The position numbers were made by a program, and so were the translations under genes. A DNA stretch of 59,701 nt, filler included, from Jimgerdemannia flammicorona (Eukaryota), in assembly GCA_003990765.1 (NCBI GenBank). It is 3 parts of 3 records of this genome, joined end to end, with 100 filler letters (N's around TTAATTAATTAA, not from the genome) between each part and the next. Parts side by side here need not be neighbours in the genome. Positions count along the whole stretch, not along the records: positions 39,869 to 59,701 come from RBNJ01001839.1; 2 more parts are not named here. The stretch is one strand, 5' to 3'. This document shows positions 1 to 59,701 of this stretch, piece by piece; positions within the stretch are counted from its first letter, which is position 1, and every line of letters begins with the position of its first letter. The notes under the pieces are model-generated. The model did not search any database, had not been told where the DNA came from, and saw only the letters and a list, made by a program, of their open reading frames with translations.

Positions 1-349
1 ACCGAGACAACTCCTTGTTGGCGACGGCAAAAGGAAGAAGGCGCCGCACCAAAACGGGTACACCCCAGACGCAGCCGAAGGCACCAGAATCCGCGAAAAA
101 GTGGAGGAAGCACCGATCCGACACCGATAAAGGGACAACTCAACACCATTGCCCTCCTCCCACCATGCCCTTGCAGGCACAGCAAACCAACCCGAGGTAG
201 AGGGGGTGATAATAGGGGAAAGGGGACTCGGAAGGTTGCCTACCAAACCTTGTAACCGGTAAGGTAGCGGAGAAAGGAGCTGGGCACTAGTCATTACCAT
301 AGGTCATCAACAATCCAAGGAAGTCACTACAGAGATTGGGCAATATGTT

Positions 350-1752
350 TTGTCTTAAAGTCTTGAACTAGATCTTGAGAGTTCTTGAGATTGACCAGTA
401 GTTTCCAGGTAGTATCATATTCAGAATAACTCATCCACTTGACTAAGTATTCAGGGCAGTGGTAGCAGATTCATTTATCAAGGATTTTCTCAGCTTCATA
501 CTTAATATGGTCTTCAATAATAATAGAGGCAGAAGGCTTAGGAATTTGACCAGGGTAGGGTGGTGACTAGTTCTAGGTCTTGAGATATGACACATGAAAG
601 ACTGGATATACTCTTATGGTTTCAGGTAGCTTAAGATGGTAGGAGGAAGCAGAGACTTATTCAGTGATCTCGAAAGGTCCAATATACTTGAGTTGGAACT
701 TGTTTGAAAGGCAGTTAACTTGAGATTGTATCTTGAGTTTCTCAGTAGACAGTAGGACTTGATCTCCAATAGTATAAGTAACATCATGGCATTTCTTGTC
801 AGCATACTTGACTTGATGCTGTTGAGCCTTCTGAAGATTCATGGTAGTAATCTTAAGTAGTTCATCTATTTTGTCTGTAAGGTTCTTGGCAGTTAGGACT
901 TGTATTTAACTGGTTTTCTTGAAAGAGAATAGACTTGCAGGGATCTTAGGATCTTGGTCATAGAGTAATTGGAAAGGGGAAAGGCCAGTAGATGATTGGA
1001 CAGCATTGTTGTATGCAAACTCTATATAAGTCAGATAGATGTCTCAATCATCTTACTTGTAAGAAACATAGTTTCTAAGTATTTGTTCTAGAGTTCTATT
1101 CATGTGCTCAGTTTGTCCATCAGTTTGTGAGTGAAAGGCAGTAGACATAGCCAATTGGGTTCCCAAAGTCTTGAAGAGGGTTTGCCAGAAGTGGCTGGTG
1201 AACTTGGGGTCATGATCACTAACAATTACTTATAGTAGGCCATAGTGATAGATGATAGACTTGAAGAAGATTCTTGCAATCTCAGGTGTAGTGGTATTGG
1301 TAGTGGTTAGTTCAGCAATCATAGTCTTGGTTAGGTGGTCAATGAATATGATAATAGCATTAGTACCAGATTGAGTTCATAGTAGTTGAGTTATAAAGTC
1401 CATAGTGACTTGCTTGAACTTCTTAGTAGAAATTGGCAGTGGTTGTAGCAAATCAGCAGATGCTTGGTTGGTAGACTTGTTATGCTGACATAGATTACAG
1501 CTGGCAACATAGTTCTTGATTTCCTTGACCATGTTTGGCCAATAGTAGCAGCATTGGATATTCTTGACAGTCTTCCCAATTCCCAGGTAACCAGTAAGAG
1601 AGAAGTCATAGTGTTTTTGCAAAACCTTATAGTATAGATTCATGTTTTCAGATAGGTAGACTTGGTCTTGATGATAGATCAGGTTGTTCTTAACAGTATA
1701 TATATCCTTGAGTTCATTTGAGAAAACTCTAGTGGCAACTATATCTTCTTTA
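350..1752 (-). pseudogene. Degenerate Ty3/Gypsy pol 3' half (integrase + chromodomain), oldest layer of the nest
   Basis: Minus-strand fragments give the integrase zinc region (YYWPNMVKEIKNYVASCNLCQHNK), VTMDFI, KYIGPFEI and a chromodomain remnant (PEYLVKW..YSEYDTT) near 400-460; many stops. Ends at the hAT TSD. Confidence 0.9.
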
Positions 1753-1767
1753 TAGTGCTCCAAACGA

Positions 1768-2090
1768 GTCAATCCGAATCAAATCTGGATTTGATTCATC
1801 ACATGATGGTTTGATCCAAATCTCAAATCTGAAGCCATCCAAATCAACTCAGATTAATCCAAATCACTCCATCTGAATCGCTCTATCTGAATCACCCATC
1901 CAAACCACCCCAATCTGAATTACTCAATCCAAATTACTCAATCCGAATTACTCAATCTGAATCACTCAATCTGAATCACTCAATCCAAATCCTCCAATTT
2001 GAATCCTCCAATTTGAATCCTCTAATTTGAATTCTTCAATCTGAATCCTCATCTGAATCCTTCAACTGAATCCTCCAATCCAAATCCTCC
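1768..2090 (+). repeat. hAT left subterminal repeats (ATCCGAATC-derived, 13-14 bp units)
   Basis: Tandem ACTCAATCCGAATC / CCTCCAATTTGAAT variants with most CpG changed to TpG or CpA; colinear with the unmutated copy at 19462-19835. Confidence 0.9.
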
Positions 2091-2199
2091 ACATGACTTA
2101 TATGCCAGACATGTCTATAATACAATATATATACACACATATACAATACATACACATACATACACATGCATATGCAAACATGCAAATATACATATTGAC

Positions 2200-4803
2200 A
2201 GATCAGTCTTCAACAGTTCATAGTACTGATGATGCTTCAAGTCAAATATCCCTGATAGTTCCACACCTTTCATACAATCCTTGCTCCGAAATCTGGCAAC
2301 ATTATGCTAAGATAGGAGATGATGTTGTTTGTAATTATTGTAGGTAAAAAATTAAGATGCACCTATTGACACTGTTTGTTTGTTTTGATACACATATGAT
2401 ATTGTTTCATCTACTCCCATAAACTGCACCAACCAGAAGTTCAAAATGCTTGGGGGTATGACTTTGAACATAAATCAATATATAAAAGATAAGCACTCTA
2501 ACAAAATCAAAAAGAACACAGAGACAAATAAAATTAACATCCAAGCTATGGTGAGTATATTTATCCAATTGCCCAACCATTTCTGTACCAACAATGCTAT
2601 TTAATCAAAAATATTTGGCCATACTCTTCAGCAGAATTTCGAAATTGGCTCATTTACTAGATTGTGTACACAGATCAGCCATTCACAACTATCAAGAGTG
2701 ATCAATTGCATAGCATCTTTGGTCTCCTCAAGCATGATTTATATTTGCCAAGTACTGATACTATTCACAAAGATATCCTGGAGGCCTATAGGAAGGAGCA
2801 TAATAATCTCTGTCAGATACTTCAGATAAAATAAGAGCAGTATTATAACCTTTACAAGCTAAATTATATAAAAGAGCTCACCAATTTAACTTCACATTCA
2901 ATAAGCAGAATTTGGCAGGCAAAATTTCATTTACGATTGATACATGGATATCCCCCAATGCAATTTCATTTCTGGACATTATTGGTCATTAGATTGATCT
3001 CAATTAGTAGCTTAAATCTCTCATCCTTGACTTTGTCAAACTTGCTGACTCTCATTCTGGAGACAATATTGCAGATACTTTTATTAGTTATATCTGGGAG
3101 CTTGAGATCACCACCAAGGTAAAAAAGAGGGCTTGCTGTCAGATTGGCATTTTGAGAGAGGTCCTAAACTAAACCAGATTTTATTGGTTATTTATTTTCA
3201 CATAAATTCACCAACTAAATATTTCAAGTACAGATTTTGGCCATTATGATGGACAATACTACAAACAACTCAATATTTTTCAAAGTTTTAGCAGCCAGCC
3301 TCAAATAGGAAAACATAGCCTTTAGTACAGAAAGCTGTTGTGTATGATGCCAGGCCCATATACTGAACCTCACTGTTCAGGACTATCTTATGTACATAGA
3401 CAAAATATCTGAGAGAGAAGGGGCCCTGAGTATAATTTCCAAGCTGTACAATCTGGTTGTGTCAGTCCAATCATCCCCACAATGATGAGACAAATTTGCT
3501 ATATAGTGTAAGGCAATCAGTTTAGCCCTGAAAGAGCTTATACATATTAGACATCTGTATATATTGGAACTCAACATTTATAATGATCTAGTATGCACTA
3601 GAGTTTGCTATAGTATGTATTCTTTTTTTTCTTCAGTTGGCTGAAGCAACTTATTTTGGATAATTGAAGATTTATTTTAAAAAAAACAAAAAACAAAAAA
3701 AGCCAATAGATTCAACAGTAGCTATCAATAAGGAAATACAGGCCAAGGCTCTAGATGAAAGCAAGTGGGACATACTTAGGAATATTGTCAGAGTTTTGGA
3801 AGTAAGTGGTGATTGCTCTAGCTCTACACTTGTTTTGTCAGCCTCCACACTCGTTTTGTCTACCTCTGTACAATGCAACACCTCATCACATATAACTGCC
3901 AGTGTTTTGATGATTGTATGAAGGATATAGTCAAACAAACGACCCTGACAATAAGCTCAGCAATATCAGTATACAATCTTCTGATTGACTGGTTAGAGGA
4001 TAAGCTTGAGGATAGGCTGGAGAGTTGCAGTAATTTACAGTTGAGCCTGGATCAGAGAGATACCATAGAGGTTGCTCTTAGCAAGCTCAGAAAGTACTAC
4101 TCTCAAACAGATACTGCTATATACTCAATTAGTACAGATATATTTATATTGGTATGTAGCTGTTGCCTCTTCCAAAACAGAGAAATCTCTACAAAAACTC
4201 ACTCTCTTCTCTCTTTTGAATAGTGCTGGACCCATACTTAAAGCTACAATATTATAAAGATCAGGGCTAAGAGCAGCACTTCATTGAGAGAACCAAGCAG
4301 GCTGTAATCAAAGTATATCAGAAAAACTATGCACCACTGCAAGGTTCTGGCCAAAGTCTGGATGAATATGCTGAGGGATCCCTCCTGTCCCACATTTACT
4401 TCAGCAGAAAGAGGAAGAGAGAGCCATCAGTAGAAGAGCTGCCATCAATAGATGAACTTACCATTTACCTCACCAGCAACCATATAATCCTGCTGGAGAG
4501 TGTGGAGGTACTCAACTGGTGGAAGGTGGGTTGTCAGATGGGTGTTGGACCAATTTAACCCACTAATCTAACCACTGCTCTATCCACCACTCTATCCACT
4601 GGAGCATGCAGCTGCATCAAACAGACTTCCCCAGCCTGTGTGGCATGGCTTAGAACTATCTGGCAATTCCTGTCTCTAGTGCTCCTGTCAAGCAGGTGTT
4701 CTCAGATAGGGTGGACCTCATTGCTCCAAAGAGGTGTGTACTGAATACTGAGACAATCTAGGCATATATGTGTCTGAAGTCTTGGTGGAGCTCGGGCTAC
4801 TAA
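2200..4803 (+). pseudogene. Intron-containing hAT transposase pseudogene
   Basis: BED finger start (SEIWQHY..VVCNYCR), ISFTIDTW, IMMDNTTN, CQAHILNL, WNST, and the dimerisation domain (VLNWWK, NYLAIPVSSAPVKQVFS, MCLKSWW); stop TAA at 4801-4803; internal stops. 5' end approximate. Confidence 0.9.
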
Positions 4804-4954
4804 AATTCAGCAGGTCCTGGAAGTTTGTGAATAAGTTGGTTGGCCTTGTGGAATATTTAATATCTTTCAAAAATAATAAAAAGGTAAAAAACCCTGAGGA
4901 CTCAGCTTGGAGTTTGCAGCCCAAGTGGGCAGTAGTCAGCAGGGTTGGTGGTGG

Positions 4955-5590
4955 TGACAGAGGGAGTGCACAATGTTTGCAACCCTTCACCAGCAGCAAG
5001 GAGCAGCCCCAAGCTGTCAGTGTCTGGGTCAGTGGGTGGATCAGTGGAGAGAACATGTAAAATTTGTGGCCCTCTGCTGGCAGCAAGGGGTAGCCCCAAG
5101 CCACAAGTATCCCAGTCAGGGGAGTTGGTAGAGGGAGTGTGCAAAACTTGTGGCCCTCCACCAGTAGTGAGGGGCAGCCCTAAGCTGTCAGCACCCAGGT
5201 CAGTAGGCAGGGTCAGTTAGTAGGGTTGGTGGGTATGGGGTTAGTAGAGAGAGCATACAAAATTTGCAGCCCTCCACCAGCAGCAAGGGGCAGCCCCAAG
5301 CTGCAAGTATCCAGGACAGGCAGGGTAGGTAGAGAGAGTATGCAAAATTTGTGGCCCTCTACCAGCAGCAAGGGGCAGACCCAAGCTGTCAGTGCCTGGG
5401 TCAGTAGGCGGAGTTGGTCAGCAGAGTTGGTGGGTACAAGGTCAGTGAGGGAGCATGCAAAATTTGCAGCCCTCTGCTGGCAGCAAGGGGCAGCCCCAAG
5501 CCACAAGTGTCCAGGATGGGCAGGGCAGGCAGAGGGAATATACAAAATTTGCAGCCCTCTGCCAGCAGTATAGGAGCAGCCCTAAGCTGC
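4955..5590. repeat. Array of 7 GC-rich double-hairpin units with alternating spacers
   Basis: Core GCAAAATTTG(CA/TG)GCCCTC..CAGCAAGGGGCAGCCCCAAGC near 4970, 5057, 5141, 5257, 5342, 5457 and 5542; spacing about 85/115 bp. Confidence 0.85.
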
Positions 5591-5845
5591 CAAGGAGTCC
5601 AGGGTGGAGAGTGCTTCTGATGGTCAAAGGGCATTTCTGGTGGTCGAAGTCTACCACAGATTCAGGTCCTATTGCCAGTTTGGGTCCTATGGGTCAAGGG
5701 GCTGGTAGGGCCCTGTATAATAGCTAAGCTAGTGCTACAGAAGAGGTGCTCAGCCCAACCCCCCACATAAGACTGCCCAACTCATACAAAATGACTGCCT
5801 AACCCTCATGATAGACTGTCTATCCCTCGCAAAAGATTGCCTAAC

Positions 5846-7873
5846 TGTAAGCATACAACCTCCAAGCCACCAAAATTACACGTGACCTCCAAACAAATCT
5901 GGAAATCACCTGCTTGATCATGAAGCTGAGTCAAACCAAAGTCACAGCACACAAAGCTGAGTCAATACGAAGTCATAGAATACAAGGTTTACACAAAAAG
6001 AATCTTACCAATCAGGACCAAATGCATATATACCGAGCACTGAGACACATCGAATCAGAGAACCAAAAAAAATAACAACCACAACTTCCAAATACACAAA
6101 CATGACCACTGAGATCTATAACCATATCCACGCTGACATTTGGAATGCCATTGTCAACTGAGCCATACTCTCTCTGCCCCTCATGAATATCCATAGCCTG
6201 GCACCCCTCTACTTTGTGGAAGCCTGATGGAATGCCCTGAACATGCTTAGCGAGGCCCACCGAATTGGACAAATCTCAAGCTACTACCAGATTGGCTGTC
6301 TCCTGGAAGACATGGTTGAACACCACCATGATACAGACATTACCCAGATGTCTCAACACCAGAAGCTCATCGCCCACAAACATTGAGAACTTTTCTACGA
6401 GTACAGTACCATTATTCCCCGCCTCCGAGTTACTACCAGCAAAATGGTTGCTACCCTGTCCTATGGCCAAATCGATGATATGATACAAAAACTCAATCAC
6501 AAGTACCTCAAGTATGTCAAAACTATAGACAGAACCTTCCCACACCCCAATGATCAAATCTTGCAAATGCCCCAAGTTGGATATGCCATGAAGGACATCT
6601 ATGATATAATCCACTTCAATGAAGATGAAGCAGAAGACAATGATCCCTCTGATGCCGACATAACCTCTAGCCAAGGATCTCTGCCAACCCTGATCACTCT
6701 GCCAACCTTGCCAATGAACTTACAACAGTTCATAACTACATACAAGACTTATTGGGACAATGACCACTGGCACGAACACCAACCTGCATTCACCCCCGAT
6801 TACTTCAACTACAATGAAGAGACCGGAGAACACAACCTGTACCTCCAGACAACCCTCGAGATTGAACCAACCACTCCACCACCTGAGTACAAGCGACATG
6901 AACCACAGCCGCCAGCTTACTACAATCCTGCAACTCATAGTGCTGTAACCTATAGAAGGTACGCAGACAGCGAATCCGATGAAAGTGAAGACAATACACC
7001 CATCCTTCGCCCACCAACACCTTATCCAGTCTACGAGACAGACAATGCTATCCTGTGGGATGGAGATGAAGTCCCAATGTATTACTACCTCAGCGAATAA
7101 GGAGAAGTAATCCGCGAACCACTATTCCTAGATGACTACTTCATCAGAGATGATGCAATTGATAGTGATATCATCGAAGACTACCCAGACAGTGCCTAAA
7201 CCATAAATAGCCTAGCAGTTATAGTATAGTTAGATTAGTCTTGTATGACATGACTGTGAACTGACTCAGCAGTCAGATGATCTCTTGACATGTCAGATCA
7301 CTATTGTACTACATGACTGCATTCCAACTCAGCAAGGCACTAAGTGCTATATCTATATTTAGCATAGTCCAGATAGCCCCTCACTAGTATAAATACCCCC
7401 TCCCCCAGACCTCAGAATCTCAGACTCAAACACACGAGAACATTTCTGAATACTTCCCACAATATCCCTTTATACAAATACTCCTAGTATAGCAATATCA
7501 TGAATAGCAAATAAACCTATTCTATAACCCACAAACCACTCTTAAGTAAATCTGCTCCCTGTTAGGTCCCACTCCTAACCCCGTCACAAATTTCCTAATT
7601 GGGTATTGCCTACAGTGATATGCCAATTCAACTAAGCTGGTCTTAGTTTCTTAAACTTTCTGAAATATGAAAAATCCTGAACATCTAGAACTAGTCCAAA
7701 AAAAGGACTTTGGTTGAGATATTAACCCAATCTTGAAATCAATAAGCATAGAGGATGTACTCCATACAAAATTGATCTTGACCATAAGAAAACAGTCTTC
7801 CAGAACATCCAGAATATCCAGAAAACCTTTCCAGAATTACGTAATAGTTACCCTAAAAAGTAACCCTCTTACA
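5846..7873 (+). repeat. 5' LTR (2028 bp)
   Basis: TGTAAG...CTTACA termini; direct repeat of 14396-16423 at a constant offset of 8550; TATAAAT at 7388 and AATAAA at 7510. Confidence 0.97.
6102..7199 (+). pseudogene. LTR (U3)-embedded ORF, ~365 aa, unknown function (5' LTR copy)
   Basis: ATG 6102 to TAA 7197-7199 in one frame with four stops (6159, 6225, 6384, 7098); three of them are sense codons (CAA, CGA, CAA) in the 3' LTR copy. Confidence 0.8.
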
Positions 7874-7876
7874 ACT

Positions 7877-7888
7877 TGGTAGCAGCGG
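7877..7888 (+). promoter_or_regulatory. Primer-binding site, probably initiator tRNA-Met
   Basis: TGGTAGCAGCGG 3 nt after the 5' LTR; TGGTAGC is complementary to the GCUACCA 3' end of animal and fungal initiator tRNA-Met. Confidence 0.8.
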
Positions 7889-9900
7889 TTTACAATCTAA
7901 TTCTGCTTCAAGACGCTTCCTCACCCCGCTACAAACTCCTCTGCGAATTCCTACAAGTTGGTATAAAGTCCAACCTCTGAGCTGGAATTTATCCTGAACC
8001 ATCTGACAATCTGGAGAGAATTGAACCTGACGTACAAGGACAATTTGACCTCCACACCTGCAACAAGTGGAACAAACTTTATTCCAAGAAAGAAATACTC
8101 CAGTTAAATCAGCAAATAGGTGAAACCCTATTCACCGAACTCCTTGCACTACACCCAGAAAGTCAAGACGAAGAAGGTCTTATTGAAGTCTTCTTTACTC
8201 TTCTCAACAAGAGTTTTGTCAGTTCCACAAATCTGAGCGACCTAGGACAACCAGCAGCAGTCTTTCTAGCCTTAGTTCCTCATGAAGCCCAAGCCTCTGT
8301 AGCCAAGTGGCTCAACTCTACTGACTTTCACTGTACCAGGACCAAGACTGCCTTATACTACCAATTCCAGAACAGTAAGGCCCACCATATCCTTAAAGAA
8401 GAAGCAAGAGAAACCCTTCATCAACTACCTGACCCTGAACCTGAAGCAGGCCCTGCTACAGCCCTATCTGAATCTAAAACCAATACCAAACCTGAACTTG
8501 ACTTTGAATTAAGTCTATCTGAAATCAGATATATAACTGATTCTGTCTACTTTGACACTGAGCAAACCCAAATACATGGGGACCAAACTGAAGAAGAGGA
8601 GGAGTATCTCACTGAATTCGATCCTGGGTACATCACTGAAGGAGATGCACTCCCATCAGGACAGAATACACCTACACAGCAACAAATAGTTATCTATCAA
8701 GCCCTCACTCCAGATCCACAACTACTACTCCAGCAACTTACACAGACCCAAAGAACCCCATCACACTCTGCACCAGTACCTCAAGTAGTATCAGTAACAC
8801 CACTACCAGCAGTCCAGCCGCCTCCAGTAAACAACATGGTGAACCAACACATTCTTGATCTCACAGCCCAAGTAGCTATAATGGCAGCAACTATCACTGC
8901 CTTAGCTGAACAGACCTGACCTACCAAAAATCTGAGCCTACCTACCTTCAATGGTACTGCACAAGAAGTCCAAAGCTTCATTAGTGTAGTTGACACCAAC
9001 TTCAAAGCCAATCAATGGACTAATGAGCAAGTCGCTGACCGCGTTCTGACAAACAATCAAGACCACACTCTGGAACAACTCTTTGCTACTACTATAGTCT
9101 ATGTCTGCCGAGTTGTTACATTCTTCCAAGGACCTGCTGAAGAATAGTGGCGAACCCTTCCTGAAAAACCCCTCACATGGGATACCTGACCTACAGTAGT
9201 TACCCAGAATGCAGCAAACAATGCCCCAGGATATGGAGCCCATCCTGTAGCCCCTGGACTCAAACAACTTATGATTGCTCAATACCGCAGCGAAACCATA
9301 ATTGCTGAATCTCGAGTAAAACTCTGCAACCTCAAATTCGATGTACATAGCAAAGAAGAATTCAAAACCTTCTGTATCAAACTCGAGTTACTCCTGAACA
9401 CTATTGGCCTAGGATATATCGCCAATGATGAAGCACGAAATAGTACAAGAGCAGACCATTTATTCGATGCCCTGCCTGAATGGCTTACTAGAAAAATCCG
9501 AGAACAAGGCTGCCCAGTTGGTTGTGATCACCAACAATGGTGCCTGGCAAGAATCAAGACCATGGTCAAGCAAATCCTAACAGCTGGACCAATTCTGCCC
9601 CAAAGACAATTTAACAATAAGGAAAGGACTTGGACCAAGAAAGAAGAACCCAAGCATGAAGCATCCCGAGCTCCCTCCACATTCACCTCTTGGACACCCA
9701 GAAATCCTGAACCCACCCAGCCCAGTACCTTTAAGAAACTTACTGAAGGCAAAAGAAATGAACTTTGAAGAAGTGGAGCATACTTCTATTGCTGAAAGAC
9801 AGGACACATGGCCAGTGCCTGCCCTAACCGAAAACTCCAAACAGCAACCTGAGCAACTGTTACCACTCTGCATCACCTCAACAACCTGATCACCAGAATA

Positions 9901-10308
9901 CTAGACTTTGTCAAGTTAAGACAAACTGCTAAGGCCCCAACCAAAGGAAGTCAAAGAGCAGCCAGATATGACCTGTATGCAGCCAAAGAAGCTTCAGTTT
10001 CTAATCGAGAAGTCAAACAAGTCTATACAGGAATCAGTATCCAAATCCCTGAAGGACATGTTGGAAGAATATGCTATCACAGCAGCCTAGCATTGAAAGG
10101 ACTCTCAGTAGAAGGAGGAGTCATTGATGAGGATTACACAGGCGAAATTATTGTCCTCATCTGAAACCACAGTTGGACACCCTTCAAGATCCCCATTGAT
10201 TTCTGCATTGTCCAGATCCTATTCGAAAAAATCGAGTCAACTCTGATAGTCAAGGAAGTCCCTGAACTACTGCCCACCATCTGAGGATCCAAAGGATTTG
10301 GCTCATCA
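9901..10308 (+). other. Trimeric dUTPase domain within gag-pol
   Basis: The five motifs occur in order: AARYDL, ICYHSSLA, GVIDEDYTGEI, IVQIL, (R)GSKGFGSS; several deviations from consensus are C>T or G>A changes. Confidence 0.9.
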
Positions 10309-13300
10309 AACAAAGCCCTAGCCCAACCTACTATGAGCAAAGAAGAACAATTCTATAAGAAAATCGAAGATGGATATGTACCAAGTGGCCAATGCCCTCA
10401 TGGTATTGGAATGTACTTTTCCCAAATGATTGATAATTGCTTCTCTTGTGTCAACGAACTGGCTCAAAGAAGAACCAATAGAAGGAAAGCTCCTATAATG
10501 GAAATTACCACCATTGGATCAGACAAACTACTCACCCTTAAGGCTTTTACCAATGGAGCACCTGTCAAGATTATGATAGACAGTGGTGCCTCAGGCAACT
10601 TCATCAATGAAGAAACAGCCAACAGACTCAAGGTCTTCACCTCTCCAGTACAGAAAACTCAAGTAGTTGCTACAGCTGATGGAACCTCATATGTTATTAG
10701 CAAAGAAGTCCGCAATCTACCCTTCCGAATTGGCGACTACCGAGTACATATTACCCTCCAAATCGTACCACTTCCTGACAATGAAATCATCCTTGGAGCT
10801 CTATGGTTAAAACAAGAGAACCCTATGATTGATTGGGTAAACCATTCCCTGACCATCAAGAAAGGACGCCACAACTTCAAACTACAAGGCGAAAAGGACC
10901 CACTCAACTCTAGGGACCCTGGACCAAAGATCACTCATATCAACAAGCTACAACTCAAGAAATTGGCCAAGTAATACCCTCTCTTTGCTATCTCCATCCG
11001 ACCATCCAAAGGAGAACCCGAGAACTCTGAAGAAGATTTTTCCAAAGTTGACAGCTATGTCAGACCACTACTCCAGAAATTCCGAGACATATTTCCAAAG
11101 AAGCTACCAAAAGGCCTACCTCCCAAACGAGCAGTAGACCATGCAATCAAGACTATTCCAGATGCCAAACCAGCCTTCAAGTCAATCTACCACATGTCTC
11201 TGAGAGAAATTGATGCACTCAAGAAGGAAATTGACAAACTCCTAGAACAAGGATTCATCAGATCCAGTGTATCACCCTATGATACACCAGTCCTCTTTGT
11301 TGTCAAAAAAGGAGGAGACCTGTGAATGTGCATTGACTACCGCAATCTCAATGAACAGACTATCAAGAACTGTTGCCCACTACCGAGGATTGATGAAATA
11401 TTCGATAGGCTCACCAACCCATAATTCATGAGCTCTTTTGACCTGTGAAATGGTTACTGGCAAATTGCCATGAAAGAAGACGACATCTACAAGATAGCTT
11501 TCCGAACTCACTATGGATACTTCGAGTTCCTGATTATGCCCTTTGGCTTAACTAATGCTCCAGCAACCTTCCAGACACTGATGAATACTATTCTGCATCT
11601 ATACCTAGACAAATTTATTATTATCTACATTGACGACATCCTAGTCTTCAGCAAAACCCTAGAGGAACATCTCGAACACCTTGAACTAGTATTACTGAAA
11701 CTCCGAGAAAACCAACTCTTTGCAAAACTCAGTAAGTGCGAATTTCTCCTGAAAGAAATCCAATTCCTTAGACACATTGTCACTTTGAATGGAATCAAAG
11801 TAGACTCCAGCAAAATCTCTGCAATCAAAGGTTGGCCCAGACTGAAGAAGCTGAAAGACCTCTAGTCATTCTTGGGACTAGCAAACTATTACAGGCGATT
11901 TGTTGCCAACTTTGCTAAAATCGCTACCACTCTCACCCAAATGACCAAGTATAGCAAGAAACAAGAACAACCCTGGACCATGAAACAAGAGAAGGACTTC
12001 AACAATCTTATAACTTGGGGACCTGAACAAGATACCACCTTTCAAGCACTGAAAGATGCTCTGATAACCACATCAGTACTTCAAGCAGCAAACCCTGCCC
12101 TACCATATGAAGTCACTACTGATGCCTCTGACCTAGCTCTTGGAGCAGTGCTCATGCAAGAAGGGCACCCTGTGGCCTATCACTCCCACAAGTTCAACAA
12201 TGCCGAAATCAACTATGCAACTCACGAGAAGGAAATACTAGCCATCGTAGACACTCTGATAAAATGGCGACCATATCTAGAAGGAGCACACTTCACTGTA
12301 TTGACTGACCACAAGTCATTAGTTAACATCAAGACATAGGCTACCCTTTCTTGAAAGTAAGCCAGATGGATGAAAGTCCTCACCAACTTTGACTATGAAA
12401 TCCAGTACCGCCCTGGCAAGGAAAATATTATTGCCGATGCAATCTCCAGATCACCAATTGAAGAGGTTATCCAAACTCTGACCTTGGTTACCAACTCCAT
12501 CATGGAACAAATTATCACAGCATGTGCAGATGATAAGGAAGCTCAAGTACTCTGAGAAATCCTGAACAATGATGATGCTGACAAGCATACCCGGTACAGT
12601 CAATACCAACTCAAGGACAATGCTATTTACTACAAGGACAGATTGTATGTTCCAAACAACCGAGACCTCCAAAGGACTATCCTATTCGAATGTCATGATA
12701 CCCCTACAGCTGGACATTTAGGATTTGATAAATGTTACGAAGTTATCTCCCGAAACTTCTATTGGCCCCGCATGGCAGATCAGCTCAAAACCTACATCAC
12801 TTCCTGTGATGCCTGCCAACGAAACAAGTCCTCAACACTAGCAAAACCCAGCTTACTTCACCCTATCTCAGTACCATCTGCAAATTGGGAACAAATCTTT
12901 ATAGACTTCATTGTACAACTACTCTGAACCAAGAATGGGAAAGATGCAATTGTTGTCTTTGTAGACTATCTCAGCAAACAAGCCCACTTTGTGCCTACTA
13001 TCACTACTGCAACAGCACCAGAAATAGCCACACTCTTATTTGATAACATCTTCCGCTATCATGGTCTTCCCAAGATCATTGTTAGTGACTGAGATCCGAA
13101 ATTCACCAGCCACTTTTGGAAAGCCCTCTATGGCCACCTTGGAACAAAACTTGCACTATCCACAGCCTTTCACCCAGAAACTGATGGACAAACTGAAAGA
13201 ATGAACTGAACTCTGAAACAAATGCTAAGGAACTATGTTTCCTACAGACAAGATGACTGGCATGAACACCTCACCGCAGTTGAGTTTGTCTACAATAATA

Positions 13301-14381
13301 GCAAGCAAGCCTCTCTTGGAATGATCTCATTCTTCACCAACACTGGACAAAATCCAAACACCCCTTTGACACTTATCCGAACTACTGAAGAACCCTCCAC
13401 AGTCGAAGCCATTGAAGAATTCTTACTCCGAATGCGCAATTTAAGCCAGATTGCCATTGAGAATTTATCGCGAGCTCAAGAACAACAATCACAGTATGTT
13501 AACCAACATCGCTGAGAAGAAACCTTTGATATTGGAGAAAAAGTTCTACTAGACATCAGAGGATACTGAGTTGACAACCTCAAGCACAGACCATCTACAA
13601 AGCTGAACAGCAAGTTCATTGGACCATTTGAAGTTATTGCACAAGTCTCTCCAACCTCCTACAAACTGGCACTATCAGACACCATTAAGATTCACCCAGT
13701 CTTTAATGTTCAATGTCTCAAGTGATACAATGACAATGATGATGAGTTATTTCCAAATCAGACCATGAAACCACCTGCACCTATCATCATTAATGACCAA
13801 GAAGAGTATAAAGTTAAACAAATCCTCAACAAATGTGGCAACAAGAGCCACCCTGAGTACCTTGTCAAATGGAAAGGTTATCCAATCCATGATGCAACCT
13901 GGGAACCCAAGACCAACCTTCAGAATGCTACCGATCTAGTTCAGGAATATGATTCCTTGAACAACTAGAACCAAATACTCCACACCTATCAGTACACACT
14001 ATATATTATCCTCCCGAACACTATAATTATTGCAAACCAAATCAAGAACTCAGCAAAACAAGACAAGAATACTGACCCTCTGGAAAAATAGCAAAACTGA
14101 AAGCAAGCCTATTCTCCCCATATCACTGGTGGGAAATGAGGCATAGACATTTAAGAAGATTTCTTAGAGGAAATTCTCCAGCAGTGAATGACATCAGAAT
14201 CACTTCCGGTGCATGGCATTGAACACACGACCCTTTAACGTGTGAATCCAATGCATTAGGCAACTGTACTATAAGCATACTACTTTCTGAGAAAAATGGA
14301 CTTCACCGAACTTTTAACCTCCCAAATGGTGTAACAATACTAGAACAAAATTAGAAGGCCCCAATGAGGACGTCGAAAGCT

Positions 14382-14394
14382 AAGAAGGGGAGAG
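14382..14394 (+). promoter_or_regulatory. Polypurine tract
   Basis: AAGAAGGGGAGAG immediately before the 3' LTR. Confidence 0.9.
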
Positions 14395-14395
14395 T

Positions 14396-16423
14396 TGTAA
14401 GTGCACAACCTCCAAGCCACTGAAATTACACATGACCTCTGAATAAATCTGGAAATCACCTGCTTGATCATAAAGCTGAGTCAAACCGAAGTCACAGCGC
14501 ACAAAGCTGAGTCAATACGAAGTCACAGAACACAAGATTTACACAAATAGAATCTTACCAATTAGGACCAAATGCATATATACTGAGCACTGAGATGTAT
14601 CGAATCAGAGAACCAAAATAAACAATAACCACAACTTCCAAATACACAAACATGACCACTGAGATCTACAACTGTATCCGTGCTGACATTTGGAATGCCA
14701 TTGTTAACCAAGCCATACCCCCTCTGCCCCTTATAAATATCCATAGCCTGGCACCCCTCTACTTCATGGAAGCCTGATGGAATGCCCTGAACATGCTTAG
14801 CAAGGCCCACCGAATTGGACAAATCTCAAGCTACTACCAGATTGACCGCCTTCTGGAAGACATGGTTGAACACCACCATGATACAGACATTACCCAGATG
14901 TCTCAACACCAGAAGCTCATCACCCGCAAACATCGAGAACTTTTCTATGAGTACAGTACTATTATTTCCTGCCTCCAAGTTACTACCAGCAAAATGGTTG
15001 CTACCCTGTCCTATGGCCAAATCGATGACATGATATAAGAACTTAATTACAAGTATCTCGAGTACGTCAAAACTACAGACAGAACCTTCCTACACCCCAA
15101 TGATCAAATCCTGCAAATGCCCCAAGTTGGATACACCATGAAGGACATCTACGATATAATCCACTTTGATGAAGATGAAGCAGAAGACAATGATCCCTCC
15201 GATGCCAACATGACCTCTAGCCAAGGATCTCTGCCAACCCTGATCACTCTGCCAACCTTGCCAATGAACTTACAACAGTTCATAACTACATATGAGACTT
15301 ATTGGGACAATGACTACTAGCATGAACACCAATCTGCATTTACTCCTGATTACTTCAACTACAATGAAGAGATCGGAGAACATAACCTGTACCTCCAGAC
15401 AACCCTCGAGATTGAACCAACTACTCCACCACCTGAGTACGAGTGATATGAACTACAGCCGCCAGCTTACTACAATCCTACAACTCATAGTGCTATAACC
15501 TATAGAAGGTACATAGACAGTGAATCCGATGAAAGCAAAGACAATATACCCATCCTTCGCCCACCAACACCTTATCTAGCCTACGAGACAGATGATGCTA
15601 TCCTATGAGATAGAGATGAAGTCCCAATATATTACTACCTCAGCGAACAAGGAGAAGTAATCCGCGAACCACTATTCCTAGACAACTACTTCATCAGAGA
15701 TGATGCAATTGATGGTGATGTCATCGAAGACTACCCAGACAGTGTCTAAACCATAAATAGCCTAGCAGTCATAGTATAGTTAGATTAGTCTTGTATGATG
15801 TAATTGTGAACTGACTCAGCAGTCAGACAATCTCTTGACATGTTAGATTACTATTATACTATGTGACTGCATTCCGACTCAGCAAGGCACTAAGTGCTAT
15901 ATCCATATTTAGCATAGTCCAGATAGCCCCTCACTAGTATAAATACCCCCTCTCCCAGACCTCAGAATCTCAGACTCAAATACATGAGAACATTCCTGAA
16001 TACTTCCCACAATATCCCTTCACACAAATACTCCTAGTATAGCAATATCATAAATAGCAAATAAACCTATTCTATAACCCACAAACCACTCTTAAGTAAA
16101 TCCGCTCCCTGTTAGGTCCCACTCCTAACCACATCATGAATTTCCTAATTGGGTATTGCCTGCAGCAATACGCCAATTCAACTAAGCTAGTCTTAGTTTC
16201 TTAAACTTCCTGAAATACGGAAAATCCTGAACATCTAGAACTAGTCCAAAAAAAGGACTTTGGTTGAGACATCAACCCGATCTTGAAATCAATAAGCATA
16301 AAGGACGTACTCCATATGAAATTGATCTTGACCATAAGAAAACAGTCTTTCAGAACATCCAGAATATCCAGAAAACCTTTCCAGAATTACATAACGGTTA
16401 CTCTAAAAAGTAACCCTCTTATA
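14396..16423 (+). repeat. 3' LTR (2028 bp)
   Basis: Copy of 5846-7873; terminal CA mutated to TA; followed by TSD CTAAC. Confidence 0.97.
14652..15749 (+). pseudogene. LTR-embedded ORF, 3' LTR copy
   Basis: Same frame and length as 6102-7199; private stops at 15036, 15318, 15444 and 15606 are sense codons in the 5' LTR; only TGA 14775 is shared. Confidence 0.8.
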
Positions 16424-16864
16424 CTAACCCTTATAAAAACTGCTCCACCCACTGGTCCCAGGCCTTGATGAGTCTATCATCCATTATGAGTATGATGACT
16501 ATTGTGTCCAAGCTCTCCTCAAAGATGATGGTGCTATAGTAGTTGTGTAGTTAGAAGAGAACAGCTATGTTGGCTGCAAACAGGACCCCAAAACCATAGG
16601 TGAGGTCATACCAGACTCTGCCACTATCCTCCCAGGTTGGGCCCTTCCTTTCTGGGACATAAAATATTACCAGAGTGACATTGTTGTCTGTGTGTATGGG
16701 TAGAGAAAGGTTGTGTCTGACATATCCTGATGTGATATGAGCATATGGTTGGGTGAACCCTTGGTCCAGGACCTCATACTGCCAGGCTGTGCTGATGAAT
16801 GCCTATCCTTGGTCTAGCCCCAGGAGCCCTGGCTTGGAAATCTGTCAAAATAGATGGCAACCAG

Positions 16865-18470
16865 TTAGTCCTTTTTGTATGTAGGAGGGCAGAAACCCCC
16901 TGAGCTGCAGAAACCCCCTAGGCCACAGAAACCCCCTGGGCTACAGCACTCCAAAAAGGTGGAGCTCCTTATCTCATATGGCATACTAAATTGTGCCAAG
17001 AATGTACATACAGCTGTGCTGAGATCACCACCAAGCTGGCCTGCTGTATGCTCTACCAATCTACTCAAAGAACTCTAGATCATAGCCACCATCACTGTAC
17101 AGACCATGTCATACTCACATACAGTTTGCTTTTCAATGATACTTCTAAAGTTCCAGTAGAGGTACAGAATCTTGTGCATCTTTGGATTTGTATCAAAAAG
17201 AGTATATTGGCGAAGAGTGTGATTTATCTGAAGAGGAGTAAAAAAAAAGAGAGACAAGTGTGGGGGATTTCAGAACTCTGGAACCCACCCTTCACCAGTG
17301 TTACAGTATACCCAATTCCCATCCAAACCCCCCCTCCTTGCTTTTTTTATCCCCTCTTTCCTACTATCCAGTATTTGACACAATCCTTGCAAATCTTATT
17401 GATGTGGTGGCAAAGCTTATCACTATAGAGGTTTCTTACCACCATTGCAACCACCTCTCTATGTTCATTAATAAAGATATAGTTCTTTTCATCATTGGTT
17501 ACTCCTACTGGCCAATGGACCTCTTGGTTGAGAACAATTGGCTCTGATTTAAATATAGACCCCCAAGCCTTGATAACAATACTAGTACTGCTTATGCTGA
17601 ACATCTTGCCCTTGAATTTCTCTATTTGATCAGACACTAGATGTGGTTGAACTTGGGTAACTTTGAACTCTCCTTTCCAATGGAACTGAGCCCTGATATG
17701 AGGGATCGAGATAAGTGTATGGATGGGTTGTGTGCAGATGGGTTGCATGCAGATGAGTTGTATGTGGGTGAGTTGCATACAGGTGAGTTGTGTGTAGGTG
17801 TAGGTATTTTTTAGGGAGAGACCACATAAAAAATGAAATTAAATAAAATATGGAGATGGGTATTTCAGAAAAAGAACATGAGTGAGTGAGTGAGTGAGCT
17901 ACATACTGATGAGTTGTACACTGACAAGTTGCATAAGTTGCATAAGATTGCTCACGAAGGCTTACTTCTGTTCATTTTGAGACCTCCACTATGTGATGCA
18001 TTGACTCAACAGCTCAGTCACCAAAGGCATGCCCTGCAACATCCTCCAACCTTTCTTCATCTTGATCAGATGTTGTGAATAAAGTCGGCAGATCTCACTG
18101 TAGAGCTGTAGACCCTAAGAAGAGCACGAGGTGAATTAGGTCATGCTGGGGGAATTTAAACAAGTAAAAAGTAGCAGCAGAAAAGAGCAACCTACATCTA
18201 CTATCAGCTGCTTCAAAAAGGCTACTGTATACATAGCTGTGAGGTCTGTGAATTCCAAGGTCCAAAGGGCCACCATGAGTTGTTACCAGAATTTACCCTT
18301 ATCTCCACCATTGCCATCACCATTGCCATCACCATCGCCATTGCCATCACCACTGCTGTCACTCCTTTGGCTTCAATGAGCAGCTTGTATGCTGCCTATA
18401 TGAGAAAGAATCTAACATTGTCAGCAGAGAGTGCATTTCCACCTTGAATACTCCCTCTTTTGACAATCAT
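16865..18470 (-). pseudogene. Multi-exon cargo gene of the hAT element, unknown function
   Basis: Exon-like blocks with GT/AG borders at about 18470-18200, 18144-17966, 17692-17364 (AQFHWKGEFKV...CKDCVKYWI) and 17227-16865 (INHTLRQYTLF...GGF repeats, TAA); convergent with the transposase and inside the TIRs. Boundaries approximate. Confidence 0.6.
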
Positions 18471-18674
18471 TACAGGGTGAAAAATGAGTAGACTGGACCA
18501 ATATACAAATTAAGGGCTACTGTTTTGTTTGCTCGTGATGCAGCAGGAAAGAACAAAGAAAAAGAATAAAGAAAAGAGAGGGAACAAAGAAAAGGGTGAT
18601 ATCACCAAAGTGTGGCAGGAAAAAAAAAAACAAGAGCAAAATGAACAAAAGAAAGGGTAATGTCACCAAAGATT

Positions 18675-18840
18675 TCAATCTGGATGGATCAATCCAAATG
18701 GATCATCTAGATGGATCAATCCAGATGGATCAATCTGGATCAATCTAGATCAATTTGGATCAGATCACGAGATCAATTTAAGTTGATTCGAATCTATCAC
18801 ATGATTAACCTGAATCAAATCTCATCTGGATCAACTCCAT
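18675..18840 (+). repeat. hAT right subterminal repeats
   Basis: Repeated GGATCAATC(CA/TG)GAT units next to the right TIR. Confidence 0.8.
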
Positions 18841-18863
18841 TTGTTCGGAGCACTACTTCTTTA

Positions 18864-19461
18864 TAAGCTTGCCTGATTTGGTCTAGGAATTCTGATGCCA
18901 AGGTGACTTATATAATTATGGCAAGGTCTGGGTGCCTTAATAAGGCATCTGGTACTATAAGTGTCTTGCTAGGCTTGTAGATGATTGTTGGATTGAAGGT
19001 TTGAAGCTTAAGGCTCCACTTGGCTTGTAGATGTAATAGAGTAGATTGAGTGTTGATGTACTTGAGAGATTGATGATCGGTAATGACATCAAACTCAATA
19101 CCTTTTAGATAGCATCACCAGTAGTCTAGTACATATATTATTGCTAGTAGTTCCTTCTCATGAGTGGCTAGCTTTTGTTTAGCTGGGGCCAGCTTGCAGG
19201 ACTCGAAAGTAATAGGGTGATGTCCTTTGCCATCATCTTGTGACAGGACTACTCCAATGGAAAAATTCAATACATCAGTGGTAACTGTGAATTTTAGGCC
19301 TTAATCTGCATTATATAGAACTAGAGCATGAGTCAGACAGTTTTTGAGTTCTTCAAAGACTTGTTGACAGAAGAGATCCCAGGTATAGAGTATATAGTAG
19401 TCTGAGTGTAGGGCCTTCCTCATGTAGTCAGTGGCTCAGCAATACCAGAGAAGTTTCTGAT
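18864..19461 (-). pseudogene. Continuation of the oldest Gypsy relic (RNase H region)
   Basis: Minus strand gives VTTDVLNFSIGVVLSQ, KLATHEKELLAI, FDVITDHQSL and IIYKPSK; it joins the 350-1752 fragment across the hAT TSD. Confidence 0.85.
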
Positions 19462-19835
19462 TAGTGCTCCGAACAAGTCAATTCGAATCAAATCCGGATT
19501 CGATTCGTCACATGACGGTTTGATTCGAATCTCAAATCCGAAGCCATCCGGATCAACTCGGACTTAATCCGAATCACCCCATCCGAATCGCCCCATCCGA
19601 ATCACCCATCCGAACCACCCCAATCCGAATCACTCAATCCGAATCACTCAATCCGAATCGCCCCATCCGAATCGCCCCATCCGAATCACCCATCCGAATC
19701 ACCCATCCGAACCACTCCAATCCGAACCACTCAATCCGAATCACTCAATCCGAATCACTCAATCCGAATCACTCAATCCGAATCACTCAATTCGAATCCT
19801 CCAATTCGAATTCTCCAATTCGAATCCTCCAATTC
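19462..19835 (+). mobile_element. Left end of a second, younger copy of the same hAT family (truncated by the gap)
   Basis: TAGTGCTCCGAAC TIR and subterminal repeats colinear with 1753-2050 but with CpGs intact. Confidence 0.92.
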
Positions 19836-19935
19836 NNNNNNNNNNNNNNNNNNNNNNNNNNNNNNNNNNNNNNNNNNNNTTAATTAATTAANNNNNNNNN
19901 NNNNNNNNNNNNNNNNNNNNNNNNNNNNNNNNNNN
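19836..19935. other. Assembly gap with artificial spacer
   Basis: 44 N + TTAATTAATTAA + 44 N. Confidence 0.99.
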
Positions 19936-21328
19936 GGGGGGGGGGCGTTGTTGATAGTGCCGAGGTGCGACGGGCCGCGATCAACATAAATCCGATAAGT
20001 AAATCTGGGAGGCCTGAACAGAAGGAGGGGGGAGAAACGGAACAACTGAACAGGTCAAAAATTTAAATACACTCAACTCATACTGTATTTTGACAATCGG
20101 TCCAGTCGCCTGACTTCAGAAAAGATCTCGCCCTGGCCTGGAACCTCCCAGGTACAGATACCAGCTCTCGCGCAATCCCCCATCCCCTTCCTTTCACCAT
20201 GACCGATGATTCACTGACCCTTGGCGACCGCGTTTCCCAAGTGGCTCCAAGTCGTCCACGTACCCGTCCCCCCCGTCAAACTACCAGCTCCGCCACCACC
20301 TCGCACAAGCCCAAGCCAGATCTGTGCTGTAGGCCCCGTGACCTGACCGTGCGACGTGTCTGCTCGGCGGCCGGGTCGATCATTCACATCGAGCAGTGTC
20401 CCTGCGTGCGGCCTGTTCGGGTGGACGGGAGCCGGGGCGACGTTGTGTAAGTAAACAGAGCGAGCTTTCTCGTCGCTTGGGTGACGCAAGTGGGCCGTCG
20501 GTAGGACACACTTGGTCATGGGAGCAATAATGGGAGGACGAGCGGTGTTTGACGGGGTTGGGGTGGGAGAGGGTGTGGGAGGGAGATAATGCGTGGGTTG
20601 TAGTTATTGTGTGCTTTACCCTATTCGGGGCGTGCATTAAGTAGATCGGGTTATGACGCAAGCTAGGGTTTGTACTTAAGTATAACAACATTGGGCGAAA
20701 TATTATAACGTTGAGGAGGTCCAGTTCCCACAGCTCAATCAGGAATTGCCTCCTGAACCACCGACGGATTAGTTATGACGAATGGAAAGGGCTTGTTCCG
20801 TGTGGGAATGTTTTTCTGTGGCCTCCAGAAAAGGCGATGTTGCCTTTAGCCAGAAACCGGATCAGCCATGGAAGCAACGGACAATAAAACTGCATTATTA
20901 CGCCCTGCGAAGGCGGGGGGAGGGGATGGGTTGCTTGATTGCATGGGCAGATGTCGAATACCTATCTCCCCTGAAGTCCGAGATCGATATCTACTGACAC
21001 GATATAATCTGGTTTCGGTCGTCGACATTGATGAGTCATTGTGTGGAGTGCACGGACACCTGGAGGACGGTCAAGTTAATTCAGACTTGAGTTGACGTCC
21101 GATAAGGCATGTTACAGAACAGAGAATCCGTTCGGATTGGCCAATTAGTTGTACAAAGTGGACGGAAATGGTCCCAAAGTAACAAAATTCTCTATTGCGG
21201 CCATGTCTCTCCTGACGTGCTGAAGCCACCTCCTCCCCTTCATCAAAACTTTTTCACCTTTTCTCTGCCTCCTGTATATACTCTATTCAACCGCTGTATC
21301 TTTGGTACCCATACCCAAGTCGTCAATA

Positions 21329-23152
21329 ATGACTATCACCATTCTCCCAGCTCGTCTGAAGCTGCTCCACTTCCCCAAGTCTACCCTTCCCCATGCGACG
21401 CACGCCATTATAAAAGCCTGTTTCTTCGATATAAGGTGCGTGAATTTTATTCAATATAACATAGAACGCGAGTTGAATGAACTTCACCCTCTACATTGGG
21501 AATTTTTTTGACCGCCTCATTCCCCCAACAACCCTTCCAGCCGCTCCTATTTCTTCAGCTACACAGAGAACTCCCTCGAAGTATCCATCGTCGCCGAGAA
21601 CCACGTCGTCGAGAACGAATTCATGCCGTCGCTGAACGCCGCATGCAGCGAAATCGAGGTCAGCGAGGAGACCTTTAGGGCGCTGCAGATTGATGACGAC
21701 ACCGGCCAGAGCTCCTGTACGTTTATATTGAAACATTGTCGGAAGATCTTATTCTGAGAAGTGATGACTTGATTTGACGACGCGAATGATTAATATACCG
21801 TTAGACTCGTCGGGGAGGCGTATCAGCGAGCTCTCCGAGCCGCTCGCCCAAGCACAGTTCTCCATATTTTACATGTCGACGTATCAGACTGATTTTATTT
21901 TGGTGAGTTTTGGTAACTCTCATTTTGCACAAACGTTGATGTCATGATAAACACTACATCGAACTAAACCAATTCTTCGTCTCGTTGCCACCCAGGTCAA
22001 AGAGAAGCGCCTCGCGCAAGCGGTAACTGCGCTCCTTCAGCATGGCTTTGAGATGGACATGGATTCAGTAGACGAGCAGGTCCCCTCGCTGGCGGTAGCG
22101 CAGGTCCACCGAATCAACGGGAATGGTTACGGGGGGGACGACGACGCGGAAGTGGCGTCACTCGCGGACCCCGAAAACGGCTCACACAATGACTACGACC
22201 ACCCGGCCGAGCAGAACTTTGGCGTGCGGTGGGAGAAGATCGTGCTCCGGAACGAGCTCAGGTGCGCTGGGCTCAACAGGGACTTCATACAGAGCTGGGC
22301 GCTCAATATCATCAAGGTTCTGTTTTATCCGGAGATGGTCGCGGGGTATGAGTGAGTGTTACATGGTTTGGGATTAACTTGCCCGAAACGTCTTTTTTTT
22401 TTTTTTTTTAGGGGGAGGGGAGGGTGTGGCGAGGGGATGTATGCGTATTAATCTATCTTCAAATATTCACCCCGTAGCTCCGAAAACCCTCGCTTTTTCT
22501 CCTATACCGCCACCAATGATGGCATCTCGCTCATCACGGACCACTATATCCTGGAAGAATTTGAGGAGCACATGCTCAACGTGAGCGACAACACCCCACC
22601 TCTCCGTCTGATCCAGGTCGATCTCGCCGGTGCAAATTTAGGTTCGTGCGCTTCTCCAGGTTTCCATCGTTGTTGTTGATGAAGAAGAAAAAGTAGAATC
22701 TCTGGATGGCTAACATCCCATGGCGTTGTCCCCACTACCGGTTCCTCAAGTAGATCGATACGGGATTGTGCGGTCGATATCACGCCCGCTCGTGTTAGAG
22801 GCGGGAATCAATTTACTGTACCTGAGTACACATAAGACAGCCAATGTTTTGGTAGGATTTTTCGTTTTTCATCTTATTTTGGAGGATTGGGGATGGGGAG
22901 AGGTTGGCACAGTATATGTGACCAAGAAAGATGATTATTTAATATCTGTTTGGTTTCGAGGTTAAGAGTGTATTCATGCGTATCAGATGTTCAGGCCATT
23001 TGCTAAGGAAGTACGCAATATGATGACGTGGAACTAATTGCGAATCGTTTCTCTACTTCATCAAACCCTAGGTCTCCGAAGACGACCTCGAGCGTGCGCA
23101 AGAGATTTTGGCAACGAATCCGGAGAAGGCGCAGGATCAGCTGGACGTGTGA
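21329..23152 (+). CDS. CASTOR/GATS-like ACT-domain protein, 7 exons
   Basis: Exons 21329-21435, 21541-21716, 21805-21902, 21996-22351, 22478-22641, 22754-22851 and 23072-23152 splice in frame with GT-AG. Duplicated motifs FFSYTE/FFSYTA and LSEPLA..FSIFYMSTYQTDFILV / ISRPL..GINLLYLSTHKTANVLV are typical of CASTOR ACT repeats. Confidence 0.88.
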
Positions 23153-24487
23153 TTCGTACGATTAATAACGTGGGGAGAAGAGGAGAAAGGGATGGAAAGA
23201 GAAGGATAACGTGAATGGATGCATTTTTTTTTTTTTAGGGTGAGGGGGAGGGGGGAGATCGTAGTGGGAAAGCAAATACATGCGCTACGTGAGAAATTGT
23301 GGTAGCAAGCTTACTCGATAGATGAGCGTTATTTCGAGTTTTATCTCTAAGACTTTGGTTATTTGACCATTCAGTTCACTTTTACTTGCCTTTGTATTTC
23401 ATTTGGTATCCTGTCATGTAAAAATAGGGTTCCACCTACCTGTGTTGCTTTTGGTTTGCGGCTAAAGTTTTAACTTCGATAGTCTAGAGCAACGATGGAA
23501 TTTTTGTGCATTATCATGGTCATGTTCCTTGTACTTTGTAATGATCAAGAAATCGTGTAAAATAAAAAACAGATCAAGTAGAATGAGAAAAAAATAATAA
23601 GTAATAAATACCCTGGGGCAAGCGTGTTTCACCCAAAAATAATACAATGATGCAAACTATGGATTTTTAATACGCTATGCTAAGTAGGGTCGATATAAAC
23701 CCCCGAGATGCGAAAAATAAACATAAAAATAAAAATAAAAATAAATAAATAAATAAGCCGGTTTATACCAGGATGTCTGAATACCAAAGTGATTCAGGCA
23801 ATCGTCGGCGTTATATATTCAGGATACGTCTTAATGCGTCATTCTAAGACATCCTCCCTTTCTATTTTCCGACGCCGCACTTAGCCTAATCAGCGTTAGT
23901 AACAGATATTTGATCGCGTTGCAAAGATAATAGTACGAAATGGAGCTTGCGTCTGTCTTTGTCGCCAAGGGCTCAAACAATAACACCAACACCGTCCCAA
24001 TGAGATGGTAGGTGGCGGGGTCCAAATTTGCCTAACGGATTTTTGTTCAAGCCAAATCGGAGATCTTCCATTGCTCCGATCGCCACGGGCCTCGCTTGGG
24101 ATATTGATTCTTTTACGGATCGGACTTGTGCTCAATAACCGTTCCCTTCAGCTTACCACGCTATCTGTGCTAGTGAAAAAAAGACGCAATCCAAAACAGG
24201 AGCATGATGCTTGAGGGCGAAGTCGAAGGATTTTAGCTCCCTTCTTCGCGCAGTCCGGATCACACCAAGCTTAGCCGTCGACGATCACATTCGACAATAT
24301 TTTGAACCCGCGCCAAAGAAATACGCCCACGGACAAGGTGCTCCGCTTCACCGACGCGCCAGTGACGTACTGGCGGTGCCAATTTCTATCTAGCGCCGTC
24401 ACGTGATATGGAATAATGGCCCAAACGCAAATGAACTATAAAGAGCGCCCTTGGGCGCCCAAGATTTGAAGAATCGAGAAGGAAAAC

Positions 24488-26230
24488 ATGGCTCAAGAAG
24501 AATACTCCGTAGAATACATCCCACCTAATTCCATAGGTGTGCACCCCAACACGGACACCGACAACCACACTCTATACAATGCCAACAGCTCGCATTTTAA
24601 CGGCGACGGCGGCGTCCACCCCCCACACAATCCCATCGGCTCGCATCCGGGCCTCGGTATTAGCAACAACCACGACGCGGCGAACCCGCATACGCACCTG
24701 CAACCTCCTCGAATGACACCGCTCCCTCACTCCAACTCCTTCCATCTGATCCCGTTGACGCCGCTCTACGAGGACAAGACTATCTCTCAGTCTGCATCGG
24801 AGTCGGAGAAGCTCGGAAAGCGATGGAGGTCCGGCTCCGGCTCCGGCAGCGGCTCCGGTAACGGCTCTGGCTCTTCCGTGTCGCACTCTTCCGACTCTAG
24901 TTCGCATCACTCCAGCTCGAGCCACTCGGGAATCCAGGAGAACCTGGAGGAGGCGTGGGGCGAATTTGTGCACCCGGCAGGGGTGAAGCCCAAGCACAAG
25001 AGGATCGTTACTTGGCTCGGCAAGGTCGGATTCACCACCAAGGGTATCGTGTACGGCCTCATCGGCGGCATGACATGCGCGTCTGCGAATAGGCTCAATT
25101 TGACGGGGACTGCGACCGATAATGAATCGCCTCAGGTAAGCGTGGTGCTTTGGGCTATCGTGTAAAGTGGCTCCGTGTAGAGATTAATCCTGGCTTATTG
25201 GTTTTGTTATTCATGCATATTCACAGGGAGTTTTCATATTCATCGGTGGCATTCCGATCGGAACGCCTTTGCTCGTAATCATGTTCATCGGTGTACTCTT
25301 CTATGCCGTATGGCGATTGTGAGTTTTACTAATCGCCTTGTAAATAGTCATTTCTTTTGCGGTAATCTATACTTACCAACCGTCCATCCTCTTTTATCTA
25401 ACAGCTGGGAGGCCATCACTGGCCAGGGTGCTGACGCCCAATTCTCCGCCAAGAAGAACTTCTTCCGCTACCGCCTTTCTCCCTTCGTCAGCGGCTGCGT
25501 CTACACGGCCTATCTCTATTACATTATCAAATTAATCCCTATGGCGAGCCAAAGCCGCTCAGAAGTCGGCAGTCCGGGCTGCTTCCCGTCTTGCTGGCGA
25601 GACTCTGGTTTAGGTCGTGCGGGACTAGTCTTATTCGGCATAGCCTTCTCCATTGCGACGGTGACGCAGCTAATCAACACGCTGACGGTGGGGTGGCACC
25701 GTGACCTACGCGTTAGGCACTCGCACCCGATCATTAAGTACGGCATCTACACGCTAGGCCACGCCGGGTTCCTTGCGCGTGCGGGAGTGTTTCTGTTCGT
25801 AGCGGTGCTCATGTTCCACGCGCTGGCGGTACCCGTCGACTCGACTCATTCTACCGTCGCCAACGCGCTCAACTTTCTACTGCCCACGACCGCCGGGAAG
25901 GTATTAATGTTCATTCTCGGGATCGGGTTGATTTTCTTTGGCTTGTTCGCCATCCTGAATTCCGCGTACAAGTACTTCCCAACGCCGCCGCCGAGCAGGG
26001 AGCAAGATAGGAGTAGGGAAGGGGAGGAGGAAGAGGCGAGGAAACCGGGAATGTGGAGAAAGGTGACAAAGTGGGCCGGGTATACGGATCAGCCAAAGTC
26101 GCCGTTCGAGATAGAAGAGAACGAAAAGGTTGAAAGGGAAAGGAGTGACAAAGTAGAAAATGGACATAAAGCGGATGGGGGATATTTCAATTTTCGATCG
26201 CGTGGGGATAACGAGAAAAGAGGTGGGTGA
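24488..26230 (+). CDS. DUF1206-like multi-pass membrane protein with a His/Ser-rich N-terminus, 3 exons
   Basis: Exons 24488-25135, 25227-25318 and 25405-26230 splice in frame; repeated motifs WLGKVGFTTKGIVYGLIG and LGHAGFLARAGVFLFVA resemble DUF1206 repeats. Confidence 0.8.
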
Positions 26231-27229
26231 GGAATGGGTAAGAAGTAAACCTCCAAGAAGAATTGTTTGGCAGCGTGATGTACATACTTTACCAACTTTC
26301 TCAGACCTGACTCGAATACCAAATAATCTTAGCCATCATACATGGCATATGTTTGTTTATACTTATCTGGCAGCCGCACTCTTCCTTATTTTTTGCTACA
26401 CCATTTCTCCAATTATTTCGCCTTGAGGTTTGGTAAATAAAAGTTACGTTAATATATTTTTAACGAGCAGTCAAAAGTTGTTGAATGGTAAGCTCGAGAA
26501 AAGAACTACGAAAAAGGCCACTTCGTAAAGCTTAGACGTCGTGACTTACGACACTGCAAATCCGGTGACAGTATTGTGCTGTGCTCGATGGGGATATTGA
26601 AGATATTCGAGGGTACAGTACAATAACGTCACTGCCATAGTCTCTAAAGGTTTACAACTAGCCTCCGTCCCTGGGTTCCAAAGCTAGCTTCGTGAAATCC
26701 AAAAAGTCTGGCCACGTGGCTTTCACATGGTAATAGCGCAACGATACCGACGCCGCTTGAGCAGTATTCGCCTCGATGCAAACCAAGTTGACGTAGACCG
26801 ATGAAGATTTTGAATGCATGGCATTTGCTTTTGTGATGGTTTAGAAATAGTTTAAAGCGAGAAGCAAAGCTCAGATTGCCGAACATTTATTAGTAACATC
26901 GCCATAACGTTAAAACTTGTTGGCGTAGTTTAATTTTGACATAGACATGATCGTGGACAATGCATACAGTGACCGATAGCATAAACATATGGGACATACA
27001 GCATAGATATGAACTATGCATATAAGCCGGGGTTCGGGAAGAGATAAATAATCGACTATATATGCATGTAAGCGAGTTTCATGAGTGATGTTATCAAATA
27101 ATTGGATTCGAATATGCTGGAGCATAAGCTCAGCTCAATGAATGAATAACACAATTATGTATCAGGGGGAGAAGGTATATAATGTGTATTGTATGTCAAC
27201 TCGAGTATTGAAACACAGCTGGTTTCCTA

Positions 27230-27400
27230 TGACTAATAACAGCAGTCGCAATCCTGTATCACGACAGGACGCGTTTCCGTAGGCGCTTAATTCTGTATCG
27301 ACATTGGGGTCGAGGTTGAAGTTGGTGTCGCACGTTGAGATGAGTATGCTGCAATAATATGAGTGAGACTTGATGTCATAGATCTTCTGTATGCCACATG
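27230..27400 (-). pseudogene. Remnant of the 3' end of a Zn2Cys6-family paralogue
   Basis: Similar to 33400-33590 and 37720-37900 (TTCTGTATCGACATT..GTTGGTGTCG..GTTGAGATGAGT..CTGC) with deletions. Confidence 0.65.
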
Positions 27401-28009
27401 TTTTTATGTCAAAATTAAACTACGCGGTGTTACTATTAATTAGATGTTCAGCAGTCTGAGCTTTGCTTCTTGCCTAAATTATTTCTAATTCATCACAAAA
27501 GCAAATATCATGCATTCCAACCCTTCATCGGTCGCGTTGGTATCGTTGCGCTTATTACCATGTTAAAGCCCCGTGTCCAGACTTTTTGAGTTCCACGAAA
27601 CTAATTTTGGAACTCAGCCCTCGTTCCATGGAGGCTAGTTGAGAGCGGGCTATGGGAGTTACGTTATTGTACCGCACCCTCGAATTTCCTATCGAGCACA
27701 GTATTGCTATCGGAATTGCATAGGAATCCTAGACGTCTAAGCTTACCAAGTGTGGGCTTGCACAATTTCGTGATTCCTTCCACTCCAACTTTTAACCGCT
27801 CGTTAAAAATTAACGTAGCTTTTCTTTAAGGCGAAATGATTGGAGAAATGACGTAGCTAACAATAAGGAAGGGTGCGGCTACCAGATAAATACAAATAAG
27901 CATATGCCATGTGTGATGGCTAGGATTATTCAGTATTCGAGTCAGATCTGGGAAAGTCGGTAAAGTGTGTACATCACGCAGGCAACCAATACTTATTGGA
28001 GGTTTACTT

Positions 28010-29325
28010 CTTCCCCATCCCCATCCACCTCTTTTCTCGCTATTCCCACACAATCGAACACTGAAATACCCCCCTCCGCCTCATGCCCATTTTCATCTTT
28101 GTCCTTCTTTTTCCTCTCACATCCTCTCCGTATACTTTTTGTTCCCCTCGATCTCAAACGGCGACTTTGGCTGATTCGTATACCCGGCCCACTTTCTCAT
28201 CCTCCTCCACATCCCTATTCCCATCTTTCTCCCCGCTCGGCGGTGGGAGTTGGGAGGTATATACTTGTACACGGAATTCAGGATGACGAACAAGCCAAAC
28301 AGAGTCAACTCAAACCCGACCACGAACACGAACACATACCCGGCGGTCGTGGGCAGTAAAAAGTTGAGCGTGCTGACGACGGTGGAATGGGTCGAGTCAA
28401 TGGGTTCCGCCAGCGTGCGGAACATGAGCACTAGCACTTCGCACGTGCGAGGAACCCGGTGTGGCCTAGCGTGTGGACGCCATACTTGATGATTGGGTGC
28501 GAACTCCTAACGCGTAGGTCATGAGTTGGTCTGCTGGCTTCTGTGCGTCAGGGTTGGTTTGACAATGTAGTAGAGATAGGCCTTATAGACGCAGCCAGAG
28601 AAAGACGGTAACGGAAGAAGTTCTTCTTGATGGCTTCCCAGTTTTTTAATAGTGAGTTGCTGAGTATAGGTTACGCGGAAAATGTGAACCTGTTTACAAG
28701 GCGATTAGGAAATTCACAATCGCTATACGGCATGGATGAATATGACTACGAGAAAAAAGCGTTCTGATCGGAAAGTTCCGATGATTATGAAATGCCTTGT
28801 GAATACGAATGAGTAACGAAACCAATAGGACATGATTAACCTCGGCATGGAATGTATTCTCGCTACTTTACCCGATAGCCCAAAGTACCATGCTCACCTG
28901 ATCCCGGCAAATTGAGCCTATTCGTAGACGCGCATGTCATGCCGCCGATGAGGCTGTATACAATACCCTTGGCGGTGAACCCGATCCTGCCGAGCCAGGG
29001 AGCGATCTTGTGCTTGGGTTTCACTCCCGCCTCTTCCCGAGCTTCTCCGACTCCGAGATAGTCTTGTCCTCGCAGAGCGACGTCAACAGGATTAGATGGA
29101 AGTAGTTGGAGTGAGGAAGCGGTGTCATTCGAGAAGGTCGTTGGTGTGTATGCGGGTTCGCCGCGTCGTGATTGTTACGTGGCCGGGATGCGAGTCGATG
29201 GGAAGTTGGACGTCGCCGTCGCCGTTAAAATGCGAGCTGTTGGCATTATGTGGAGTGTGGTTGTCGCTGCCCGTGTTCAAGTGCACGGCTACAGGATTAG
29301 GTGGTTATATTCTGCGCGGTATTCG
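28010..29325 (-). pseudogene. Inverted, deleted copy of the DUF1206-like gene
   Basis: Reverse complement follows 24488-26230 including both introns; ATG lost, many deletions; 3' flank homology continues to about 27440. Confidence 0.9.
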
Positions 29326-30265
29326 ATTTTTGAAATCTTGGACGCCCTGCATGAGTATGCTGGGGAGAGGCTTGAGGTTTGGGTGTCTGAAATTGCCAGC
29401 AAACGGAAAAGATATGTGATTCATGTGCCATGGGAATTGATAAACCTGCTAAGCAAACGGGAGGTTGGCCGGTTGTCCTTACCCGTAAGACACTTCGGTT
29501 AGGAATATATATAAACTTGGGGCAGTCACTGATTTATGAAGCTGCGCCATCCGCTCGCCTGGACCTTGACCCTGACGGTGTGGGTAACGTGGGTAACTTA
29601 CTATTTAGTAACAGTGACCAAAATTCACCTGAGAAGGCGCACCACAGATTAACCGGGTTTAAAATTCTTGTTACATGTTTATAGCGGCACCCTTTCTACA
29701 ATGTTAGTATATGTAAATATTTTAATGAGTGGATAAAAGTTGAAGTGTACGCTCGAGAAAAAAAACGAAAGGGATTACGAGAAATGTACAAGGTCACATG
29801 ATATAGCTTAGGTGTCGCGGCTCGCGAGACACTCAGATTTCCGATAACAATACAATGCTCGAGCGGGCGACCTGTGTACATTACAGCAACATAGCTTCCA
29901 GTATCCACTCTTTCAACTTCTAGAAATCTGTCCAAGGTTTACAACTAGCTTCTGTGTGACGAGGTCCTGGGATTTCTTGAAACCCAAAAGTCTCTAGCAG
30001 TATTCATCTCGATACAAACCAAGTTGACATAGATGATGAATATTTTCGAGTCTATGCCATTCGCTTTCATGTTAATTTTGCAGGAAGTAAAGCTCAGACT
30101 ACGGCGTGACATCTAAAGCTTGTAGCGATTATATGCATTTCGTGAGTATTAGGGGATCAGCAAGATTTTGAAACGTTTTATCCCGTGTAACCAACCCCAT
30201 CTCGGTTCCGCCTCTTCTCAGACTGCTTTTTTGTCAGCCTATAAAACGTTCCCTCTATCAAAACA

Positions 30266-30523
30266 ATGACTTTCAATTCCACCAATTCCAACACCACCTA
30301 CCTCAAATGCGTCCAGCTTTTTTTAGCTGCGAGTGCCAATCGGGCTTCGAGCTAGATCCCAGCATCCTGGATAAAGATATACTTCGACTTCGACAAATTC
30401 GACAAAGATAAAATTGACGCGCGTTTCGACATACCCAGTGACAACATTGCTGAACCTCTCCAACTTAACCTTGACTCTGATATCAACATCGGCTTCTCAC
30501 TAAGCGTACTCGGTGAGGAATAC
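30266..30523 (+). pseudogene. 5' fragment of a Zn2Cys6-family paralogue
   Basis: Matches the N-terminal coding region of the 33457-34551 gene (YFDFDKFDKDKID.RFDI) with deletions; TATA at 30240. Confidence 0.85.
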
Positions 30524-30813
30524 GAAGCTGCGCATTCTTTGATTTGGATGGCAACAGGTTGGTGATTGTGCGACGCAAATTCTTTTTGTTCTGGAATCGT
30601 GCACACCACGGAGATCGACATACCGCATAGTGTGTTGGTCACACTGTTACTAAATAGTAAATAAAACCTGCTGATCCGAATAGTTGGGCAGTCACAGGTT
30701 TTCGGCCACCGGTTCCGCCAAAAGATTTGGCCTATAAAGTGTCTGCGTCTAGTCTCGATACGCAAATCTCATACCCTTCCTCCTTCTATTAAACCCTCCT
30801 CTGCACCAGTCCG

Positions 30814-31842
30814 ATGCGTCAAGATTTTTTCACCTGTGAGGACACCCTCCAAGCTCAGCTACCGGAATGCTATGATAGCAACGCAATCCATATACAGCAA
30901 GGCCAATCCAACTTCGATCTAAATCGCCGTATCCTGGATTCCAACACATACTTCGACAAATTCGAAATCGACTCGCGTTTCGACATACCCAACGACAACA
31001 CTGAACCTCTCCAAGTTAATCTCGACTCTGACTTCTCGCTCGGCGAGGAATACAACCAATACCATCACGGAAATCTCAAATTTATCCAATTATTCAGTGA
31101 AGAACTTCACATGGACATCGACAAAAATATACCCGACTCTTATTTCGACCCCAGTGACAGCTTGATATGGAGAGATTCGATCAACAATACCACGGAGATC
31201 TTCAACTCCAGCACATTTGTCGAAGCAGTCATAAAGGATGATCTCAGCAAAAGTCGATCGCCAACTATCACAACCGAAAGTTTTCCTTCAGGACCTTCCC
31301 GTAAAATTGATGCGATACAAACACCAACTGCACCTTCCATCACAATGCCGCCTGTAAAATACAAGCAATGTCCGGACTGTTCGAGTAGGAAGAAGCGCTG
31401 TCCTCGTCACGTCTCCTTGAAGAAAGTGAAAAGAGTTGGGCCGGGCAAGGCATGCAGTTGGTGCAAGAAGGAAGCCAAGCGATGTTTTGGAGGTGTCCCG
31501 TGTGCTGGTTGCAAAAAACATGACAGGGCTTGTCTCGGAGACAGCACCTATCCTACCGTCATCGATAGACTGTGCAATAATCTGTCCGATTCAGATGATA
31601 AGATCGCGTGGAAGGCTCACAGGCAGCTTTATCACATTGTCGCGAAGCTCTGTGGCGAAAGGCGTCATGAAGTCGACCACTACCGGAAATACCTAATGGA
31701 GCACAGTAGCACCAAGGAGATTCGTGATATCAATAGTCCAATCGACTGGCTTCACTCATATTATCGCAGCAGACAAATCTCAGCCTGCGAGACTGCAACG
31801 ACACCAACACCAACCTCGACCTCAATGTTGATACATAACTAA
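30814..31842 (+). CDS. Intronless Zn2Cys6 (Gal4-type) protein, paralogue A
   Basis: 342-aa ORF; CSWCKKEAKRCFGGVPCAGCKKHDRAC fits CX2CX6CX5CX2CX6C; acidic N-terminus; lacks the first ~15 codons of the paralogues. Confidence 0.85.
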   Translation: MRQDFFTCEDTLQAQLPECYDSNAIHIQQGQSNFDLNRRILDSNTYFDKFEIDSRFDIPNDNTEPLQVNLDSDFSLGEEYNQYHHGNLKFIQLFSEELHMDIDKNIPDSYFDPSDSLIWRDSINNTTEIFNSSTFVEAVIKDDLSKSRSPTITTESFPSGPSRKIDAIQTPTAPSITMPPVKYKQCPDCSSRKKRCPRHVSLKKVKRVGPGKACSWCKKEAKRCFGGVPCAGCKKHDRACLGDSTYPTVIDRLCNNLSDSDDKIAWKAHRQLYHIVAKLCGERRHEVDHYRKYLMEHSSTKEIRDINSPIDWLHSYYRSRQISACETATTPTPTSTSMLIHN

Positions 31843-32474
31843 GCGATATCAGTCGTCTACAAGACCAAGGAACGTGTTCTATCGTGATAGGTGGTTCCAA
31901 TTGCTGTCATTAGTCATATAATTTATTGACGGAATCGGCTTCTTAATATGTGTTTCAATACTTGAGTTGCTGTACAATACAAACATTACATACCTTCTCC
32001 TTGATACATATTGCTCGAGCATATTCAACCCCAATTATTTGATAATCACAAATGAAACATGCTTACACGAATATATAGTCGATTTTTTGTGTTCTCATTT
32101 CTTCCTGGACTCCGGCTTATATACTTAGTTCATCTCTGTGCCGTATTTCCATATGTATATGCTATCGATCGCCAAATGCAATCATGTCTACATGTCAAAA
32201 TTAAACTATGCCAAGCTTTAGATGTCGCGGCAGCGTTACTATTAGATGTTCAACAGTCTGAGCTTTGCTCCTCGCCTAAATTATTTCCAACTTAGCATAA
32301 AAGCAAATGTCATGGATTCGGTCGACGTCGCAAATACTCAAACGGCGTTGGTATTGTTGCGCTTATTACCACGTGATCAGATTTTTGGGTTTCACGAAGC
32401 TAGCTTTCCGTACCCTCCAATTTCCCCGATATCCCAGTATTATTATCGGATTTGCATAGAAAACCTACTGAGGT

Positions 32475-32600
32475 GTCGCCGTCGCCGTTAAAATGCGAGC
32501 TGTTGGCATTATGTGGAATGTGGTTGTCGCTGCCCGTGTTCAAGTACACGGCTACAGGATTAGGTGGCTATATTCTGCGCGGTATTCTTGCGCCATGGTC
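32475..32600 (-). pseudogene. 5' fragment of the DUF1206-like gene
   Basis: ATGGCGCAAGAATAC... on the minus strand matches 24488-24610 and 29215-29325, then breaks off. Confidence 0.8.
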
Positions 32601-33456
32601 GTTTTACTTCTCGATTCTTGAAATCTTGGGCGCCCTGCATGAGCGTGCTGGGAGGTGCTTGAGGTTTGAGTGTCCGAAATTGCCAGCAAACGGAAAAGAT
32701 ATGTGATTCTTTATTTTCTCTTCAAGAAATGTGGCGGACAATCAAGAATATGTGCCGTTCTCTTTGGCCGAACCTGTGATTCATGTACTCATGTGTCATG
32801 TGGAACTGATAAAACTGCTAAGTAAACGGGAAAGTTGGCAGTCACCGACCTTGACCTTGGCGGTGCGGTAACTTAACGTGACCAAAATTGAGGTGACCAC
32901 TTTCTTCCTGTTTTTTTTAGTTATATATATACTTAAGCCACCCGACAAAGCTTGTCTCGGAGACAGTACCCTATCCTACCGTCATTGATAATTTGTGCAA
33001 TGATCTGTTCAAGCGGCTTTATTTTATTATCATACAGCTCGGTAGAAATAGCAAATGGCACTACGGAGTCGACCGCCACCAGCAATATCTAGTTGAGAAC
33101 GGATCGTGAACATGCATACAGCGACTGATAGCATAAACATATGGGACATACAGCATAGATATGAACGATATATATAAGCCGGAATTCGGGAAGAGATAAA
33201 AAGATAATGAATCGACTATATATGCAAGTAAGCGAGTTTCATGAGTGATGTTATAAAATTATTGGATTAGAATATGCTCGAGCATAATGAATTTACGTAT
33301 CAGGGGGAGAAGATATATAACGTTTGTATTGTACATCAACTCAAATATTGAAACACATGTAATAAGAAGCTGGTTTCCTCAATAAAATTTATGGCTAATA
33401 ATAGCAAATGGAATCCTGTATCACGACAGGACACGCTTTCAGATGACTGATATCGT

Positions 33457-34551
33457 TTAGTTCTGTATCGATATTGAAGTCAAGGTTGGAGTTGGTGTCG
33501 TTGCAGTCTTGCAAGTTGAGATGAGTCTGCTGCGATGATATGAGCGAAGCCAGTCGATTGGACTATTGATATCATGGATCTCCTGGGTGCCACTGTGTTC
33601 CATTAGATATTTCCGGTAGCGGTCAACTCTATGGCGCCTTTCGCTACAGAGCTTCGCGACAATGTGATAGAGCTGCCTGTGAGCCTTCCACGCGATCGTA
33701 TCATCTGAATCAAGCAGATTATTGCATAAACCATCGATGACGATAGGATAGGTACTGTCTCTGAGACAAGCCCTGTCATGCTTTTTGCAATTAGCACACG
33801 GGATGCCTCCATCACATCGCTTGTTTTCTACCTTGCACCAACTGCACGCTTTTCCTGGTCCAATTCTTTCCACTTTCTTCAAAGAGACATGGCGAGGACA
33901 GCGCTTCTTCCTACGAAAACAGTCTGGGCATTGCTTGTATTTCGTAGGTGGCGTTACGATGGATGGTGTAGTCAATGTTTGCGTCGCATCAATCTTAGGG
34001 TAAGGTGCTGAAAGAGCATTTTCGGTTGAGATAGTCGTAGCAGCATGAAGGTCTTTGCCGAATATGCTGGAATCAAAATCACCCTCTGTGATTGTGTCGA
34101 TGACATTGGGATCTCTGTGATAATTTTGATTGAATATATCAATTTCACTGAGAGTGAGACTGTGGCCGGGTATGTCGAGTTCATCCTTGTCGATGTCCAT
34201 GTGAAGGTCTTTACTGAATAATTGGACGAAATTGGAATATCCGTGGTGGTATTCCTCACCGAGAGCGCTTAGTGAGAAGTCGATGTTGAGATCAGAGTCA
34301 AGGTTAAATTGGAGAGATTCAGCGATGTTGTCGTTGAGTATGTCAAAACGCGAGTCAATTTTATCTTTGTCAAATTTGTCGAAGTCGAAGTATGTGTTGT
34401 GGTCCTCTTTATCCGGAATGCTGGGATCTAGCTCGAAGTCCAATTGGCCTTGCTGGATAGTTGCGTCGCTAGCATGGCACTCACAGCTAAAAAAAGCTGG
34501 ACGCATCTGACAGGTGCAGAGGAGGCAGGAGGTGTTGGAATTGGAAGTCAT
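33457..34551 (-). CDS. Intronless Zn2Cys6 protein, paralogue B
   Basis: CSWCKVENKRCDGGIPCANCKKHDRAC. The ORF is open to 34692, but ATG 34551 (MTSNSNTSCLLCTC) lies downstream of the conserved TATA at ~34630 and aligns with the paralogue starts. Confidence 0.85.
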   Translation of the reverse strand: MTSNSNTSCLLCTCQMRPAFFSCECHASDATIQQGQLDFELDPSIPDKEDHNTYFDFDKFDKDKIDSRFDILNDNIAESLQFNLDSDLNIDFSLSALGEEYHHGYSNFVQLFSKDLHMDIDKDELDIPGHSLTLSEIDIFNQNYHRDPNVIDTITEGDFDSSIFGKDLHAATTISTENALSAPYPKIDATQTLTTPSIVTPPTKYKQCPDCFRRKKRCPRHVSLKKVERIGPGKACSWCKVENKRCDGGIPCANCKKHDRACLRDSTYPIVIDGLCNNLLDSDDTIAWKAHRQLYHIVAKLCSERRHRVDRYRKYLMEHSGTQEIHDINSPIDWLRSYHRSRLISTCKTATTPTPTLTSISIQN

Positions 34552-35149
34552 TGTTTTGATAGAGGGATAGACTGGAGGAGAGGGTATACTTGTTGGTGAG
34601 GTTGCAAGTCTTAGACTAGACGCGAACGTTTTATAGGCCAGTCCTGGAGCGGAACCGGCGCTATATCTTCGGCGATGCCCCAATCCAGCCATCAGCGGGG
34701 GAAGCCATCACATAAAATTTTAGAGTAAGCTGTTTTCAGGACTGAAATGGAAGAACGGATCCGCTGAGATCTTTTATCAGTTGCTGTTACTGTTACACAA
34801 ACCGGGCCGGTTAATTATGAGGGGTTTCTATTTGCGGTACTTTAAACTCCGCTATTAAGGTGAAGGGGGCTTGCCCCGACCAGCGTAACCTTGCAAACTT
34901 CACCAACAAATGTACATTGTCTCTGTTCCCCAACCACTGCCTTTTATATTCGCAACTGACCCGTCTTAAGGGTAAGAACAACCGCCCAACTTCCCGCTTA
35001 TTTATGATGTTGCGCGCGATTTTGTGCCACTGGTTATGGAATCACTAGACGTCTGTACTTGTTACTATTTACAGAATGAAATAAGTAACAGTGCCCACAT
35101 ATCTTTTCTGTTTGCTGGCAATTCACAAATTGCCATGTCTTCCATGTCT

Positions 35150-36900
35150 CCATTTTAAACACCCAATCATCAAGCCTCCGATGCCCGTACCCAGCATATT
35201 CATGACGGGCGACAACGACGTCCACCCCCCATCGGCTCACCGGCGGACCCGCATACTCTCCTGCAACCTCCTTGAATAACACCGCTTCCTCACTCCGACT
35301 CCTTCTATCTGGAGGAGGAGTGGGGCGAATTCGTGCACCGGAAGAGGTGAAGCTCAAGCACAAGAGGAGCTTTACCTGGCTCGGAAGGATCGGGTTCGCC
35401 GCCAAGAGTATCGTATACGGTCTCATCGGCGGCATGACATGCGCAGGGGATTGCGAACGATAATGAATCGCCTCAGGTAAGCGTGGTGCTTTGAGCCATC
35501 GTGTAAAGTAGCGAAAATACAATCCGTGCCGAGATTGATCATGTCTTATTGGTTTCGTTACTCATGCATATTCACAAGGAGTTTTTATATTCATCGGTGA
35601 CTTGTAGTCATGTTCATTTCTATACTGTATGGCGATTGTGAGTTTCCTAGTCGCCTTGTAAACAGTCATATCTTCCGCGATAACCCATACTCACCAACGC
35701 TCCACCTCTTTTATCTAACAGCTAGGAAGTCATTACTGCCGAGGTGCTGACGCCTAATTCCCCGCCAAGAAGAATTTCTTCCGCTACCGCCTTTCTCCCT
35801 TCGTCAGCGACTGCGTCCACACGGACTATCTCTACTACATTGTCAAACTAATCCATGGCGCGCCAAAGCCGCACAGAAGCCGGCATCCCGGGTTGCTTCC
35901 CGTCCTGCTAGCGCGACTCTGGTTTAAGTCATACGGGGCTAGTCCTATTCGGCGTAGCCTTTAGAGGGTCGGGCGTCATGTTTTTCTGGTTCGTTTTCCT
36001 TGGGGTTTCGAGTAAGGATAGTGGGGGGTGATTCAGGAGTTGGTAAACCCAAGTCAAAAGACAAAGTAAATGATGTGCTTGGTTGGAATGGCAGAGGGAC
36101 GGGAAGTGAGAGAGAATTATGTATATACAGCAGCTCATATTCCATATCAAGACTACCGCATGATGCACGATGTCTATAGACACATGGTTTGCTAATCCAC
36201 CCACATGCCCATCAGCTCAACGACACATGGCAAGCTGCAGCATCGAAAACGCAGAGGATCGACAGTCTTTGATACACAACACTATACGTTACAAAATCAA
36301 TAGCCCAATAGATAAAATTATGTCGTGACGTTGGTTTTTTGTAACGCATAGTAACTATTTCGAAATCACGGAACAATTTCTCCCATGCACAAAGTAAATA
36401 TTACTTGTTTTGAAGTTGGCGAGGGGGTTGTGTGTACCTGCGCATGTCAGCTAATCAACGCGCTGACGGTGGGGTGGCACGCGTTAGGCACTCGCACCCA
36501 AGTACGGCGTCGACACGCTAGGCTACGCTGGGTTCCTCGCGTGTGCGGGAATGTTTCTGTTCGTCGCGGTGCTCATGTTCCGCACACCCAACTTGCTACG
36601 GCCCACGATCACCGGGCAGGTATTCATATTCGCGATCGGGTTGGAGTGACTTGTTCGCCATCCCGAATTTTGTGTACAAGTACTTCCCAACACCGCCACC
36701 GAGCAGGGAAAAAGATGGGAGTAGGGATGGGGAGGAGGAAGAGACAAGGAAACCGGGAATGTGAAGGAGGATGACAAAGTGGGCCGGGTATACGAATCAG
36801 CCAAAGTTGCCGTTCGAGATTGATTAGAAAGGGTATATGGAGGGGATAGAGATAAAGGAAAGACAAAGAGGAAAATGGACATGGTGGGGAAGAAGTAAAC
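35150..36900 (+). pseudogene. Third DUF1206-like copy, deleted and interrupted
   Basis: Colinear with 24488-26250 including introns (KHKRSFTWLGRIGFAAKSIVYGLIGGMTCA); frameshifts; foreign insert at 35962-36447. Confidence 0.9.
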
Positions 36901-37729
36901 CTCCAACAAGAATTATTTGCCTGCATGATATACATACTTAATTATCTGACTGCCGCACCCATACTTATTATTAGCTACGCCATTTCTCCAATTATTTCGG
37001 CCTGAAGTTTGACAAATAAAAGCTACCTTAATACATATTTAATGAGCGGTCAAAAGTTGAAGATGAATATAAATTCGAGAAAGGAACTGCAAGTCCACAC
37101 TTGGTAAGCTTAGACGTCGCGGCTCACGATGCTCAGTAGAATCTCTATGCAAATTCGATAATAATTAGGGATATCGAGGAGATTCGAGGGTACGGTACAA
37201 TAGCGTAACTCCCAGAGTCCAGCCTCTAAAGTCTGTCGAAGGTGGGTTTTGAAGCTAGTTTTGTGGGACCTAAAAGTTAACATGGCTTTTGAACACATGA
37301 TATAAGCGCAACGATAACGACGCCGCTTTAGTATTCGATGCAAACCAAGTTGACGTCGTCCAATGAAGATTTTTAATGCATGACATTTTGCTTTTATGAT
37401 AAATTAAAAGTAATTTAGGCGAGAAGCAAAGCTCAGACTGCCGAACATCTAATAGTAACGCTGCCGCTTGCTGGCATAGTTTAATTTTGACATATAGACA
37501 TGATACATTTAGCGACTGACAGCATAGACATATGGAAATACGGCACAAAGTTGAACGAAGTATATAAAAGTCGACTATATATATGTGTATGCATGTTTTA
37601 TTGCTCGACCACAAGACGAAATTATGTATCAGGGAGAAGGCATATTACGTTTCCATTGTACGTCAATTCGAGTATTGAAAAAATATGTAAGAAGCCAGTT
37701 CCCTCAATAAACGTTAAGGTTAACAACAG

Positions 37730-38833
37730 TTATTGCACGACAGGATGCGTTTCCTTGGTCTTGCAGCTGAATATCGTTTGGTTCTGTATCGACATCGAGG
37801 TTGAGGATGGAGTTGGTGCCGTTGCAGTCTCACAAGTTGAGATGTGTCTGCTGCGATAATATGCGCGAAGCCAGTCGATTGGACTATTGATATCATGGAT
37901 CTCCTGGGTGCCACTGTGCTCCATTAGATATTTTCGGTAGTGGTCGACTTCATGGCGCCTTTTGCCACAGAGCTTCGTGACAATATGATAAAGCTGCCTG
38001 TGAGCCTTCCACGCGATCTTATCATCTGAATCGGACAGATTGTTGCACAAACTATCGATGACGGTAGGATAGGTACTGTCCCCGAGACAAGCCCTGTCAT
38101 GTTTTTTGCAACCAGCACACGGAATACCTCCAAAACATCGCTTGGCTTCCTTCTTACACCAACTGCATGCCTTGCCCGGCCCAACTCTTTTCACTTTCTT
38201 CAAGGAGACGTGACGAGGACAGCGCTTCTTCCTACTCGAACAGTCCGGGCATTGCTTGTATTTCATAGGCGGTATTGCGGTGGAAGGTACAGTCGATGTT
38301 GGGGTCGAATCAATTTTAGAGGAAGGTGCCAAAGGAGAATTTTCGGTTGAGATAGTTGGCGATCGACTTTGTGTAGTTTCGTCGACTTGACAGGCAATCC
38401 AAGGCGTAGCAATACGAAGGTCTTCGCTAAATATGCTGGAGTAGTTGAGATCATCGGTTGTGGCGTTGGTTGGATTTCTCCATACAAAGTTGTCACTGGG
38501 CAAATCTACTGGCTGGCCCATTTGGTTAGTTGACTGTGACAGCGTCTCCTTAGTGGGCTCTGAATCGCACAGGAAGTATTCAGGCGGAAATGAGTGAAGC
38601 CCGGCCGTTTGTCGATGATCAGCGGCTTGACTAGGGGCAGTAATCGCCGAAGGACTGGGGTTATTTCTGGAGACGGTCGGGGCGAACGGAGAGATCTTGA
38701 TGAGGGGCGATATTATGTTCATGAACTCCGGTTGCGGTTCAAGTTGGGCTTGGAGGGCGTCCTCACCGTTAAAAAGAGCTAAACACATCGAACAGGTGCA
38801 GAGGAGGCAGGAGGTGTTGGAATAGGAAGACAT
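37730..38833 (-). CDS. Intronless Zn2Cys6 protein, paralogue C
   Basis: CSWCKKEAKRCFGGIPCAGCKKHDRAC; probable start ATG 38833 (MSSYSNTSCLLCTC); ORF open to 38887. Confidence 0.85.
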   Translation of the reverse strand: MSSYSNTSCLLCTCSMCLALFNGEDALQAQLEPQPEFMNIISPLIKISPFAPTVSRNNPSPSAITAPSQAADHRQTAGLHSFPPEYFLCDSEPTKETLSQSTNQMGQPVDLPSDNFVWRNPTNATTDDLNYSSIFSEDLRIATPWIACQVDETTQSRSPTISTENSPLAPSSKIDSTPTSTVPSTAIPPMKYKQCPDCSSRKKRCPRHVSLKKVKRVGPGKACSWCKKEAKRCFGGIPCAGCKKHDRACLGDSTYPTVIDSLCNNLSDSDDKIAWKAHRQLYHIVTKLCGKRRHEVDHYRKYLMEHSGTQEIHDINSPIDWLRAYYRSRHISTCETATAPTPSSTSMSIQNQTIFSCKTKETHPVVQ

Positions 38834-39768
38834 TTTTTTGATAATAGAGGTGTCAAGTGGAGGAAAGGTATGTTGGTGATGTTGCAAGTCTTGGACATTT
38901 ATAGGGTCAATTTGGCGGAACCGGTGCCAAAAAATAATCTTGGTTCCGACGTCGGAGGTAACTTTGTAAACTTTAAACCCATAAATGTAATCGCTTCGCC
39001 AAATGGAGCGATTCAGCGAGATATGTCATTTTAGAACACCCATCGATGACGTCATAAATTTCACCATCCACTCCACGAGACGGTTATGTCACCATGCATT
39101 TTGTCGAGTTTTAGGATCTCGAAATGGTTGGTGTCGATATTGAGATCAGAATCTAACCTCGAATTTCCAACAAGCTATATCATCAGAGTTAAGTTCTTAA
39201 TCACTTGAATTACTAACGCCGTTTTGCGTTTGTTCTTTAATTTCTGATATAATTTGTTATTAAAGCAGTTTCAGTGCACGACTTCTATTATTTCACCTAT
39301 TCGCTTTCCTCGCCTGGTATTAGAGAACCGATTTCTTCTGTAGATAATACCTATCAGTTTATATTTTGAATAAGCAGTTTTATGATGGTAGTGGTATTGC
39401 GAGTTTAAATTATTTTCCAACATGTCGATGCTTGGGGAGGAAAGAAACTGGAACGGAGGTTATAAGGTATGTCTTCTCCAGACTAGATTGCAAAATACCC
39501 ATGGCTTTCTTCATCAGACCTATTATTTTCGGCATTTGTGGTAGACCATTCGGCGAGTTCGGTGTCAGTATTCCGAAAACACGAAAGGAACGGCGGTTTC
39601 CTTTCTGTCACAATCAGCAGAATTCCGTGATTGCTGGTGGCACGAATGTCAACAATGTCGTACTATTGTATAAATGTAGCTTCCCTTCCACCTTGTATTT
39701 TTATTTTTTTTTTATTTTTTTATTTTTGTATAGCTTTTTTGTTGCTGCGGTATATCTCGAATCGAAAA

Positions 39769-39868
39769 NNNNNNNNNNNNNNNNNNNNNNNNNNNNNNNN
39801 NNNNNNNNNNNNTTAATTAATTAANNNNNNNNNNNNNNNNNNNNNNNNNNNNNNNNNNNNNNNNNNNN
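39769..39868. other. Assembly gap with artificial spacer
   Basis: 44 N + TTAATTAATTAA + 44 N. Confidence 0.99.
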
Positions 39869-42700
39869 CATCGCCACCCACCCACCACTTTGCTCACAGA
39901 TCCCTTCCACCAGACGGCGATGTCACCCACCTTGCAGCCCCCACCCAACCCACCACCCTGTCAGCAAATCTGCCACCAACTCCTCCCATCTCAATAACTT
40001 TTCCCGTATCCCTATCTGTTGCCCCTCCTCAAAAACAAAGAGCCAATGTCCAGCCAACCCCACCCACACTGCTACAACCCACCCTACAGTAAGCCACCTA
40101 TTGCTGACACCTCCCACAAGTCTAGATTCCAGATCTTCCCAGCGACCTCTCTCCCCAACTGGTCTCCTTTCAACCCCAAGGCAGTCCCCTACAGCTATCC
40201 AAAAGTCCCCCAGAACCTCACACTCCCCCAGCCAATGTTCTGGCATTTGCACGAAACCCCCAACTTGCCCAACATTATAACACTCCTCACAATCCAGCTG
40301 ACCCCCATCTACCAGATACCCAGCATGGAAGTTCAACATAACATTTCTCCGCAACATTCGCCACCACACTACCCAGAACTTGGGAGGAAGCCACTGCCGT
40401 ACCTCCATACTCCAAGACCATATCCCAGCCCAATCCCACTCTTCACCAATCCCCACCGCCTGCTAGCTACTTGGCCAAAGATCCTGGCCAATGTGCTACT
40501 AACACTCTACTCCATCTCTAATGTCAAACTCAGCTAGTGGAACTCCCCCTAGAAGCAGACAGTCCCATTGCCACATAGCTGGACCCCATACCTCCTCCCC
40601 CTCATTTCTACACCAGCGCAGGCCTATCTGGTGTGCCCCATCGACCACTCCCCACTAGAAGCCCTTATACCATAGCCGTCGGCTTCCATTTAGATCCACC
40701 AAAGAGAGTAGATCCCCTGTGGACCCCCGGGGGGAGACTCTCATCTCCCACACCTTCTTCATCAACAGCACCCAATCTCCACCCTGTAGATCAACAGCCC
40801 TTCTCAACCACCAAGCTCACAGGCAGTGTAGGCACTTGGGGAAATCAACAAGGCCCAGGCCTCCCCTAAGCACTGGCTCGACAAGGGTATCCCAACTGAT
40901 CTAGGCCCTTCTACCAGCCCAAATCCAATCCCTAGCCAGTTTCATCAGCCTCTTCACCACCCAAGCGGGAAAGTCTAAGTGATATACTACATACCACAGC
41001 TTGGGGAACTAGTATACATTCAGAATTGCCACCCTCTCCGCCAGGGAGATGTGACGACCCCCCCAGCCTTTAAGAGCCTCTCCCCAAATGGCCACCCTCC
41101 TCTCTCACCATATCTGTGGTAGGACTGATCCATATATAGAGAGGAAGATATCTAGGTACCACACCACCTCTCCTGTGGGGACAATTGTTCCAATGACATC
41201 CCCTCCCACTAGCCCATTCCCCAGCACCATTGTCTCACACTTATGCCAGTTGAGCTTTGCTCCAGAGTATACCTCATACCACTCCACTCTTTCCTGAAGA
41301 GCCTCTACATCTGCTATTGATCCAAGGCCAACTACCATATCATCTGCAAAGGCCCCCACCTTCCACTCTATGTCATATACAGAGAGCCCAGTCACCTTCT
41401 TACGGATCCTGTCCATCAAAGGTTCCAAGGAGAGTGCATAAAGGATAGGGGACAGCAGGTCCCCCTGAGGGACTCCTCTCCCCAAGAGGAATGCCAAACC
41501 CCTGTGACCATTACACATTAGTGCCGCTCGACTCCCTTCCAACAAACTCAACATAGAGGCCCGAAACTGTGGCGGAACGCCAATTCTGTCCAGTACCTTG
41601 CCCAACCAAACCTGCCAAACATGGTCATAGGCCTTCTCTTGATCCAAGAAAACCAGTCTCCCATCCAGTCCATAGGCCCAGGCTCCTTCAATAATGCCAT
41701 GCACCCAGGCAGTTCCATCTCTGATAAGTCTACCACCTACAAAGCCCCACTGCTCCTCTCCCAGCACCTGTTGAGCAACCTTCTGTAGCCTTGCAACAAT
41801 TACCTTAGCCACTAACTTCCGATCCATATCCAGCATCATGATTGGCCTCCAGTTCTTCCAATCCTCATGCCGGCCCTTATCTTTGTACAATAGGGCAACC
41901 AGCCCTAGGTCCTGCTCACCAACCCACATGCCATTCAGAAGAACATAGTCACAGAGGGCCACCATCTCACCCAGCATCCCTGGGACTTCCACCATCTTCT
42001 TCCAGAAGTCCCACGGTAACCCATCCTCTCCTGGCACTGTCCCAAGCTTAGTTGCTGCCAGGATATCTTATATCTTCTCCTCCTGGACAGGTAAGGTCAA
42101 GTCACCCAGCCCCTCTACCTGTGGTGGCTCCCACTCTTCCAGTGTGTCACCAATCACCTCTGCATCAGTACCCCCTTCTTCCTCACTCCACAGACCCCGC
42201 CAATTCTCCTTCAATACTCCCAGGATCTACTGCGTGCCATGCACCAACTCTCCCTCAGCATCCAAGATCCCATTCCACCTATGCCTCACCTGCCTGGCTT
42301 TGAGGAGCCTAGACAAGTATCTAGTAGGCCACTCTCCCTCCTCAAGCCCCTGCCATCTAAGCCTGACTGCCATACCTCACATATGAGTCTCCTCCTCCTC
42401 TCACAACACCTGTTGCAGTTCTACAACCTCCAATTTTGCCCTCACTAATCTCCAATCCTCCACCTCATCAGACGCAAGCAAATCTGTCTACTCCAACTGC
42501 AATCTCCTCAGCCTATTGGAGGCAGACTGTATTCACCTCCTCCTCCTTCTCCCTGCCTCCCTACCAGCTCCTCCCCAATAAACCCTCACAGCCTTCTTCA
42601 ATCTCATCCAATGGACACCTACAGATAAACCCTCCTACCTCCAAAATGGAATCTTTTCCTATATGTCTGCTACCCATGAGTCCCACAACCCCTTCTCGGC
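39869..42700 (-). mobile_element. Non-LTR retrotransposon ORF2 (L1/Tx1-like RT + C-terminal zinc finger), degenerate
   Basis: PGEDGL, KNWRPI, LDQEKAYD, GVPQGDLLSP, FADD and a C-terminal CEEC...EH...C; stops present. Confidence 0.92.
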
Positions 42701-42783
42701 CAGCAGGGAGGAGTTAAGGGGGTGGGATCATTGTAATTATATGGAATAGATGGGTATTAATAAAGGAAGGGAGTCCAAGTGAC

Positions 42784-42838
<55 letters not shown>
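42700..42838 (+). mobile_element. Retrotransposon 3' end with poly(A) signal and poly(A) tail
   Basis: G-rich segment, AATAAA at 42759-42764, 52-nt A run at 42787-42838, abutting an interrupted Gypsy RT. Confidence 0.75.
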
Positions 42839-42841
<3 letters not shown>

Positions 42842-45800
42842 ATCTTATTAAGTACTTGATCAATACACATATAAAGACTTCTATCCTTTTTATAGACAAA
42901 GAGGATTGGTGCACTATATGGTGATTTGGATAGATAGATGAGACCTTTACTTGTTAGTTTCACTAATTATTCCTTGAAGATCTCTAGTTCAGATTAGGCT
43001 AATCAGTAGATTTTATAGTAAGGAGAGTTAAAGTCAAGAATAGTTTCAATACTATATTCTACTGCTCAGACTAGTGGTAGTTCTTGGAGTTCATGGAAGA
43101 TGTTTTTATATTTCTTGAGTAATTCTTGGAGGTTGTCTTCTTCATTATTCTCATCTTTCAAAAGTTTTGAGAGTTCTTCATCATCCTTTTCTAGGATCTC
43201 CTTAACTGTATATATGTAGATATGCTGGTCTGGTTTTCAAATCAGCTTCTTCATTTGAATAGCAGAGATAATGTCACACCTAGGCTTCAATTTCTTTTTG
43301 GTATACTTAGATTATAACTGATACATATTTCTTAGAGAAATTGTATTGGTTTGCTAATTGAGTGGAGATTTTCCTGAATAAGCCAGGATTTTCTGAGAAT
43401 AAGATTGTATCCAGAGAGGTATATAATGTAGAAGGTTTGTCTTGTGATATAGTTTCCAAGTTGTTTCCAAGTTGTAGAAGTACATATATTTTTGTATATC
43501 TTAGAGAGTTTCTGTATTATTCCATTACTAAATATAGCAATGTTTTCTTTTGGATTTCTTTGTATCTTGAGGTAGAATTTGTTAGAAGTTTCTTAATCAA
43601 GGTAACATTTGCTTGCCCTACTATCAATCAGGACTTCAATTATATTTTCTTCAATTTTTCTTTATAGGCAGATATATTCTGTATTGGTTTCTTACCAGGT
43701 AGTAATTATTTCAGAAGTAATTTCTTCTTTTCAATCTTGTACTTCTCTATCTTTATCATTAATGTTCTTGATTTCCTCATCTCATCATTCTGGGATAGTT
43801 GGCTTATACTTCTTGAATTTAAGAACATATGTAATATATTCTGAAACAGTACATCTTTATTCTATGGAGATATTATCCTATAGAGATATATCTATCAGTA
43901 ATATACTAATACTATTTCTGGTCTCAATTTTGAGATTCTTCAATATGGACAATCTTTTGTATCTTAGTCTCTCCTTGGTCTTATCAGGGTGCTTTTCTGT
44001 TGATCTAAAGGCTTTCTTTCTTCTATTGAAAAGTGATAGGTCATTTTTTTCTTCTCTTTGAGATCATTATATATTACTTCAATAATAGCTTAGACAATTC
44101 ATTTTCTACATGTAATTTTGACAGCCTTTTGTCCAGTATTATATATATAGTAAAACCTTAATTTCACCTTTGAATTCTTGGTCTACAACTTCTCTAGCTA
44201 TGCAGAGTCTTTTTTTCTTGGCTAGGCTACTCTTTTCTGTAAGACAGATATAGGTTTCTTTTAGGACCTTTATTTCAATACCTGTGCTAATGCTTACTTG
44301 CTTGTCTTGTTTGATGGTTACTTCTATACTTGAGTAGAGGTCATAGCCAGCATCAGATTCATTATCTTGTCTGAGATCTTTACAGTAATATAGAATCTTT
44401 TAATCTTGATTTTCTCAGAGATTTCTTTATAATTATCTTCTATTATAGTAAAAGTGTGTGAGGAGGATGGTCCTTTATTGGTGTTGGTCTTCTTAGGATA
44501 TTTGTAAGATATGTGTCCTCTCTTTTTATAATAGAAATATACGTCCTTCTTTATAAGTTCTTCTATTTCCTTATTGAACAGTTTCTTAAATCCTCTTTAT
44601 AGTCTTATGGATTCATTCCAGAGTTTATACTTCTTCTCAAATTGGTATCATTTATCTCCTTTATTATTGCTTCTATTGTTTCTTGACCTTTGGACTGTAA
44701 GGATGATATGTACTCAGGTAATAGCTTATCCTAGGTATTATTATTCATATGGACAATCATAGAGTCATCCTTGCTCATAGATTTTTTCTGATAACTATCT
44801 AGAGATGACATCAAAGAAATAGATAGCTTAGGTTCTATTTTCTGTCTATTCTCAGTAACTATATTCTGCTCCTATAGTATTCAGGAGAGTTTTGAGTCTT
44901 GTAGCAAATGCTTTAAGATCTTCTTTTTCATTATTATAGAATTATAGATTCTTGAGCTTGGTTCTGGCTTTGGTAATGTAAGCAGAGCTACAGAACTATT
45001 GAATTGTTAACTCTTTTAGCCCTATAGTAGCTAAGTGGGCTTTATAGTCAAGATTATTATCATCTCCATCACTTGTAAGGATTTTGATATAGGTTTCCCA
45101 AGTGAGAGGATGTACTAGTAGATTGTACTACTACTGGATAGCTGTTTCTATCAAATATGTAGTGATCTTTTTCACCTGCAAGCTTATAATTGCATAGAGA
45201 TCTTCAATCTTATAGTGTATATTATTTTCAAGAATATTATCTGGACTTTAATTATTATTTCAACTATTAGTATGATAGTTAGTATTGACTTGACCTATGA
45301 ATTTTATTATTTGGTCTACTTTATCTTTAAATAAAGTAAGCCAGAGGCCTTTTGTAGACTTGTTTGTTTTGATACTAAGATAAAGAGCTTAAGTGAGTAT
45401 GGCTACTTAATCAGCCAATACTACTATCTTATCATCTGTTGATACTATTCTACTGTTTCTGTTATCTATTTAGTGAGATGGTTGAGGTTCTTCTCTCTCT
45501 ATTATTGTAAGGTATTGGTCACAGTTTGGAGCTGATTCTTTTATAATATTACTAAGATAGGTGAGCCTGTAGACTGGTAGTTTCAATGAGATGATTGTTA
45601 GATCTGTTGTAATCTTAGATAGATTTAATATCCTTAATAGTAGTTCTATGATAGTACTAGGACCACCAATATCAGGTTTAGGGGTTTTTTCAATTATTCT
45701 CCTTGATCTTGATACTATAAGAAGGGTTTTACTAGATCTAGTAACTTGTGGTTCTTATCACTAAATTATTATTGCTTATGTATGAAGAATTCAGTAGTAG

Positions 45801-46264
45801 AAGTGGGATTTCTTTTAGTAGGTATAGTATCTCTTATAGTTCAGAAAAGCCTTGGCTTTATAGTAGCAATTGTAGGAGATAGTTTAGAAAATGTTCAGTA
45901 ATAGCCTCATTGGATTCTTAGATATATTTTTTATAGAAGTGACTACCAACTAGGTTATTGAATCTCTTCTTGAGTTCTGGGATATAGGGGACAACTTTGT
46001 TGAATATAAAAAAGGTGTTGAATATCTTTTAGATGATTTTGTTATTGAGTTTATCAAACTTCTCTTGACTGGTGTGGGTTTCAGTTTACTCAGTGATAAT
46101 TCTGTTGGCTTCTTCAGCTTGAGTCTAAAGAATATCTAAGGTAAAAATATTTCTTGGCTATTGCTATTAATATTAGTGATATTGATCAGTATCTAGTTAT
46201 TTGTAGTAGATTCTTGAAAGAGGATTGCTCATAAGTAGAGAGAAACCATCTGCTGCTACCAAAT
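42839..46264 (-). mobile_element. Second, heavily decayed dUTPase-bearing Gypsy element (PBS-gag-dUTPase-PR-start of RT)
   Basis: PBS TGGTAGCAGCAG at 46261-46250; knuckle remnant ~44505-44545; dUTPase remnant DAGYDLYS..ISTGIEI..EKSSLA..VVDQEFKGEIKV at ~44150-44360; RT start SKSPYSAPILFV..MCID cut by the poly(A). Confidence 0.85.
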
Positions 46265-47399
46265 TATAATAAAACTATATATCAATAGAATTACTATATT
46301 GCAAATAATAAAGATAACTATTGGCCCTAAGTTCTGGATTCTTAAGAAAGTGCTAAATTCTGAATTATCTATTATAGCAAAGTTTAAGTATCACTTTTAT
46401 ATCTTGTCTGAGTATAGGAAGGCCATACTTATATCTCAAGTTGATTAGACTCAGAATTATTAACAAGTTAGATCTGAGGTTTCTGTAATAAAAATACTAC
46501 TTTATTCTTATATTTGGAGAAAATAGAGCTGAGATTACAATTTACTCAGTATAGAGAGTATTTATATATATTCAAAGCTATGACTAAATATAGTGTACTG
46601 TATGTCTATATATAGTTATATTACTTTGAGTAACTATGACTACTAGTCAGAAATTCTATAGGAAATTTCATAGAAATTTATATAGGAATTTCTATCAAAA
46701 ATTTCAGAGGCTTATAATGATTTATTATACCTTAGCTCAGATATATATATAGCAATTGAAAATAATTTTGCTTTATTACTGAAGAGGTAGGTACCAGTTA
46801 TTATACTTATTGTTACTAATCTATAAATAATATTATATATCAATACTAACTGAGATATAGAGATTATAATAGATATATTTATATAGAATTTTTGATTTTC
46901 TTTTTTATTAAAATATATTATAATAGTTAATCCGAATTAGGTATATAAATTAGAGAAATAGATATTTGATTATAGTACCTGAATCTGATTTTCAAATATA
47001 GTATAGTCTTATAAATAGTAGTTATTTCACAAATATCAAGATTTAATAGATGTTAAATTTTGACAATTGTTAAAATTTCACAGATATTAAGAATCTATAC
47101 ATACTTATAAAAGGTGACTCATAGAAAACATAGTCATATACATATAACTTAGCTATCTTATAGCTAGTAAACTTATATAAATATCTCTAATATCTAAAGT
47201 AAATAAACTTTAGATTGAAATAGTTCAAAGTAAAGAAAAAGCAGATATACTTTAAACTCACCTATTTCTATATTCTAAAGACTCTATAGAGTTAAAAAAA
47301 AAATAAGTTTTAAAATACAGAAATCTGACATACTTCTGAGATTAGGTATTTACTATATTATAACTTAGTACCTATTGATAATTTAAGATAAATATCTTA

Positions 47400-49200
47400 C
47401 TTTCAAGCTGAATAATGAATAACTACTACTACCTAAACTATACAAACCAAACCAAAATATTTAGATAAGATAGATATGAGACTATCAGTATTTTATAAAT
47501 ATACTTCTAATAAATCAATCATCAACTTTATTGACAATTTTGAGCAATATATTACTACATATAAGGACTCTGATAGTAAGATAGTAAGTAGTCCTTAGGC
47601 TCTTCAGTCTCTGAGGTCCAGCAAGAGTAGCATTCATAGCTATAATCTATATAGAAGTAGATAATAATATTATACTAGTAGTACAAAAAACCAGGCTCCA
47701 AACTATCTACTATATAGATGAGATTAAACAAGTTCTGAAGGATCAGTTCAATATAATATATTAAGGAATAAGTAAAGATCTAAATATATTCTATACTAGA
47801 ATCCAATATTAGATAATTCTTACTAATTATACTAAAGCTATCTAAGATCAAGTAGCCAAAGTAATCTTTATGAAAGAAATTTACCTAAAGATAGCTATAG
47901 TTATCTACTTATTATCAGTTATCCTAGACCTATAACAGAAGATCACCTATGCTTAGTAATACTAAATAGCTAGACATTCACAAGATTATATAATAGAAAG
48001 AGTCACTAGAGTTATAATTAAAGTATCTAAGATAATTAGTATAATTTCTACTATAATAATCAATTAAAATATACTATAGTCAAAAGCTATAGAATAAGAG
48101 AGAAACAGTGACCCTATGGAGAAACTTGCTAAAAAGTTTGTTATAATGACTATATCTAGAAGATATAGTAAAGAAAATCAGAGAAAGAGACTATTATCTA
48201 GTTTAGAAATTTGCTACTATCTCAGATAAGAAGAGAGATATCTACTATACCTATGAAAAAGAAGGTCACTACTTATATAAATATATAAGTGAGACCAAGC
48301 ATAAGGTTCAACCAAACAATACTAGTTAAAATAAAGAATAGGTCAACATTATTATCTTCAAAGAAATTGAAGAGTCTGATGAAGAAGAATGGGAGACCTA
48401 CTCTGCTCAGACTATTAAGAAAGATATCTACAAAAAGCCCTATAAGAGACTATTAGAAAGATCTAAGAAGAATTTAGTAAAAAGACAGATAAAGATTATT
48501 ACAGAAAATCAAGCTGAAGAAATAGACCAAGATATAGAGCTTGAGCAGATAGTTTAAGATATCATCCAAGAAACTACTCCAGTCCTAGCCAGTGAAAAAG
48601 AAAAGAAGAAAAAGCTTTACAAGACTAAGACCTTTAAGTATAATATCTTCAAGGACCTTAGCCAACAAAAGGTCAATATAATCTTTAGCCAGCTGGTAGA
48701 AATTCCTATATTTAGATAGCAAATGAGATTTGGACTTACCAAGACTACTAAGAACCAAGGTTGAAAGATAACTGAGACTAATAATATTTAAAAAGACTCT
48801 AGAGAAAAAAGTAAAGACAATTACAAGACCTCTATCTATATAATCTGCCAGATTAAGAATAGAGTCTTTGAAGTCATCATTGATACTAAAGTAAGAGAAT
48901 ATCTCTTCAATAAGAAGACAGTAGACTATCTAGATTAGGAGGTTAAAGAAGTAACTAAGTTAGTATTCATTATAGTAGATAGTATAAGAGTCTTATCTCT
49001 GGAAAAGATCTGAGATATTTTTATTAAGTTTGAAAGAGTAATTATTTTAGTAGATATGATTATAACTAATACTACCAACTATAACATCCTCATCAGCAAC
49101 TAGTAACTTCATAAAGTTAGAGCAATAATTGATCTAAATATCCAAAAAATACTATAGATAGAAAATATGAATTTTTATTAATATTAATAAAGGAGTACTT
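47400..49200 (+). pseudogene. Highly decayed Gypsy gag-protease relic
   Basis: Knuckle remnant near 48242-48285 (YYTYEKEGHYLYKY), FKYNIFKDL..KVNIIFSQLV, protease remnant FEVIIDT near 48868 and YNILISN near 49080. Confidence 0.6.
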
Positions 49201-49429
49201 TCTAAGATAGAGGAAAAAGAAAGTAATAGAGAAAGCTTATATGGTAACTACTTAGAAAAAGAAAAAGAAAGTTAGATAGATGAGTAAAGAAGACTAATAT
49301 AAGAAGATTGTTAAAGAATATATACTATAAAGAGTCTGCTCCCATGAGATCAGAATGTACTATATAGAGTATATCAATGATTACTACTAGTATATCAGCA
49401 GAATTAAGAATATCTATCACTAGTGTTTT

Positions 49430-49740
49430 GCAATCTGAGCTGACCCATATATATATTTAACTTAATCCAGAATTATATATAACTTATCTTTAATCTGAGC
49501 AAAAAATTTACATCACTTATCTTTAACCTAATCTGAAAATATATATCATCTGTCTTTAACCTAACTCAGAATTATATATCACTCATCTTTAATCTGACTC
49601 AGAAATATATATTACCCATATTTAATCTGATCTGAATTTATATATAACTCATCTTTAACCTGATCCAAAAAAATATATATATAACTTAACTCTGACCTAC
49701 ATATATTTAACCCAATATAGATCTATCTTTAATCTGCTTT
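49430..49740. repeat. Degenerate ~37-bp tandem repeats, probably DNA-transposon subterminal repeats
   Basis: Repeated ATCTTTAA(C/T)CTGA..CAGAA.TATATAT units. Confidence 0.6.
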
Positions 49741-49919
49741 TAAGCTATAAGATATAATATATATATATATATTTAAAATATATATTTAGAATAAATAAAT
49801 AGAAATATAATTAGAAATCATAAATCAAAATAAAATTAGAAATAAATAAGAAGTAAATCAGAAAAATAAAAAACTTATTAATATAAACAGATTTTATGCT
49901 TCATTATTATAAATCAACT

Positions 49920-50330
49920 AATTCTTCTCCTTCTCATATTCTGAACCATCTTCTTTTATATATTCCTCCTTATATTCTAAACTACCTTTCTCTATATTCT
50001 CCTCCTCTAGGCTGACCTCTTTAATACTAATCTCTATTTTATTCTTTACATCAATCTTCTCATATCTTCTATACTAATTGTGCTGACCTCTCTCATACTG
50101 ACCTTCTCTATGTGACTTTCTAATACTGACCTCTCTAATACTGACCTCTCCTATACTGATCTTCTCTATACTGATCTCTTCTATACTGACCTCCCCTGTA
50201 CTAATCTCTTCTGTATCAATTTCTCTCATACTGATCTCTCTACTGATCTCTCTGCTAGCACTAATCTCTTCACTGGTACTGATCTCTTTTATCTCTTTAT
50301 CTCCTCTACTATCATCTCTCTTTTTCTCAA
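49920..50330. repeat. 15-bp degenerate tandem repeat (ATACTGACCTCTCT-like)
   Basis: Directly visible periodicity; produces the repetitive EIS-rich ORF at 50074-50346. Confidence 0.7.
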
Positions 50331-50524
50331 TATCAACCAAATACACAGTCTACTATCCATTAGTTATATATAAAGCAGTTTGTTATTCTTTACTAATACT
50401 TATTCAAATATGGTCAACAGTATTTTATAATGATAATTCTATCTAAATAACCTCACTTATTCTATACTTTGATATTTATCTTAAAGCTGATATAGTATAA
50501 TAAATGTTCTATATTTTTTATATA

Positions 50525-52597
50525 TAGTGAGGGACAAAACCTTACCAATGTTTTATTATTTTTAAATCTTAATCTATTGTAATCTAAATATATATGAATA
50601 TTATTAAATTCATATTTTAACTAATAATAAAGAAGGTCTAGAATGAAACAGTATTTATTTTGCTAAATTTGTATAATATTTCTAAAGTTATGACTCTTTT
50701 AAGTAAACCACTCATTAGTAAGGTTTTGTCTCCCACTATTTTTTCAATAGTTTTAATTCACTAACTCCAGCTCTATACTTGCTCTGCACCTGAAACTTCA
50801 CCCCTTTATTCTTTTTTGATATACTTTTTCCTTCCACACCTCTTACAATGAAAAAAATCTCAATTGAGTATCACAATTGTATCATCAATACCCTGAAGTC
50901 CAGTATATTGGTAAGCAAGATTGTGAAATAAATAGGTGTCAGCACCATGACCATTTCCTATATATGAAAAGAGTTCTGTAGTGGTGAGGTTATGTCACCA
51001 AAAGGAGGTTGCCCATATACATTCTCAGCTCGAGATTAAGTATGGATTGTTTACCAGATTATCATAAGCAAGGTGGAAACTACAACCGAGGTCACAAAAA
51101 CACTCCAAGAAGCTGACAAAATACTTCAAGACAGACTTCAAGATGATGGCAAACCTTCTGTAAGTATAAAAATAGTATGGAGAATACTGAAGAGGGCCAG
51201 CCTGAAGGCAATCATGAAGCAGAAGAGGCCCAGATTGCTCAAATGACATATCAAGGCTCATTATGAGTTTGCTCTTAAATACAAAGACTGGACAATTGAG
51301 GACTAGAAATAAGTCATCCTCTCCAATAAAATGAAGATCAACTGTCTTGACTCCAATGGTAGAAAATGGGTATGGAAAAAGCTGAGAATGCCATACAACA
51401 AGTATTATATGACCAGAATAGTAAAATTTGATAGCAGATCTGGGGATATATGTATAACATACAAGGAGGTCGATTATATCTATCAGATCAATACTAATAA
51501 TCTGGAGATGTATGATATATAAGGAGGTTGGTTACATCTGTCAGATCAATAGTCACATAGATGTAGAGCTATACTAGAGTATCCTTGATAACAAATTGCT
51601 AGAAACAATCAAATATTACCATATGGATAGGAAAAGATTAATTTTTCAGTAAGATAATAACTTAAAACATATGTCAAAAAAAGCCTGCCAATGGTTTACT
51701 GATTACTTGATTCATTTGTTGAGTTGGCCAGCATAATTCCCCAATCTGAATCCAATCAAACATTTATAGTGGTAACTTAAAAAACAACTTAATATATACA
51801 CAGAGCTCTCTAAGAGAATACAGGATCTTTGGAAATATGTAGAGCAGGAATGGAATAGGTAGTGCTCCCAATAAATTGAATCGAATCGAATTTGGCCCAA
51901 ACTTGATTTGATTCGATTGAATCAAGGGTCCAATTCGATTCAATTCAAATCGAATCAAAGGTTCAATTCAATTTGAAGTTCGATTCAAACCTTAATTTTC
52001 AAAATGTAATAACTCAACGAAAACTCATCCAAATTTAATGTATTTTAGCTTGTTAGATTCACCGTATTAATGTGATTCTAACAAGCTAAAGTACGTTAGA
52101 TTTAGATGAGTTTACACTGAGTTATTGCATTTTGAAAATTAGGGTTTGAATTAGACTCTCAATTTGATTCGACTTTTGATTCGATTCGAATTGATTCGAA
52201 TTGAAAAATCCCCAATTCGATTCGATTCGAATTGATTCAACTCATTTGGGAGCACTATGAATAGGATTCCAAAGGATGTTTATATTGGTTTAATTGAGAG
52301 TATGTCAAGGAGGGTTGCTGCTGTATATAAGGCAAAAAGAGGCTATACTAAATATTAAAATGATCAATAAACTGATTAGTGATATATCAGGGACAAAACC
52401 TTACCAATGGTTAGTTTTCCTAAAAGGATTATAACTTTAGAAATAATTATTCATATTTAGCAAAATATATACTGTTTAAAAGCTTTAGACTTTCTTTATT
52501 ATTGGTTAAAATATAGATTTAATAGTATTCATATTTAGACTACAATAGGTTAAGATTTAAAAATAATAAAACATTAGTAAGATTTTGTCTCTCACTA
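50525..52597 (+). mobile_element. Tc1/mariner transposon with ~210-bp TIRs, degenerate
   Basis: TIRs TAGTGAGGGACAAAACCTTACCAATG / CATTAGTAAGATTTTGTCTCTCACTA; TA TSDs at 50523-50524 and 52598-52599; transposase relic 50848-52357 (FALKYKDWT, IFQ.DN.LKH, WPA.FPNLNPIKHL, GYTKY*). Confidence 0.9.
51860..52257. mobile_element. hAT-family MITE (398 bp) inserted in the Tc1 transposase
   Basis: TAGTGCTCCCAA...TTGGGAGCACTA termini, 8-bp TSD GGAATAGG/TGAATAGG (7 of 8), TTCGA repeats and a long internal palindrome. Confidence 0.9.
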
Positions 52598-53531
52598 TAG
52601 TTTTCTATTGCTCTTATGACTTCTTGTCTCAGTTGGTCATCATATACTCTCTTTATATATTTATTAGTTATAACAAAAGTATCTAATATCTAATTTATGG
52701 TCTTTTCTCTATAAGATTTAGAATATCTAGAAAATTGGTTTAGCAATACTTTCAGATAGTGCTTGGACAAACTTGATAACAAAAATGATAACTGTAGCAA
52801 GATTTGCACTCCAGCCCAGACTTAGAAACTAGAGGATATATATATTTTAAATATTATTAGGAAAAAAAAAAAAAAAAAAAAAAAAACTAACTTTTTTGAG
52901 CTATATTATTGAGATCTGATGGGGGATCTAGTACTTATAGACTGGTAGTAAGCTGGTAGTTAGGAAGCTAGAGATCTAGGAGAGCAAGCTGTATAATAAT
53001 AAACTAATAGTTAGAAAGCTGAAGATCTGAAAGAGTAAGCTATATAGTAGTGAGCTAGTAGTTAAGCTAAAGATTGGAGAGCTGAGAGTCAGTGAGCTGA
53101 AAGTCAGTAAGCTTAACAATCTGAGTGTCAGCAAGCTTGGCAGACTGGGTGTTGGCAAGCTAGACATCTTTAGAGCACTGAGCTTTAGGATGGTAAGCTG
53201 AGGAGTATTAAGCTTAGAGTCAGAAAGCTGAGAGATCTTATAAATACTTATTGGCTTATTAGTTATATCTATATATTTTCAAAATAATAGTAAATTAAGT
53301 AAAGTAAAGCAAAGGATAAGGTGAAGTGAAGGATGAGATAAAGTAAAGAATAAGATAAAGTAAAGAATAAAGTAAAGTAAAAGATAAGAGACAAAAGTAA
53401 GCTTTTGATATATTAAATATTCAAAAGCTATAATATTTTTCAAAAGCTCTTTTGAAATCTCTTCAAATTTTTTTTCAAAACTCCTTTCAAAATCTCATAT
53501 TATTTGTAATCTAAGAAATAAGAGTGAGAGA

Positions 53532-53620
53532 TAGTGCTCTCAAATAAATGATTTAAATCAATTCAAAGTAAATATATATAATATTTGAATTGAGTTAATT
53601 TGATTCAATTTGAATATCAT
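53532..53620 (+). mobile_element. Decayed hAT-family left end
   Basis: TAGTGCTCTCAAATAAAT followed by AATTC/TTTGA repeats like the MITE end; no clear right end or TSD found. Confidence 0.5.
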
Positions 53621-54749
53621 TAGGAAAAATAACTTTAGTTCACATTTATTAGTTTATATTTATAGTTATTTAGATTTATATTATTTAATATAGTTCAAGT
53701 TTATAGCTATTTAGTTCATATTACTATATATTTCTATCCATGGACTTGCTATTTAGTTTATATAACTGTATCTTCAAAAAAACAAATCTGTTAGTATCTA
53801 CTAGTTTGTATCTGCAGTTATTTAAATTTATATTATGAAATTATAGTTTATATATTGTACTTTCTATCTATATTCTTAGTAATTTAGTGCAAAAATTTGA
53901 GGCTTAGTTTGGAACTGGCAAGCATGATTACCCAGATAAGAAAAATGATAAATAAATAGTATTTATTATAAGAATAGATCTGTGATTCAACTGTTCTAAT
54001 TTCCCAAATAATGTTTTTAATATTATTGATAAAATCTAGATATTTATTACTATTGTCATGTAATAGTTGCTGAGTCCTTCAAATATGCCAGATTCTCTTC
54101 AAGATGTATCTCTTAGACTAACTCAAGTTTGTTATAAGTAAGTTCTTATTGGAGTGCCTTCCCAAAGTCTTATAGTCCTCAAACTTCTTATCTTTAACTG
54201 TCTTGTTATCTCTTAGATTGCTTGCAAGGAAGTATGTGTAAGTGAAACCAGAACTAACTTTATTTCAGAGAAAATAAAAAAGATATTTATATAAAATATA
54301 ATTCAATAGTTGCTAAGATATAGAGCTAAATATAAATTCTAATAACTAAAACTACTAAGTTCCAGAGTTGGCACTGATGGTTGTACAGGTTCAGAATACT
54401 GGTATAATTTAGTGTTATATCAGAATACTGGTACTAGAACAATTTTGCATCACCTCAGAATGCCAGTGCTGGCATTATCTAGTATTACATCAAAATACCA
54501 GTACTGGCATTATTCAGTATAACAAAGAACTTAGAGCAGAAAGTTCAGGATCATGGGGGCTTCATCCTTATTATTACTAAAGGAGATGAGATCTACAAAT
54601 TCATCATTTTCACATACTTCAATATCATGTGAGATGATGTTATTGCCAATGATGTCATCACATTCAGCAGGGAAATCAGGGGCTCTCCAATCTATGAGGT
54701 TCTCTTCCACAAAATAGGAAACAAATGTAAGGTCTTAGAGAGGTCTAAC

Positions 54750-55975
54750 CTAAATACTTGGGCCTTGAAATACTGAGATCAATCCTTGCAGAAATTGGTC
54801 TGGGTTGTCTTGGAGGATGGAGTACCAGAAGTCTTCTACTTCATCACTATTGAGGGTGATAGTGGACTGGGCTTCTGTAGTCACCCTGGCTTCTAGTATA
54901 TTGATACAGTGAAATGACAGGTCTCTGAAATCTGAGACTCTAATATACTCCAAGTTAGGGATTGACCATAGTGCATGTCTGAAGATCTGGTGGATCTTCT
55001 TAGCTGTCCTTGCCTCATGTATATCCATGGGAGTGGTATCTTGTAGCTCTTGAGGGCTGGCCTGTGGGAACTCTCAGCAGAGGAGGTTTTCTATTTCGTA
55101 CTCCTGCCACATTTGGAGGTATTTGGTAGCAATAGTGATCCTTATTTCCATTTCATAGTGGTAGAGAATAAAGTGATAAGGGTCTGCAGTACCCAGGTTG
55201 ACACTGGGAGTCCTTCTTGAGCAGATCTTTATAGCTCTTCTGATGTCTTGGAATATCCTTTCCTCAACTGAGATGCCTTGGTGATTCCTTGACCTTGAGG
55301 TTTGACAGACAGCAGGTATTTCATTTATAGTAAGTCTTTGAGCTATTTTGGAATTGGTGGTTCTTATTGGTTACTATTACTACAGTTCCTTAATCCTTCT
55401 TTTATATTCTTCAGGATGCTTAAACTGTGGTCACAATGACTCACAGTTGGTCATCATTGCTTATCTCATATGTCATATAATCTTCTTGTGCTCTGATCTA
55501 GTGGCTTGTAAGGAAAGGCTGTCTCCTGTGCTAATGTTATCATTCTGAGGTCACCATTACATCTTCCTCCTGAATAAGGATCTTCTCGAGCATCCTTATT
55601 CATTGGTCTAGTCCTGAAAAATTTGCTGATCCCATATCTCTGGCAAGGGGTTGAAAAGTGGTGTTTATGGGCTGGTATCTTTCCTTTGTATTTTGGTGTG
55701 ATGGTGAAGGGTCACTCTCTTCATATAGAGCAAGGGCCTGATTCTGATCTTGACCAATCAGTTGATAGTTCAAACTCCTCTGACTTCAAAAGTCTCATGG
55801 ATGAGTAGTTGCCAGTGCCGTATCTCTTAGAGAATGGTCCAGACAGATAGCCTGCTGGTCATGAGACATGCTGTTATGATTCATGGACTAGAATCTCATG
55901 GGTGGTCATTATGTTTTGCTTCTCTTATATAGGTTCATAGTACTTCTTGAGTCTGTTCCTATATACCATGGTAGG
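54750..55975 (-). pseudogene. Gypsy relic: integrase C-terminus followed by an accessory ORF
   Basis: PTMVYRNRLKKYYEPI* at ~55975-55927 resembles the VHGNRLK end of Gypsy integrases; a downstream frame at 55370-54750 has a single internal TGA over about 200 codons. Confidence 0.6.
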
Positions 55976-57096
55976 CAGTATACATATTATTATAATATAA
56001 GAGATATAGTTAAAATAAATTATTATTGAATTAAATTGAATTAAATTAATATAATTTTGAAATATTTTAAATACATATTATTTTTATTATAGCTCTTAAT
56101 TTAAATTTAATAAATAAGATATTTTACTTAAAAATATTATATTATATTTAAAAATAATATTATAGAAAATAAATAAATTAGCTTATTTATTATTTATTTA
56201 TTATCTTTAAATAAAAGAACAATTATACAAACAGCTATATAAACTAAGATATATTTACTATTACTATTACTATTTCTCTCTGATATAATTTTCTTTTTCT
56301 TTATAATAAGAAGTTTACCAAACTATCGAGTATTTTGCTTATTTTGCTAACTTTGAAAAATGGCAAAATTGTAAAAAAGCTAATATGTATCAATCAAAAT
56401 AAGAAAATATATTCTTTTATTACAATATCAATATAAGGTCACAGAAGACCAAACAGAGTAAATTTTCTATGTCTTAGATTGCTTCATTTGCTTAATATTT
56501 GCCCGCCAGTCCGAAAACAATGTTGATTTATTTTTCGGCTCCGATGCATCTTGTAGGCGCACACGATTAGAAAATTTGTGTTGTGTTGAATCTCTTCAAC
56601 GTGTAACAAACATGTTGGTCATATTAGATTGCTCCCTTTGTGGCAACGTACATGAAAAGGTTTATTTTGAACGAGGTTGATAGAGAATGAAATTTGACAA
56701 AATCCGTCACGAGATTGTTGTGATGTACATGTGACTGAAGGGTGTGGCGTACCCGACTCGGAAAAACAATATATATAAATAAAAAAAATAAAAAAATAAA
56801 AAAATAAGAAATAAAAATAAATAAATAAACAAGGGGAGAGGGGTGATTCGAAGGGAAAGGAAACTGGGACGAGAAAAAACGAAAACAAAAGTCATTGAAT
56901 CAGAAAGGCGTACATACAAGAACGAGGACGGAAAAAAAAAAAGGATTTTGATGGTGAGTCGCATTCATTCAGCTGAAGAAGTGAGTTTCGAAATAATAAT
57001 CTGTACACGATCCTCCAAAGGAAGATCAAACGTTTCGGAACAGTGCATTAGCGCAAACACGCATGGCACATCATAGGCGCCGATGAGTCCTTGTAA

Positions 57097-59110
57097 TTAC
57101 GCAAGCATGAGGCATTTCTTTTGAATCATTGTCAGCGGCGGTTGGCCAACAATCGATGAAGCTCTCCCTGCGTCTTGCGATTGAATCCTGGCCACCTTGA
57201 AATGATCATCGACGTATGACGTGTGAACAGCGCTAGGATCCCTCGGCTTCCTGCTTATTGGTATCTTGATCTTGATCGCCTTCTGCTGCTTCGAGTTGTT
57301 GACCAGCGCGGCGTTTTGCTTCGCCAACTCGCCAAGGCTGATCGTCTTGGATTCGTTGCTGAGCGATCGGTCGATGACCACGACTGTCCCACGGAGCTTT
57401 TCAATCTCGGCGTCCTTGCTTGCGATGATGTGCTTCAGCTTGTCCGCCTCCTTGTCGGCGAAGTCGCGCAGGGACTCGTGTTGCCTATTCTTGGCAGCGC
57501 ACTGGTCGCTCCACTCTATGACTGCATTCTGCAACATTGTCACCTCGGCACGCGCCTGTTCGAGGTCCATGACCATACTTTCGGATTCCACCGCCTCTGC
57601 ATCAACAGCTTTCTTGAGGCCAATGATCTCGGCATCCTTGAGGGTGATAGCTTTTTTCAGTTCCTCCGTTTCCACGGTCTTGGTCGATACGGCCTCCTCG
57701 AGTCTGTGAATGTTGGCGTCCCGGATGGCCAATGCTTTCTGCAGGCCTATGATAACAGCGTCCTTTTCCACATTATCGGCAAGAAGTTCTTCGATTCTGA
57801 CGGTATCTCGCCGGGCAGCTTCTTCCGCAGCTTCGAGTGCGGCTGATTTGTCATCATCGGCCTGGCGGTATGCTTTGCTCTCGACTTCTAAGAACTGGAT
57901 CCTCGAGTCTTGGTTGGCGACGTTTCGTTGTAAGTTTTCGACAACCAGTTTCAATGCGGCTATGTCGATAGTAAGGTCGCTACGATGTTGGTTGGGGCTC
58001 TCTGTTCCCATGTGCGGCTTTCGTTGGTCGCATCCATCGTGGCTCTGTCCTTCGTGATTGTTCGCGTGCAGGACGGAATCTCCCGACTTGTTAAAGCACA
58101 CGGTACAGCCTGTCGGATGGTGGTGGAAATAAATTATACCCATGAATGTTTGAGGCGGACACAAATAAAAGCAAGCAACCCAAAATATCGTGATGATACA
58201 TACTACGGTCATTGGTATGAATCATCCGAATATGCCGTGTTAGATCCTGAGAGCTCTTGAATACTTCGTAGCACGATTTACGGTCACAAGCGACGCGGTA
58301 GCGATACATCGAATCGGTGCCAGTCGAATGAGGCTTGTCGTCCACGGTAATTCTGGCGGTTGGATTTATGTCGTGATCGGATGCGCCCGAATGCCGGCAG
58401 TTCTGAGCCTCTAGTGTGCAGCGCACAATCTCCTCTGGGGAAAGGTGCCTGTCGTCGGAGTTTCGTGGGAACGAAGAGCTTGAAAGATCCGTTTCGTCTC
58501 GCGTCTTTGCAGCTCGATATTCCATAATGCCTCGCGTGTCACGCACATCTGAGGAATCGCGACGAATCCTCAAAATACCAGTGCTGTAGGTATTTGGTTC
58601 ATCGCGCGTCCTTGCATGTTGGATTTGAGTGCGATGTTCGAGAGCACTTGACAAGCTGGGGCGGTCTGAACAGTTAGGAAAAGATTGGATTAGAGACATA
58701 TGGCGATCGCCAAAGCTTATCCCCTCCCTGCAGAGGGAAAAAAAAAAAAAACAGTTTTTCTACTAACATTCTTCAGCTAAATGCCAGGATCGGATATGCG
58801 TGTCTAGATTTTCGGACCGTGTGAATGTCGCGCCGCATTCGTCCCATGAGCAGGTTTCCTGCCATACTGGAGCACTTTGTGAGTTCGTCGGTTCATTTGC
58901 AATGCTGCTGTCATGGCGGCGGATATCTGTGATGTCGCGCAGAGCCTTCTTGGAAGCCCTTGAGGACTCGGGGCCGTCGCTTGGAACATACGGATTTTGC
59001 ACATTTCTATCGCACATGAATAAGCCAGGATGGGAACGCAGAGGTAGAGCTGGATGGGATTCTTGAGGCGACTGTGCCTCGGTAATAGAGTCCTCGGTAA
59101 TAATGTGCAT
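57097..59110 (-). CDS. C2H2 zinc-finger and coiled-coil protein, at least 3 exons
   Basis: Exons 59110-58768, 58665-58204 and 58109-57097 splice in frame with GT-AG; two fingers (CSWDECGATFTRSENLDTHIRSWH, CDRKSCYEVFKSSQDLTRHIRMIH) and a long heptad region. Start uncertain. Confidence 0.75.
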
Positions 59111-59701
59111 GGTTTGCAGGTTAGGAGGGGCTGGGTGGGCAAAGGAGGGAGGCAGTGCGATGGTGGCGTAGAAATTGCCCTGAGCTTTTGTTGATTTAAG
59201 GTTTGCTGATCATGCCTTTGGAAACAGGTTCTCCCGAGTCGTCCCAATTTATGATTTCAGATCGGTAACCTGTCAGGTGAGCATTTCGTCATCGCTCAAC
59301 AACATCTACAAGAACAAAGTAAACCCTTGTTTATAGTCACACCAGTTTAGAGTGTATCCCATCAAGCCACGAATGAATTGACAATGCCTCTCTCCTCTTA
59401 ATCAACAGTTCCCGCAATGTTTGTGTATAGATAATTTGACTTTAACACAATGCGATCTGAGGGTCTGAGGGAGATCTCTTTGCAAACCATCGTCGAGAGC
59501 TCCCATCAAACATTGACGCATCTCACCCATTATCGCTGCATCTCCGCCACTTTTCCAAATTCAGATATTGCTGTGTCGCGCTCTTAAGTTTCGATCTTTT
59601 CATCCTGTAGCTCGACGATTTCCATCAGTACATTGATATTGCGCTGAGGCTCTCAAATCTTTTGCGAAAAATTCCTCCTTCGATTTCGCGGCTTTTTTTT
59701 T

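Follow-up and report, generated by a model that had tools for sequence, protein, structure and literature searches.

Why a retrotransposon should encode a dUTPase between its nucleocapsid finger and its protease, and whether the domain ever served the element, is the question raised by this locus of Jimgerdemannia flammicorona. Respective to the window, i.e., the whole stretch of DNA analysed (59,701 nucleotides, filler included), the element occupies positions 5846-16423 and is a complete Ty3/Gypsy chromovirus, an inactivated copy of a high-copy family in this Endogonales fungus (Table 1). The features by which a chromovirus is recognised are all present, namely LTRs, a target duplication, a primer-binding site (PBS), a polypurine tract (PPT), the protease (PR), reverse transcriptase (RT), RNase H (RH) and integrase (IN) in that order, and a chromodomain at the carboxyl end of the integrase. 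The 5' LTR contains TATAAA at 7388 and AATAAA at 7510, the 3' LTR terminates in TA, i.e., a transition away from the TG...CA end, and two host tRNA-Met(CAT) genes have a 3' end matching the PBS.

Table 1. Features of the chromovirus and of its surrounding in the window.
Feature	Position	Strand	Remark
Target-site duplication CTAAC, 5' copy	5841..5845	.	Same five bases 3' of the 3' LTR at 16424-16428
5' LTR, 2,028 bp, TG...CA	5846..7873	+	Ungapped alignment with 3' LTR
U3 ORF, 365 codons	6102..7199	+	4 stops; acidic; same frame in both LTRs
Primer-binding site, 12 nt	7877..7888	+	Complementary to 3' end of host initiator-type tRNA-Met
gag-pol, one reading frame	7981..13968	+	23 in-frame stops, without frameshift
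Gag zinc knuckle, C-x2-C-x4-H-x4-C type	9781..9822	+	Y-x2-C-x4-H-x4-C in window copy, one internal stop
Trimeric-type dUTPase domain	9928..10308	+	Pfam PF00692 E 4.4e-27; two stops; motifs 1, 2, 4, 5 damaged
C-x-H-x12-C-x2-C motif, possible zinc site	10393..10449	+	Within 68-residue spacer after dUTPase
Aspartyl protease	10522..10869	+	Pfam RVP_2 E 3.6e-10, gag-asp_proteas E 4.9e-12; DSG at 10579-10587
Reverse transcriptase core	11305..11769	+	Pfam RVT_1 E 1.4e-28
RNase H	12016..12390	+	Pfam RT_RNaseH E 4.2e-32
Integrase zinc finger and core	12658..13176	+	Integrase_H2C2 E 3.9e-21; rve E 1.5e-5, under its cut-off
Chromodomain	13807..13953	+	Pfam Chromo (PF00385) E 1.3e-14
Polypurine tract	14382..14394	+	Sequence immediately 5' of 3' LTR
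3' LTR	14396..16423	+	Contains second broken U3 ORF copy, 14652-15749, 5 stops

The window copy is dead, with 17 TGA, 3 TAG and 3 TAA among its gag-pol stops (7981 to 13965), two of which lie within the dUTPase (10162 and 10282), and with four of the five dUTPase motifs damaged. Ungapped, its two LTRs differ by 152 transitions and 3 transversions; as nearly all of these differences are transitions, no insertion age was derived from the divergence (155/2028). After insertion the family copies were shown to have decayed: they are full of C-to-T transitions in CpG and CpA contexts, which bears out the expectation of an earlier sequence-only reading that the dUTPase would give inserted copies no protection. 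At 72% protein identity, locus L125 resembles a sister family; because its nucleotide differences from the window comprise 16% transitions but 1.7% transversions, it was assigned to the window's own family as an old copy.

The identity of the domain was established by a Pfam search on the translation of window 8839-11100, stops being read as X. The dUTPase match spans residues 364-490 (94.8 bits for a cut-off of 22; E 1.2e-28 for the domain by itself) and profile positions 3-128 of 129 (94.8-99.9 bits), aspartyl-protease models match residues 562-677 of the same translation, and matches in the PDB reach 84 bits. While the zinc knuckle of the window copy has no Pfam match, 45 of the 55 siblings compared carry the expected Cys at its first position. 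The order knuckle, dUTPase, DSG protease in one frame, as claimed by the sequence-only reading, was recovered, with no shift from Gag to the chromodomain. Its further claim that all five dUTPase motifs are present stands only in part: all are recognisable by position, but motifs 1, 2, 4 and 5 each deviate at a column kept in 140-148 of 152 comparison dUTPases and motif 3 alone is clean. Such damage, together with the two stops, weakens the case for the window copy encoding an enzyme, not the case for the domain being a dUTPase.

The domain is likewise found in sibling copies, so that neither outcome by which the sequence-only reading would have been refuted, a lack of any profile match or absence from the siblings, occurred. 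All 30 loci retrieved with the region carry it, a count biased by a query that contained the domain; of 29 siblings anchored instead on the RT, 16 reach the dUTPase slot and all 16 have it (14 whole, 2 partial), the others ending short (12) or being interrupted by an LTR (1). Beyond the window's family (family A), two further abundant Gypsy families of the genome (B and C) exhibit the same domain order, the dUTPases of the three families being 33-46% identical in the same slot, and the knuckle/dUTPase/protease order appears in 32 of 40 integrase-anchored regions of the genome. First-look candidate counts, i.e., 2072 for the region, 8265 for PF00692 and 6640 for PF17921, give an order of magnitude only and not copy numbers. 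In an RT tree of 15 rows, built without named reference elements, families A, B and C fall together with P0004, P0005, P0006 and P0170 (100/99), their internal order being unresolved.

Selection was assessed by a base-stratified test on 82 rows with shifted-frame controls, a smaller set of 59 rows having held a single shared dUTPase transversion. In the dUTPase, non-synonymous sites are depleted of transversions (Mantel-Haenszel OR 0.21, p 8e-5), as they are in the PR (OR 0.20) and RT (OR 0.14), while the shifted-frame controls gave no significant depletion over the same 82 rows. As such, the dUTPase was shown to be a fixed part of the family, on which purifying selection formerly acted as it did on the protease. 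That three or more abundant families keep the dUTPase under selection is evidence, at the level of populations of copies, for its importance to the element, though purifying selection within a single-frame polyprotein need not mean catalysis.

These results bear directly on the view that the element carries its dUTPase as a neutral passenger after a recent capture from a transcript of the host gene DUT1. The genome does offer a precedent overlooked by the sequence-only reading: DUT1 is intact with three introns (locus L092), and L031, an intronless copy of it that is 95% identical to host DUT1 and about 65-78% identical to named Mucoromycota dUTPases, is by its structure a processed (retroposed) copy of the host dUTPase gene. 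However, the dUTPase of the window family is only 40% identical to host DUT1, three diverged families hold the domain at the same place and the selection is equal in strength to that on the protease; the selection test largely refutes this view. A dUTPase phylogeny was built, as the sequence-only reading had proposed: in a careful tree of 42 rows, the element dUTPase stands outside the fungal host clade (93/89), with families A and C joining P0046 and P0004 at 80/86 and with family B and P0005 unplaced, and this weak grouping shows neither a single origin nor the donor. A quick tree of 162 rows left 109 of 159 forks open; both trees were built without retroviral or named viral sequences. An AU test did not reject the element dUTPase grouping with Mucoromycota host enzymes (p 0.072), so that the origin may be an ancient host one. 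Altogether, a recent and neutral capture appears hardly tenable; the dUTPase would rather have been captured long ago from a eukaryotic or large-virus-type source, neither recently from the host nor from a retrovirus.

The explanation that accounts best for these observations, and which we consider probable, is that of an inactivated copy of a high-copy chromovirus whose captured and selected dUTPase limits uracil in the cDNA. It was shown that active ancestors produced a single polyprotein, Gag-dUTPase-PR-RT-RH-IN-chromodomain, out of one reading frame. Since there is no frameshift, the dUTPase would be made one-to-one with Gag, barring splicing or degradation. In the virus-like particle, the protease would free the dUTPase, alone or with the nucleocapsid finger attached, and the freed enzyme would trimerise and hydrolyse dUTP; the RT would then incorporate less uracil into the cDNA, which could thus avoid cutting by uracil glycosylase before integration. 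By analogy with retroviruses, for which a role of dUTPase is documented (PMC4531489), we reasonably infer that the enzyme would have limited uracil incorporation, while its role in retrotransposons has been termed unclear (PMC2864245). With host DUT1 intact, it is not evident why a second enzyme should be required.

Across the family, motifs 1, 2, 3 and 5 are canonical in many copies, with the motif-1 Asp in 66/67, the motif-2 Ser in 66/68, the catalytic Asp in 65/68, the motif-5 Phe in 69/69 and the motif-3 Asp and Tyr also kept. Motif 4 retains its Gln in 67/69 but has lost its Arg family-wide, a loss overlooked by the sequence-only reading: that column holds Cys in 62 copies, Tyr in 6, Ser in 1 and Arg in none (n=69), preceded by Phe in 69/69, whereas Arg or Lys occupies it in 140 of the 152 comparison enzymes and the Arg is retained in families B and C. 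The part of PMC7948977 available does not give the role of this Arg. Its loss, also seen in the stop-free P0305, would fit a dUTPase fold that is weakened or without catalysis and has been retained for a different function; it might, for instance, hold the nucleocapsid finger in trimers or bind a partner, possibly together with the Cys/His motif adjoining the dUTPase, and a reference cited by PMC4531489 bears "low catalytic efficiency" in its title for the NC-dUTPase of M-PMV. The retention of these residues of motifs 1, 2, 3 and 5 argues against such a fold, as do the canonical motif 4 of P0046, a close relative, and the variability of motif 4 in natural enzymes, 33 of the 152 lacking Asp/Glu and 3 having Cys at the Arg column. 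A weakened or non-catalytic fold of this kind is rather unlikely.

The Cys/His motif itself, also overlooked by the sequence-only reading, follows the dUTPase as a conserved candidate zinc site. It is found in full in 34 of 43 family copies and also in P0004, P0046 and P0305, P0005 having a version of shorter spacing placed before the dUTPase; the spacer is matched in all 22 dUTPase-bearing regions of family C. The selection signal in the spacer is not significant (OR 0.44, p 0.21), the ESM Atlas holds no match to it at 0.9 or above (best 0.83), and a single-sequence AlphaFold model of P0046 has a pLDDT of 34. Taking both parts together, a doubtful but broader proposal would be a chromovirus lineage of early-diverging fungi with an undescribed two-part module, i.e., a dUTPase and a C-x-H-x(10-12)-C-x2-C zinc site, beside the nucleocapsid finger and produced in a 1:1 ratio to Gag. 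The dUTPase-bearing families making up most of the Gypsy load here, the element dUTPase may then have aided expansion, and motif 4 of the window family may have drifted to an altered specificity or a structural role.

Returning to the preferred explanation, i.e., an enzyme limiting uracil, its placement invites comparison with betaretroviruses. Betaretroviruses are not known to carry a chromodomain. The order nucleocapsid, dUTPase, protease is indeed shared with the betaretroviral NC-dUTPase (MMTV p30, M-PMV), as the sequence-only reading had noted (PMC4531489, PMC1224870), and with only about 35 residues between the knuckle and the start of the Pfam dUTPase a persisting NC-dUTPase product would be possible. 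In betaretroviruses, however, NC-dUTPase is a trans-frame protein made via ribosomal frameshifting (PMC4531489), with a gag-pro frameshift, three reading frames and an env (PMC4531489, PMC1224870), unlike the single frame without env of the window element. Two slippery-like heptamers occur in 9601-10700 (10226 and 10421), inside or after the dUTPase and none at the knuckle junction, and the stretch of about 430 bases from the pol stop (13968) to the 3' LTR contains no ORF of at least 100 aa. The M-PMV enzyme (2D4L; PDB codes identified via PMC3905902) is distant, lying outside the best 60 of 85 PDB matches of the window dUTPase, i.e., below 31.7 bits against 79.6 for human 2HQU, and ranking 31st for the intact relative P0046 (60.8 bits against 125).

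The MMTV-like layout had also been argued from the U3 ORF. In five LTR copies (one from L150), transversions affect 6 of 138 synonymous and 5 of 873 non-synonymous sites, and the ORF looks formerly coding on this sequence evidence. Its stop-free part (6387-7097) has no Pfam match, and the product has no membrane segment (top 19-residue hydropathy 1.46), unlike Sag, which is a membrane superantigen. The claimed convergence is overstated. A functional betaretrovirus design, combining an NC-dUTPase fusion with a Sag-like factor encoded in U3, or real retroviral descent, is very unlikely, the more so as dUTPase occurs at several positions in Gypsy-type proteins and the slot between NC and PR is thus one of several tolerated.

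This diversity is illustrated by elements already published, with which the architecture as such would not surprise a specialist and the implied novelty falls. In the basidiomycete Postia placenta, PosPlaTy3-3 is described as having an amino-terminal dUTPase in its Pol, which by description resembles the window element; since this position is listed separately from PR-RT, we read it as upstream of the protease (Novikova et al., 2010; PMC2864245). By contrast, the domain is at the Pol carboxyl end in PosPlaTy3-4 and between PR and RT in PosPlaTy3-5 (PMC2864245), as well as between PR and RT in the Gypsy polyproteins of the rotifer Juno, Vesta and TelKA (PMC5408684) and of the planarian Burro (PMC6431247). 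Metaviridae of Phanerochaete chrysosporium and Tmt1 of Tuber melanosporum are cited as further dUTPase-bearing Gypsy elements (PMC2864245), and independent captures were inferred by the authors for these other elements. The term dUTP is not mentioned in the available part of PMC3248453 and, subscription papers and Repbase aside, a literature search returned no paper on dUTPase-bearing Gypsy elements in Endogonales, to which such elements are now extended. The nearest counterparts are chromovirus polyproteins from public assemblies: P0004, P0005, P0046, P0164 and P0305 are stop-free, unlike the window copy, and have the same domain order, and the Cys/His motif occurs in P0004, P0005, P0046 and P0305. 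Identity to the window is 92% for P0305, and the intact P0004 shares the window's Gag (41% identity over 222 aa) and integrase (60%).

The dUTPase region lies within a complete LTR retrotransposon of the chromovirus (Ty3/Gypsy) type (window 5846-16423), with CTAAC at both outer ends, whose single reading frame runs without shift from Gag to the chromodomain and is interrupted by 23 stops, 17 of which are TGA. With X in place of the stops, a Pfam search of the gag-pol translation recovered the dUTPase and aspartyl protease as well as the RT, RNase H, integrase and chromodomain; the Pfam positions, together with the frame reading, bear out the order knuckle (i.e., the Gag zinc finger), dUTPase and protease in one frame proposed in the sequence-only reading. 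The dUTPase assignment made there is borne out by the Pfam match (E 4.4e-27), but the motifs are not intact in this copy, where motifs 1, 2, 4 and 5 deviate at columns kept in 140-148 of 152 comparison sequences; with two in-frame stops inside the domain in addition, the window copy cannot encode the enzyme. By their hallmarks, the host tRNA-Met genes matching the primer site are of the initiator type. Of note, about 285 in-frame codons without ATG (7981-8838) stand 5' of the capsid-like region, and their start resembles, by eye only, the amino-terminus of the database protein P0004; directly upstream of the element (4959-5568), a G-rich unit of about 82 nt is repeated imperfectly five times.

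Features of the dUTPase-bearing element and of other reverse-transcription-related loci
Feature	Position	Strand	Remark
5' LTR	5846-7873		2,028 bp; gap-free alignment with 3' LTR
3' LTR	14396-16423		2,028 bp; gap-free alignment with 5' LTR
U3 ORF	6102-7199; second copy 14652-15749		365 codons
Primer site	7877-7888		match over 12 nt to two host tRNA-Met genes, at their 3' end
Zinc knuckle	9781-9822		upstream of dUTPase
dUTPase	9928-10308		Pfam, E 4.4e-27
C-x-H-x12-C-x2-C	10393-10449		between dUTPase and protease
Aspartyl protease	10522-10869		Pfam
Second reverse-transcriptase ORF	41105-42067	-	Pfam RVT_1, E 8.6e-28
Processed copy of DUT1 (host cellular dUTPase gene)	L031:1495-2100	-	A-run about 400 bases downstream

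The LTR pair differs by 152 transitions, falling at CpG (74), CpA (54), CpC (20) and CpT (4), and 3 transversions (155 differences in total), in line with the earlier remark that a dUTPase cannot prevent deamination after insertion. Decay was likely caused, after insertion, by cytosine methylation and deamination or by a RIP-like process; the CpA and CpC transitions beside CpG suggest that either methylation outside CG or a RIP-like process operates in this fungus of the order Endogonales.

A DNA search with the element region gave 2072 first-look candidates, 40 of them scored at 93-94% identity (window itself excluded), and 30/30 loci fetched carried knuckle, dUTPase, spacer (between dUTPase and protease) and protease in this order, in a sample biased by the dUTPase in the query. 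An RT-anchored search avoids that bias: among 29 siblings, the dUTPase was whole in 14 and partial in 2, a contig edge preceded it in 12 and an LTR of their own family interrupted 1. The 16 siblings reaching the dUTPase all have it, and no copy of this family (family A) with intact flanks but lacking the domain occurred among the 29. Profile searches listed 8265 (PF00692) and 6640 (Gypsy integrase finger) first-look candidates, which are not copy numbers. Of the best 30 PF00692 loci, 28 belong to family B, another Gypsy family of the genome with the same order, a short spacer, and a dUTPase 33-38% and an RT about 52% identical to those of the window. An integrase-anchored sample (40 of 150 matches listed, picked for upstream room and ranked by profile score, hence not random) had the dUTPase before the protease in 32/40 regions (22 of family C, a third Gypsy family, and 10 of family B), the remaining 8 ending at or before the protease. 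At L064, L079 and L150, LTR sequence of family A adjoins or splits the internal part of further copies, i.e., nested insertions.

The dUTPase is not only present but was under selection. In 82 family A copies, considering transversions only (not inflated by methylation decay) and stratifying by base, non-synonymous changes were rarer than synonymous ones in the dUTPase (odds ratio 0.21, p 8e-5), as in protease (0.20) and RT (0.14); in the same copies, neither shifted reading frames nor the spacer (odds ratio 0.44, p 0.21) gave significant depletion. Family A copies retained the motif-1 Asp (66/67), motif-2 Ser (66/68), motif-3 Asp (65/68) and Tyr (68/68), motif-4 Gln (67/69) and motif-5 Phe (69/69). 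The domain was probably an enzyme which, packaged together with Gag, would have kept dUTP away from reverse transcription, its activity, processing and benefit to the element being presumed by analogy with retroviruses. The main rival, namely a weakened or structural role in family A, appears unlikely beside these retained residues; in its favour, none of 69 copies has Arg at the column where motif 4 normally carries it, 62/69 having Cys there, and the preceding column is Phe in 69/69, a residue pattern that would count against a plain enzyme. This departure is a family A trait rather than decay, since the stop-free database protein P0305 has it too; the Arg is present in family B (9/10, plus one Lys), family C (20/22) and the close relative P0046.

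The Cys/His motif of the spacer, whole in 34/43 family A copies, is common to the window element and family C and recurs in P0004, P0046 and P0305, while P0005 carries one with shorter spacing upstream of the dUTPase. No match to it was found in Pfam or the ESM Atlas; its spacing suggests, as a guess, a putative zinc site.

In six polyproteins without stops that came up in database searches (P0004, P0005, P0046, P0164, P0299 and P0305), the dUTPase precedes the protease. Among 27 proteins selected from 120 listed and scored for dUTPase position, it lay before the protease in 2, after it in 13 and after RNase H in 3, 9 being uninformative. Four Copia-type polyproteins (P0007, P0008, P0079, P0159) bear a dUTPase, as do, after RNase H, the Gypsy-type fragments P0310, P0317 and P0338; both settings go beyond the positions in the literature consulted. 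In a 42-row dUTPase tree, families A and C group with P0046 and P0004 (80/86), in agreement with their common spacer motif. The phylogeny proposed earlier separates families A, B and C from the clade of all sampled cellular enzymes (95/90); long branches are in play, and a grouping of family A with the host enzymes of Mucoromycota is not rejected by the AU test (p 0.072). Recent capture from Jimgerdemannia flammicorona itself is excluded, given 40% identity of the window dUTPase to DUT1 and a position of the three families outside the fungal clade (93/89). The genome's best Pfam dUTPase match, L031, is an intronless copy of the three-intron gene L092, with 13 coding differences, 13/13 at CpG, and shows that reverse transcription of host dUTPase mRNA occurs in this genome; its closest database protein is P0176 (95% identity, labelled Jimgerdemannia flammicorona), the next named matches being from Umbelopsis and Mucorales (unnamed or protist tandem forms aside).

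A dUTPase-bearing Gypsy element is of an already known kind, to which the window element adds a member. PMC2864245 describes the domain in Postia at the amino-terminus of Pol (PosPlaTy3-3), at its carboxyl terminus (PosPlaTy3-4) or between PR and RT (PosPlaTy3-5), cites cases in Phanerochaete and Tuber, and terms its role and origin in retrotransposons unclear. It is also mentioned for rotifer (PMC5408684) and planarian (PMC6431247) elements, and as enriched along with retroelement domains in Entomophthora muscae (preprint 10.1101/2023.09.13.557621). No report of such elements in Endogonales or Mucoromycota was found among the open-licence papers searched; what merits further work is the prevalence across the genome, together with the Cys/His motif and the shift in motif 4.

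The convergence on an MMTV-like layout advanced earlier is not supported, and the common order is an analogy. According to PMC4531489, betaretroviruses use three reading frames, and frameshifting between them yields their dUTPase as a trans-frame fusion with NC, whereas the window element has a single frame, a chromodomain and no env. The M-PMV enzyme (PDB 2D4L; PMC3905902) is distant, being absent from the best 60 of 85 PDB matches to the window dUTPase and 31st for P0046. The U3 ORF looks coding, with a signal of purifying selection in the transversions of five LTR copies (6/138 synonymous vs 5/873 non-synonymous sites), a pattern not seen in its shifted frames in these copies; its product is 16% acidic, has no 19-residue window above hydropathy 1.46, and resembles Sag, the U3-encoded product of MMTV, in position only.

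Elsewhere in the window, on a different contig from the dUTPase element, several copies of another repeat are scattered in both orientations (24470-39025), with ORFs of 349-431 codons, one matching DUF1206 and one, weakly, Zn2Cys6. The second reverse-transcriptase ORF perhaps belongs to a non-LTR element; a long A-run lies nearby (42776-42839).

Follow-up and report, generated by a model that had tools for sequence, protein, structure and literature searches.

In the window (the whole stretch of Jimgerdemannia flammicorona DNA analysed here, 59,701 nucleotides, filler included), a decayed ORF lies on the minus strand within a high-copy repeat, LTR-2 (Table 1). The initial annotation had placed this ORF at 54750..55370; the minus-strand frame was right and the extent was not, as tblastn aligns residues 1-271 of an intact relative, P0002, with 55319-54534 (E 1e-115), and the terminal TAA is at 54531-54533. 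The codon equivalent to the start is ATA instead of ATG (55317-55319), and three stops interrupt the frame, TGA at 55074-55076, TAG at 54750-54752 and TAA at 54735-54737, where homologues carry W/R, Q/R and Q, respectively. C>T/G>A changes alone account for 31 of the 34 differences from the homologue consensus, while the reverse change fits none of them. The CpG observed/expected ratio is 0.03 within the ORF and 0.04 across 54001-56000, and 0.97-1.31 in genic 2-kb blocks (20-40 kb; 56 kb onward). The ORF is a pseudogene, decayed by G:C to A:T change. C-to-T change at CpG would have decayed LTR-2 as it did the other transposon stretches of the window, and the loss of the start codon and the gain of three stops would be due to it.

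The ORF belongs to an unnamed family of proteins of 250-340 residues, here called family 2, which comprises P0001-P0006, P0008-P0011 and an additional intact ORF of 291 residues at the metagenome locus L001; the relatives show 73-84% identity (E 1e-87 to 2e-36). The intact proteins are acidic overall; a basic N-terminus precedes a conserved core that is helical, and the tail is acidic and bears hydrophobic motifs. All of them sit without context on short contigs of 720-2375 bp, and L001 itself (1535 bp), the one locus to which 93 matches of a metagenome pattern scan led, consists of the ORF and flanks of 375 and 284 nt. The sequencing runs with related sequence amount to three sets of contigs from soil metagenomes, all belonging to a single study (shares 0.18, 0.04 and 0.00); no RNA run is listed among them. 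None of 173 candidates was a longer or fused relative at E<=0.01, and when viral contigs were scanned by pattern for this family and that of the LTR-1 ORF described below, 96 and 49 stretches matched, none encoding a relative. No Pfam family reached its curated threshold with the window ORFs or P0001-P0003. The PDB sequence search returned nothing meaningful (no match for A4 at E<=1; best E 0.53 for A5), and the ESM Atlas gave no hit at >=0.9 for P0002, no usable hit for P0007, and structure rows whose TM did not exceed 0.33, the models having a pTM of 0.15-0.17. A wide VIA-align search with the family-2 model produced single long-helix matches only (top Z 4.9).

The limits of LTR-2 were drawn from soil metagenome X1, of which 2110 short contigs were placed on 48000-59701 at 80-99% identity. 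Their summed depth, which adds up organisms and gives neither copy number nor a single-genome picture, is 600-1030 in bins over 53865-55819; it stays below 30 along 48000-53864 and is about 0 along 56211-59701. The pile-up is confined to ~53.9-56.0 kb; by binned depth its lower edge (53865-54053) is diffuse, and the contigs end or diverge at 54053 and at 55979-55982. The plus strand of the repeat starts with TGTCATG at 54054 and finishes with GTATACA at 55984, giving TG..CA ends. Seven metagenome contigs run past 54053. In these, the repeat end reads ..ACA-A-CTTGGTGCCC... on the ORF strand, LTR-2 being followed by A-CTTGGTGCCCATTGG, a PBS-like junction that resembles that of element 1 (..ACA-A-CTTGGTAGCA..), a chromodomain Gypsy element with PR, RT, RNase H, integrase, chromodomain and dUTPase domains elsewhere in the window. 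The window copy of LTR-2 has no adjoining PBS (the PBS-like 15-mer has 2 matches in the window at 3 mismatches, versus 1.2 expected), no tRNA gene was found in the window, no target-site duplication (TSD) surrounds 54054-55984 (flanks TAATA and ATAGT), and the window holds no second copy of the repeat. Since both a second copy and a PBS are missing from the window, the identification of LTR-2 as an LTR rests on the metagenome contigs. The missing TSD and second copy fit a truncated or rearranged copy, and LTR-2 is a putative LTR. On the whole, the 1.93-kb repeat probably behaves as an LTR and carries the decayed ORF; it would stand alone, either as a solo LTR or as one cut off just past its 3' end.

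Table 1. Coordinates of the features discussed, counted along the window
Feature	Position	Strand	Basis or remark
LTR-2, high-copy repeat of ~1931 bp, interpreted as an LTR, solo or truncated	54054..55984	-	Contig depth, ends
Decayed ORF, unnamed family of ~250-340 aa	54531..55319	-	tblastn and comparison with homologues
TATA-like box TATATAAATA	54284..54293	-	Pattern match in AT-rich decayed DNA; only indicative
Element 1, 5' LTR, 2028 bp	5846..7873	+	Followed by A-CTTGGTAGCAGCGG (PBS-like); TSD CTAAC
Element 1, 3' LTR	14396..16423	+	92.4% identity to the 5' LTR; TSD CTAAC follows
LTR-1 ORF, 5' copy, 318-codon frame	6243..7199	+	In-frame TGA 6384-6386 and TAA 7098-7100
LTR-1 ORF, 3' copy	14793-15749		Four in-frame stops
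Stretch of the LTR-1 frame aligned by family-2 profiles to their conserved core	6210..6497	+	Includes 6342-6482

The same absences (of pol nearby, of a TSD, of a second LTR) would suit another interpretation, in which an ordinary host gene family with several copies, and no transposon, gave rise to the ORF as a decayed paralogue, the repeat being a gene duplicate instead of an LTR; that the relatives are found only on contigs without context, with such short flanks at L001, is compatible with it. We consider it quite improbable, because the contig pile-up ends sharply on both sides (~660 nt ahead of the ORF, ~480 nt past it), the repeat has TG..CA ends and a continuation that agrees with element 1 at its LTR/PBS junction, and its CpG decay is that of the transposon stretches, unlike the neighbouring genes.

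If LTR-2 is taken as an LTR, its organization can be compared with that of LTR-1, the LTR of element 1, whose two copies differ by 155 substitutions, 152 of them transitions. Both copies carry the LTR-1 ORF, the sole intact relative of which, P0007, begins with the Met of 6444. In LTR-1 (2028 bp), the ORF spans 398-1354 and is followed by TATAAA at 1543, past the ORF end, and AATAAA at 1665; in LTR-2 (1931 bp), the ORF spans 666-1454, with the TATA-like box at 1692 and AATAAA at 1721 (in the window, ~238 nt past the ORF stop and at 54259-54264, respectively). From the order seen in element 1 (ORF, TATA-like box, AATAAA, LTR end, PBS), the decayed gene may be placed in U3, a placement based on TATA and AATAAA pattern matches in AT-rich DNA. 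A gene in U3 would occupy the 3' end of the element RNA, the place of the retroviral genes sag and nef. The two LTRs also have in common the 10-mer TATATTTAGC, 34 and 43 nt upstream of the TATA-like box, which we judged too likely to occur by chance in AT-rich DNA. A pairing of LTR-2, as 5' LTR, with the minus-strand relic at 42859-45535 was considered as well; this was rejected, as it needs ~8.5 kb of insertions between the two and no 3' partner or PBS was found.

The initial annotation had assigned the ORF to a Gypsy relic, as an extra gene in an env-like position downstream of its integrase. The window does hold Gypsy relics other than element 1 (integrase at 351-1802, RNase H at 18875-19402, gag/dUTPase/PR/RT at 42859-45535, all on the minus strand), but none of the tools used lends support to such a position: no integrase or pol match exists on either strand of 51000-57100, where Pfam, run on stop-read-through frames, detected no retroelement domain (integrase, RT, RNase H or chromodomain), and the gag-pol of element 1 matched nothing by tblastn from 45535 to the window end. 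Upstream on the ORF strand, beyond 55984, there is AT-rich low-complexity DNA and then CpG-normal genes. An env-like gene downstream of an integrase is therefore scarcely credible here.

The ORF had also been said to share a motif with the LTR-1 ORF. The ungapped alignment of the segment at 6342-6482 (+) with the minus frame of 54750-55370 was reproduced, both quoted translations being correct, with 12 identities in 47 positions and a BLOSUM62 score of 30. Nevertheless, the likeness does not exceed that of shuffled sequences. The Smith-Waterman score between the 285-residue LTR frame and the 206-residue frame is 37, versus 33.2±5.0 for shuffles, 21.7% of 2000 of which reach 37; the top local path lies outside the register of the motif, and at least 12 identities in a 47-residue window were seen in 6.3% of 1000 shuffles. 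Two residues of the pattern, its final I and the F of [YF], depart from those common to >=75% of the homologues (T and A, respectively), and C>T/G>A change alone explains T to I, not A to F. The resemblance claimed further upstream, between YYQI and HYEM, is not collinear; profile alignments match YYQI to EYEI, 19 residues on. No tblastn cross-hit was obtained between the two LTR-borne ORFs at E<=10, and BLASTP between the intact relatives of both gave a best E of 0.15, a weak C-terminal likeness (EEPLFIDNYFIRDDVID versus QDPTFV-SYFVEENVID). At the DNA level, LTR-1 and LTR-2 or L001 yielded short low-complexity hits only, which are not collinear. Judged from these sequences, the 12/47 motif by itself is no more than chance.

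One possible model assumes a remote homology between the two LTR-borne ORFs, with one U3 accessory gene inherited by divergent fungal chromovirus lineages, in which a helical core (Y-x-I-G-x-L-L ... D-[LI]-T ... A-[KR]-K ... F ... I-P-x-L ... L-S) was kept and the remainder diverged. We regard it as doubtful, though the profile searches provide arguments for it. When the family-2 HMM was run on 792 read-through pieces of the window, the top non-self piece was 5853-6752(+), with 10.1 bits, unrelated pieces scoring <=2.8, and this score was reached by 1 of 6000 shuffles, residue shuffles being a lenient null that ignores helical periodicity. An HMM of the distant subfamily, built from P0009, P0010, P0011 and the L001 ORF only, none of which had been available to the initial annotation, found the 5' copy of the LTR-1 ORF as its best non-self hit, at 9.8 bits and in the register first proposed (0 of 4000 shuffles); its top four non-self pieces are all LTR-1, and none of 40 shuffled-window replicates reached 9.8 bits at maximum. 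With the near-subfamily HMM, however, the LTR-1 piece receives 1.2 bits, which 106 of 4000 shuffles attain as well, and it ranks eighth of 792 (self included). Across the profile tests, the 3' LTR copy scores 3.6-6.0 bits. In LTR-1 only the frame of the ORF scores, and HMMER and hhalign agree on one register, in which the family-2 core reads W-x-EYEI ... AKK-x-HQ-x-F ... IP-x-L-x-YV-x-V ... LS. Yet stop codons interrupt the LTR-1 stretch that is aligned, most of which precedes the start of P0007, and the hhalign probabilities are 0.93%, 0.85% and 4.3% (P 0.059, 0.065 and 0.0096).

The reciprocal search was less favourable. With an HMM of LTR-1, the LTR-2 piece comes fourth among non-self pieces, at 4.0 bits versus 4.9, 4.9 and 4.4, and one of eight family proteins stands out (P0010, 2 of 1500 shuffles). 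A separate profile search, of a library of 1.84 billion proteins, returned five proteins, none of them LTR-1-like. A Smith-Waterman comparison of LTR3 with P0011 is equally 'significant' (2 of 500 shuffles), in another register. The profile evidence points both ways: the forward direction picks out the 5' LTR copy, the reciprocal one does not single out the LTR-2 ORF, and the hhalign probabilities are low. Common descent is also favoured by the equivalent position and layout of the two ORFs, both sense-oriented and upstream of a TATA-like box, by the likeness of the PBS-like junctions of LTR-1 and LTR-2 and by the C-terminal match of the intact relatives, while the lack of likeness at the DNA level counts against it. 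The AF2 models (pLDDT 49.8 and pTM 0.42 for family 2; 31.3 and 0.18 for the LTR-1 ORF) were too poor to superpose, and the Atlas models, with pTM 0.17 and 0.15, were equally unfit.

Taken together, these data suggest that a high-copy LTR retrotransposon is likely to have carried an accessory gene in its LTR, of which the ORF is a dead copy. The motif likeness of this ORF to the LTR-1 ORF, taken as a pair, is at chance level, though the score of the distant-subfamily profile speaks for a likeness that may be genuine. All copies of both ORFs within the window are pseudogenes, so that no selection is evident here; intact relatives of both exist elsewhere. Thus, of the proposal that divergent Gypsy lineages keep one domain, the env-like slot has to be given up and the dead copies do not attest a selected function, while a position within an LTR is probably common to both ORFs.

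Sense protein-coding ORFs within an LTR are textbook knowledge for a few retroviruses: MMTV sag and lentiviral nef lie in, or overlap, the U3 region of the 3' LTR, and papers on MMTV reportedly use the term 'LTR-encoded'. LTR retrotransposons are known to carry additional genes too, most of them situated after pol and before the 3' LTR. Like sag and nef, the present ORFs, if LTR-2 is an LTR, are LTR-internal, in sense orientation, a few hundred codons long and located upstream of a putative promoter box. An ORF so placed forms part of the 3' end of the element RNA and is copied into both LTRs. Unlike sag and nef, to which no sequence or fold likeness was found, they are known from sequence, in what is apparently a fungal host and a Ty3/Gypsy chromovirus.

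Closer parallels may be sought among retrotransposons. In bdelloid rotifers, extra ORF3s are common to unrelated LTR-retrotransposon lineages, which also carry dUTPase, according to PMC5408684; the idea of one accessory ORF type recurring in divergent lineages is the same, but the ORF3s described there follow pol, precede the 3' LTR and contain domains that can be recognised (env-like, GDSL, DEDDy), whereas the present ORFs are LTR-internal, without a known domain and of unproven kinship. The fungal Gypsy element Boty/BcGypsy1 of Botrytis cinerea likewise carries an additional gene of unknown function, brtn, which the title of reference 69 in PMC8365987 calls antisense, a description that sets it apart from the sense-oriented ORFs in the LTRs studied here. 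Fungal chromodomain Gypsy elements with dUTPase, of the same make-up as element 1, are drawn with an 'add. ORF' of unknown function in a figure legend of PMC2864245, the passages of which, unlike our data, do not put that ORF in the LTR. A literature search found no LTR-internal sense protein-coding ORF for fungal Gypsy elements.

The window contains two distinct LTR families, each with an ORF of 270-320 codons upstream of a TATA-like box and with intact environmental relatives, which suggests that such genes are not one-off. If the two ORFs are unrelated, a useful correction is still gained, in the form of a chance motif, a wrong 'env-like' position and dead copies. If they are related, they would point to an old selected accessory function, for example in regulating the element or host silencing. 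It is conceivable, although we hold it for now to be a tentative and rather unlikely proposition, that fungal dUTPase-bearing chromoviruses carry a superfamily of accessory proteins, so far undescribed and encoded in U3 (acidic, 250-340 residues, with a common helical core), of which both LTR ORFs of the window would be the first, very divergent members. If this were true, the gene would be copied into both LTRs in each cycle and would survive in solo LTRs.

The ORF at 54531-55319 on the minus strand had been placed by the initial annotation downstream of the integrase of a Gypsy relic. This placement is wrong. Pfam searches of ORFs of at least 70 aa and of the six read-through frames of 51000-57100 found no retroelement domain, the only match being a Tc1/mariner relic near 51.1-51.8 kb (+), and the further Gypsy pieces that tblastn detected with the gag-pol of element 1, the Gypsy element described below, were confined to 351-1802, 18875-19402 and 42859-45535, all on the minus strand. 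The last of these adjoins an uninterrupted RVT_1 ORF that possibly belongs to a different, younger retroelement. Four runs of N (44 each), taken as masked or withheld sequence, lie in 19836-19935 and 39769-39868, and an extension of the pol in the 42859-45535 relic would fall in the second of these places.

Contigs from three soil-metagenome runs were aligned to 48000-59701. In one of them, X1, 2110 short contigs aligned at 80-99% identity; their depth, summed over organisms, was 600-1030 over ~53.9-55.8 kb, 137 in the bin 55820-56210, about zero across the neighbouring genes (56211-59701) and below 30 across 48000-53864. X1 contigs also cover the AT-rich stretches 48000-49500 and 51910-53864 at a summed depth of 2-27, which makes these, too, repeats common to the soil sample. 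At 55979-55982 contigs stop or become unlike, and at 54053 seven contigs break and then carry one agreed continuation, which on the ORF strand reads ..ACATGACA-A-CTTGGTGCCCATTGG; the junction between 5' LTR and primer site in element 1 reads ..CTCTTACA-A-CTTGGTAGCAGCGG. On the basis of the contig bounds, the TG..CA ends, this junction and the CpG data, we interpret 54054-55984 as a solo or truncated LTR (LTR-2) that carries the flagged gene as a sense-oriented ORF. Against this reading, the unit is without a target duplication (flanks TAATA and ATAGT), has neither a second copy nor a primer-site match in the window, and the depths that support it pool several organisms.

The CpG observed/expected ratio is 0.03 in the flagged ORF, and 0.00-0.56 in the 2-kb blocks with transposon stretches (1-20000 and 40001-56000); genic blocks (20001-40000 and 56001-59701) have values of 0.97-1.31. 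TpG and CpA are elevated in the low-CpG blocks, and the combination looks, from base composition, like repeat-targeted cytosine methylation and deamination, not classic CpA-directed RIP. Direct repeats of 83-97% identity in the CpG-normal genic part suggest segmental duplication of genes, among them two paired ORFs (416 and 431 aa) that match Zn(2)-Cys(6) weakly. The overlapping ORFs found on both strands at 50074-50443, made of a short repeated peptide unit, are probably a tandem DNA repeat and no gene.

The window copy of the flagged gene is real but dead. Four proteins are related to its frame (E 1e-87 to 2e-36, 73-84% identity), all from short JGI/ENA contigs, either unnamed or called 'hypothetical protein', and free of Pfam domains. 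Searching 1.84 billion representatives with a profile gave five matches in all, of which only P0008-P0011 were new, and a metagenome scan added one further locus (L001, 1535 bp) with an intact 291-aa ORF; these relatives are called family 2 here. The gene extends outside the 54750..55370 box first drawn, the alignment placing it at 55319 to 54531. ATA stands at the start-equivalent codon, and three in-frame stops interrupt the frame. At 34 residues the copy departs from a state that at least 75% of the relatives have in common; 31 of these are explained by C>T or G>A alone, and the reverse changes fit none. The metagenome contigs differ from the window mostly by A>G and T>C, as would be expected if the decay is on the side of the window copy.

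Element 1 (5846-16423, +) is a genuine LTR element, a chromodomain Gypsy of 10.6 kb whose structure is complete. The 5-bp target duplication CTAAC stands at both sides, the interior order is dUTPase-PR-RT-RNase H-integrase-chromodomain, with the dUTPase domain after gag and before protease, and the coding region is broken up into many ORFs. Arrays of a 14-nt tandem unit flank ~17.5 kb including element 1 and interrupting a minus-strand Gypsy relic. The frame in the LTR of element 1 (LTR-1) has 318 codons, and P0007 (247 aa, 65% identity, E 4e-87) is its single intact relative. Neither copy of this ORF is intact, the 5' one having two in-frame stops and the 3' one four, and 152/155 differences between the 5' and 3' LTRs are transitions. 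The ORFs of LTR-1 and LTR-2 hold equivalent places in their LTRs (Table). If the TATA and AATAAA boxes represent promoter and poly(A) signal, both ORFs would lie in U3, and would then be carried at the 3' end of the element RNA.

Table. Features of the two LTRs, their ORFs and the surrounding DNA
Feature	Position	Strand	Details
Element 1 LTRs	5846-7873 and 14396-16423	+	2028 bp each
Unit read as LTR-2	54054-55984		starts TG, finishes CA; bounds from contig breaks
ORF in LTR-1 (2028 bp)	LTR position 398-1354
ORF in LTR-2 (1931 bp)	LTR position 666-1454
TATA box, LTR-1	LTR position 1543		TATAAA, sole one, 5' copy
TATA box, LTR-2	LTR position 1692		TATATAAATA
AATAAA, LTR-1	LTR position 1665
AATAAA, LTR-2	LTR position 1721
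In-frame stop TGA	55074-55076	-	relatives W/R
In-frame stop TAG	54750-54752	-	relatives Q/R
In-frame stop TAA	54735-54737	-	relatives Q
14-nt tandem unit arrays	1826-2078 and 19550-19871
Interrupted Gypsy relic	351-1802 and 18875-19402	-	integrase; RNase H
Tc1/mariner relic	~51073-51960	+	HTH_Tnp_Tc3_2 E 4.5e-06; faint DDE_3 in adjacent frame
RVT_1 ORF	41108-42067	-	320 aa; E 8.6e-28; 52% GC, strongly negative GC skew
Repeated-peptide ORFs	50074-50443	both	EIS... unit; one weak pentapeptide-repeat match
Direct repeats	24974-26480 and 35338-37059		10.3-10.7 kb apart
Direct repeats	33450-33749 and 37771-38070		4.3 kb apart
Direct repeats	29212-29324 and 32475-32587		3.3 kb apart

The flagged frame had been likened to the LTR-1 ORF through a 47-residue motif. 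The quoted peptides were reproduced by translating both stretches, and the 12/47 identities of the ungapped alignment were confirmed (BLOSUM62 score 30). When the 285-aa LTR frame (6243-7097) was compared with the 206-aa frame of 54753-55370, the Smith-Waterman score was 37, against 33.2±5.0 for 2000 shuffles, 21.7% of which scored at least 37, and the top local path was not in the proposed register. Windows of 47 residues with at least 12 identities were seen in 6.3% of 1000 shuffles; the real pair has a maximum of 13, located away from the proposed stretch. With tblastn of each frame against the window (E≤10) there was no cross-match: each frame matched itself, and the LTR frame also its counterpart in the second LTR. 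Intact family-2 relatives show 7-12 identities to the LTR stretch in the same register. The final I and the F of '[YF]' in the pattern are both among the 34 departing residues, the relatives carrying T and A; C>T/G>A suffices for the T→I change, and A→F is one of the three exceptions. Since P0007 starts at the Met of 6444, the first 34 of the 47 aligned LTR residues precede the one start that is attested. As presented, the motif of the pair is chance-level. Among 14 Smith-Waterman tests against single members, the 5' LTR copy versus P0009, in the proposed register, was matched by 2/500 shuffles; the 3' copy versus P0011 reached equal significance, but in another register, and the other 12 gave 0.07-0.65.

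The broader idea that the two LTRs share an accessory family has weak support, and that the two ORF families are remote homologues we regard as possible, though on the whole doubtful. With an HMM of the family-2 alignment A4 (eight members), the top non-self match among 310 ORFs of at least 60 aa was 14778-15035, in the 3' LTR copy (4.8 bits; next, 2.8). Among 792 read-through 300-aa pieces it was 5853-6752, in the 5' copy (10.1 bits), followed by the 3' copy (3.6), unrelated pieces scoring at most 2.8; shuffling of the 5853-6752 piece reached 10.1 bits in 1/6000 cases and 3.6 in 75/6000. The most telling test is the splitting of family 2 into subfamilies. The near-subfamily HMM, in effect what the initial annotation saw, gave the LTR-1 piece 1.2 bits (106/4000 shuffles at or above) and rank 8 of 792, self pieces counted. 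The distant subfamily comprises P0009, P0010, P0011 and the L001 ORF and shares 29-47% identity with the near one; under its HMM, the 5' copy scored 9.8 bits, reached by 0/4000 shuffles (maximum 7.5), and the 3' copy 6.0 (7/4000); the four best non-self window pieces were all LTR-1, the best unrelated one scoring 4.8. As a window maximum, 9.8 bits was never met in 40 replicates with the 750 non-LTR-2 pieces shuffled (maxima 1.7-9.2 and 1.9-7.5), residue shuffles being a lenient null because they keep composition and lose helical periodicity. HMMER and hhalign agree on one register, the proposed one extended upstream to pair YYQIG-x-LL with EYEIG-x-LL across a 3-residue gap, and of the LTR-1 frames the ORF frame alone scores. 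At sites differing between the LTR-1 copies in the aligned stretch, the 5' copy has, by eye, mostly the C/G state, which would explain its higher score.

Other comparisons speak against homology. Using hhalign, A4 gave probabilities of 0.93% (P 0.059) and 0.85% (P 0.065) against alignments A5 and A8, and the distant subfamily 4.3% (P 0.0096) against A8. In the forward direction the family-2 profiles gave the 5' LTR copy 10.1 and 9.8 bits, but under the reciprocal LTR-1 HMM three other non-self pieces (4.9, 4.9 and 4.4 bits) outscored the LTR-2 piece (4.0). Applied to eight family proteins, this HMM singled out only P0010 (2/1500 shuffles), with P0009 at 48/1500, the L001 ORF at 61/1500 and the other five at 151-542/1500. 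No member of the LTR-1 family came up in the library-wide search of the 1.84 billion representatives, LTR-1 and LTR-2 show no likeness at the DNA level, and the extended alignment spans three stops: TGA 6384 and TAA 6159, which read CGA and CAA in the 3' copy, and TGA 6225, present in both copies. The predicted folds favour neither side, being poor models (pLDDT 49.8 and pTM 0.42 for family 2, 31.3 and 0.18 for LTR-1), and the Atlas models of both families are equally poor.

Family-2 proteins are acidic overall (net charge -20 to -27). Over the first 60 residues of full-length members the net charge lies between +1 and +8: P0002 (+8) has a plainly basic head, the L001 ORF (+3) and P0010 (+1) a less basic one. 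A helical core is predicted, and the acidic tail carries DLISF/DLITF-like motifs, with LNFLL at or close to the end. The LTR-1 protein is still more acidic (-36 to -40), without a basic head. Pfam, PDB and fold searches gave no matches. We favour the view that the product may be a small protein, regulatory or an adaptor, whose template would be the 3' part of the element RNA.

ORFs within U3 are known in retroviruses. Our search of the literature for ORFs inside retrotransposon LTRs found no fungal case. Published reports describe LTR retrotransposons of bdelloid rotifers with extra ORFs common to several lineages (PMC5408684), fungal Gypsy elements carrying an additional gene in Botrytis (PMC8365987), and fungal chromoviruses with a dUTPase plus an 'add. 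ORF' (PMC2864245). The idea of an accessory family shared between LTRs merits a proper test across fungal genomes.
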